A stretch of 63,631 nt of DNA, counting the filler, from Nemertoderma westbladi (lineage: Eukaryota; Animalia; Xenacoelomorpha): NCBI GenBank assembly GCA_032718475.1. It is 4 parts of 4 records of this genome, joined end to end, with 100 filler letters (N's around TTAATTAATTAA, not from the genome) between each part and the next. Parts side by side here need not be neighbours in the genome. Positions count along the whole stretch, not along the records: positions 21,986 to 36,641 come from JAUCBJ010003853.1; 3 more parts are not named here. One strand, written 5' to 3'. This document shows, in pieces, positions 1 through 63,631 of this stretch. A program made the position numbers and the translations under genes. Numbering within the stretch: position 1 is the first letter of the stretch; the number at the start of each line of letters is the position of its first letter. The notes beneath the pieces are model-generated. The model was not told the DNA's origin, did not search any database, and saw only the letters and a program-made list of their open reading frames with translations.

Positions 1-2186
1 ACCCTTCTCCTAGAAACGGGTTTCTCACTTACCTTGTTTTCCAATGTCTTCTCTCTGGACTGCCTTAGGAGCTGTAATTTCACCTCGCTATCCAAGAATG
101 ACATGAGATCAGCCATGGTAGGGTCTCGTTGTTGTTGTTCCATCATATATAACACTTTCTTATCCCAGCGTGTACCTACTCCACCCTTCGGTAAAGCAGA
201 AGCCACTGCTCTAATAACCATAGCACTCTGATACTCATGAGACTTACCTAGCCAATCTAATTGTCTGCAGATCTCCTGAATTTCATCGGAAAACTCTATA
301 ATCCCGCTGCTAATAAACTTTCGGGGCGCTACCAACTTTGCATACAAATACCCAGCTATGTTATTCCTATTACCATACCTGATGTTTAGTGTATCCCAAA
401 CTTGTCTTAATCCGTCTGGATGTCCAATAAACCTTAACGCCATTAACTTGGGAGATCCTTCCAAGCACTCGATGAGGAATCTAAGTTTCTCTCCATTAGA
501 TAGTACAGAGTTCTGTATGTTATCTTTGTAATATTCATTAAAAGGTAACCATTTCATCTCATCTCCATTGAACTTGACGATCTCTCCAACCTTTACCGCT
601 TGCCGGGCTTCGGTTCTAGCCATTTGACGCGTAAAACTTTCTTGGGCCATCGTGCTATTTAATATCGAGTTATCGGTATATAAATTTCTCGGATTATGAT
701 CAGTTCTATAGGGATTATCATTATCAACAGGTCTATAATTACCCTTAATAGGGTTCACTATAGGAGTTTCTACTTCGCTAGCAGTATATATGCGTGTAGG
801 CTCCACACCTTGCGCATGCAATACTTCAGACCTAACAGGTTGACACATTGTTACAGAGGGTGGTGGTATACCCTTTTGGGTATTTACTAATTTATCGCGT
901 TCAAGCGCGATACTTTGCTGCACTTCTTGCAACTCTAGCCTACTTTCCCTTACTGTGCCCTTGAATTGCTGGACAGTCTCCTGCATCTGCCCGAGCAGGA
1001 TATCCATCCCCCGCCGTCTCTCGTCCACCCATTCGACCGCCGAAGCGGGAGTCGCCAACGTTGTAGCGGGCGGACGAGGGACAACGGGCGACAAATTATG
1101 AATAATTCGCTCGGGGTCCAGGACCTGAACTGTATCCGGGGCAGTTCTACGGGGCACAGGTAGCTTAGTGCTATGCAAAGGGAATTTAGAGGTAGTCTCA
1201 GGGAGCACAGGTATGTCTATCACCGAAGGGGTGATTTCAAGAACAGGCCTAATTATTTCAGGCTCATCTACTATAGTAGGGAGTCTTTCTATTTTAATTA
1301 TTTGGTCTGTGGGCTCAGTACTACCTAAGTTGGTGTTATTTAGTTGCCTTCTAACAGCTGGAGGCAAATCAGGCAATTTCTGCCGGTGGAATGTTCTTTT
1401 ATGTCTGCTTAGGCGAGATCGATTTCTTCCGCCTTCAGTGTCGGTGGTATCGCCTTCCTCAGATGAGGTATACCCTTGTCTTTTGGGAGTAGATCGACTC
1501 ATCATCTGCATATTACTAGCTGCTAACTGTTTACTGAAGTCGTCTTGCTTCTCTTGAAGATTTTCCAACTCCAGTTGGATGATCTCTTCAGCCGCTTTTC
1601 ATTCTACTTCCGCCACTGCTGCCGCTTTTGCCTCTGCTGCTGCCGCTTTTGCCTCTGCCGCTGCCGCTTTTCGTTCTGCTTCCGCCACTGTTCGTTCTGC
1701 TTCCGCCACTGCTGCCACTTTTGCCGCTGCCGCTTTTCGTTCTGCTTCCGCCACTGTTCGTTCTGCTTCCGCCACTGTTCGTTCTGCTTCCGCCACTGCT
1801 GCCGCTTTTGCCGCTGCCGCTGCCGCTTTTGCCTCTGCCGCTGCCACTTTTCTTTCTGCCTCTGCCACTGCTGCTATCTTTCTGTCTTCTATACGCTTTT
1901 TCCTTACTTGTTCTTCCCTTTCTCTAGCAATGCGGAGTTGTTCATCGAATTTAGCTTGGTTCACCGCTAACCTATCCACATCAATCGCATCTAACACAAG
2001 TTTGGCTCCTTCGCTATTAGGGCTAAGTCCCTCTAGCCTTCTCCTCAACTCTTCATCTCCCACAAAACGCTGATAGTCTGACAGATAGATATCAATGGCA
2101 TCCTTCTTATGCGGTTGCTCTGCCTTCACTTCGCTCTCGGTCGTATCTAGTAGACTGTCTGACAGGTTCTGCTTTGCGTCGGACAT
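1..2186 (-). pseudogene. gag: Bel/Pao gag, copy A (premature TGA at 1601-1599; lacks 290 codons present in copy B)
   Basis: Starts MSDAKQNLSDSLLDTT like copy B; reads on in frame after the stop (EVE*KAAEEI); positions 1-900 closely match 34100-35000, including KFNGDEMKWLPF...EKLRFL...RYGN. Confidence 0.85.
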
Positions 2187-3529
2187 GCTTATGTGTACAG
2201 TTGAATGTCTACTGCTGTATTACAGTCTGAGCAAGTCTAGTAACTCAGTATTAACTGCTAGCCTAGTAATTAATTACCGGTACTGCTACTCAGTGTAGCG
2301 TGATATATATAATATATTAGAATACCGGTATGCTTATAGTATATATAACTATTATTACAGACTAGGTTTATCACAGAATACCGGTATAATTTTAGCACAA
2401 ATATATATAAAAATATAATAGGCCTATCGGAATACCGGTATACAGCTTACAGTTTGTAGTGTATATAATTCTGAAATAGAATTAATTACACGTACCGGTA
2501 TAATTTCAGCCTAGATTTATAGAAATAAAGATAATAGGCCTATCGTAAATACCGGTATATCAATTATTTTAAAATAACTGAATTTCTGAACTTTAGGGTT
2601 ACTTGGTTACTTTAACTTACTTTATTACCGTTATTTAAGCAGTAATCCAACTGATATTGAGACCTAATGGTTGTATGGTAGGCCTACTATTTATAAATCG
2701 TTAGATTTGATTTATAATATATATATACCCGTTTTAATGGGCTTTGTCAATGTTTGAAATAAATGTTATTATTTCTGGGGAGTAATCACTACACAAAGCG
2801 GTGCGCTTTCAGTGAAGTGTTACTTATAGGACACTAAAACAAATAATTCTAATTTACCTAAGTTACTTAATACTACAAATTACGTACAATTCGGGTGAGA
2901 TTACAATCTCTAAATAAACACAAAAATTTACAAAAACACAAATACGAATTTTTAGGGTAATTTTACAAGAAGTCTACAAACCAGCCTAACAAAGGGTTAG
3001 ATAACCGGTTATTACAACGGACAGAGTACTACGGTATTTGAAATAATAAGTAGTAGTAAATACACTGCGTTGTCTAGATAGGAAAATACCACCGCCTGAC
3101 GACCTATAGCCGTATCGCTATAGGTTCTACGTTATGTATCACGGAGTGTTCCTACCTAGAAGTTAATAGAGCTAATCGAATGTGCCTATCAACCACTTTA
3201 CAACACAAATATAATGCCTACACTAATTATTCTCGGAAAGCACTGTACACTAAACCCTAAATTAGGTACGAGTACTTGTACAACAGATAATCAGTAATTA
3301 AATATACTTGAACAGCTAAAAGAACCACGGCATCTGCTGGAGTGACCGATGCACAAAATCACCAGTCTTTACCTACGCCGAGCAGCCCGTGTAGTACCGG
3401 GGTTAATTTAACTATAGCGGTATGTATAACAAACACAATTACTGTAGGAACAAACTTGGGGAATGAATGTTGCGGATAATCGCATAAACTCTGAATAATA
3501 AATATTACGCTACGCGTACAAACTACTCA

Positions 3530-4090
3530 AACAAAATACAGACCGAACACTGACAGACTACTATCAAGCCTAAACAAACTACGGTATATGCAGACTCCGA
3601 AATGATTAGGGAGTATGCGCTCTAACCCAGTAGTGCGACTTATTCTTTAGTTGGGGGTTTACCTTACAGCGTTCGCTGCCCCTACTGCCTAACCGTACTT
3701 AATCGGACAGATGATCTACACACGCGGCAATCCGTTCAGACCTAATAACAGCCAGACAACTATCCAGCCTACAGATTATCTAAATAAAATTATACGCTAC
3801 CCGTACAGACTTACACAAACAAAGTACAGACTAAACGATGGCAGACCACTCTCAAGCCTAAATAAACCACAGGACATGCAGACTCCGAAATGATTAGGGA
3901 GTATGCGCTCTAACCCAGTAGTGCGACTTATTCTTTAGTTGGGGGATTACCTTACAGCGTTCGCTGCCCCTACTGCCTAATCGTACTTAATCGGACAGGT
4001 GATCTACACACACTGCAATTCGTTCGGACTTAACAGCAATCAGACAACAGCTCAGCCTACAAATCGTCTGTACTATCTGATCAGGCTTAC
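3530..4090. repeat. Tandem duplication (288-bp period) in the copy A leader
   Basis: CAGACTCCGAAATGATTAGGGAGTATGCGC... occurs at 3591 and 3879. Confidence 0.9.
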
Positions 4091-4361
4091 ACGCCTTCTG
4101 TTCAATACTGGCCTACAAATAAATAAAACTTGACAGAAATAAGTAAACCATATAAAGGTATAAGGGGTGATCAATCCCTAATCCCTTAAACAGCCTACCG
4201 GTATGCAATAATCAAATCGAATAATACTAGTGTACTTATACTGAAGTACCGGTTAGAACAGTTAGGCCTACTGACCTACAGAGTGTACCGGTTCAGGTTT
4301 ACCGGTTGACCGGTACTTTCAACTTTATTGCTTACTGCAACAAAGAAGCTATATCCTTTAA

Positions 4362-5599
4362 TGTTCGCGCTTTCAGACCTTTGGCAGTTTAACCCACCAA
4401 ATTAAGATGTCTTCTAGATATTAAATCTGTTTTTAGTCTATGACAAGTATTTGATTCACTACACTAGTCGAAACCAATCCGTGCGCGACCATTCACCCGC
4501 TGGAGATTCCCGGGAGATTGGGTTCGACGGTTTAATTTTGTTGCTATGTAAGCCTAATGTATTATTCGACTGACAGTATTATATAATCTCTGACAATATT
4601 ATTCACCTTCGGTAATATTAACAGTTCCTTTAGGACGTGGCGCTTTATCTATATAAACAGAGTTATGACTTAAACTACTCACAACGATATGGCTTAATTA
4701 TAATTCACATATATGGCGCATTCTTTAGGAATTGCTTCTTTAACAGACTCACTCATACACAATGCTGCACAATACTGCACACTAATCTGCCAATCTTCAC
4801 TGATTTTAGTCACATATAAAAGGAACACAGACTGACTCATGTAGGGTCTATCAAATAACATTAGATTCACTTCAAACCACTTTAACATAAGTCACAATCG
4901 TTTATCTGTAACCCTTCTCTCTTACCTTCGGTATATCAAGAATATTGGGTTTCGGGGTTATTTATCGTTATTCCAAATATAATAATTCATCAACCATATT
5001 ATGAAGAACTGACGGTAAATAGCAGTATAAAACAACAATGAAAACACTGATTGTTATGAGTTTGCAATGTTTCAGCAGTCAGTATGTATGATCAGTTAGC
5101 AGTGATTCCATGAGTCAGGTAGTTAAAGGATATATGTCCTTGTAATTAAACCTACTAGTGTAAGACTAAAAACAGTAAAGCACAAAATACTTCCAAGCCG
5201 TTCTTTCTTTGGCTCAGGACTGAATGTAAACACTGCACATAGGCATTGCGTCATTTCTCGGAAATTTTCTGTACAAGGAGCCACAAAAACGCTCTAATTG
5301 GCTGACTGAACTGAGAGACGCCGTAGAACAAAGGAAATCAACACGTATGAATGTCAGCTGTTAACCGTAGTCATAGTAACTACTGTTCAAGAGTAGCTAT
5401 CACCCCTTTGCGTCACGAATTGCCATAGAATCATAAAATATGCCTTTCACAGTACACATACGGAGGAAATAGGTCTTAGATCCTCTAAAAACACCGATAC
5501 AGCAATAATACGGTCTCTTACACTTATTAAATCAACTACAGAGTATTTTAATGTAAAAGATAATAAAAATAACGGGGCAATTCAGCAAAGGCTTTTACA
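4362..5599 (-). repeat. 5' LTR of Bel/Pao copy A (~1238 bp)
   Basis: Sense strand starts TGTAAAAGCC and ends GCGCGAACA; homologous to 29185-30389, 58834-60061 and 56582-56855. Confidence 0.88.
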
Positions 5600-6615
5600 A
5601 TACTGGCGATCATTCACCATGGTAACATCCTCCAGAGTATAATAAAATCGGTTTGGTTCTCAAAATACAATGAATGGCAGATAACACAGTAAACAATGGA
5701 CCAATGTGCGACTAGACTACAATCAGATGATGGATTGCGAATCAAGAAGATTATCGAGTTTACTTAGAGAATCTAGAATCCTCGTTTAACAGGAATAAAG
5801 TTTTATTCAAGTATAATTATTCTTCAGCATCATAATCACACAATGCATCAAAAGAAACCGAGATTATGGGTGTGGGATGGGGTGGGAGCAATAAGTTGAG
5901 TGAATTAGTCACCAACCAACCGGATTTTGAGTTTGGTGAACAAGATGATCTGCTCTGCCACAGATGTTATCCATAATGAAAGACGTTTAGATTAGTTAGA
6001 TGGACAGATTCTCAGCGAAAAATCATTCTTTCCCAGGAAGATGACCCTTTCCTTGATTTAAATATTTCCATTATCGAAGAAAATTACATACAGTACTGTA
6101 CTCTAATTCCTAAATGTTTAATACATTTAAAATAAAATACATTAAAATTAAAATCAAAAAATTGTACACCAACCCACCTTGTCTTTTAAAGTTTTTAGAA
6201 GAATGCTGCTCTGGTAATCCGCTGTTAAACTTTCAGGAATTGGTCTAATAAAGTCATCACTAGAGATATGCCTGTGTGATTGAATTCTTAGGAAAGGCAA
6301 AATGTTTGAATAGAACCAAGGTAAGAAAGGATCTATTTTCAAATATTCATTCATAATTTCCAATTCTGATGCAGTACAGTAGGTACAGTAAGTAATAGCC
6401 GGCGGCCTTTGCTAAAAAGTCAATATCAGCAAAGATACAGTAAAAGAAAGTAAATTGTTTCACATTGCATAGCTTAGTATAGGTCGGTATTGTCAAGTAC
6501 AGTATTAGCTCGGTATAGGCCGGTTTTAACTCGGTATTGGTCGGTATAACATTTATTAGCAGTGTTATAGTCGGTATAGCTCAGTATATAGGTATAGCTC
6601 GATATTAGGTCAGTT

Positions 6616-8424
6616 TTGCTGGTGAACCTTGACAGCCCTCAAGAAATGTCCGATCTTAAGGGCATAAGCTCCAGGGATGGCATGCTTGAGCATGTGGATT
6701 ACTTCTGGTACTTGGGACTATGGATACGGAAGTCAATTGAAGACCTTCGGATACGTAAGGGGAAAGCATGGAAAGCATTGAATAGTCTGTCCAGGATTTG
6801 GAAGTCCCAAAGAATAAAACGGAACCTCAAGGTTCGATTATTTAGGGCAACAGTAGTACCAGTACTCTTATAAAGGGTGTTCATGCTGGGCTCTAACTGC
6901 CGAGGATACCAAATCTCTGAATGGCACTTTCACAAGAATGCTGCGCCGGGTTCATTGCGCATCAGGGATCCTATTGAAAGACTGCTCCGTGGAAATCAGA
7001 ATGGGTTCTGTAAAGGTCGTGGGACTATGGAGCCCATTTTGGCACTTAAAGGATAATTGAAGAGTTATCAAAAAAGAAAGACAGATATCTGGCTGTTATC
7101 TTCGTTGACTTCTTCAAGGCCTTTGATTCAGTCTCTCGCTCACGTATGTTCAGCATACTTTCATTATATGGGATTCCTGATGAAATTATTTCAGCAATCA
7201 GATCAGTATACGATGGTTCGACAAGATTAGTGTCTACTGTTGATGGTGACACAGAACCACTTGGAGTGTTATGGGGTGCCCTCCAGGGAGACACACTTGC
7301 GCCATTCTTGTTCATAATTGTGGTTGACGATGTTCTAGGCATGTCCTTAGATCATTATAATGATAATGGGATTATGGATAACAACAACGTTATGGGAAAC
7401 TGGCCGCAATAAAAAGTCATCCCTCTCCAGGGGAAATTGGACGCAAATAACAGTTGATAACTCTCAAAAATAAAACAGTAACCTGTTTTATTGTTTTTAG
7501 TTTATTGTTTTGATTAAAATAACGTGCCACTGAAACCTGCTCCTATCCTTAAATTTAGAATTTAATATTGAGGCGGGATATTATTCGCCATGCGGGTTTT
7601 GCGTCCAGTTCCCCCCCACCCCCCACCGGTCTCCAGAATTACGAGAGGGAGCCCAACGGCTCCTCAGCTCATTAGAACAGGCTGCTTCCAGTGTTGGTCT
7701 TATTATTAACTCCAAAAAGACCAAAATTTTGACAGTTAACTTTGAAAGTCTTCAGCAAGTCTCTGAGCATAGGCTCAAAGGGCATGTGGACAACTTATGT
7801 TACTTGGGATCATGGATCCGGAAGTCAGGTGAGGACCTTCGAATATTTAAGTGAAAGGCATGGGCAGCCTTGAATGGGCTTTCCAGGATTTGGAAGTCAT
7901 ATAGAATTCATCGGAAACTTAAGGTCCGATTAATTAGAGCAGCAGTAGTTCCAGTACTCCTCTTTGGGTGTCCATGCTGGGCTCTAACTGCTGAGGATAC
8001 CAAATCTCTGGATGGCACATTCACAAGAATGCTACGTCGGGTTCACTTTGCCAAGTACAATGCACACTTCTCCAACCAGACACCATATAACATTGGAGGT
8101 GTCTCATTGGAGATTGGTCATCCCCAAGCTTGAGACTAGAACAAAATCGCCTCCGCTTTGCAGGACATTGCTTTCGCCGTGAGGACCAGCCAGTGCATAA
8201 TCTTATACTTTGGCAGCCTCATGGAGTGAATAAGCATGGTGGACAGCCCATGACTTTCTTGAGACGCATCTTAAAGGAAACTAGCCTTGAAGATGCGGAT
8301 GATCTAGCAAATGTCATGGGTGATAGGGAGTTGTGGCGGCGCAATTTTGTCGACAAGCCGGCACAGCATTCTTAAAAATGCAGCTGCAATGCAGAATGCC
8401 TATCCTAGTAGTAGGAGTAGTAGT
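6616..8424 (+). mobile_element. Degenerate RTE-clade LINE fragments (two partial copies) ending in a (TAG)n-like tail
   Basis: RT motifs QNGFCKGRGT, VDFFKAFDS, GALQGDTLAPFLF, YLG-WI, RLRFAGHC; tail at 8406-8424; stops and frameshifts. Confidence 0.85.
7430..7614. mobile_element. MITE inserted in the RTE fragment
   Basis: TIRs GGGGAAATTGGACGCAAA / TTTGCGTCCAGTTCCCC; shared core at 7500-7548. Confidence 0.7.
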
Positions 8425-9808
8425 GCGTCAACTGTCAAGTACAATGATATTTTCGAATGTAATGTGTTGGCAGGTTTGTCCAAACTAGTAAGAACACTGT
8501 AATGTAAACAAAATAATATATTAAATAAAATACTGTTACAAGTAAATAAGAGTCGGTATTCTTGATATAAGTACTGCAAATCGGTAGGTAAATATATGCT
8601 GATATCAGTTACACCATATGTGAGCTCAAACGAACTTTTTTAAGATGCAATGAGTCATGATTAATATTTGCCGAAGATGTTGCCTAAAATACCCAATGCA
8701 TGGATTTGTAAGGTAAATTATCAACGAAGATGAATTATATAATGAACCAATTATCATGAGGCATCTGTTTTTAAAATTAAATAAAATTATTTTCCTCAAC
8801 ATTATTACAGATAGGGAGAGGGATTTTATGTAACTTCGACACAATCATATTTAATATCTCTCAATGGGAAATGGGACAATTGATGCAAATAACAGGTATT
8901 TACTATTACTAACAAAAATATAACTGTTATCTGTTTTATTGACTATACTTAATTGGTTTGGATCGTACAAACACGTTTGTGACACAGTCGGGGGTTATTT
9001 CTCATAGACTGAGAGTAAAAACTGGCGGTTGGAACCAGATGCATAATATTCATAGGGTTGCTCATACGATGGTATTTCTGTTCAGGGTGAGACCCATGCT
9101 GTAGGCCTAACCTGACCTAACCTGACCTTACTGCCTGAGTCAGTGAGTGCTGAGTACAGGAGTACCGTCGTATGGGGTGTAGCGTAAAGTGAAACAAAAT
9201 CGTTGGTTTTTTGAAATTTTCTCAAATACATAATACTCCATATGGCCGAATTTGAGATGTTCAGCAGGGCATATTACTTATCTGTTATTTCTATAGAAAA
9301 AGGCAGCAAAAATATGCTGTCTTCTAAATTTTTTTAAAAAAGTATTGCTGTTCCACTTCACCACATGGGTTGGGGTCAAGTGAAACAGGGGTGAACAGGG
9401 GCTACTCTACTCTTACAACTAGCTGACTAGTATTGCCGTACTTCGGTTCGGGTGGCATCGACGATCTGTTGAGAAACAGACTGACTGAGAAACGGTAGTC
9501 GGTAACATACAGACATACTGTAGCTGCATAGCGCATAGGCAGATAGGCCTAATGCTGTAATGACAGAATGACTGAATGAAGCAGAGAGAATGACAGACAG
9601 CTGGAGCTGCTGGACAGAATACAGGAATAACTTCTATGTCCAGTCCAGGTCCACAGTACAGCAGTAGGCCTACAGTTAATTATTCATAATATCAAATCAC
9701 ACCAATTATAAAATATTTGCTACCAGAATTGGATGTAATAATAATAATTTATTATGTGGGAAAAAGTATAGGCCTACATTTTTCACTATTCAAGACAGTA
9801 TTTTATTC

Positions 9809-10801
9809 GGTCTGACGAATCTGTACAAAAAGTACAAAAAAATACAAAATAGTACAATATAGTACAAAAGAGTACAATAAAGTGCAAAAATTGTACAAAG
9901 GAGTGCAAAAATAGCACAAAAGAGTGCAAATTCAACGGCATCGAAATATGCGCCGCTACAGTGTCAGTGTCAATAGCCGGCCTTGGTTCTGTGCTCAAGT
10001 ATGAAATTATTGACAGAACTTTATGATTCATGTAAATTTTGACTGGCATACAGTAGAGAAGTAGGCTACTGTTCGTATAATACAATATAATTCAATCAGT
10101 CAATACATACTGCTGTACCGTACTGACATACATATTACGCAGTGCTGCAGTGCAGCAGTGGGTAGTAGATATAAACTCGTATAGGTATAACTGACTGACT
10201 GAGACTTAAAATTTAGGTCATAGTCTTAAAGTACCGAGCCCATACTGCCATATACTGATATACTGAAGGATAGACTCTATGCTATGTATAGATAGACTAC
10301 GTTGTAAGTTATGTAGGCTATGCAGGGGGATGCAGCTATGTATGTATGCCTCTATCTAGCTGTCTAGAAACTTTATTGCTGTATTGAGCTCCCTCTACAG
10401 CTCTACAAATTTGTGGGCTTGGGGCCGTTTTTTGTGTTTTTCGAACACAAAAAGCTGCATTAAAACTCATAAGATTGTATTGTCATGTTCTCTGAGTCTC
10501 TGACAGTCTGACTGCTAGATCAGCCCCCCGCTCAATGCGCGGCCTGCCCCACAATGCTTTATTTTATTTTGCACATCATGTGCGCGGGTGCGCCCCTCTA
10601 CCTGTCTACTGCTCTAGACAGCTAGACGATTTGAACTACACTGGCAGACTGGTATACACGTTTTGCAAGCGTTTCTCACTCGTTTGTACTCTTTTGTACT
10701 AATTTTGCACTTTTTTGTACTAATTTTGCACTTTATTGTAGGCTACTATATTGTACTATTTTGTATTTTTTTGTACTTCTTTGTACAGATTCGTCGGAAC
10801 C
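9809..10801. mobile_element. Non-autonomous TIR element with ~125-bp arms made of ~11-bp subrepeats
   Basis: GGTCTGACGAATCTGTACA... versus ...TGTACAGATTCGTCGGAACC; AGTACAAAA-type repeats inverted at both ends. Confidence 0.8.
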
Positions 10802-10899
10802 AGCGCCAGCGAGGTTAATTAAAGATTAAGTGATAGAATAGTTTTTATTCTAAAATTGTTTTGTTACCGTACTTTTTGTACATTTTTTTAAGGTTACTA

Positions 10900-12150
10900 C
10901 AATTGCCAATACAGCCTGACGGCACCCGGTATCAGCATTATTTATAAGGCCATGCAGCCATGCTTAAGTCGTCAATGTAAATATTAAACAGAAAAGGGCT
11001 GTTTCGTACCATTGGTACCAAAATGGCCATGAATGCCCATGGCCATGATACAAAAAGTTGCTGATGACGATACCAACAAGCTATCAACAATCAACCTAAT
11101 CCTGTAACCATAATTCAGTAATTGGTAGAATACCAATCTTAATTAACTTATTGAATACCGGTAATATAAAATGGTTTAAACCCTGTCAAACGCTTTACTT
11201 GCATCAAGCATACAGCAATAAACTGGTGTGTCGTTCTCTAAATAAAAGTTTACAATTTCTTTAAAAGCATAAATACAAAACTCTGTACTGCTGTAACAGA
11301 GTTAACTCTTAAAACCAAATTGGTTATCACTTGTTATTAAATATATCTTAATACGACAGATAATAATTAGGCCTATTTCGAATATCTTAGAAATAATAGT
11401 ACTGATCGCAATACCTCTATAATTGTCCTTGTTAGTAACATCGCCCGTTTTATCCTTAATTAATGGAATAATCTTAGCTTCAATAATACTATCAGTATCA
11501 GGTACGAACCCATGAATAATACATAAATTATATATTTGCGTTAAAAATGTACATAATAAATCAGTACAACCGTACTTAAAATGATCGTCAGATACACCAT
11601 CTGTACCAATACCAACAACTTTACCAACTTTTAAACTCAATATTGCCTCTTTTATCTCATTATTATAGTTAAACTGTTCCAAATTAATGGAATTAAAAAT
11701 ATTATCAATGTGTGGTTTATTTGTATCGGGATTTCCGCAATTAAATAAATTGCAGAAATGGTCCTTCCACAAATTTAGGGTCCTACGAATTACCCCAAAA
11801 TACCCCAAAACACCCCAAAATACTCCAAAATACCCCAAAATAGTCAAATATTACCCCAAAATACCCCAAAAAGGCTAAAAAATTACCCCAAAATACCCCA
11901 AAATAAGCTAACCATGTTTTTTAACAGCGAGGGAAAGGAGCAGGTTACAGTGGCAAGTTTTTTTAACCAAAACAATAAACGAGAGTGAAGAAAACATTTT
12001 TAATTATTTTGGGGTAATTCGTCATTATTTTGGGGTAATTCGTAGGACCGCAAATTTACTACATCCTCCTCCCCAATGGCCTTCCCAACCTTATTAGGGA
12101 GAGAGGTAGAACATTTTGTTCTCTTATTTACTTGAGTCCATCCGCGCACT
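10900..12150 (-). mobile_element. Degenerate LINE reverse transcriptase fragment (RTEX-like)
   Basis: IIPLIKDKTGDVTNKDNYRGIAISTIISKIFE, QFGFK; the frame is restored (EEDVVNLWKDHF) when the MITE is removed. Confidence 0.8.
11778..12050. mobile_element. MITE with 8-bp TSD (CAAATTTA)
   Basis: TIRs GGGTCCTACGAATTACCCCAAAA; CAAATTTA at 11770-11777 and 12051-12058; shared core at 11931-11982. Confidence 0.9.
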
Positions 12151-12775
12151 CAAAAGTTATTGCAAATTTAGTGTGTGCCAAGCATACTCCAAAACGGAAC
12201 TCAATATTCAATATTGGTTAATGTTGTTAAGCGGCTCTCTAGTTACGTAATAATTATTCAAGATCACTAAATTATTTAACATTGAGTAAGGCAAGGCAGC
12301 ATTGGGAGTTGAAGAGTACAATAAGTTGAATCGCAGTAACTATGGAAGCAATATAGTAAAATACTACTGTACTACAGTTCAATTTATTTTGTAACACTAT
12401 ATCGCTGTACATTTTATTAAAGAATCAAGCAACCAAAAAGTACCTATTTAAGAATAAAATTACGTATTACATTGGAAAAAAAACGTAGAACATTTTTTTC
12501 AATATTCTCTCGACCCTTTATGCTTTATTAACCTCGGTAAATAAAATGCCTCGAGAATAGTGAAAAAAAGTTCTACTTTTTTTCCATTTGCCGGTAACTG
12601 TGTAATAAATTGGCCTAATTATATTGTTCTCGAAAATTTATTAAGTAACTAGAGAGCTGATTAACAACACAAACCAATAGGCCTACTGGATATTGAATTT
12701 TGTTTTGGGGAACGCCTTGCAGACACCGTTGCAATAACTTTTGAGTATGTGCATAGATTTTTCCCAAATTACGTG
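12130..12775. mobile_element. Foldback/MITE with long imperfect arms upstream of eIF2A
   Basis: 12150-12260 is inverted to 12630-12745; inner inverted repeat at 12470-12590; a further arm copy at ~22660-22810. Confidence 0.7.
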
Positions 12776-13342
12776 CAAGGCTTTTCTTCTTGGATTACCT
12801 TTCAAAATATTTTACGAAATTCTACCAAAAATATTTTATTGTGCTATTTTCGCCGGGAAAAAGGAAAATCAATGCAATCCTATTCTATGGGTTACTTCTT
12901 TCCATAGGCAATAGGGAGAAAAGTATTCCTTTTTGTCCCGATTTGGTGGTATATTCGAGGGGAAAAGTAACAATTTAAGAATAAAAGTATGTATAAAATA
13001 TAATAATTAAAAATGTTGCTGTAAATAGAACTGTCAGACTGTTATATAGAACTGTTAAATAGAAAAATTAAAAATGTGGCAGCAATATGTTTCTGACTTC
13101 CTCACACACAGAACCGTGTTGCGCTATGTTGCTGAGTGTGTCCAGCCACTTATTCTGTCCTCCTCACACGGTTCAACTTTTCTTGCAGAAACAAAAGTTA
13201 CCGGTAGGTACCGTACTTCGTGTGAGGAAGGGGATGGCTTTATTTATTATAGTAGGCCATGGTGCGGTGCACCTAGTCTGTCTGTTGTGTACCTACTTTG
13301 TAAGTCTGTTTGCAGATAGTAGCCCAACCACCACCAGCCAAT

Positions 13343-14200
13343 ATGACTTCCCCGCTGATCGCCCTTAGGGGCACCGAGGGCCTCTCTATGCTGACCTTCA
13401 CCATGGACCCACCGGGAGTTCATGTCAACCGGGAATTCACCCCGGACGAAAGTACCAAATCCAAATGCATGGCTTTCAGTCCGGATGGCAACTACTTCGC
13501 TTGGGCTAACGGATTCCACGTGTGCGTGGTGGCGACCCCTTCGTGCCGAGCGGTTCTTCGTCTCGAGCAACCGAGGTGCACCCAACTGTGCTTCTCGCCT
13601 ACCGGAAAGCTGCTAGTCAGCTGGGAACCCTATATACCGAACAAAGAGAACCCCAGAGAAAGCGACAACCTGTTCATCTGGGACCTCGAGACTGGACAAC
13701 TGGTTCGCTCCTTCGCACACCGACGGACCGACAATTGGGCCCCGCAATGGTCAGCGGACGAGTCTGTCTGCGCGCGTAACCCAAGCAACGAGGTCACCTT
13801 TTATGAGAACGGCAACTTCCAACGCCTCGCCCATAAACTCCACCTCCAGAAGGTGACCGAGTTCGCTATCAGTCCCGGTCCCGTGCCTCGAGTAGCCGCC
13901 TTCGTCGCCGGCGCCAAGGGCGCTCCGTGCTTCGTACGGGTCTACCAGTACCCAGAGCTGGGAGGCCCCGCGGCCGCTATCGCATCCAAGAGTTTCTTCA
14001 AGGCGGACGCAGTGCGACTGTACTGGAACCATCAGGGAACCGCGCTCGTTGTGCTCGGACAGGCGGACGTGGACAAGTCCGGGGGTTCCTACTACGGGGA
14101 ACAAACTCTTCATTATCTCGGCATAGACGGCACTTCTAACATAGTGACTCTGAGTAAACAAGGCCCTATATATGATGTGGTATGGAGCCCCGCTGCTCAG
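13343..14200 (+). CDS. EIF2A: Eukaryotic translation initiation factor 2A, coding exon 1
   Basis: MTSPLIALRGTEGL..., FSPDGNYFAW, KSFFKAD, DKSGGSYYGEQTLHYL, LSKQGPIYDVVWSP; phase-0 donor CAG|GTAATG at 14200/14201. Confidence 0.96.
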
Positions 14201-14451
14201 GTAATGCTTTATTATAAATAGTTTACGTAAAAAGGCGACCGTAAATTTTAACATCAACTCAAGTATTTTTGTTTTTTTGTTATTGGAGGTTTCTTAGATG
14301 GTTTCATTATCTGTATGTTTACCCCCCCCCCCCCCCCCCCCCCTCCCTCCATTGGATTACATAGATGTTTGACTATAGATTAGTGTTTAAACGTGATACC
14401 GTTTTTCGGGATCGGGATTACCATTTGGAATTAAATTCCTTAAAGTTAATA

Positions 14452-14930
14452 GGGTAAACTGGGGTAATTTGGGACAAATTTCGCGTTCAACAGACGTTCT
14501 CCAGTCTGCTGCTAGAGGGCGAAATGTTGAATGAAAGGCCTTCTTCCATTTCCATGATTTTAATTTGTTAACCATAAGCCTGTAAGCTGAATCTTGGCAA
14601 AGTATGTATTAGGCTATAGGCAGATAGGATAGGCCCTACTACAGTACTATACCTACTATATAGGTTATCTGTCATCTCTTCAGTTCTCCAGTCTGCCGCT
14701 AGTAGGCGAAATGTCTGAAAGCGAACACCTTACACTTGCTGGTGACGGCTAGTCTATCCGACATCCCTACATCATTTAAAATAGGCATATAAAGTCTGAA
14801 GCTAAAGTGTAGGCCTATAATTTAAGCAACCCACCAAACCCCACTGCAATTACAGTTAAGAAAATACTTGTCCCAAATTACCCCAGCCTGTCCCAAATTC
14901 CCCCATGTCCCAAATTACCCCAGTTTACCC
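14452..14930. mobile_element. TA-flanked MITE in the eIF2A intron carrying two CTCF-like motifs
   Basis: TIRs GGGTAAACTGGGGTAATTTGGGACA; TA on both flanks. Confidence 0.85.
14506..14708 (+). promoter_or_regulatory. Two tandem CTCF-like motifs (14506-14521 and 14693-14708)
   Basis: CTGCTGCTAGAGGGCG and CTGCCGCTAGTAGGCG resemble the CCASYAGRKGGC core. Confidence 0.5.
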
Positions 14931-15577
14931 TACTATATTTATTGCTGGATGTTTTACTGAAATAAAAATTCGATATAATCAAAATATTTCCGTTTTGCTG
15001 CAACTATTTATTAGATATTCAAAAAATTTACTTCACTATTTATACTCCGGGATCCCGTTATTCACTAGATATAAGGTGCCCTTTCCCTTTTTACATATCC
15101 AACTTGCGTCGCTGAACTTAAAAGTTTTGTAAGCGGCACAGGTTCCTGGCGCGTCCCAACCAAAAGTATAAAAAGGCTGTTGTAACTTGTAATCACTATC
15201 CAGATTGAACAAATTGCGGCCCTTCTTTCTCCTGTGTTTTTTTCTATTACATTTGCCATGTTACTGTTTCTTACCTGTTTGCACCAAATTCAACCGCACC
15301 AAATTCAACCAGACTATGGCCTCTTCATTGTTTCGGTTTTTGCCTACTTGACCCGGTGTCACTAACATATCGTGAGAGCATTACATTACCAGTTAAAAAA
15401 ATCGAATTCGAATGTTGGAATATTTCAATACTATTTAAACTATTTCTGCTCGCTTCGCTCTCATTTCTCTTTATCACATTTATTTATCTTATTGTTGTTT
15501 TCTATTCAAAATAACATCATAGCACTGCGTTATGTACCGTTATATCGACGTAATTAACCACATTTATTATCCTTTAG

Positions 15578-16537
15578 GAGTACTGCGTTATTTACGGTTA
15601 TATGCCGGCCAAGGCGTCGGTATTTAACGCCAAATCGGAGGTCGTGTTCGACTTCGGTACGGGACCTCGGAACAGCGCCTATTACAACCCCCAGGGGGCG
15701 CTGCTCCTACTGGCTGGGTTCGGGAACCTTCGCGGCGGGTTGGAGGTCTGGGACCGCGCGGCCAACCGGTTGCTAGGCAACGCTGTAGCCGAGGATACAA
15801 CCGTGTTGACCTGGTGTCCCGACGGGTTCCACTTCATAACCGCGACGACATCGCCGCGTCTCCGAGTCGGGAACGGGTTCCGCGTGTGGAACGCGTTCGG
15901 GGAACTCCTCCATCAGGAATCATACGGGAAACATTTCGACGCGATGCTGTTCGATATCCGCTGGCAGCCTCGGCCCTCGGCTGGGTTCGAACCCCCGGCC
16001 TCGAGGTCGAGTAAACCGACCAGTAAACCGGCGGCCCCGAGTTCCTACGTTCCGCCGCATCTACGGGAATCATCGGGGTCCGCTAAGCCGCTCAACCTGC
16101 ACGAGTACGAGGCCCCCCAGGGGGCGCCACAGGGAGCCACCCAGGGGGCGCCCCACGCTGGGATGTCCAAGAGCGCGTTGAAGAATAAAAAACGTCGCGA
16201 AAATAAACTCAAAACCAAAGCGGAGGGCGATTCCGCCGTGACGTCATCTAAGAGTATGACGTCATCGTGTAGGTCTGCCGAACAGTCTGACGCTTTGTTT
16301 ATGGCGGGGCATATAGTCCCTGCGCGCGCCCCCCTACCAACTCCAGTTGCCACGCAACCGGATAACGCAAAGAAAATAAAAAATATTAGGAAGAAACTCG
16401 TCCAGATCGAATCGCTAAAGGAAAAACACGAGAAAGGAGAAAATCTGGAGAAAAATCAGCTGGATAAAATAAACTCCGAGGTGGAATTATTGGAGGAATT
16501 GCGCAATCTAGAGATAAATGGGAATCCTTGGGAATAA
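15578..16537 (+). CDS. EIF2A: eIF2A coding exon 2 (spliced product ~605 aa)
   Basis: Acceptor CCTTTAG| then EYCVIYGYMPAKA, FDFGTGPRN, AGFGNLRG, ATTSPRLRVGNG, YVPPHLR, LEKNQLDKI; TAA stop. Confidence 0.96.
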   Translation, partial: EYCVIYGYMPAKASVFNAKSEVVFDFGTGPRNSAYYNPQGALLLLAGFGNLRGGLEVWDRAANRLLGNAVAEDTTVLTWCPDGFHFITATTSPRLRVGNGFRVWNAFGELLHQESYGKHFDAMLFDIRWQPRPSAGFEPPASRSSKPTSKPAAPSSYVPPHLRESSGSAKPLNLHEYEAPQGAPQGATQGAPHAGMSKSALKNKKRRENKLKTKAEGDSAVTSSKSMTSSCRSAEQSDALFMAGHIVPARAPLPTPVATQPDNAKKIKNIRKKLVQIESLKEKHEKGENLEKNQLDKINSEVELLEELRNLEINGNPWE

Positions 16538-16999
16538 ATATAGTGTTAGGTAATTAAATAATTAATTAGTTGTTAAAACAAGTCACGACTTTCGTGTGGG
16601 TATATATATGTGGGGTGTAATAATCTGTTATTAACTGAGTTGTGGAAATATTGTTATATAAGGAAGTGAAAACCGTAAGATTATAAGTTCACATTTTATT
16701 TTACCGTAAACATTGTTTGCTATAAGATATTTATATTAAATTACCGAAATTAACAATAGCAAGAAATTCGCTTGTTTGTAACAAAATCCTAAACAAAAAC
16801 AAAAAAGTATATTGTAACCTGTGTTAGCCACCCTCGTTGTTGTTTTGGGTAGAACAACATGCCGCTGTAACCTGTTCATTTCCATTAATTAATAATCAAC
16901 CGCCATCTCGGTCCAATAATGAAGGTATTTTTACAACATCCAACCATTTTCTTGGCGGTCGGACATGATAAATCCATAAATATAATACAACATGCAATA

Positions 17000-17461
17000 G
17001 GAGACTGGGGGCGGGGGACTGGGGGCGGGAGACTGGGGGCGGGAGACTGGGGGCGGGGGACTGGGGGCGGGGGACTGGGAACGGGAGACTGGGGGCGGGA
17101 GAGTGGGGAGGGAAACTGGGGGCGGGAGAGTGGGGGCGGGGGGACTGGGGCGGGAGACTGGGGGCGGGAGACTGGGGGCGGGAGACTGGGGGCGGGAGAG
17201 TGGGGGCGGGGGACTGGGGCGGGAGACTGGGGGCGGGGGACTGGGGGCGGGAGACTGGGGGCGGGGGACTGGGGGCGGGAGAGTGGGGGCGGGGGACTGG
17301 GGGCGGGGGACTGGGGGCGGGGGACTGGGGGCGGGAGACTGGGGGCGGGATACTGGGGGCGGGGGACTGGGGCGGGAGACTGGGGGACTGGGGGCGGGGG
17401 ACTAGGGCGGGGGACTGGGGGCGGGGGACTGGGGCGGGGGACTGGGGGCGGGGGACTGGGG
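17000..17461. repeat. G-rich 13-14-bp minisatellite (GACTGGGGGCGGGR)n with G-quadruplex potential
   Basis: Directly visible tandem array. Confidence 0.95.
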
Positions 17462-19769
17462 ACCTTTGCCGTGGCACTATATTGTAAACAAAGAATAAAC
17501 TAAACCAAAGCCTATAGAATAGGTCACAGTTTTATTTTTGAGAGTAACCCCCCCCCCCCCCCCCCCCCCATATGTAGTATGATATACATTGAGTGAAGTA
17601 AATGTTTGTCTCTCTTTGCAATTTATTGAATGTCAACTATCCTGGGCATTTTAGACATGGTTAGGAGTTCCAAGATATTTAACCAATATATTAGTAATTA
17701 GTCTATTATAAATCAACTCCGTGCAAATCTTTTATCTGAAAAATTCAATGCGTTTCTGAATCTACATTTAAAAGTGATTAAAAATTAATTATATTTCAAT
17801 TTAATTCAAAACAAATTGACAGAGTTGAAAATAACTATATTTTGTTATGGGGAAAAAATTTGCTATTCTCGCTGATCCAGAGATTTATCTTTGCCAAGCG
17901 GAGCGGGTGGGTGTCACGTTGAAACGTAGATTACTAATCGGTTAAAAGGGAAATTATATGAAATATAGACTTTATATCACTACTAAACTAGATGATTAAT
18001 TATTTATCTCAATGTTTTTATAATTTAAAGTAAAAAATTAATTAGTGGAAGGAAGTGATTCATTATAGTGAGCCAAAGTTGTTATAAATTCTTTATCGCT
18101 TTTTTTTACAAATTCAAGTGAGATAAACTATTTTACAAGTTACTTAAAAAAGGAATTAAACTGAATTGTTAACATTCTATCACGTATTTTCAAGGGTGTT
18201 GATTTCAATTCAACTATTAATTCTTCTGACCTAATATGTTTAACACGAGTTGGCAGGTTTTTAGCGTAGCGTAGCGAGTGATAAAATGACAACTAGTGTA
18301 TTTAGTGTAAACTAAATGCAGGAAGGCAGATTATCCATTTCCTAGAATTAATGCTCATGCGTACATAACACACGTTCGTCGGGCCTTCGCGCAGCACGAG
18401 GCTTAGTTATGAGATACAGATTAATATTGAGCGATTCTACTGTATCACAAACTCGGTATTCAAGAAATTTAACCAATCACCAGTAAATCAAACAGAGGGG
18501 AATAAAGCCCCCCCCCCCCCCCCCCCCCCGGTATGGATAGGGTTAACCTCCCTCTTAATCTGCACCACCCCAACCCAAAGGCGCACACAGGATTGATGAA
18601 AGGCAGGTATTAATAATTGGAAATTTGTGTTTTAAAAGTAATATATTATATTTATTTTTAATATAACACAAAATACAACTGGAAACGATTCACAAATATA
18701 CAAACAGAACAAATAATTAAAATAATTAAAAGATTGCATATTATTTAATTTACCTAACCAACAAAGAAATGTTATTGGTAACATGTTAAACTCATAAAGT
18801 AATATATTAAATATCTTAGGCGTAGAAGGCGACCCAATTTGTAAAAAATATTAAAACTTACCTTATGCCGATAGTATTGATACTGAAACATAAATGTATC
18901 ATGTCAACTCCTCAACGAAATTATTTAGCTAATTATTCTAAAGAATCACGATTATATACCAATCATTTTGTAAGCTAAAGACGATACCAAAGCTGGCTTA
19001 TTAGTCTGGCTCATTACAAGGCTGCCTAATGAGTAGTTGTCAAGCATGCCTCTGGAGTATAGAGTAACAACGGCTTACGGGGTATTTTAATAACTTAATT
19101 ACGTTAAGATCAATGTATTAAAAACACATTTCTTAAAGCAAATCACTTGAACTAATTAAAAACTATAATGAAATGGGCTATGGGGGTTACAGCTGTATAA
19201 TTTTTAAGTATAATTATTTAAATCTTATATAGAAAAAAATTAATCTCCAATAAAGGGCTGCAGACAAACTGCTGTTTTATACCGTAATCAACTTAATTGA
19301 CTAATTAACTGCTACTATCTTAGCTTCTCGAACGCCACACGCAAATTCATTTCTAAACTTTTACCAAACAACATGTGTACCAAGTTTGGTTAGATTTCAT
19401 CAAGGATTGGCCGAGTTATTAACGTTTGAAATTGGACATAACAGATCAACAGACCGATTGAGTTAGTGGTACCCGTTTGCTAAGCTCGCTTACTTTCGAG
19501 GCTCGCCCCACAAAACTTGGCAGAATAAACTGCTCTTGGGGATATTTTCCAGGTTGCTGATAGGATAACATTTCACACATCGCACTATTTCGTTTGGTGT
19601 TTGTTTTGGTTGATGCAAATCATTCTTGGTTTGGATTTACCATCTGCGTCTGTGTGGTGCATTCTCGTTTCGGTAGCTGCGACAGCATCCTTGAGAGGTC
19701 AGCCTCGGGGCCACCCAGAACATACATGCAGGTTGGGTGGGCCGGTGAAGGAGGCACCAGGTACTACAT

Positions 19770-20100
19770 GGCATCAGTTGATAGCATAGTACTATCAGGT
19801 ACTACTAGTAGAGTATATGAAGGTCCAAATGGGTCGAAGGTCCGTATAGGTAGAATTGACTATTTATTTATCAATTAAGGGAAAGGAACAGGTTACAGTG
19901 GCACGTTATTCTAACCAAAACATTAAACGAGAATCAATAGCTCATGTTACAGATTAAATTGATGACGGGATGAAGCAAAATAATTAGGTAGTACACCACA
20001 GCTAGGCTGTTGCCGCTAGGTAGTACGAGTTGGCTATGCGGCAATACTACTACGATAGTACCTGATGCATAGTCTTGTACTACGGTAGTACTGAGTGCCG
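19770..20100. mobile_element. Degenerate inverted-repeat element containing the shared core
   Basis: GGCATCAGT...ATCAGGTACTA versus TAGTACCTGAT...ACTGAGTGCC; core at 19879-19930. Confidence 0.5.
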
Positions 20101-20222
20101 ATGGACCAGATACTATACCCATATATTCGAGGTTTATTATCTGCCTGATCACCGGCGGTACGCAGGTGCACTACATACCACCTTCATATGGCCTGGGTTG
20201 GTATGGTCACTACAGTCTCGGG

Positions 20223-21885
20223 ACAGGGAACGCCGAACGCGCATACGTTGACCACCACGTTGTCACACAGGGGTGACTCACTGACACCGAATACTGTACA
20301 CGAGGCATTCAAGGATTGGATCAGGGAACGCCGGACACGCATACGTTGACCACCACGTTGTCACACAGGGGTGACTCACTGACACCGAATACTGTACACG
20401 AGGCATTCAAGGATTGGATCAGGGAACGCCGGACACGCATACGTTGACCACCACGTTGTCACACAGGGGTGACTCACTGACACCGAATACTGTACACGAG
20501 GCATTCAAGGGTTGGATCAGGGAACGCCGAACGCGCATACGTTGACCACCACGACACCGAATACTGTACACGAGGCATTCAAGGGTTGGATCAGGGAACG
20601 CCGAACGCGCATACGTTGACCACCACGACACCGAATACTGTACACGAGGCATTCAAGGGTTGGATCAGGGAACGCCGGACGCGCATACGTTGACCACCAC
20701 GACACCGAATACTGTACACGAGGCATTCAAGGGTTGGATCAGGGAACGCCGAACGCGCATACGTTGACCACCACGACACCGAATACTGTACACGAGGCAT
20801 TCAAGGGTTGGATCAGGGAACGCCGGACGCGCATACGTTGACCACCACGACACCGAATACTGTACACGAGGCATTCAAGGGTTGGATCAGGGAACGCCGG
20901 ACGCGCATACGTTGACCACCACGACACCGAATACTGTACACGAGGCATTCAAGGATTGGATCAGGGAACGCCGGACGCGCATACGTTGACCACCACGACA
21001 CCGAATACTGTACACGAGGCATTCAAGGGTTGGATCAGGGAACGCCGAACGCGCATACGTTGACCACCACGACACCGAATACTGTACACGAGGCATTCAA
21101 GGGTTGGATCAGGGAACGCCGGACGCGCATACGTTGACCACCACGACACCGAATACTGTACACGAGGCATTCAAGGGTTGGATCAGGGAACGCCGGACGC
21201 GCATACGTTGACCACCACGACACCGAATACTGTACACGAGGCATTCAAGGGTTGGATCAGGGAACGCCGGACGCGCATACGTTGACCACCACGACACCGA
21301 ATACTGTACACGAGGCATTCAAGGGTTGGATCAGGGAACGCCGGACGCGCATACGTTGACCACCACGACACCGAATACTGTACACGAGGCATTCAAGGGT
21401 TGGATCAGGGAACGCCGAACGCGCATACGTTGACCACCACGTTGTCACACAGGGGTGACTCACTGACACCGAATACTGTACACGAGGCATTCAAGGGTTG
21501 GATCAGGGAACGCCGGACGCGCATACGTTGACCACCACGTTGTCACACAGGGGTGACTCACTGACACCGAATACTGTACACGAGGCATTCAAGGATTGGA
21601 TCAGGGTACGCCGGACACGCATACGTTGACCACCACGTTGTCACACAGGGGTGACTCACTGACACCGAATACTGTACACGAGGCATTCAAGGATTGGATC
21701 AGGGAACGCCGAACGCGCATACGTTGACCACCACGACACCGAATACTGTACACGAGGCATTCAAGGGTTGGATCAGGGAACGCCGGACGCGCATACGTTG
21801 ACCACCACGACACCGAATACTGTACACGAGGCATTCAAGGGTTGGATCAGGGAACGCCGGACGCGCATACGTTGACCACCACGAC
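20223..21885. repeat. 74-bp satellite with a 98-bp variant (24-bp insertion), about 20 units, running into a spacer
   Basis: Unit CAGGGAACGCCGRACGCGCATACGTTGACCACCACG[TTGTCACACAGGGGTGACTCACTG]ACACCGAATACTGTACACGAGGCATTCAAGGRTTGGAT. Confidence 0.97.
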
Positions 21886-21985
21886 NNNNNNNNNNNNNNN
21901 NNNNNNNNNNNNNNNNNNNNNNNNNNNNNTTAATTAATTAANNNNNNNNNNNNNNNNNNNNNNNNNNNNNNNNNNNNNNNNNNNN
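21886..21985. other. Artificial contig spacer (N44-TTAATTAATTAA-N44)
   Basis: Identical 100-nt stop-in-all-frames linker occurs three times. Confidence 0.97.
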
Positions 21986-22117
21986 TAGGCCTGTGATTCT
22001 ACATTTTTTGTAGTTTTGGGGTGTAAGAATGTTGTGTTTACCTTTGAACTGATACTTGGCAGACATACTACACGATTGCGGCATTAGATGCGTGTTTGTA
22101 AGGAGGTTAACCACGCG

Positions 22118-22146
22118 GCAGTTCCCCAGTCTGCCGCTAAGGGGCG
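22118..22146 (+). promoter_or_regulatory. CTCF-like site with upstream module
   Basis: GCAGTTCC, 5-nt spacer, CTGCCGCTAAGGGGCG. Confidence 0.5.
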
Positions 22147-22249
22147 AAATGTCTGAAAGTGATAACCTTCTGTTTTGTTTCCTTTGAGTGATTAGTTGAA
22201 GGCCAATTTATGATAGCCCACTCCATAGCGAATAACTTATTCATCCGTC

Positions 22250-22335
22250 CTACTAGCTCAGTATACACACCGGGCAGATGATAACACCTGAAGTTTGAAA
22301 CCTAGGTATCGGGTTCGAGCCCGAATAGAGTCGGT
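22250..22335 (+). repeat. Degenerate tRNA-derived (SINE-head-like) sequence
   Basis: A-box-like TAGCTCAGT and B-box GGTTCGAGCCC; no intact cloverleaf. Confidence 0.4.
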
Positions 22336-23238
22336 TGATATTTTTGATGGAGAGCATTATCATATTGTTCTATTACATTATATATATTTTCTTTCGTTTT
22401 TTTTTATAATCCTATGGATGTGATACTTATCATTGTAGATTTCGACTGGGAGAGTAAACAAAAAGAGGTGGATGTTTACAGGGTGGGGTGCTCTCCCTTG
22501 GGAGTTACTGTCGCGCCCTCCCAGCCTTATTATAGGTAACAGCCAAGAGAGAGAGAGACGAGCCTTCGGGTTTCACACGTTCACCGTACCTTCCTTAGTT
22601 TTCTCGAATTACTGTACTATTCAACTCCCGATGCTGCCTTAACTCAATGTTATATAATTTAGTGTTCTCGAATATTTATTACGTAACTAGAGAGCCGCTT
22701 AACTACATAAACTAATATTGGGTATTGAGTTCCGTTTTGGAGTACGTCTTGCAGACACTAAAGTTGCAATAACTTTTGAATGTGTAAGTGGATTTGGTCA
22801 AATTACGTACAAAACATTTCTATATAGATGTTCTATCAACACATGTAATAAAGTTTATGAATTTCCACCAATAATTAATATTTTCTCATTATTTTCATTT
22901 TTTTAAACCTATGTCTTACATGGAAAAATTTCTCCTACCATTCAATATTCGGGCTAAAATGTAACAATTTATAAGAGTATCAACTATTTACTACTAAATA
23001 TTTATTTATTTTTTACTAATACTAACTAATAATTGTTATTGATAGAGTTAGCATTCATGTTGATATCAATTATGTAGATAGCGGGACAATGAATGGTAAA
23101 TGTATAGCCATTCATTGTCCCGCTATCTACTTAAATAATTGTTATTTTTTGCGAGTTTGCCTATCTACAGGGTTAACTGTATTTATTGTGACTTGTATGA
23201 ATGAATCATTAATTGGTTGACATTTCTTCTTCATGTAG

Positions 23239-23447
23239 ATGTTTGTCTAGTTGTAATGAAGTCGTCGCCACATACAAAGTTCAAGAATTCGCCATCGAAG
23301 TGGCTATACTGTTACCTAGCAACCATCCGTTGGGTAACATCTCGGTGGAAACGCGACAGAAAGTTGGCGTTCCGGCCAGCCAATGGCGTTCCTGGATTCT
23401 TCAGATGACGATGTTTCTTCGCAACCAAAATGGATCGATTCTAGAAG
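23239..23447 (+). CDS. LTN1: E3 ubiquitin ligase listerin, penultimate coding exon (RWD region)
   Basis: EVVATYKVQEFAIEVAILLPSNHPLG...VGVPASQWRSWILQMTMFLRNQNGSILE; phase-1 donor matches the next acceptor; 5' boundary approximate. Confidence 0.92.
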
Positions 23448-24021
23448 GTGTGAATCACTTTATTGAGCTGATTGAGTTGTTTTGATAACTTATATTAATA
23501 ATTATTATTTAATATTAAATATTATTTCATTTTTGAATAAATAATAATGTATATAATTTGTTAAGGGAGAAGGAGTTATTTTATTTCCAAGTAGTACACG
23601 TCATTTTACAACTAAAAATTATATTCTTGCTTCTTAAAAATTGAGGATATTTCATTGGTGACTTTCAACGTGACCATCAAGTGATTGGCTGCGGAAACTA
23701 AATGTGGTTACATATTTTAAGAAAATGGTTTTGTTGCGAATTTGTACTAAAACTATAACTAAAGCTTCAACTATATTTTTGGAAACTGGAACTGAAATAA
23801 ACATTTTTATTCGTACTGAAACTTGAACTGAAACCAAAACAAGTAGATATTTCGTTTCAGTTAGCAGCACTAAGGTGCTATAATTATTACATCCCCCCCC
23901 CCACCCCCCTACGTATGCATGCATTACTTTTTCTTCCCCTAAAAGGATATATCACTTTTTCTAAGTATTTATGACTTGTATATTAATTCGAAGGATTTAT
24001 TATTACTTTTTCTCCTTCTAG

Positions 24022-24230
24022 GTATACACCTGTGGCGCAACAACCTGGACAAACGGTTTTCCGGCGTAGAGGACTGCTACATATGCTACTCGGTTATCCA
24101 TGGGTTCAACTACTCGCTACCCAAACACGCTTGCAGAACCTGCCACAAACGTTTCCACAACTCGTGTCTCTACAAGTGGTTCAGCACTAGTAACAATGCA
24201 TCATGTCCCCTCTGCAGAAATCCATTTTAG
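24022..24230 (+). CDS. LTN1: Listerin last exon (C-terminal RING)
   Basis: [69 protein letters not shown]. Confidence 0.96.
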
Positions 24231-24607
24231 TTAGCCATTTTCTAACTCAGATAAAAACCGTCTGTTCATGATGGACTTTGGTGCCATAAAGTGAAACTTG
24301 ATAATATATGTTCAGGAGACGGGAACCAAAATTTGGTTTTTGGGATCTTCACAATGTTATTTTTATTTTTTTAGATATGTAAATTATAGGTGGTATAATA
24401 TTATATTAGATTGAAAGGGAAGGGTTATCATGGTGAAATAATCGCTGTTTTACATCATGCCATCAAAGGGACCGCAATTTTGTAACAGTTATGATACTGC
24501 TAAGTGCTAACTACCAGGTAGGAAAAAATCCCAAGATTTATTAGGATATCATCAGTTTACCTCAGTTAGAATGTTGGAGCAGAGTTTGGTACGTGATTGA
24601 CTCGTTA

Positions 24608-26395
24608 GGTGTAGATCTTTGTATAGACCATGATGTAGACCTTGGTGTAGACATTGGTATAGACATTGGTGTAGACATTGGTGTAGACATGGTGTATACC
24701 GTGGTGTAGACCTTGGTGTAGCTGTAGACCTTGGTGTAGACCTTGGTGTAGACATGGTGTATACCGTGGTGTAGACCTTGGTGTAGCTGTAGACCTTGGT
24801 GTAGACCTTGGTGTAGACCTTGGTGTAGACCTTGATGTAGACCTTGGTGTAGACCTTGGTGTAGACATTGGTGTAGACATGGTGTATACCGTGGTGTAGA
24901 CCTTGGCGTAGCTGTAGACCTTGGTGTAGACCTTGGTGTAGACATGGTGTATACCGTGGTGTAGACCTTGGTGTAGATCTTTGTATAGACATTGGTGTAG
25001 ACCTTGGTGTAGACCTTGGTGTAGACATTGGTGTAGACCTTGGTGTAGATCTTGGTGTAGACCTTGGTGTAGACCTTGGTGTAGACCTTGGTGTAGACCT
25101 TGGTGTAGACATGGTGTATTCTGTGGTGTAGACCTTGGTGTAGACCTTGGTGTAGACATTGGTGTAGACATGGTGTATACCGTGGTGTAGACCTTGGTGT
25201 AGACATTGGTGTAGACATGGTGTATACCGTGGTGTAGACCTTGGCGTAGCTGTAGACCTTGGTGTAGACCTTGGTGTAGACATGGTGTATACTGTGGTGT
25301 AGACCTTGGTGTAGACCTTGGTGTAGACCTTGGTGTAGACATTGGTGTAGACCTTGGTGTAGATCTTGGTGTAGACCTTGGTGTAGACCTTGGTGTAGAC
25401 CTTGGTGTAGATCTTGGTGTAGACCTTGGTGTAGACCTTGGTGTAGACCTTGGTGTAGACATGGTGTATACTGTGGTGTAGACCTTGGTGTAGACCTTGC
25501 TGTAGACCTTGGTGTAGACCTTGGTGTAGATCTTTGTATAGACATTGGTGTAGACCTTGGTGTAGACCTTGGTGTAGACATTGGTGTAGACCTTGGTGTA
25601 GACCTTGGTGTAGACCTTGGTGTAGACCTTGGTGTAGCTGTAGACCTTGGTGTAGATCTTGGTGTAGACCTTGGTGTAGACCTTGGTGTAGACCTTGGTG
25701 TAGCTGTAGACCTTGGTGTAGATCTTGGTGTAGACCTTGGTGTAGACCTTGGTGTAGACCTTGGTGTAGACATTGGTGTAGACCTTGGTGTAGACATGGT
25801 GTATACCGTGGTGTAGACCTTGGTGTAGACCTTGGTGTAGATCTTGGTGTAGACCTTGGTGTAGACCTTGGTGTAGACCTTGGTGTAGACCTTGGTGTAG
25901 ACCTTGGTGTAGCTGTAGACCTTGGTGTAGATCTTGGTGTAGACCTTGGTGTAGACCTTGGTGTAGACCTTGGTGTAGACCTTGGTGTAACTGTAGACCT
26001 TGGTGTAGACCTTGGTGTAGACCTTGGTGTAGACCTTGGTGTAGACATTGGTGTAGACCTTGGTGTAGACATGGTGTATACCGTGGTGTAGACCTTGGTG
26101 TAGACCTTGGTGTAGATCTTGGTGTAGACCTTGGTGTATACCTTGGTGTAGACCTTGGTATAGACCTTGGTGTAGACCTTGGTGTAGACCTTGGTGTAGA
26201 CCTTGGTGTAGACCTTGGTGTAGACCTTGGTGTAGACATTGGTGTATACCTTGGTGTAGACCTTGGTGTAGACCTTGGTGTAGCTGTAGACCTTGGTGTA
26301 GATCTTGGTGTAGACCTTGGTGTAGACCTTGGTGTAGACCTTGGTGTAGACCTTGGTGTAGACATTGGTGTATACCTTGGTGTAGACATTGGTGT
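24608..26395. repeat. 12-bp satellite (CCTTGGTGTAGA)n with variant units, ~1.8 kb
   Basis: Visible array; stop-free in all three minus frames (STPR/LHQG/YTKV). Confidence 0.97.
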
Positions 26396-27345
26396 TTTTT
26401 TGATGTTAAGTTTGCAGTTGGCTGACTGAGTAAATCCATTTCCAAATTTGACAAATATTAATTCTTACAATTGCCGAAGAGTCAAGGTTCCATAAAATGT
26501 TCCATTCGTTGTTAATTATAAACGGCTACCAATTAAAATCCCTAAATTTATGAAAATTTTACCAAAAAAAATTATATTAGGCTACACCAAATTAAATAAA
26601 TGTGACCCCAAAAAAAATTATTCAACACCAAATAAATAAAGTCACCCCAAATAAAATTATTCAAACACCAAAATAAATTTTTCATCACCAAAATCAACTA
26701 TTCAATTCCAAAATAAATAAATGCCTCCCAAAACCAATTTTTCTCACCAAAATAAATTACAAAACCCCCTAAATATATACATTTTCCCCCAAAATAATTA
26801 CAAATTTTACCAAAACAAATACATTTACGCCCAAAATAAATACATTTTCTCCCAAAACAAATACATTTTCGCCCAAAACAAATAGGAGGGGGGGGGGGGG
26901 GGGGGGGTTGAATGGGTCTATTTTTTTTATATGACTTTTTTCTGCTTTTGATCATTCATTATGAAATAAAAACATTATCTAAAGTAACATTGTATTATTC
27001 TAGTTTCTGAATTTATAAGAATCGACAGTAGAGTACTATTCTATAGAAAGATTTTTAGTTTTTTTTTTTTAAAGATTTTTTTTCAGTTTTTAGAAGTAAT
27101 GAATCGTCGGGAACAATGGGTGAAGTGTGGGGTTAAATGGGTGTTATGTTGAATCTTTGGCAAAATTAGCTATATATTGTGGGATTTAAAGCGGGTTGAA
27201 TGGATCGTTGAAAAGCAGAACAAAATTTGCAAAAATTTGATATATAGATTGTATACATTTTAACTTATATTTTGTCAAAATGTAAGTTCAAAATATTAAA
27301 TTTAATATTAAGAATGTTCTCCTAAATAAGAGTCCTAAATATTAT

Positions 27346-28301
27346 TTAAAAGTTCACGGCAGGAACAATCAAGGTGGTAGGTAGCTCTTCTTCTCCGAAG
27401 GTGTTTATTTCAAAGCGAAACGTGCGTTGCACACGTTTAGTATCTCCTGCCGCAACTGGTATGTTTAACTTTCTCCTAATCTCCGAGAATGAATGACAAC
27501 CATACTCCGGTGGATCCTTTAGTACAACCGTATCACTAACTTCAATCTTGTTGCAAGCTTTTACACGCGATGCATAATGTACATTAATCTCCATGTTATC
27601 ATTATTTACCTCAATAACCTTAGAAACATAATTCTTTGACCCTCCACGACTTCCGGCCACCTCGACTATCCAGTCCCCCACCATTAGGCTTGAAGTTAAT
27701 TCCGTCAGTATATGTTGCTTATTAGTTCAAGTTTCCCTCTAAAATCAATATCCATCGCTTACAGGGCCTATCGATCTACAGTGGCTTTAAATTCCCGTCA
27801 GTTTTTTTTAATCATGATAGACCCGTTTTACAAATTGATTGTTTCTCTTCGTTTAAAACGCTCCATGATACACTACTATATATGAAACGATAGCTTGGTA
27901 AATGGGGAATCTCAACAATCCATTCCTCAACGTCCCACATTAACCAGATTATCAAATGCTAACATATTATAGGTTAATAAAAAGTAAATTTATTAGACTA
28001 CTAGAAACAATTAAATTATTGTGTGGGGCTCAAGTATGGGCGTTGGACTTGCGTTCTCACAATATGGATACGATTGAAGATCGCAGATTGTCTCATGTTC
28101 TTCATAATCTTCATCGACCGAACCCTCATATCCAAAAAGTTCCCTTTCGTACTCCCTTTGATAGGCATCGACATCACCTCGGCTATCATTGGAATAAATA
28201 ACTGTACCCTCATATATAATGCCGGGGTCACCGGGGTACCTGACCCGACCTCCTATTTGAATAATTCCAGCAACAACTTTACTAGAGCAATAGGCTGCCA
28301 C
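27346..28301 (-). pseudogene. Probable DNA-transposon ORF remnant
   Basis: VGDWIVE...NYVSKVIEV...EINVHY...SEIRRKLNIP resembles the small C-terminal domain of many invertebrate DNA-transposon proteins; no catalytic DDE core seen. Confidence 0.45.
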
Positions 28302-29184
28302 TGGAGAGCCAAAGGCTCGACAGAGTCTTATGAGGAATAAATAATGCAGCGATACTTATAAATAATTAACGGAACTTAGCAAACCAACATAAACACCAAA
28401 GTAAAACCTCAGAACGTCACCTTCAAGGCAGAACCCCCTAAGTCAATTTTTGTAGTTCTGAGATAATCGATAAAAACTGTTTATTTTTTAGAGAGATGCC
28501 TCAGTTTACTTGTTATTGTGTTTTTTGATAACTAAATAAATATAGAATTCATATAACTAAACTTTCAATTTGATTTAGAATTACCTTTGAAATATATTTC
28601 GGTTTTTTTGTAAAAATTCTGACTTATGGTGTTTAGCCAAAACAAAGGGGAACACCATTTTCTGGTATTATCCCGTAACTATACGATAGTTGCGGGGTAT
28701 TGCCTAGAAAACAAGGTATCCTCAATTTGGCAAAACACCATAAGTACGAATTTTTACAAAAAACACGCAAAATATATCAAATAATAGCCAAGGCGTATCG
28801 TACGTCCTTAATAATTTAGTGCGTAGTGCGCACGTAATACATGTGCGCATTTGTTATTAGCTAATACGTGCTATCTAACATGTTAACTAGCACATGATCA
28901 GGTGTTAGTATTACCTGTAAACGCAATAATAACAAATAATCACATACAATATGGCTAACACACTTGCGCACATGTTGGAAATTTTTGAATTCAAAGTTCT
29001 AAAGGGCTCCATAAGTTTTTGATATTTTGGTATTAATTGCTTCTAAAATAAGTACGGGACTGTAGTTAGAATCATGTATTAATACAAATTGAATAAAATG
29101 TAGCCAAATGCAGAACTACAGTATAAGAACAAAATTTAGATTCAAGAAAGCGGAACTCTAAGTACAAAATATAGCCATGGGTGG

Positions 29185-30389
29185 TGTAAAGGCTTTTGCG
29201 GATCTAGCTAGTCATTTTCCCCGCAAAGTACTCTGTAGGTGTTTTAGCGGACATAAAAAGCTGTTTTCTTACTGTGTAGGTGTTTTAGTGGACATAAAAA
29301 GCTATTTTTTCTGTATGTGTACTTTAGCGGACATAACAAGCTATTTTATGCCGCAATACGCCAAAATACTCTTAATACAGTGTAGTTCAGATGACGACAT
29401 CTATCAGCTGATATGTCGACGTGGAGCTTTTGGCTTTCTTTGTTTAGGCTCACTCACTCGACCAATCAGAGCGATTTTCATTTTATTTGCACAGAAGCCT
29501 CCGGGAAATCGCGCAATGCATTATGGTTTTTGTTTACCTTTTTTCCTGAGCCCAGAACATCGGCTGTGGAATTATTCTGTGTTTCAGACTTTAGCCAAAC
29601 ATTAGAACAGCTTTGATTATAGAAACGTATAACTGTTATCAGCACATAATTCAATACATCATAATTCATAACTCAAATACTATACATACCTTTCACCGCA
29701 TTATTTTACTGCTATTTACTGTCGGTTATTAATTGTTATCAGTTGATGGAATGTTGTTATATTTGGAGAATATCGATAAATAATCAGAAAACCCCAATCT
29801 TCTTGATATACTGAAGGTTAGAAAGACCGGTTACATATCTGCATATAGCAATTGCGACTTACCTTATAGTGGTTTTGGAGTGAATTGAATGCTATTTCAT
29901 AGACCCTACATGTGTCAGTTGCTGTTCTCCTTATATATGATCAAATTTAGTGAAGGTCGGCAGATCAGTGTGCAGCAGTGTGCGGTAGTGTGCATGAATG
30001 TGATAGATAACAAAGCATTTCCTAAAGAATGCGCTTTATACATAAATCATTAGCCATCCCGTTGTGTTTAGTGTAAGTCATAACTCTGTTTACATACTTA
30101 GAGCGCCACGTCCTAAAGGAACTGTTAATATTTCCCGAAAGTGAATAATATTTGTCAGAGATTATATATTAACGATCAGTCGAATAGTACAGTGGGCCTA
30201 CACCGCAATAAGGTCAGAGCATCCGAATCCAGTCTCCCTTAACCGTGGGTGAATGATCGCGCATAGGCTGGCTTCGGCTAATGTAGCTTTATATGTATCA
30301 AATACTTGTTATAGGCTAAAGTCGATTTATAACCTAGAAGACACCTAAATTTGGCAGGTTAAACTGCTAAAGGTCTAAAAGCGCGAACA
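29185..30389 (+). repeat. 5' LTR of Bel/Pao copy B (1205 bp)
   Basis: Homology to 58834-60061 starts exactly at TG and ends exactly at CA. Confidence 0.92.
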
Positions 30390-31995
30390 ATAACAGTTAT
30401 TCTTTCTTTATTGCAACGTAGGCAATAAAGGCAAAAGTTCCGGTCGACCGGTAACCAGTAGGCCTAACTACCTAACCACCCGAACCGGTACTTACAGCAG
30501 TACAGGTACATCAGTATTATTCGATTTTGATAATTATATACCGGTAGGTCTTGATATTTAATCAGGGACTGCAGCCCTGGCATTATTTCTGTCAGTTTTA
30601 TTTATCTGTAAGTTAATATTGAGCAGAAGGCGTGTAAGCCTGCTCAGATTGTATAAATAATTTGTAGGCTCGCAACATTCACAACCCCAAGTTTATTCCT
30701 ACAGTAATTGTGCTTGTTATACATACCGTTACAGTTAAATTAACCCCGGTACTACATCAGGACTGTTTGGCGTAGGTAAAGACTGGTGATTTTATGCTCT
30801 GGTCACTCCGGCAGATACCGTGGTTCTTTTAGCTGTACAAGTATTTTTAACTGCTCATTATTTGTTGTATAAGTACTTATACCTAATTTAGGGTTTAGTG
30901 TACAGTGCTTTCCGAAGGTAATTAGTGTGTAGGCAGTATATTTGTGTTGTAAAGTGGTTAATAGGCACGTTAGCTATAGTAGGCTGCGGTAATTAACTTC
31001 TAGGTAGGAACACTCCGGGTACATAACATAGTACTTATAGCGCTACGGCTATAAGTCGTCAGACAGTGGTATTTTCCTATCTAGACAACGCAATATATTT
31101 ACTACTGCTTTATTATTTTCAAATACCGAAGTATCCTGTCCGTTTGTAATAACCAGATATTCTAACTCCTTGTTAGGCTGGTTTGTAGATTCCCTGTAAA
31201 ATTACCTCTAAAAATTTGTACGTGTAATTTTTGTGTTTATTTAGAGATTGTAATCTCACCCCGTATTGTACGAAATTTGTAGTAATAAGTAACATAGGCA
31301 AGTAGAATTACTTGTTTTAGTGTCCAACAAGTAGCGCTTCACTGAAAGCGTACAGCTTCTGTGTAGTGACTCCTTACCAGAAATAATAACATTTATTTCA
31401 AATATTGACAAAACCCATTACAGGGTATATATATATATATTATAAATCAACTCAAACCGATTTATAAAATAGTAGGCCTGTCATACAATAATTAGGTCTT
31501 AATATCAGTTGGACTACTGCTTAAATAACGGTAATAAAGTAAAGTAAAGTAACTAAGTAACCCTAAAAATTCAGAAATTCAATTATTCTAAAATAATTGA
31601 TGTACCGGTATTTACGATAGGCTTATTATATTTATTTCTATAAATTTAAGCTGAAATTATTTACCGGTATTCTGTAATTAATTCTAGTCTATCATTATAC
31701 TTATATATACTATAAGTGTAAGCTGTATACCGGTATTCACGTTAGGCTTAGTATATATCTATATATTTGCGCTGAAATTATATACCGGCATTCTGTGACG
31801 AACCCTAATATCCGATCCGTAATAATACTTATATATGCTATAAGTGTATACCGGTATTCTAATATATTGTATATATATCACGTTACACTGAGTAACGATA
31901 TCGGTAATTAATTACTAGGCTAACAGTTGATACTGAATTACTAGACTTGCTTTAACTGTAATTATAGCAGTAGGCATTCAACTGTACAAACAAAC

Positions 31996-34900
31996 ATGTC
32001 TGACACAAAGCAAAACCTGTCAGACAGTCTCCTAGATACAACCATCTGCGACCCAGATAGGAGTGCGGAACGTTTGAGACCGAAGTTCAACTCACCTCCT
32101 ACTGTAAGAAAGATCATCCCTCCAGTAGTAGTATCAGACCCTAGGCTAGTCCAACACCATAGGTCTATCATAGGCACTCGGGCTCAAGTCAAGCGGGATC
32201 AAGAAGCAGCTGTCAAACAGCATCAACACCCTAGCCGAGAACTTAATTCTCAGCGGCCCGATAGCTCCAGTAGTTCGGATACTGTAGAGCTGACACCCGA
32301 GCGCGGAGCAAAGATGGCAGATGCGGTTTATTCGGATCCCCTTCTCATTCTTCCTGCAGCCGGACTCACTAGGGTATTGATTGCGGTGGAGGAACACCAA
32401 ATTGATTGGGCGAGAAGTAAGCGATTGACCAAGGATAGTTATGCGGGATACACAAGGGAGGAACTGAAGTCTATTGTTGAGTCGCAATGGAACTTCCCCG
32501 GACCCGGACTCCCGTTTAACTTATCGGAAGCTGCCTGGGAAGACTTACACAGGATGGGAGAGACAAAAGACACTAGTGATCCAGCTGTGTGGAAGAGGTC
32601 GGCAGCAGGATATGTACAGAGATTCTTCAGCTCTTTGGAGCGATTAGAGGAACAACTGTTTCAACAACCCCAAGGACCTCAAGAGCAGGGAGAGCTGCTT
32701 TATCAAGTTCGAGAAAGAATTCTAAGAATCAGACTAATCCTATCTGCCTTTGAAGAAGCTTCGAAAAGAAGACAAGACACGTCGTTGCAAGTTGCCGTAA
32801 AGACTTGGTTCCAGCGGGTGAGTCTCAAGGTTCAAGGAACGGCCCAGTGGAAATTTCAGCTGGCTGAGCGCTCAACCCACGGAGAATCAACAGACGCTAC
32901 CTTTTCTCAAGTGGAAAGCGAAGCGACAGCAGAGAAACCGCAGAAGAAGGACGCTATTGACATCTATCTGTCAGACTATCAACGATTTCTAGGTGATGAA
33001 GAGTTGAGGAGAAGGCTGGCTGGACTTCGTCCTAATAGTGAAGGAGCCAAGCTTGTGTTGGACGCAATAGATGCAGAAATGTTAGCTGCGAATCAAGCTA
33101 AATTTGATGAAAGCATCCGCATCGCTAGGGTCCAAGAAGAACAGGTAAAGAAAAAACGTATAGAAGACAGAAAGACAGCAGCAGTGGCAGCGGCAGAAGT
33201 TGAAAGAAAAGCGGCAGCGGCAGAGGCAGAGGCTGAAAGGAAAGCGGCAATGGCAGCGGCAGAAGTGGAAAGGAAAGCGGCAATGGCAGCGGTAGAAGCG
33301 GAAAGAAAGCGAGCAGCGGCAGAACCGGAAAGAAAAGCGGCAGAGGCAGTGGCAGAAGCAGAACGGAGAGCATCTGAAGAGACCACCCAACTAGAGTTGG
33401 AAAATCTTCAAGAGAAGCAAGACTACATAAATAAACAGTTAACAGCTAGTCAGATGCAGATGATAAGTCGATCTACTCCCAAAAGACAGGGATTTACATC
33501 ATCTGATGAAGGCGATACCACCGAACCTGAAGGCGGAGGAAATAGATCTCGTCTAAGCAGGCGTAGAAGAACGCCCCACCGTCAGAAATTGCTTAATTTG
33601 CCCCCAGCTGTGAGAAGGCAACTAGCTAGCACAGACTTAGGTAGTACAGAACCCACAGACCAAATTATTAGAGTAGAAAGACTCCCTACTATAGTGGATG
33701 AACCTGAAATAATTAGGCCAGTTCTCGAAGCCACTCCCTCTGTAATAGAGACCACTGTACTTCCAGAATCGAACTATAAATTCCCTTTGCACAGTACTAA
33801 ACTACCTGTATCCCGTGGGACAGTTCCTCAGTCAACTACGGTCCTGGACGCTGAGCGAGACATTAACAATTTGTTGCCCATCGTCCCTCGTCTACCCGCT
33901 ACTATGTTGGCGGCTCCCGCTTCGGCGGTTGAGTGGGTGTATGAGCGATGGCTGGGGATGGATATTCTCCTCGGGAAGATGGAGGAGAATCAGACTCCCT
34001 CCTCCCAACAGGTCCGAGAGTTGGAGGGGACTGTTTAACAGTTAAAGGGAACAATAAGAGAAAGTAAGTTAGAATTACAGGAAGTGCAGCAGAGTATCGC
34101 GTTAGAACGCGATAAGTTAGTAAATTTACAAAAGGGTATACCAACACCCCCTGTAACAATGTGTCAACCTGTTAGGTCTGAAGTATTTCATGCGCAAGGT
34201 GTGGAGCCTACACGCATCTATACTGCTAGTGAAGTAGAAACTCCTATAGTAAACCCTATTAAAGGTAATTATAAACCTGTTGACAATGATATTCCATATA
34301 GACCTGATAATAATCTGAGAAATTTATATACCGATAACTCGATATTAAATAATACGATGGCCCAAGAAAGTTTTACGCGTCAAATGGCTAGAACCGAAGC
34401 ACGTCAAGCGGTAAAGGTGGGAGAGATCGTCAAGTTCAATGGAGATGAGATGAAATGGTTACCTTTTAATGAATATTACAAAGATAACATACAGAACTCT
34501 GTGCTATCGAATGGAGAGAAACTTAGATTCCTCATCGAGTGCTTGGAAGGATCTCCCAAGTTAATGGCGTTAAAGTTTATTGGACATCCAGATGGATTAA
34601 GACAAGTTTGGAATACATTAAACATCAGGTATGGTAATAGGAATAACATAGCTAGGTATTTGTATGCAAAATTGGTAGCGCCCCGAAAGTTCATTAGCAG
34701 CGGGATTATAGAGTTTTCCGATGAGATTCAGGAGATCTGTAGACAATTAGATTGGCTAGGTAAGTCTCATGAATATCAGAGTTCTATGGTTATTGGAGCC
34801 GTAGCATCTACTTTGCCAAAGGGTGGAGTAGGTACACGCTGGGATAAGAAAGTGTTATATATGATGGAACAACAACGACGAGACCCTACCATGGCTGATC

Positions 34901-35190
34901 TCATGTCATTCTTAGATGGAGAGGTAAAATTACAGCTCCTAAAGCAGTCCAGAGAGAAGACACCGGAAAATAAGGTAAGTGAGAAACCCGTTTCTAGGAG
35001 AAAGGTAACACCAGTGTGTTATACAGACGACGGCGAAAGCCAGGCTTCTCAAGAGGAGGACAGCGGGAAAGACACTGCAAGAGCTTACTATGTCAACAAA
35101 GTGCCTAAAGACATAAGTAAATTTAAGTCTCGAACCAATGACAGGAGAGAACAGGTAAGAAAAACTCCTCCTACTGCTCCTTGCCTGATC
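31996..35190 (+). pseudogene. gag: Bel/Pao gag, copy B (>1060 codons, one in-frame TAA at 34036-34038)
   Basis: ORFs 31996-34038 and 34084-35301 share a frame; copy A has Gln at the stop position; DUF1759-like IVKFNGDEMKWLPF...LSNGEKLRFLIECLEG...LNIRYGN. Confidence 0.88.
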
Positions 35191-35216
35191 AAATATTTCG
35201 GGCTCAGACAGGCTAT

Positions 35217-35870
35217 AGGGGCTGTTGCGCTGTCAGTCAGAGAGGTAACAGCCCATGGGGTAAAGATTTACCCATTGGGCGCTAACTATCAGATAGTCTG
35301 ATACCAACTGTCAGACAGTCTTTTTCAACTATCAGATAGATGATCGCCCAGTTACAAGTTGCCCGATAGTTGTATTTTTTAAATCCGTATGTAATAATGC
35401 AGTAATGCAGTAATGTACACTGCAATGCAATACCGGTAATGTCAATGCAGCAATGTCCAACCAAACAATGCGTTGAGTGTTATCGGACCAGCCTCCGAGA
35501 AATGTTAGGCTAACGGCACCTCGCTCTGTCGCATCAGTTTTTGTAGTGGTCAGGTGGTCTAGTTCCAGGCTACCCGAATCCGTTAGGCCTAGTGCATGAT
35601 ATAGAATCAGCACATCCTGACATCTGTGCAACTCCTGACCTCACGTGAGCATTTTACAGATGGTGGTCTAATTTATATGGTCTTGTACCGCGAAACCGTG
35701 TATTATTCTGTTATTTACAAATGTAGGCTAAATTTCGGGTCTTGTACCGTGCACAGTACTGGTGGGCCTACACAGCTACTGCTATTTTGCCTAATACTGT
35801 AATACAGGTCCCAGAGGTAAATCCTTACCCCACAGGCTGTTACCTCTCTGACTGACAGCGCAACAGCCCT
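35217..35870. mobile_element. MITE with ~55-bp TIRs next to the gag truncation
   Basis: GGGCTGTTGCGCTGTCAGTCAGAGAGGTAACAGCC... is inverted at 35815-35870. Confidence 0.85.
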
Positions 35871-36133
35871 CTCTCCAGACAGTGGCGGGCAAATGTATAA
35901 ACTACAAAGTGAACCGGTCTGCCGGTACAGAACTGTCAGTACCGTACTGCAAATCACCAAATTATGGAACATGTGCTGTCTGCACCTAAAGTGTACTTGC
36001 ACGTACTGACGAACAGCAATAGTTCAACACGTTCAGCGTCAAACAAAGTCTTACCTTCCTCTGATGTGGGGGCTGTATGGCAAGGGGGCATGCTTCGAAC
36101 GGGCGCGCGGGCGAATCTAATGTGGGCGCTTAG

Positions 36134-36460
36134 CGTGTTGTGGACACGTCCTTCTTCGTCTGCGTCGTGGTCGAGTCGGACGGACGGCAGGCGCCGTGCG
36201 TTCTCGTCGCGAGCGCTTCCCATCTCCACATCGTACACCGCGGCCGCGTCGACGCGGCCGAACTCCGCAGCAGTAGACCCCTCGTCGACGTCGCCAAGAT
36301 CACCTCGAAGAAACGCCAACCCAATCTCATTACCTTTAAGTACGCCGACAAGGAGGGCCGGATAGTCGCCGTTGATAGACTCTACATACCGACGCCGCAA
36401 CGCGTTACCCAGGTGATGACGGAACTTATACTCACAGCGGTCGAGTCTTCCACTTCCTAA
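36134..36460 (+). CDS. TBC1D23: TBC1D23-like C-terminal (PH-like) domain, terminal exon or gene fragment
   Basis: VAKITSKKRQPNLITFKY...VDRLYIP matches the TBC1D23 signature I recall (VVKITSKKKHPELITFKY...ERYLIP); GC-rich like host exons; possible acceptor TTAG at 36133. Confidence 0.8.
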   Translation, partial: RVVDTSFFVCVVVESDGRQAPCVLVASASHLHIVHRGRVDAAELRSSRPLVDVAKITSKKRQPNLITFKYADKEGRIVAVDRLYIPTPQRVTQVMTELILTAVESSTS

Positions 36461-36641
36461 CACCCCCCCCCCCCCCCCCCCCCCCCCTTCACATGTCTAT
36501 AATAATATATTCCACTTATATTTTTCCTGGATCCAATTATTTTTCGTTATAAATAACTCAAGATTCATATTGCATTACCTATTTATTTTTTTTTTTTTAA
36601 TTTATATGGCCACGTTATTTTATTTATCTCTTATGATATTC

Positions 36642-36741
36642 NNNNNNNNNNNNNNNNNNNNNNNNNNNNNNNNNNNNNNNNNNNNTTAATTAATTAANNN
36701 NNNNNNNNNNNNNNNNNNNNNNNNNNNNNNNNNNNNNNNNN
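36642..36741. other. Artificial contig spacer
   Basis: N44-TTAATTAATTAA-N44. Confidence 0.97.
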
Positions 36742-37220
36742 CAGCAGTTATTCAGAATTCTCAAAGAACCAATACCAACAATAGCAATAGCAACAATGTT
36801 AAATCAAGAATCAAGAATCAGTCGAAATCTTAGTCGAAATTCATGCAAATGGAAGTCTGTAAAAAGATTACTACACGGTACATATTTTAGTTGCTTTATT
36901 TTCATAACATTTAAAGAACGTAAGTCAAAAATAATTTACAAATTTGCAATTTTCCTTAAATTGCACCCGGCTCGAGATCTACAGTCAAATAAACATAATT
37001 CTGCCAAAAGAAAGAATCGCAGGTTTAATTGATTTCAACAAACTAATAGCAAATGAAAGGAACCTAGATTGAATCATAATACTGGGTGAATAAAATGCAC
37101 TAAATTTTTAATTTTCTACAATAAATCTATGTGATTGGCGCGGTAAGCCAAAAAATATTTCAAGCAATATATTTAGATATTATTATATTTTTTTATATTA
37201 TCTTATAATTATTATATTTC

Positions 37221-37983
37221 AATTTTACATATCTTTTTTCATATTTAAATTTGCGGGAAGCCGCAGCACTACAACTGCTGTATTGGGGACTGCAGTTTCT
37301 GCTGTATTCTACTGCTGTGCAGTCGATCACATTATATATCCCAACAGAGGCTGTTGTAACAGGCTAAGATAACTCCCCACCAAACATGACTCCCCAGTAT
37401 TCTCACCCTAGGCTGAGAACAATCCCCAGTTTTTGTTTTAATTAACGGAAAGGAACAGGTTACAGTGGCGGGCTTTTCTAACCAAAACAATAAACGATAA
37501 CTCAATAACATAGGTTTCAGTTTTATTTTTGCAATATACGAAAATAACACAGGTACGGATATGAATTATAACTCAATTAGGGGAGTCATCTCAGCCTAAG
37601 GGGAGTGTTCTAAGCCTAGGCTGAGATAAACACTGGGGAGTGTTCTTAGCCTAGGCTGAGATAACTGGGGAGTCATTTCATGAGGGGAGTTATCTCAGCC
37701 AGCCTTGTACACTGTACGGTTCTCGGGCCAGCTTGTACCACGCACTAGTAACCTACCCAACGTTAGACCGAAACCGAACTGCTACGAGAACCATAAAGCC
37801 GTAGTGTCGGCTGTATAAAGCTGTAGTTGTCAGTTGGGATAAAGCCTACCGGTAGAGGTGAGCTATAACGTCAATGACTGAACGACTGCGCAGCGGTACA
37901 ATACAGCAGTAACTGCAGTCCCCAATACAGCAGTCGTGCTGTGGCTCCGCAAATTTAAATATGAAAAAAGATATGTAAAATTT
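37221..37983. mobile_element. MITE with ~105-bp arms containing a nested MITE (37356-37711)
   Basis: 37221-37325 is inverted to 37883-37983; inner TIRs TGTAACAGGCTAAGATAACTCCCC / GGGGAGTTATCTCAGCC...TGTACA; core at 37447-37497. Confidence 0.85.
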
Positions 37984-38232
37984 CTTCAAATTTCAAAATT
38001 GTTAATGCAAAAATTAATAATTTTCACCCCTTATTCTATTTTCGATTCAGATTGGTTTCAGATTTGTTATAAATTCTCGAGATTGGGTCCATATTGGGTT
38101 CAGATTGGGTTCAGATATGACTTAAATACTATCCGATATGCTACTAGTACCGACGGCACTAGTACTGCCGGCATATCACCACAGTGTGACCGATCACACC
38201 ATACATTCATAAACGATTGTTTTATTTTGCAG

Positions 38233-38417
38233 CAAGTTTCTGGACTGAATGGGGCTCATGGCTATGGGATAGCGGATGTGGTGGTCCCAATTATAGATCT
38301 CGTACACGTTCTTGTAATGCTATGATAATTATATATGATATGGGTAATGCTGATATCCGGACTATGATTCGAACCAATGCATTGGTGATGATACACTATG
38401 TCAAGCAATACCAACAG
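38233..38417 (+). pseudogene. Thrombospondin type-1 repeat exon, frameshifted
   Basis: TTTTGCAG| then FWTEWGSWLWDSGCGGPNYRSRTRSCN; 185 nt to a CAG|GTAAAT donor, not a multiple of 3 for a phase 1-1 exon; the distal frame reads PDYDSNQCIGDDTLC. Confidence 0.7.
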
Positions 38418-38529
38418 GTAAATAGTTGCATAGGTACATTAATTGACTCTAATGTGTCTCAGCGGGAACTGTGGTGGCCGTTTGGTGACATTTTATATAA
38501 GTTACAGCAAGTGAGAATTAGTACATGAT

Positions 38530-41100
38530 TGATTGCCTAGATCGGTGTGTACTTCTAGGGTGCGTCAAGCTTCTACACCAAAGTTTATTACTCTCTTATT
38601 CACTCCATTAGGTTCCATTTGACGCCAAAGCAAATCTTTGAACTGGCTGGTCCTCACAGCGAAAGCAATGTCCTGCAAAGCAGAGGAGGCTCCGTTCAAG
38701 TTTCAAGCTAGGGGAGACTAATGAAAGACCTCCGAGGTTGTATATAGTCTGATTGCAGATGTGTTCATTTTGCTTGACACAATGAACCCGTGGCAGCATT
38801 TTGCCATCCAGATATTCGGTATTATCTGCAGTTAGAGCCCAGCATGGAGTCCCATATAGGAGTTCTGGTTCTATTATTATTATTATTAATATACTTTAAT
38901 CCGCATCAGGGGTATATTCTACTTTAAAGGTTTATATTAAATTAGCACACAGCAAAAAATGAAATATATTTGATTAATCTACAGTCCTACACTAAATATA
39001 AGAAGCTATGCACCTAAGAAACCATGCGTCTACTGCACACGGGTACTGAGGGTAAATTAAAAAAACCTTGAGTAAGGTCTACAAGAGTTAAAAACAATGT
39101 TCACTATTTGATTGTTCGAGTTAATTACTCGATTCCTCAGACTCCGACTAGCCTTTTTAATAATATGACAGAACATGGGTAGACCAATTTGGCCGAAAGA
39201 CAGGGACATACTAGTAGGTAGTACCTTCGTCAGTTTGGCGAGGCCATTTAAACAGCATACATGCAGTATTGTTATAGGCAACCCGTATTCTATCAGATGT
39301 ACGCAGGCTGTGACTGCCACGGGCCCTCGGTGCACACCCGTAAACCTGTGTGCAGTAGGCGCCAAACAAAACAGTCTTCACAGCTACCGAGGCATTGCCC
39401 AGAGCCCTTACTAGCGTGTTCGCTCTGGCATACAGACCATGAGCCTGATTAGCATGTCGGGATCGTCATCTGTTGTTGTCGCCGTAAGTATGTGTCCCAA
39501 GTACTTAAAAAGAGTCAACAATCTCAATAGGCTTACCATATAAACAGACATATGCAAAAGTAGTGAGATTGTAATGCTTTGATGCAAAATATAAACATTT
39601 AGTTTTTTTTAAACTTAAACAATAGAAATATCATCAGCAAAACGTAAAGCAATATTTACAAGTTTCTGTAGCCCACTAATTGAGTTTGACAGAATGCAGA
39701 GGTCATCGACATATACTAGGTTATTAACTCTGACACCATCTATCATACAGCCTATACCACTGTCATTCAGTGCCAAACTGATACCATCGACAAAAATATT
39801 GTAGAGCAAGCGCGATAGAATACCGCCTTTCCTGGTCCCATTAGTAACTGTAAATGCTTGAGACAGAAAACCGCCCCAGAGCACACGCAACAATTGATGA
39901 CGATACCTATACTCAATCAAACTCACAATGTAGACAGGAACACCCCTTGTAAGGAGCTTATCAAATAATTTAAAGTGATTTACTCGATCGAATGATTTGG
40001 AAGCATCCAACATGCAGATATATGCAGATGAATTATTAGAGAGATAATAATTAATGATTTCCTTAAGGGCATAATATGCCCTTAAGGAAATCATTGTATA
40101 TATTATATACAAAGTTCAGTACCTGATTTAGGTTTGAAACCAAATTGGTTGTCACTTGTATGAAGGTACTCAATTAAACGTTCTAGATTAATTTTCTCCA
40201 ATAGCTTACTGAATATACTGGACAGGGCAATGCCTCGGCTGCCCTTAAATTTGCTATTGCTATTGCTGCCCTAAAAATCGAACTTTGAGATTCCGTTTTA
40301 TTCTTTAATAGATAGACTATTCAATGCTGCCCGTGCCTTCCTCTTACGTATCCCTGACTTCCGGATCCACGATCTCAAGTAGCAGAAGTCATCCACATGC
40401 TCAAGCAAGCCAGCCCTTTAGTTTATGCCCTTTCGGTCAGGCATTTCTTGAGGGCCGTCAAGATTCATGTCACAATTTTGGTCTCATTGGAATAAACAAA
40501 AAGACCAGCACTAGAAGCAACCTGCTCCAATGAACAGAGGAGCCTTTGGGCTCCCTCTAGTGATTCTGGCAGTACCCCTAACTTATCAGCAAAGCATAGA
40601 TCAGTAAGGTACCTTGCTGGATCTCCTCTACTTCTTGTGCCAGTAGGGGGTGTTACCATCAGCCCATCATTATTAAAATGGTCTAAGGACATGCATAGAA
40701 CATAATCAACCACAATTATGAATAAGAATGGTGCAAGTGTGTCACCCTGAAAGACTCCCCATAAGACTTCGAATGGATCTGTGTCACCATCAGCAGTAGA
40801 CACAAATGTGGTAGAACCGTCGTACAGTGATCGGATAGCTGCAATAATTTCCTCAGGAACCCCAGATGCTGCAAGTATGCTGTCCATACGTGGCCGGCTT
40901 TAAAGAAGTCAACAAAGATAATAGCCAGTTCTCTGTCTTTCTTTGTTGATAAATCCCCGATTATACTTCTAAGCGCCAGAATAGGCTCCATGGTCCCACG
41001 ACCTTTACATAACCCATTCTGACGTCTCTCAATGGGATCCCTGATGAGATTTTAGAATTATATTGTATAGCTTTGCAGCAATCGCGATCAACGAGATAAT
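38530..41100 (-). mobile_element. Degenerate RTE LINE split by a younger LINE insertion
   Basis: GVFQGDTLAPFLFIIVVDY, DLCFADK at 40465-41020; LCFAGHCFR at 38608-38799; same family as 6616-8424. Confidence 0.85.
38872..40240 (-). mobile_element. RTEX-like LINE 3' fragment with (TAA)n tail
   Basis: LDASKSFDRVNH, GTRKGGILS, LVYVDDL; (ATT)n at 38872-38888. Confidence 0.8.
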
Positions 41101-41413
41101 GAATTAGATAACGCATTGGGTAAGTAGTGGGTTATGCTTATTTTTTTGGACCGTGTTGGCCAGGTAGAAACCCTAATTAAATTTGTCATGGAATCCATTC
41201 TAGGTCAATATGTAAACAATTTAGCGGAAATTCAGAAATGGTGTACATCGGCCCAAAGGGCCCATGGCTAGCTTACAGATCCAAGCGAGAAAAACCAATA
41301 GAACAACTATTTCATAAAACTGCGTAAATATAATGAGAGAGGATGAATTTATATCACATAGAACACACATTTTCAAGACAGATCTACTTTTTAGATTTTT
41401 CATTTATTTCTAG

Positions 41414-41652
41414 GAAACTTAGCACAAGGACAACCAACATCTAGCAGTTCATTCCATCAATACACTTCATCGAACTTGGTAGACGGTAATACCAACTCGG
41501 CCTGGAGCTCTGGTAGTTGCTTCTCTACTGATGGTCCAATGCTGCCCCAAGAGTGGTGGTGGGTAGATATTGGTTATGACGACCTCACCATTGGTTTGGT
41601 TAAAATCTACAATCGACAGGATTGCTGTGGCGGCCGTATCATTGGCTCAAGG
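41414..41652 (+). CDS. F-type lectin (fucolectin) domain exon, N-terminal part
   Basis: NLAQGQPTSSSS...VDGNTNSAWSSGSCFST...WWWVDIG...VKIYNRQDCCGGR; TTTCTAG acceptor (phase 1) and GTAAAT donor. Confidence 0.85.
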
Positions 41653-42472
41653 GTAAATATTTAAAATGCTTTAATAATTATATTCGAGTTGCCAGTACTT
41701 TTTTTGGGACAATTCATTCACATATTTTTTGTGTAATTAATTGTGGGGCGAGTCAAAATTGCGAGCCATAAGCGAACTGTTATAATTATACTATGGCCGA
41801 TTTCCAAAAGTCGGGGTGTGTGGGTGTGTGTGTGTGTCAGTGTGTCGGAAGCCAGAATTGTATTGGCGGAAGCCAATAATTAACTGCCTTTTCCTTGAAC
41901 ATAGAGTCCCCTTAGCCAATAAACGCAGATTATTTCTAGCTTTACTTGTCGTCAGAGGCAACCTGCCACTTCCCTTGTCAGATTGCTTTTACCTGCAAAA
42001 TTGATGTTGCACAGCGACTGTTAGCGGTTGTTCGAGCAATTGAACTAGCCATTTAGTATAATTATAATTGTTCGCTAAGACGGCTTGCAGCTTTTGCACG
42101 AAGGCCCCACTGTGTTTAATTATCTATAAACATTAAAATTTGATTGTACTGTAGTTGTAATGGAAATATAAAAGGAAAGTATAATTTTGAAAGAAAAATG
42201 TTTTTAAATAATAGCTAACTTGCAATATCACTTGCTAACCTGAAAATTAGAAGCTATTAATGTTTATAGATAATTAAACAATTTATTACACATAACATTT
42301 TGTTTATCTCATAAGTAGCTACATTTTTTATTAATTTATCACAAAATAATAGGCAAATAATATGAATAGCTACGTAATTGAATATTAATATTATATAATA
42401 TTTTTAATTAAATTAAAATAATTAATAATATTATATAATAAAATGAATTAATTGAGACTGAATGAATAAATA

Positions 42473-44686
42473 CGGGTTCTGGAGGCGTTGCGCAATACCT
42501 TCGGTAAATTAACGAGACTATTATTTTTGGATGGAGGACCATATTAGACGTCAGAACACAGTTGGTGATCGGTATAGCTAATTTGCATTCTAGAACTACA
42601 GGCCAAAAACAAGCTAGCTAGCCGACCCCCTACCTAACTCTATGTTGGGCCCTCTGGCTGAATATAAATGCAATCTATTTTTTCAAATGAACATTTTTCT
42701 TATAGGGGGAAGACCGGCGATTATTTTAAGTACAAATATATAGCCACTTTTATTTTTTAAATGCGATAAATTTACATGAGAACAAGATACTTTCACTTTT
42801 TTTAAGAAACCAACATTTACATTAACTGCAATAAATGGTAGCTACTTTGGTTTCACACGTTCAAACATGTATCAAAATTTGCGCGAATTATTTCTGCATT
42901 CACCCATGCAACTCATTTTGGATGAGTACTAGATCCTCCTAGTCAATTAGCCCGATTATTATCGGGGAAACGTAATCAGAGAATATTCAGAGAAAGGATA
43001 CTCTCTGACATTTGGAAATATTTACTACAGTTACTAAGGTAACTAACTATTCTGTGAACGGCACTTCCTTACATGTATTACCTGCGTTGTGCAGTTTCTA
43101 GGCGACTGTATACATTAAAACACGCAGGCACAATCAAGTCGTTTTAAAGCAGCCCCCTTAAGCAACCTACCTGTGTTTTTTTAAATAAGAGTTAGAAGTT
43201 TATGTACCGCCGATTTTCTTAAAATGTTAGCTATTTAATACTTATATTCACACAGCGATCGTATGTGAAGGCCTTCCACCGGGGTGGTGGTACTGTACTA
43301 GTGTGTTTTGTGCGAGCACACCACCCACCCCCCCCCCCCCCCCCCCCCCAATTTGTTATACTAGCTAGTTTTTTATTACTTCTTATAGTCCGGTATATAT
43401 CAGTTTTCTGCCTTATAAATAAGATGTGTAAAAGATATGAATTTACTATACTCCTGTACGTAACAAATTTTGCAGCGGACATCGGTTTGTTAATTATACG
43501 CTGTCTTACAGTACCTAGTGGGTCTGTAATATCCGTTACCTTAATGGTGGAACCCCCAATTCTACTATCCAAAAACAGAGATCTACAAGAGTTTGTACAC
43601 GGACATTTAATAGTATTTTTACCATCCTACACGCCTTCCAATGTTGATATGTTACCTAACAGCAAACTATATAAGATATTACTTTTCCTTTAATACTTTC
43701 GATTTACTGATATTCCGACTTACTTATATTGTAATATATTAATATTAATTGATTGCATGGCATAATTGGTACGTTTCGTTTATGGCAAATTAAATTCCCT
43801 CTGGTAAACAAAAAACGAGAATATTTTGTTGCTGTTAAATAAATAATTACAATTATATTGAACTAATGACAATTTATTTTAGTAAATATTATTTTCCTAA
43901 TTGCTAAGAATATTGTAACTTTGCTTCGGTTTTTGTCACAACATAATAAACTACTGTTGTAGAAAAGTTTGAAAGCGAAAGTATAAATTCTGACTCTCAG
44001 AATATCAGTTCCATCTTTGTATTGCTCAGTTTATGTATTTTTGTATAATACAGTAAAAAACAAATAATATAATGTAAGGATTCGTCTACACTGGTACACA
44101 ACATACAGTAGCCTACAGTAGTTGCCTAGTTGTAGTAAATATTTCCAAATGTCAGAGAGTATACTTTCTCTGAATATTCTCTGATTATCGTTTCCCCGAT
44201 AATAATCGGGCTAATTGACTAGGAGGATTTAGTACTCATCCAAAATGAGTTGCATGGGTGAATGCAGAAATAATTCGCGCAAATTTTGATACATGTTTGA
44301 ACGTGTTAAACAAAGTAGCTACATTTTATTGCAGTTAATGTAAATGTTGGTTTCTTAAAAAAAGTGAAAGTATTTTGTTCTCATGTAAATTGATCGCATT
44401 TAAAAAATAAAAGTGGCGATATATTTGTATTTAATTTAATCGCCGGTCTTCCCTCTATAAGAAAAATGTCCATTTGAAAAAATTGATTGCATTTATATTC
44501 AGCCAGAGGGCCCGACATAGAGTTAGGTAGGGGTCGGCTAGCTAGCTTGTTTTTGGCCTGTTGTTCTAGAATGCAAATTAGCTATACCGATCACCAACTG
44601 TGTTCTGACGTCTAATATGGTCCTCCATCCAAAAATAATAGTCTCGTTAATTTACCGAAGGTATTGCGCAACGCCGCCAGAACCCG
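42473..44686. mobile_element. TA-flanked foldback element with ~557-bp near-identical TIRs (Tc1/mariner-type, non-autonomous)
   Basis: 42473-43029 is the reverse complement of 44131-44686; TA on both sides; no transposase ORF. Confidence 0.92.
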
Positions 44687-45150
44687 TACTAATAACAATA
44701 GATTAATGAAATAGATTTTCAACTCTTTTTCGAATGCTTATTTTTCCTTCTTCGTTTGTTCTCAGAATTTTCTTCTTTATCTTTTTGGTTTGATTGTGTT
44801 CCTTCCTTGTCCTTCTTTTTCTATCAGACTTGTAATCAGATAAAGTTAATCCTCATCTGGGCAGTTAATAGTAAAAATGAGAAATATACACCCCCGTACG
44901 GGGTAAATTTAATCTTTAATACATTAGAATGACATTTATCATATTATAGTTAAATTTAAATTAAAATCAGAGTATATAAAATATTAGGATTGTATAAGTA
45001 AATTTTAAATTTAAAATATAAAATAGGTTCTAAAATTCTAAAAAGATACTTTATTCACTTAGAGTTCCCCAGAGCCGAGAGAGCTGGACAGGACCCACAG
45101 CTAAATAAGTGATATCTCTCACTCGCACTGCCTCCACAGTATTTACAGTA

Positions 45151-48100
45151 CGGCCCTTATATTCCAAAACCGTGTATCTCAATTTTTGGCATTTTGAGAA
45201 AATGGCCAAAAACCATTCCGGTTTTTTATGGTTATTCATTTTAAATTCTTACTGGGATTAATTCGGGAAATTTCCATATTAATATTCAATATAGGGTAAA
45301 CGCATGTGCCGAATCCACCTGAGGCAAAATTAAGGCGTGAAAATAAAGGGAAATATGTTAAAAACACCATAGTACACCGATAGTACACCATAGCACGTAT
45401 TGGTCAATATACTTGCGCCGCAAACATGTAACTTTTTTTGGATCAAAATCGGCTAACTCATTTTTTATTCTTCAAAACCAGCTATCTTTTATATTTTATT
45501 TTTTAACAAAACCGTTTATCTCTATGTTTGAATATAAACTTTTATTTTATTAACTAATAATGACCATTAATATTTGAAACCATTAACTAATAAACTACAA
45601 TTTGTGGTAAGGGAATAAAATAAAATGAACAGTCAGTTTAATGTAACGATCAGTTTAATGCAATTTATAGTTTAATACATAGATCGGTTTTATACAAATA
45701 TGAGTTTAATACTGTAGATCAATATACAAATATGAGTTTAATACATAGATCGGTTTATACAAATATGAGTTTAATACATAGATCGGTTTATACAAATATG
45801 AGATTAATACATAGATCAGTTTTATACAAAGATGAGTTTAATACATAGATAAGATTTAATGATCAGTTTTTACAATTATGATGAGTTTATAGCGATCAGT
45901 TTAATACAATTTATAGTTAATTAAACAGTTGAGTTTAAACAAATATGAGTTTAATACATTGATCCGTTTTATAGAATAATGAAAAATTAATTGTTAAAAT
46001 TAATTGTCTCGAATGCAGCGTTGTCATTTTCACCAATATCCATCATCGTTGGAGCTTGGTAATCATGCAAACTTAGATCATTGGTTAGAACATCATGAGC
46101 GGCTGGTGCAGAAATACCAACATCGTTTGGGGTCGGTGCAGAAATACCAACATCGTTTGGGGTCGGTGCAGAAATATTGAGAACGTTTGAGGTCGGTGCA
46201 GAAATACCAACATCGTTTGGGGTCGGTGCAGAAATACCAACATCGTTTGGGGTCGGTGCAGAAATGCCAACAACGTTTGGGATCGGTGCAGAAATACCTA
46301 CATCGTTTGGGGTCGGTGCAGAAATACCAACATCGTTTGGGGTCGGTGCAGAAATACCAACATCGTTTGGGGTCGGTGCAGAAATACCAACATCGTTTGG
46401 GGTCGGTGCAGAAATACCAACATCGTTTGGAGTCGGTGCAGAAATATTGACAACGTTTGGGGTCGGTTCAGAAATATTGAGAACGTTTGGGGTCGGTGCA
46501 GAAATACCAACAACGTTTGTGGTCGGTGCAGAAATACCAACGTTTGGGGTCGGTGCAGAAATACCAACATCGTTTGGGGTCGGTGCAGAAATATTGACAA
46601 CGTTTGGGGTCGGTGCAGAAATACCAACAACGTTTGTGGTCGGTGCAGACATACCAACATAATTTGGGGTCGGTGCAGAAATACCAACATCGTTTGGGGT
46701 CGGTGCAGAAATACCAACATCGTTTGGGGTCGGTGCAAAAATACCAACATCGTTTGGAGTCGGTGCAGAAATATTGACAACGTTTGGGGTCGGTTCAGAA
46801 ATATTGAGAACGTTTGGGGTCGGTGCAGAAATACCAACAACGTTTGTGGTCGGTGCAGAAATACAAACATAATTTGGGGTCGGTGCAGAAATACCAACAT
46901 CGTTTGGGGTCGGTGCAGAAATATTGACAACGTTTGGGGTCGGTGCAGAAATACCAACATCGTTTGGGGTCGGTGCAGAAATACCAACGTTTGGGATCGG
47001 TGCAGAAATACCAACATCGTTTGGGGTCGGTGCAGAATTACCAACAAGGTTTGGGGTCGGTGCAGAAATACCAACATCGTTTGGGGTCGGTGCAGAAATA
47101 CCAACATCGTTTGGGGTCGGTGCAGAAATACCAATAACGTTTGGGGTCGGTGCAGAAATACCAACATCGTTTGGGGTCGGTGCAGAAATACCAACATCGT
47201 TTGGGGTCGGTGCAGAAATACCAATAACGTTTGGGGTCGGTGCAGAAATACCAACATCGTTTGGGGTCGGTGCAGAAATACCAACATCGTTTGGGGTCGG
47301 TGCAGAAATACCAATAACGTTTGGGGTCGGTGCAGAAATACCAACATCGTTTGGGGTCGGTGCAGAAATACCAACATCGTTTGGGGTCGGTGCAGAAATA
47401 ACGCTATGGGTCGGTGTTGATTTACCAGAAGCATTGGAATCATTAGGGGGTATAGCCTTCCTCCGTAGAGGATATTGTTTGCGTGTGGCAGACATTGTTT
47501 ACTTACACGAATATCAGTGCTATGCTTTATATAAAATAAACAAACTGGCTTGCTACCAAGAGTGAAGAAAGTGTTTAAAAAAACTGTTGTTCTGATTCTT
47601 TGATCGATGAATTGCTTATAGATGACAAAAACGGTATGGTACAGTAACACAACCTACTGTTAAACTCTTGTTACCTAAACTCTCATGGTTGTTTACCTAA
47701 ACTGAAACTTTACAATATGTTATCATAACGCTTTGTGTAGTTTGTTAATGCCTGAATTGTTGATTTATGAATTAACTACCGGTAAATGGTAGCTGGCCGC
47801 GACAATTGCAAATGAATTGTTCAGACTAAATGACCGGTTAACTGTGTTTTGAAATATATCTAGAACATTTATTGAACATTGAATTTGTAATCAAAACCGT
47901 CTATCTGAGAAAGATTTGTTCTAGAGGTGGTCCAAAACCGTCTATCTCCAGATAGATGGTTTTGATAAATTAAACGAATTTCCGAAACAGAGATACACTG
48001 TTTTGATAAATTAATAATCATGGAGATCTTGCATCCTATTGGTCAGTTAATTTTTTTCGGTTAATTTTTCTCAGATAAACGGTTTTGATTAAAAATTGCT

Positions 48101-48270
48101 TCAAAAAATATCGAGATACACGGTTTTGGTCGCAAACCATTTTCTTTGCATTTGATTTTTAAGCTTCGGGACCTGGATAGAAAGATGCGCCTTGAAATTC
48201 TGATTCCAAATATATAAATATGTCATTTTCGTCAAAAATCGAGATACACGGTTTTGGAATATAAGGGCCG
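45151..48270 (-). mobile_element. TIR DNA transposon derivative with 30-bp perfect TIRs and a 4-bp TSD (AGTA); possibly Sola-like
   Basis: CGGCCCTTATATTCCAAAACCGTGTATCTC at both ends; AGTA at 45147-45150 and 48271-48274; subterminal AAAACCGTNTATCTC repeats. Confidence 0.88.
45987..47495 (-). CDS. 502-aa ORF made mostly of (SAPTPNDVGI)n repeats, inside the TIR element
   Basis: ATG start, unique basic N-terminus and acidic C-terminus; 30- and 27-bp units keep the frame. Confidence 0.45.
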   Translation of the reverse strand: MSATRKQYPLRRKAIPPNDSNASGKSTPTHSVISAPTPNDVGISAPTPNDVGISAPTPNVIGISAPTPNDVGISAPTPNDVGISAPTPNVIGISAPTPNDVGISAPTPNDVGISAPTPNVIGISAPTPNDVGISAPTPNDVGISAPTPNLVGNSAPTPNDVGISAPIPNVGISAPTPNDVGISAPTPNVVNISAPTPNDVGISAPTPNYVCISAPTTNVVGISAPTPNVLNISEPTPNVVNISAPTPNDVGIFAPTPNDVGISAPTPNDVGISAPTPNYVGMSAPTTNVVGISAPTPNVVNISAPTPNDVGISAPTPNVGISAPTTNVVGISAPTPNVLNISEPTPNVVNISAPTPNDVGISAPTPNDVGISAPTPNDVGISAPTPNDVGISAPTPNDVGISAPIPNVVGISAPTPNDVGISAPTPNDVGISAPTSNVLNISAPTPNDVGISAPTPNDVGISAPAAHDVLTNDLSLHDYQAPTMMDIGENDNAAFETINFNN

Positions 48271-49417
48271 AGTAACAGGTTGGGCCCAGTTCGTCAAATG
48301 GCGTTATGGCACTGCTACATAGTTTCCAGTGGATTTTCTAGAATATTCGAATTTCTACAGCTAAGATTTGACTTTCGCCCAACAACTAGCTGAGTTTCGT
48401 TGGAAGCTTCTACACAAATAAAACCAATTTCCTGCTCTGTTGGATTTGATCAGAAAATATTACCCGCTGTCTGCTAAATAATAAATATTATACAGTATAC
48501 GTATTCTAAGCATATCATTAATTTCTGAATATAATGACCTCAATACAATGAATTTTTTAATTTTAATTAGCTATTAAAAAATACTAGCTAACCCCCCCCC
48601 CCCCCCCCCCAAAAAAAAACCCATCTTGCCAGCAATGATTAAAAATTATATGAAACAAATTCTGAATAAAATAAAAAAAAAATATTATTTTTTTTGAACT
48701 GTTCTTGAACAAAAACTTTTTGTTCTAGAACTTGTTGTTTGTTGTTCTGAATAGCTAACATGTTCTAGAACATTATTAAAAAATAAAAATAGTACATTAA
48801 TTTTTTTAATTTTTTTTTAAATTGTTCTAGAACAAAAAATATTTTTTTCTAGAACATATATATATACTTTTTTGTAATAGCTAACATGTTCTAGAACATG
48901 TTCATAAAAAGAAATAGCAAAAACTAGCTTGTAAAAAAAATTGAGAGGGGGTCTACCTATAACACACAAGTGCCAAATAAGTTTACGTAGTTATTTCAAT
49001 ATAATCAATCCCTAACTAATCTTCTCTTCCGGGCCTCTCCCAAGTTTGCTTTCTGCTCCCTATCTACCCCTTTATTGACCCTCTCATGCAATCCCGTCTC
49101 TTCGGCCTTGTTATCTCCTCCCACTCGTAGGGCCTGCTTGGCAGTTGGCCCCTCTTTATGTCCTCTGCCTGGGCCCATACCTACCTATCCTACTCATGGT
49201 GTCCTTCATCTCCTGAGGTAGGTTTTCTCGAAGGAACTTTTGGAGTTCCCACTGAATCTCTCATTTCCATCCATTCAGGATGCCCTAGAGATGGAGGACT
49301 CCTACAATTTTGTTGTTTATGAATGCTTTTTTGCTGATACTTGGCACTTGGCAGAGGACTACTACACCATAGTCTTCGTGTTTGGGGAGGACGCTAACAA
49401 GTGCAGAATTAGGCATT

Positions 49418-49433
49418 CTGCCACTAGGGGGCG
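49418..49433 (+). promoter_or_regulatory. CTCF-like core motif
   Basis: CTGCCACTAGGGGGCG followed by AAATGTCTGAAA, as at 14693 and 22131. Confidence 0.55.
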
Positions 49434-52400
49434 AAATGTCTGAAATTAAAACCTTCCATTTTAATACGATAGAGTTGCTGCAGTGACCTACTGCACTATA
49501 GGTTATGTTTGCGAGGACGCTAACCACTATTCTGCAGTTATACAGTTTTCCACTAAGGGGAAAATATTACACACAGTTGAAACCTTTTCCCATTTTATTA
49601 TTTGTAATCCATTGGAGGTGTTACTTGGTAGGTATCTACTACAACATAAAGCCTTATGTTTATTATTGTATGTAGCTGCAACTAAAACGGGATCAGTCTG
49701 TTAGTCTTATGTAAAGTTTTGTTAAGTTTATTTATTTATTTATTTATTTATCAGTTTATGTTTGATATTGTCCATTGATTGATTGACTGTATAGAAGCTT
49801 GTAAACTAGAAAGCCGTGGCCGAAGGCCACGGGCTGTCTAGTATATATATATGTATATATTTTTGTTTTAAAAGGTACATGTTGTAAATGATGTTTCGCC
49901 AACGTTGCTCAACGGTTTGCGAACGAACGGTGAACCACTCTGTGGAACGGTAACAAGCAGCGGCTACTTAACCGAAATTTATTGTGACGGAAAAAGAGGA
50001 AGATACGTTGTCATCTTCAGCGACATCAGTCAACAAAACCTTTGCGAAGTGATGGTTTATGCCAAGACGTCGAACTAATAAAGTCTTTACAATAAACGTT
50101 ATGCACCTAACTCTATTTTATTGTTAGAAATATATTCCATATTATGTGTAACATTACTTAACCCTATCTGATATGGAGGCTTTTTCAGCCCACCCAGTAT
50201 ATTTTAGCATAAAATTTAACGAAATTTTCACTGAAAGTGGCGAAACATACAAACAACATAAAATTCATTATTTGAATGTTCAATCAATAACAGAAGTGAA
50301 CCAAATTTAAAATTACCAAAATGGCCGTTTTTGATAGAAATGTGGGCGTGGCACTCTAAATTATGGAAGTTTCAAGAAAAGTTAGAACGTAAAATGGTAT
50401 CACACCAATCATTACAAAGTGGGGTATCATACCCCTATTTTTAAAATTATCAAAACTTGAGTTATTGGTCATAACATAAGATGTAGTCTGATTTTTGACA
50501 AGCCTTCGAGCAGCACGATATTTTACAGTTGAATAAGGCCCTTTCATCAAAAAGGCTATCACGGTAAAATTATGAATAAAATTGTTAAAAGTTTGTTTTT
50601 TAGTTATATTTTTAGAATTGATGAAATTTTTCTTTGAATTTCTTAAATTTTTTTCAACACAGTAATTATTGAACAAGACAAATGGTATAAAACAACGGAT
50701 ATGTTTGAATTGTTCCTTAAACGTTAAACACCTACCCTCTCATTAATAGCCATTTTTCATGTAAAGGGTTATTTCTGCGTTAATTTTTACTGAACTGAGT
50801 TTAAATAGGTATGGGGCCTACCGGTACTTGTTCAGAATACCATTGTAAATAGGCCTAACCTAAATTACCTGTACACATCATTTTCACCCAATTTTAGAGT
50901 CCAGAGACACCAAAATTAGAGGTTCCACTGGAGCTGCTACCCCCCCCCCCCCCCCCCCCCCGCCAATGTGAGGTTATATTTGGAGGTGTTAACACCCGGC
51001 GGGTTTTCAAATTCGGAGTGCTATGCAAGCCCCCCCGCCCCCCTTCCTTTAGCATACAGTTAATCAACATATTCAAACTTTTAAAAAAATTTGGCCAAGG
51101 CCTACTACAGAATTAATCCCCCACAAAAACGCATGTTATGTTATAAGAACCAAAATTTGTTAATTTTATGCACCAAAATTTTAGGTTCCACTTGGCGTGA
51201 AAAATACAAACACTATATACCTGTACTGTGGTGATGCAATTTTAAAAATGTATAGCCTAATAGATTTAATTAATTATCCAATCCAGTTGGCACTCTAATT
51301 TGGCGTTCCCACTTAACACCAATTCGTATCTCATAGGGGACGAAAGCAACCTATTACAAAGCACACCACACCCCACAGCTATTATAGTCAACCCCATTAC
51401 TAATGTGTTAACTTTAGTAATTTATTAGACATCAGTTTTAGCTTTAGTATTAAACTTTACTCCGACATCCAACAACCATTATTAAGGATAATTAAGGTTA
51501 ATTGTCTACTGTGTTAGAAAGGAACAGGTTATAGTGCAAGGCCACTCTAACCAAAACAATAAACGAGAGACAGGAGCACAAGTTGCAGTTTTATATCAAT
51601 CCTAACCCGCTGTTCGTGTTGTTGGTTCTGGGTGCCAGTCGGAGTTTGTCGGCGTAGAATTTACTACATCACAACGTGCCACATTAGGGCATAGAGATAA
51701 ATACATTCATTAGCGAAGTATTGTCGACGGTTGTACTGTACAGGTAGTTGATTTGTATAACTACAAAAATATAGGGGCCTATAACATGTGTCATTTTTCA
51801 TTGAAATATTACAAATACAAAGCTTTTTTAAGTATTACATGCAGTCTTACAACAAGGGTCTTATGTAATGTTACAATTTTGGAATATATATATACATACT
51901 TGTTTCAAAGTAGGCCCTACTTTGTTCTGATCCTAGTGGCTCTATCCACTAATTCCGTTTGTTCACGCAACCACTCGGATTAACACACTGTAAAGTGCTA
52001 CTTTTTACGCAAGTGTGTAATATTTACTTGTTATATTAATACAATATATTATATTTATCCAACATGGTGACGGTAACTTGTTGTATATTTATTGCTCGTA
52101 TATTGTTGTAAATGCATTGCAAAAGATTCCACCCCTCACATATTTTAACAAAACACCTACATAAAGTCCCGGATTATCTTAATTCTGAGGCAACATTGTG
52201 GTGTTGCGGGTTTCGGAAATATGTTCTTACAGCAATAAATGTACATTGCCTGAATGCTTCATATGCTAAGTAAGTTAATGTTCAGTTAGCATCAGTCCTT
52301 GTTATAATTATTAAATTACCTCTGGAAGGCAGCAGTTTACAGTGAAGGTCTTTCCTAACTAAAACAATAAACGAAATTATAATTCTCATTGTACCCCCAT

Positions 52401-53014
52401 TGGTGCAACTTATTGTTTTTCGTTATTATTACTCAAAGTCCATTGGTGCTCGCTGTTCATTTCTGACAACAACACTTTTCTCACTTCCACTGGTATATGT
52501 GAAGCCCTCCTGCCGTATAATCTTCAGATGTAATATTCGTTTAACTAATGAACCTTTACATCACATTCTCGGAAACTACGTAACACCAAGGGACGTTACC
52601 ATAAATTCAAAATAGAGGGGATACCATCCGATCACGCCATTGTCATCATTGCTGGAATGTGATGTCTTTGTTCTTTATCCGAGAACCAACAGGTCAAAAT
52701 TTCCAGAAATTTAACAATAGCACTCCTCTCAGAGACCCAGCCCCAAACAACAACGTAAATGTGAACCACATGTATAAAAGTTTCTGAGAAAGAACTGAAG
52801 GAATATTCCGGGTATAACTGCACTCTTGTCATATTTTTCTGTAGACAGAAAAGAAAGAACGCTGTAACACCAATGGTCTCATTCTTTCCCTATATAAAAG
52901 GAGATTCTAGTTAAGACATACAAAAGAAGGTAGTCGTTTAGTTAGTCTTTAGTTAGTTGAATTTAGTTAGTCGGAGCACTGGATAAGGTAATAAATAATT
53001 GGGGCCCTTTTGCA

Positions 53015-54168
53015 TTGTTCAAAACCAAGCAGAAGTACTCTAATGGTGGCGGAGAGTACCCAAAACCCAGGCGTGCACAACACATGCATGGTAGATCTTT
53101 TATCTTTTATCCATGCGAACAAAAACAAAATGGTACCTCAAATACTAGACAAGAGACGAGAAGTTGTGCTGCAGCAATCCTACAAATATGGGGAAAGGCT
53201 GGAATACCAACTGTTTCATTGGTCACTCGACTTGGTAGCCGCCTATTCGAGCTATTCAATCGCAGTAAGAAACTTCATAAAAAATCCCACTATCTCGGAG
53301 GGACAATAAGGATACGGTAAAGCAATTTACAAACTATGAGCACGAGTGGTCGCTCTTGTTTGATGTGGCTGCCTGCAAATGTCGAATTCAACGCAATTGT
53401 TGTTGTCCCCGAGACAAAAAAGTTCCTGATCTTGAATGGGACTTTTAGCGTGATCAGCGAAAAAAATGATTAATGTTTATATCGTCAATAGACAGAGAAA
53501 CAACTCGAAAACTACGCTCTAAAATGGTTCGACGGAAAGCTAAAGAAAAAACTCACCACAGTGTCAACCCACGTATTTCGAACGAGAATATTACCGGTAA
53601 TGAATGCGATATTGAACCATATTGCACGGAAGAAGATGTGGCGATTGAAATATCTGAATATTCCTCCGCAGGTGACAATGATAGTGATTATAATGTTGAA
53701 CTTTCGAGGCATGATATCACATCAGTAGAAATAGAAAAACGGAAGAAGAGTACGAGTTCAAGTTTGTTACCAAGTATTTCCAAAATTGCTGATCGTTTTG
53801 AGGTTAGTGATCGGGCTACAGCTGCTATTTGTTCTGCCACTATTGCTGATTTGAATGTAAACTCGGATGTCATTGACAAAAATAAAATACGAAATGATAG
53901 GATGAAACAAAGATTAAACATACAAGAGGGTGTCGGCAATAAGGAACCCTCAAGTCTATATTTTGACGGTCGAAAAGACTTAACACTGGTATCTCCCAAC
54001 AATTTTCTTAGAGAGGAACACTTCGTGCTCGTGGAAGAGCCTGGTAACCGGTATTTGGGACATGTAACTCCGAAATCGGGAAGTTCGTCTGAAATAACAT
54101 CGAGTATTATTGACTTTTCAAAGTCATCTGATGTATCACTTAATATAGTTTGCGTGGGTAAGTATTAA
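53015..54168 (+). pseudogene. hAT-related (hATm-like) transposase remnant
   Basis: IWGKAGIPTVS, LFDVAACKC...CCCP..KKVP.LEW, DQR, LYFDGRKDLTL, EEHFVLVEEPGNRYLGHVTPKSG; internal stops. Confidence 0.75.
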
Positions 54169-54175
54169 AACAATT

Positions 54176-54470
54176 TGATTGCATAATATTGCTGTGGATG
54201 ATTGCGCCCAATTTTTTTAATTCTTTTTCACCTGGGTGAAAAACATTTAAATGTTTAACTATTGACTTTCATTTATTGTTTTGGTTAGAACAACATGCCA
54301 CTGTAACCTGCTCCTTTCCCTTAATTGATTATACATTTATTATTTATAAGGAACATGTGTTCAGAGTTCACATGTTTTTCACCCGTGTGATATATATATG
54401 TTTTTCATACGGGTGAATGAAATTAAAATATAGAAATAATTGGCCACAATCAGCCACCGTAAATAATCAA
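54176..54470. mobile_element. MITE containing the shared core
   Basis: TATTGCTGTGGATGATTGCGCCCAATT versus AATTGGCCACAATCAGCCACCGTAAATA; core at 54272-54320. Confidence 0.7.
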
Positions 54471-54959
54471 TAATTAAATAAATTATTATAACATATATTA
54501 TAATATAATCCTTTAAATAAAATATAATAATTAATTATAATAATTATAATAATAATATAATAATATAAATATTAATATATTACATTACAATTATTAATAT
54601 ATTACATTACAATTATTAATATAATACATTATAATGCATTAGATCATGGTCAAATAAAATTGGACATTTGAGAAGTACCAAAAAATCCACTTTTTTCTAT
54701 AAACCTCTATAGAAAGAACAATTTTGCATTTTATGATCTGCAATTTTCACGGTTTACTAAGAAAATTTCATTTTACCAATTTCCAAAAGAAATTTTTGAA
54801 AAATGTGGTATAGAAGTGGCTCAATAGGTAAAGTTAGCTCGAACCACTTAATCGTCTCCCAGGCTCTGTCACACTTTGGGAGGGAAATAAAACTCCTGCA
54901 TTTGGGCACATTAAAAGCCGTTCATTCTCGTGACATATAAATGTGATCCACTTTTAATT

Positions 54960-55620
54960 GAAAATGGGACGAATTTGTGGCTTCTTTTTGATATAAAAAA
55001 ATATATAAAACCAAACTGGTATTCTTTATAAAGAATAAAAAATAAAAATAATACGTCTAAGTGCGCCAAAACATTGTCAAAATAGTTTTTTAACATATTA
55101 CAAAAGATAAAAAAAGCATTTTTTCATTAATTGTGACGATTTAGCGGTTTCAATATGAACTTAAACTTTCGAAACTTTAGACTATAAATTGCAAAAAAAA
55201 CTCGTGGGTAAACAAGAATTATAGAAAAATAGTTCTTTCAACATTTTCCAAAAGATAAAAAACAAATTTTTTAATTGAATGTGATGATTTGGAGGTTCAA
55301 TAGGCAGGTAAGTTTTTGAAGTTTTATATGAAAAATTGAAACAACTTTAATGGGTGCGCTCAAAAGCTTGCAAAATTGTTCCTGTGTTTATTTTGAAAAA
55401 AATAAACAATATTTTAAATTAAAAGTGACGATCGGACGGCTTCGATATGTATTTAAACTTTGAAATTTTAGTCTATAAAATACAAAAAATCTCATAAAAT
55501 GATTTACAAAGAAGTTTAATTAAATTATACGCACACTTACAAATAGAAATGAAAATAACAATATTTTTAATTACGTGACCATTGGGCGGTTTTGATAATA
55601 TGTAATTATGAAATGTTTAT
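54960..55620. repeat. Degenerate AT-rich tandem repeat, ~147-bp period
   Basis: GTGAYSAT..GG.TT anchor at 55133, 55281, 55425 and 55575. Confidence 0.7.
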
Positions 55621-56481
55621 ACTGTAGGTTTGAATGCTTTTGTGAATATTGATTATAAGGATGGCAAATTGATGGGTCCATCGCCAAACGTTTTGTTTTT
55701 TTTGGGATAAATCTCCAATTTCATTGAAAGTTAACAATAATAAATAATATGAAGGAAGGAGAGTCACAAAGAAGTCACTGTCCGAGGGAATAAGTTATAG
55801 TTAAACACAATGTAGTTCAACAGATTATTATTGAGCGCCCAGTTAATACCCAATTGACAAAGGTAATTGGTTTTGCAGCGACATCCTATGTGACTATTTT
55901 CCCTTCCTTGGAGGGGTGTGTGTGTATTAGCATTTTTGCTCGGCAGGAATAACCAGACTCGTATATCAACCTGGACCAGAGCCATTATTTCCCCTCCCTT
56001 GGAGGTTGTGTATCAGCATATGGTCTATAGGAACAACCAGGTTTGTAAATCACTCTGGGCAGCAAAGCTCAAAGCCAGAATATCGTTGTTAAGGCAACGT
56101 CCTATCAGAGCTTCAAGGTGCAGGTAGGTTACTAGCAGTGTAAGTAATGGAGCTGACTGCTCACCGTATATTGACAGATATTGGGTTCACTGAAACGTTC
56201 ATTCCAACATTGCATAACACTACAAATATTATATCAAGCCTAGTTAGGTAATCCTGTTTGCTATTCTGAAGAGGGAAAAAACAACCCCCCAGGTGGGCAG
56301 ACAAGAGAGGAAACTAGGTACGACCAGAAAACGCGTGCTGTCTAAGATCGTTCATCTACGGCCAATCGCAAGGCCGGAAGAGGGTAAAAAAAAAAAATTT
56401 TTTAGAATGCTATCCAAATATTTCTCCCTTGGTGAAAATATTAACAAACAATAAGTCAGTATAATATTTGTAGTATTATGC

Positions 56482-56581
56482 NNNNNNNNNNNNNNNNNNN
56501 NNNNNNNNNNNNNNNNNNNNNNNNNTTAATTAATTAANNNNNNNNNNNNNNNNNNNNNNNNNNNNNNNNNNNNNNNNNNNN
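56482..56581. other. Artificial contig spacer
   Basis: N44-TTAATTAATTAA-N44. Confidence 0.97.
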
Positions 56582-56855
56582 AACTGTTAATATTCCCGAA
56601 GGTAAATAATATTGTCAGAGATTATATAATACTGTCAGTCGAATAATACATTAGGCTTACATAGCAATAAAATTAAACCGTCGAACCCAATCTCCCGGGA
56701 ATATCCAGCGGGTGAATGGTCGCGCACGGATTGGTTTCGACTAGTGTAGTGAATCTAATACTTGTCATACAGTCATAGACTAAAAAACTGATTTAATATC
56801 TAGAAGACATCTTAATTTGGTGGGTTAAACTGCCAAAGGTCTGAAAGCGCGAACA
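56582..56855 (+). repeat. 3' end of a copy-A-type LTR inserted into an RTE LINE
   Basis: Near-identical to the reverse complement of 4362-4626; ends GCGCGAACA directly before RT codons APLLFVIVLDY. Confidence 0.92.
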
Positions 56856-57743
56856 GCACCATTACTATTTGTAATTGTGCTGGATTACGCAATGAGGACG
56901 GCCACAAAGGGTGAAGATCTGGGATTCACACTTCAAGAACGCAGAAGTAGTAGATATCCGGCAACTACAGTCACAGACACCGACTTTGCGGATGACATCG
57001 CCCTGCTCTCTAATACGCTAGCAGATGCACAGCTTCTACTAAATAAAGTGGAGAGGGCTGCTAAGGAGGTTGGATTGCATATAAATGCTACCAAGACCGA
57101 ATTCATGACCTTTAATGTTGATGGAAATTTGACAACCATTGATAATAATCAACTAAGGCAGGTCGATGACTTCCAGTACCTTGGATCATGGATAGAGAGT
57201 AGCAAAAAGGACATAGAAGTTAGGAAAGCAAAGGCTTGGGTAGCTCTATCAAAAATGGATACCATCTGGAAATCAGATCTCTCCAGGCACCTGAAAACCG
57301 GGTTCTTTCGAGCCACAGTGGAAAGTGTATTTTTATACGGGGGTGAGACCTGGACACTGACTAAATCACTTGAACAACGAATTGATGGTTGCTACACAAG
57401 ACTACTAAGGGCAGCCCTAAACATCAGCTGGAGACAACACATGACAAACGCCGAGCTTTAGGGTACAATACCACCTGTATCAACCACCCTCCGTGAACGC
57501 AGATTAAGATTCAGTGGGCACTGCTGGCGAAGTAAAGACGAGGTCATACCAGATCTACTTCTCTGGCAACCAACTCATGGAAAGCGTAGTCGTGGATGAC
57601 CTGCCATAACATATATAGATCAACTTGAAAGGGATGCTGAACTTGGGAGAAACGAAATTGCGACAACTATGGAGAATCGGGAAGCCTGGAAGGATCTCAT
57701 TTCCACTGTCCGAGTTCGCTCGACCTAGTAGTAGTAGTAGTAG
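56856..57743 (+). mobile_element. RTE-clade LINE 3' part with (TAG)n tail
   Basis: DTDFADDIALL, FQYLGSWI, RRLRFSGHCWR; (TAG)6 at 57726-57743. Confidence 0.92.
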
Positions 57744-57766
57744 AACTCAAATGACTCTATTTCACT

Positions 57767-58057
57767 ATGATGTATCTTACCGCAGATCGACCACTACCTG
57801 TTGCATCGGATAGCTTCGAACAGATGGAGGAATATTGTAAAACTGGAGAAAGATCACTCGCGTTTCCCCTACAAGACGTACGTCTTTGGTATTATTATGA
57901 TGAATACCCTAAACCCAACCAACAAATGGAAAGACATAAACATCTGCGGATACGTTGCGCTAAACACGGTTTTACTCGCTTTACTTACGGGAGTTTCGAG
58001 CGAAACTTGTCTGACATATCACCTAAGCTGGTTCGACTCAAAAGGATCCTTAAATAA
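57767..58057 (+). CDS. Unknown ORF in the 3' internal region of a Bel/Pao element
   Basis: Protein-like composition; stop lies 4 nt before the next ATG; may be 5'-truncated or damaged. Confidence 0.4.
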   Translation: MMYLTADRPLPVASDSFEQMEEYCKTGERSLAFPLQDVRLWYYYDEYPKPNQQMERHKHLRIRCAKHGFTRFTYGSFERNLSDISPKLVRLKRILK

Positions 58058-58061
58058 ACCA

Positions 58062-58838
58062 ATGATCAGAGTTCCGGAATACTCGGTCAGACCTCCTCAT
58101 TCCCTAGTGAGACCTCAGACTCTTGATTCTAATAGTATCACGGATCCTCCCGAGCTGCACTCACTGTTCAAAGATCTAGTGTTACCCAAACAATTAATCG
58201 GTGGCACTCCGGTTGTGGGCTCCCTAGATATTCGCCAATCCTACCTAGCTGGATTGGGACGCGGACATTTAATATCGCCGTTACACCCGTATAATCGTCC
58301 CGGTTTAACCCCGATACAACCCATCACCCAGGTGGAGGAGAGCGTTGTACGAAACGCGTTAGACGCTATTCTACAAAAGATCAGAAAAAGAACCTACGCT
58401 TGTTCAGATAAACGTAAGTTGCAGCAGCAAGTCCAAGCGGTAAACAAATTAGCTTTATCTCAGTTCGATTGGGAAATCCGGAATCTCTAAGAAGTTATCG
58501 AACTTGGACGACCCTATTCTCTGCGAGAGTTTTTGGACGAACGCATCCGACGACAAGCAGAGGAAAATCAGCTCGAGGAGAAGCATATCGAAATGGACGA
58601 GACACCGACCATAACCCTAAACCTTCCGATGCAATTGTATTGCACCCTTCACCCAGGAGTTATAGCCCTCCTAGTAAAGTGGCTCGCCCCAAAGAGAAAA
58701 GGACTCTTGCTAGCCTCAAAAAACTGCGTAAACGCCGTCCGCGCAAGAAAGACTAACTGTTTAGAGTATTTTTATATTTTAGAAACTGTGATTTTTATAT
58801 TTTATAGAAATAAATCCCATTTTCTGGGAGCGGTGTAA
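58062..58838 (+). pseudogene. Unknown ~258-codon accessory ORF (one in-frame TAA at 58488-58490) ending at the 3' LTR
   Basis: ORFs 57801-58490 and 58533-58838 share a frame and are separated by one stop; ATG at 58062. Confidence 0.5.
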
Positions 58839-60061
58839 AGGCTTTTGCGGATATAACCAGTTATTTTTTCTCCACAATGAACTGTTTAGTTGTTTTAGCG
58901 GACATAACAAGCCATTTTCCCGCAAAGTACTGTGTAGGTGTTTTAGCAGACATATAAAGCCATTTTTTCTGTGTGTGTACTTTAGCAGACATAACAAGCC
59001 ATTTATGCCGCAATGCGCCAAAATACTCTTAATGCAGTGTAGTTCCGATGACGAAATCTATCAGCTGATTTTATGTCGATGTGGAGCTTCCTTGGCCTCT
59101 TTGTTCGGCTCTCTCGACCAATCAGAGCGATTTTCTTTGTATGTACAAACCGAGCCTATGTAAACCGTGCCAGGCATGTCAGTATCAGTTATTGTCAGTT
59201 GTAGTTGTTGTTGTATTTTTCTGAGCCCAGAACACCGGCTTAGGATTCTTTGTGTTTCTATGTAGGTTTCAGACTTTAGCCATATGACATTAGATGTCTT
59301 GGATTATAGAAGCATAAAACAATGCAAGATAATGCAATGTATACCATATCAACTCATACTTACTTAATTAACTGCACTACTGCATTCACCGCATTATTTT
59401 ACTGTCTGTCATTAATGGTTTTATATGTTGATAGATATATTGTTATATTTGGAGAATACCGATAAAGAACCCAAAAACCCCAATCTTCTTGATTACTGAA
59501 GGTTAGAGGACAGGTTACCGGTAGCAATTGCGACTTACATTAAAGTGGTTTGGTGTGAATTAAATGCTATTTCATAATACCTACAGGTGTCAGTTGCGAT
59601 CCTCCTTATATATAATCAAATTCAGTGATTGTCGGCAGATTAGTGTGAAGTAGTGTAAATTTGTGTGAGGTGGTGTGATTGATAACAAAGCATCTCCTAA
59701 AGAATGCGCCTTTTATGCAATTCAAAGCCATCTAGTTGTGATTAGTATAAGTCATAACTCTGTTTTTTATACTTAAAGCGCCACGTCCAAAAGGAACTGT
59801 TAATATTTCCCCGAAAGTAAATATATTGTCAGAGATTATATAGTAACAATCAATCAAATAATACAGTAGGTCTGCAACGCAATAATAAGTCCAAGCTCCC
59901 GAATCCAGTCTCCCTTAACAGTGGGTGAATGGTCGCGCATAGACTGGCTTCGGCTAATGTTATTTCAGTGTAATAAATAATAGTAGGCTAAAGTCGATTT
60001 ATAAACTAGAAGACACCTAAAATTGGCAGGTTAAACTGTTAAAGGTCTAAAAGCGCGAACA
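58834..60061 (+). repeat. 3' LTR of Bel/Pao copy C (1228 bp), preceded by a weak PPT (GGGAGCGG)
   Basis: TGTAAAGGCTTTTGCGGA...GCGCGAACA; homologous to the copy B LTR. Confidence 0.92.
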
Positions 60062-61437
60062 ATCTCTTCCAAATTGTGAACTCAGTTGGAGGCTCTCCAA
60101 CGAAAATGCATTCGTTTCTGCCTGGGTATGGGGTCTTGTGATCACATCGGCCCGGTCCACTTCAAGGATATAAACTGGCTTCCATTAAGGGAAAGGTGCT
60201 ATTCTAAAATACTGTCGTATATGTATAAAGTTTTACACTTGCAAGCTCCATCATACCTCTCGGAGCAAGTTTCTTTTAATCAAGGTGCAATGAATCTTCG
60301 GGGGCCACATATACGTGCGGAAATCCCACAGAGACACACCGTCCACGGCCAGTCTACATTCTCATACTACGGGCCCTCGTTCTGGAATAATCTACCAGGG
60401 TCAATAACTCGAGCGCCATCTCTTGTCGTATTCCAACACAACCTGAAGAAACACTTTTTAGATAAACTAGCATCCACGGATATCTCGGTGTTCACAATAA
60501 CATAGCGATTTTATTATGTTTCTATTACTTATAAACTTTATATTTTATCTACCTTTTATAACAGGGATCCCTATGGAAATGAGATGTAATTATCTCTTAG
60601 GGCTACATTTTTTTTTTCTTTTTGTTAATTTCTATCGGTGATAACACTACACACATTGGGCGTCAAGCTTGGATCATGCTTTTTATCTTGTAATTATTAT
60701 AGTTTAAATATATTTTGTTAGTGTAAACATGTTAATTTGGTGAAAAATGTGGTGTCAGTTTATTTTAACTTTTTTAGGATATTTTAAACAAGATCGAATC
60801 CATATTTATTTCTTATTATTTTATTTAAATATAATTCGTACATCCACAGACAATCAAGATACTGTAGTTTTGGAAAACTAGTCTCCACCTCTCTAGTAAT
60901 TTTTTCATTTGGAACTTTAATATATTTCTTGTTGCAAGTTGTTAATGGCAGTATTTATGTGTTATTTTATTAAGTATCAATAACATTCCTTATTTTTATT
61001 TGTTACGTGCACCTGGTCTATTCATATTAATTTTGCTTGTGGATTCTTTTCAGATAATTTTTGTGTATTTTTAACCTATCAGTTTTTAACAAGATCGAAC
61101 ATACCATTACCATTTTATTATTTTTATTCAACTGGAGTATTATAACGCTTATACTGTATATTATATTATATTCAATTATTTTCTTAGTTTCTGTATCAAT
61201 TACCTTATATATTCATTTTATTTCTACTGGACATCGAACATTGTTGAAATATTTATATTTAACACTAAAATTGCATATATTATATTATGTACTAAATTGC
61301 CTATATTGTGTTAAACAGAACAATTGCACTATGATTGTCGTACTGTACTGTAGTTGTACAAGCCATATACCTAACTGTAGTGATTTGTATTTATTTTACT
61401 TTGTAATCCGCTAATAAACAAGTTCAAGTTCAAGTTC
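60062..61437 (+). mobile_element. L2/CR1-group LINE 3' end (target of the LTR element)
   Basis: LEALQRKCIRFCLG...INWLPLRER...TFSYYGPSFWNNLP; candidate tail AATAAA plus (CAAGTT)3 at 61413-61437. Confidence 0.8.
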
Positions 61438-62010
61438 TAGTTGTTATTTTCAAGCAGCTGCATGGTCTAGTGGCGAAATTGCTGCAGTGCTGGGCTTCAA
61501 ATTAGGAGGCCCCTGTTCGATCCCTTGCTGCCTTGACCGTGTAGCACTGTTTTCTGTTTGTGTAGTGTTTTAAAAATGGTCCTACGAATTACCGGTACCC
61601 CAAACCAGAATACCCCGAAATACTTGTTTTCACTCTCGTTTATTGTTTTGGTTAGAAAAACTTGCCACTGTAACCTGCTCCTTTCCCTCGCCGTTTCTAA
61701 ACATTGTTGGCTTATTTTGGGGTACCGGTAATAGGCCTAGTTTAGCCTTTTTGTGGTATTTTGTGACTATTTTGGGGTAGGCCTAATTCGTAGGACCCTC
61801 TAACAGTCTAATGTTAACATATTGGATTGGTTTTATATTGATCACATTACAGCATTAATTGTAAATTTTGTCGTTTTTTAAAACACTGCAAAAAAACAGT
61901 GTTGCCTGGTCGGTCAAGGGATCTGATCTAACCAGGGCCTCCTACGTCAGTACGTGGAAGCCTAAGGTTGTCACCACTAGACCATAAGGCTGCTTAAAAA
62001 TGACAATTAG
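61437..62010. mobile_element. Inverted-repeat element with tRNA-like arms and a nested GGTCCTACGAATTA MITE (61577-61798)
   Basis: 61437-61576 is inverted to ~61874-62010; A box TGGTCTAGTGG in both arms; B box GTTCGATCC; core at 61636-61687. Confidence 0.75.
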
Positions 62011-62596
62011 TTGCGGTAAAGGAATTGGAATGGAATTATTTATTAACAATAAAATATACAGTAAAATATACGGGTAATTGAAATAAAAGACATAACTGTC
62101 ATAGGGTCAACCACTGAGGGTAAAAAGTCTAAAAACAACAAACAAACAAACAAGCAGTGCATAGCATAATATTTGCATATATAAGTAAATGTATATATTG
62201 GCTATTAGAGTCAAATCGCGGTGACTGGGTGACAGTGTTGTGTAGGTACTGTATGGTGTGTGTATTATTAGTGTATAGTGCGTTTGTATTTGTCTGAGTT
62301 GCGGTTCGGTCCGGTAGGTTTTAGGTGCGGTTGTTTCTCTTAGTGTCCTTTATACTGGGAGTTAGTTTATTGATCAGGATTGCGATTAGTTGCGGTAAAT
62401 TGCGGTAAGTTGCGGTAAGTTGCATTAAATCTGTAAATTGCAGTTAGTTGCGGTAAATTGCGGTTTTTAGTAGGACCCGCCTATGGTGCAACTGGATGGT
62501 TATACATTACTGCATTATACAACAATACCTACCGTACCGGTACTGCTGCAATGCCACCAAAGAACAAGCAACCACAGACGCGACTAAGCATGGCTG

Positions 62597-62784
62597 GGGC
62601 GGGGGCGGTACCTGGAGGGACAACCACCTCAGCACCAAGACCTAGGGGGGGGGGGGGGGGGGCGGTACCTGGAGGGACAACCACCTCAGCACCAAGACCT
62701 AGGGGGGGGGGGGGGGTACCTGGAGGGACAACCACCTCAGCACCAAGACCTAGGGGGGGGGGGGGGGGTACCTGGAGGGACAAC
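62597..62784. repeat. Tandem repeat of ~50-60 bp with poly-G, 3+ units
   Basis: GGTACCTGGAGGGACAACCACCTCAGCACCAAGACCTA(G)n. Confidence 0.9.
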
Positions 62785-63631
62785 CGTTTGTTCTACGTAA
62801 GAACAGAGGGCTAAAGGCATCATGTTTATAAATTTAGATTACCTTAAACAAAGGTACCGGTATATAAATCAATTGGGTTAATTAAATTCAAATACACATT
62901 TTCATTTTACTTTACATTTTACCAATGTCAGAAGTAGTAACCAGTAAAGTTATATAAATTTACTAAATATATTTTTTTTTCTACAGTATGTTTCCTTAGT
63001 CCAAATCCTTTTCTTTACTCTACTTTTTATTACGTCAGTTAATTCTCGCCGCCCACCTTGATAAATCGGAGAAAAAAAAACTTTCCATCTGTTGCCGCCC
63101 ACCTTGAACCAATCCATTTAGGTTGCTTTCCAATTATTCCGCCTAACATTTCGCGCACTTACAGTCTTTGTATTGTCGTAGAGTCTGTGAGATTTCCTCA
63201 ACATTATCCTTTGTCACCTTTGTAATCATCTCGATCGTGGTTGTAACCGAGGTGTGGATGGCAGGTTGCACGAAAAGTGCTGGTAATGAAAAAATTTCAT
63301 TTTGTAGCAACATCAAATCGACATAAATTTTATGTAAGAAGGGGTATTTTTGGGTGCTGATTACAATGAAACATGTTTTGGACTTACTTGGATGTGTGAA
63401 ATTGTACTTTTTGCACCCTGCATGTTTGCACGAAAAGTGCTGACAGTATGAAAAAAGCACCGCACCCAAAAATCAGGTGCTAGACTCAATGCAACGAGTT
63501 TAGGATTGTCACCAATGAACTCAGCATATGCGAAAACCCTGTTATATACCTTTCTAACGCACAGATCCGTGACCAAATAAATTCCAAAATTTCTGCTACT
63601 TGTAATTTTCGTGCCGCGCCGCACCCAAGAA

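Follow-up and report, generated by a model that had tools for sequence, protein, structure and literature searches.

Self-priming of reverse transcription has been described in the Tf1/sushi group of LTR retrotransposons and predicted in Tcn1 and in the TAR lineage of copia, according to the covered sections of PMC6317226, PMC4600332, PMC5341516, PMC2864245, PMC6934838, PMC3601003 and PMC5443660. In Tf1, the RNA's initial 11 bases pair with the PBS, and RNase H cleaves between bases 11 and 12 (PMC7175516, sections covered). Tf1 also requires a U5-IR-like stem-loop, as the title of a cited reference states. The covered sections of PMC13524379 and PMC3286476 deal with tRNA PBSs of gypsy elements. 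Belpaoviridae are described by ICTV as host-tRNA primed, with an 18-nt PBS that pairs with host tRNA-Arg or tRNA-Gly, and their replication is termed poorly understood (PMC8742986). The main text of a Bel/Pao survey (PMC3118150) and of the Sinbad paper (PMC554778), in the portions covered, mentions neither PBS nor tRNA. The literature searched contained no paper on self-priming in Bel/Pao, in agreement with the original prediction, which knew of no such report; Repbase entries and subscription journals lie outside this coverage, and a prior report is possible.

Here, we analyze a window of 63,631 nt, filler included, from Nemertoderma westbladi (GCA_032718475.1), in which 4 parts of 4 records are joined; positions 21,986-36,641 are from JAUCBJ010003853.1. 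The joins consist of 100-nt N runs (21886-21985, 36642-36741 and 56482-56581) with a central stop-codon spacer. One LTR family is present as four pieces, namely A, B, C and a 3' fragment, D. The 5' LTR of copy B is located on the plus strand at 29185-30389 (1205 nt, TG..CA), and that of copy A on the minus strand at 5599-4362 (1238 nt, TG..CA). They share 70% identity and are regarded as 5' LTRs because a leader and gag come after each. LTR C (58834-60061, plus strand, 1228 nt) is 81% identical to B and has no leader after it, as in a 3' or solo LTR. Fragment D (56582-56855, plus strand), the 3' part of an LTR, is followed by a non-LTR RT fragment. Since it is 94.5% identical to A, A belongs to a subfamily and is not a lone copy. 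Fragment D and the end of B's region adjoin N runs.

The family is very abundant, since 3,210-10,394 read-set contigs cover 29150-30700 in three DNA runs from two samples. Some of these contigs agree with B up to 29641 and then part from it, and in run X4 one loose end carries B's 11 letters (the PBS position described below) ahead of another leader. These are small hints that the PBS type of B is common to more copies. The lack of variants in 30390-30400 was rejected as a sign of PBS invariance: the listed rows begin exactly at start+31 and stop at end-31, an edge effect, and variants at 30431-30439 that another contig comparison shows are absent from that listing as well.

Several other features surround these copies. 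The stretch between fragment D and the region preceding LTR C (56856-57740) is a non-LTR retrotransposon RT fragment with a TAG repeat at its end. The region ahead of LTR C (57740-58833) is possibly the 3' internal region of the element and ends in a weak purine tract; a 239-codon ORF upstream of LTR C (57771-58490) had no match in Pfam or in the protein search. Just past the gag of B, an inverted 54-nt pair (35219-35272 and 35816-35869) is likely a DNA-transposon-type insertion. The same probably applies to a 2.2-kb stretch with long inverted arms at 42466-44693. A 232-codon ORF at 53470-54168 has no Pfam match and is possibly a decayed DNA transposon. The window also contains a host eIF2A gene (13304-16537) with few long exons, which is divergent: its identity to the longer proteins searched does not exceed 52%.

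The original prediction held that neither 5' LTR is followed by a TGG-type tRNA PBS and that the PBS position instead pairs with a site in the element's own LTR. Both statements are borne out by the sequence. In copy B, the PBS position at 30390-30400 (plus strand, ATAACAGTTAT) begins flush with the CA of the LTR, has no TGG, and is the exact reverse complement of a putative self-primer stretch at 29629-29639 (plus strand). In copy A, the 12 nt at 4361-4350 (minus strand, sense TTAAAGGATATA) likewise have no TGG and are the exact reverse complement of the 12-nt putative self-primer stretch at 5134-5123 (minus strand). The two self-primer stretches are homologous in the alignment of the LTRs. 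As in Tf1-type elements, the PBS is complementary to the own LTR and flush with the LTR end in both copies. The 18-nt host-tRNA PBS of Bel/Pao is lacking in both, with no TGG after either LTR. A and B differ at 4 of 11 positions (site positions 4, 6, 7 and 11), and the partner matches each change, so that all four are compensatory, as had been claimed. Pairing across the copies fails: the PBS of A finds 4 nt in LTR B, and that of B finds 6 nt in LTR A.

These matches are rare in control sequences. Dinucleotide shuffles of the own LTR contained a match to the 11-mer of B in 14 of 10,000 cases and to the 12-mer of A in 6 of 10,000. Among internal 11-mers, 2 of 4770 in B and 1 of 4339 in A have a complement anywhere in their own LTR. 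The 11-mer of B is an interrupted palindrome, and B alone could therefore equally be read as a one-mismatch direct repeat; for this reason, A carries the argument against the direct-repeat reading. LTR C has a third sequence at the homologous site (near 59314-59326, plus strand), which predicts a third PBS type. A duplex reaching further upstream than the site is not established, as shuffles were as good in 595 of 2000 cases for B and 95 of 2000 for A. The self-complement at the PBS position is real: it is not a product of chance, it covaries, and it is found in a family with a Bel/Pao-type Gag.

The placement of the family comes from gag. In copy B, gag extends on the plus strand from 31945 to about 35185 in a single frame, with an in-frame stop at 34036-34038 and DUF1759 at about 34435-34818. 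It is apparently cut off near 35185, an approximate end, and no pol comes after it. In copy A, gag occupies 1-2219 on the minus strand in two frames (1599-2219 and 3-1598), contains DUF1759, and runs off the window. DUF1759 passes the cut-off in both copies (E 1.6e-11 and 5.1e-11) and is the sole Pfam family found on Gag. The best 150 Gag relatives listed show 22-37% identity with a top E of 2.6e-11 or weaker, and the 19 long ones scanned among them contain DUF1759 in 19 cases and Peptidase_A17, the Pao domain, in 15. No close relative was found by the Gag search of longer proteins and viral contigs. Bel/Pao Gag typically has three Cys/His zinc knuckles. In B, the frame appears to end near the expected beginning of the first knuckle, and A runs off the window. 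The N-terminal part of Gag is long and contains alanine/glutamate-rich, coiled-coil-like repeats in variable number (33170-33370 and 1586-1890).

With lengths of 1205, 1238 and 1228 nt and TG..CA ends, the LTRs agree with the 0.2-1.2 kb of Bel/Pao, at its upper end. The LTR-end pattern had no match in the genome, viral and metagenome contigs searched. The gypsy-type Gag and chromovirus pol of the Tf1/sushi group are not seen; Gag here is of the DUF1759 type and pol is absent in the window. The family is not a member of the Tf1/sushi group. The window contains no pol, and tblastn with the polyproteins of relatives finds gag only. Since pol is absent, Bel/Pao membership is judged from Gag. The Bel/Pao lineage named in the original prediction thus holds for the DUF1759 Gag of both copies; we file the copies as Bel/Pao-type on that protein, and membership as such is unproven.

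How could such a family prime reverse transcription? We consider it likely that it does so in the manner of Tf1, independently of tRNA, with its own RNA after cleavage. Transcription would begin at or upstream of the self-primer stretch, which would then pair with the PBS, about 750 nt away and flanked by two predicted hairpins. Cleavage by a nuclease immediately 3' of the duplex, which in Tf1 is the work of the RNase H of RT, would leave a free 3'-OH as primer. Because the PBS is flush with the CA of the LTR, the 3' end of the paired stretch sits where minus-strand synthesis must start. RT would be supplied by an autonomous copy outside the window. In the retroviral mechanism, plus-strand synthesis uses the primer as template for the PBS. 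The same step here would copy the self-primer back into the PBS and result in perfect covariation, and the four changes would then not be four independent selection events.

Folding predictions are compatible with this scheme. Site and PBS of the same copy form duplexes with energies of -10.1 to -11.6 kcal/mol, whereas pairs exchanged between the copies have +0.9 and -0.5. With a modelled RNA that begins at the site and reaches 30 nt beyond the PBS, all 11 pairs form in the MFE structure of both A and B, with pair probabilities of 0.64-1.0. The predicted long-range pairing is fragile: none of the 11 pairs remains in A or B when the RNA ends at 150 nt past the PBS, and pair probabilities drop to about 0.5 in B and 0.19 in A with 30 nt more upstream. 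An 8-bp hairpin is predicted near the LTR end (30350-30371, plus strand) and is kept in A with one-sided changes; a predicted 9-bp leader hairpin just past the PBS (30406-30430, plus strand) is also kept in A. The hairpins predicted to flank the PBS in both copies have z scores of -2.5 and -1.7, and 3 and 11 of 200 shuffles fold equally well. Such PBS-side stem-loops also occur in tRNA-primed elements. The leader between PBS and gag is about 1.6 kb (30400-32000) and has internal duplications in both copies, with a 288-nt repeat in A (3490-4064).

The start of transcription is the part of the self-priming reading that did not stand in full. The original prediction placed it at about 29629 and 5133 and regarded a conserved CCAAT box about 167 nt upstream of the LTR site as compatible with this. 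That box is indeed present at 29462-29466 (plus strand) and is conserved in LTRs A, B and C, at 167 nt from the self-primer stretch in B and 168 nt in A. The usual distance from CCAAT to a start is 60-100, and 167 nt is long for one. Transcription that begins at the site or upstream of it would fit a CCAAT box at -167. The LTR also contains a rival promoter downstream of the site, composed of a TATA-like box (29932-29939, plus strand), which has the strict consensus in B and C only, not in A, and an Inr-like motif (29965-29970, plus strand). The pair is conserved in position about 300 nt downstream of the self-primer stretch. An apparent start-site hint, a gap at 29410-29669 in run X5, was rejected, since it comes from contigs whose RNA nature is only guessed. 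The covarying complement and the Bel/Pao-type Gag stand, whereas a start exactly at 29629 and 5133 is unsupported; this rival pair lies downstream, and the splice parallels described below need an upstream start. That the putative primer is the RNA's first 11 nt is unsupported, and the start could be upstream of the site.

If the TATA-like/Inr-like pair at 29932-29970 were the promoter, the site would lie in U3. Transcription would then start near 29967 and the site would be present at the 3' end of the RNA only, where its pairing would either close the genome end to end or let the 3' LTR of another packaged RNA serve as the source of a primer. Genome closure of this kind is known from the CYC5/CYC3 pairing of Ty1. 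The conserved positions of the TATA-like (29932) and Inr-like (29965) motifs favor such a start, as does the identity between LTRs A and B, which is 64-87% 3' of 29725 and 39-59% 5' of it. However, pure cyclisation leaves the element without a primer site, as there is no TGG after the LTR; the flush register better suits a primer, and A lacks the strict TATA consensus. We therefore hold a downstream start to be unlikely, though it is the strongest of the competing readings.

A host RNA might prime instead, such as a tRNA fragment, a mitochondrial tRNA or a small RNA, in which case the match in the LTR would be secondary structure, for example a switch that masks the PBS. The family is listed by ICTV as host-tRNA primed (PMC8742986), and half-tRNA priming is known in copia lineages (PMC6317226, sections covered). 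This reading needs two different host RNAs for A and B, each mirrored exactly in the element's own LTR, and ARAGORN finds no tRNA-like gene in the window; we judge it very improbable. We give a similarly small chance to copying at the DNA level, in which the LTR site was placed after the LTR, separately in each lineage, by local conversion or a template switch, and today plays no part in priming. Such copying would produce perfect covariation without selection, and the junctions seen number two; but it must have recurred at the same two positions in subfamilies that are 70% alike, and so abundant a family has replicated with some primer. Chance, from AT-rich sequence and the repeated occurrence of a AACTGTTA-like motif along the LTR, is barely credible: the 11-mer of B is near-palindromic and similar words recur in the LTR, but the 12-mer of A is not palindromic, both matches fall at a homologous site, and the shuffle rates are 0.0006 and 0.0014. 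Both of the window's LTR-leader junctions enter this assessment, one of which, that of B, is palindromic.

Self-priming, which remains the preferred reading, can be compared with the junctions of other Bel/Pao loci. The comparison set contains at least 51 metagenome loci from a Bel/Pao polyprotein alignment scan and 1 locus from a genome scan. Of these, 14 that carry long direct repeats were examined; in 6, the paired repeat fixes the 5' LTR end. A TGG tRNA-type site is at most 7 nt away in all six, and the self-complement is at most 6 nt in all six; thus, self-complement is no generic feature of Bel/Pao junctions. Eight more loci, whose ends are not fixed, have a TGG tRNA-like motif (L007, L009, L013, L014, L037, L044, L045 and L052). 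L001, L011, L012, L018 and L020 provided no usable junction. In two related elements, L047 (5393, 11335 region) and L050 (8854), a second TGG word like a PBS start lies about 60 nt ahead of the true PBS, within the LTR.

Two elements of this set have tRNA-free junctions of another form; in neither does a paired repeat fix the LTR end. L004 has an intact Bel/Pao gag-pol and no TGG site. Its bases 139-148, directly after a CA, are the complement of the splice junction left by a predicted 66-nt GT..AG intron (1-66), and the exon upstream of this intron is visible in the 3' LTR copy (L004:6055-6296). L002, the same element as L003 and L005, also has no TGG site; the stretch concerned is 3447-3913, in which bases 3904-3913, two nt after a CA, pair across the exon joint of a predicted 99-nt LTR intron (3740-3838). 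The sets of junctions with strong splice sites contain 20 and 49 ten-mers and include the post-LTR words of both L004 and L002; 0 of 5897 and 0 of 4818 internal 10-mers fall in these sets, with a splice-strength filter that was chosen after L004 was seen and a scan of many CA positions at three offsets. Loose split matches of 9-11 nt are frequent by chance in L022 and L023, and an 11-nt split match in L019 was rejected since it uses no strong splice sites.

In a tree of RT-RNase H from 24 loci, L004 and L002 are close to each other and beside TGG users, with no printed support for a group of their own. L004 gives the best Gag match among the 52 loci listed (E 7e-13, next 2e-7). It was rejected as kin of the window copies: in the Gag tree, which has a long branch, these copies do not group with L004 and L002, and both elements are treated as parallels rather than shown kin. 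With their predicted introns, they show that more than one Bel/Pao element apparently has a tRNA-free junction and that the RNA need not begin with the paired stretch. A complement lying across a predicted splice junction, as in L004 and L002, requires transcription to begin upstream of the paired stretch; an upstream start is therefore compatible with self-priming. In A and B, no splice junction replaces or extends the match, which is contiguous; a putative splice-donor-like AG/GT (29815-29822, plus strand, donor-like at 29817) is conserved in A, B and C.

From these parallels, we lean slightly towards a wider scheme, in which Bel/Pao dropped tRNA priming, possibly repeatedly, for a primer cut from the element's own leader RNA. 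This primer would be a contiguous LTR stretch in the Nemertoderma family and would arise only after the spliceosome has removed an LTR intron in the L004/L002 clade. If true, self-priming spans three LTR-retrotransposon superfamilies and includes a splicing-gated form. Comparison of the PBS with the own LTR, either contiguous or intron-spanning, offers a simple genome-wide test for elements in which no PBS was found. Self-primed elements are predicted to be overlooked by LTR finders that require a tRNA PBS, and they may escape control by tRNA fragments. A self-primed lineage, if true, would also alter the description of Belpaoviridae as host-tRNA primed.

Among known systems, Belpaoviridae share a metazoan host, TG..CA LTRs and a DUF1759 Gag with A and B, but have a tRNA PBS, which A and B lack. 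Cer7-type BEL elements of C. elegans are reported to encode their own tRNA-like primer RNA and to have a TGG-type PBS; unlike these, A and B have no TGG, and the window contains no tRNA gene according to ARAGORN. Closest in the junction itself are Tf1 and Tf2 of S. pombe, Tj1 of S. japonicus and the Tf1/sushi and Tcn1 groups of Ty3/gypsy. In the sections covered of PMC7175516, PMC4600332 and PMC5341516, these elements, like A and B, have no tRNA PBS, about 11 nt after the 5' LTR that complement the own LTR, and hairpins beside the PBS, which in A and B are predicted. Unlike Tf1, A and B have a Bel/Pao DUF1759 Gag and not a chromovirus one, an LTR of 1.2 kb and a loop of about 750 nt, and the first-11-nt position and cleavage are only putative in them. 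Outside gypsy, self-priming has been predicted from sequence alone in the TAR lineage of Ty1/copia, including Houba and Osr-1 (PMC6317226, sections covered). TAR elements are plant copia, whereas A and B are animal and Bel/Pao-type; TAR is a precedent, from a second superfamily, for changing over to self-priming. Self-priming thus has precedent in two other superfamilies, and what appears new is a Bel/Pao-type family with its signature, in which self-priming is the probable mechanism and tRNA-free priming, if true, arose in a third.
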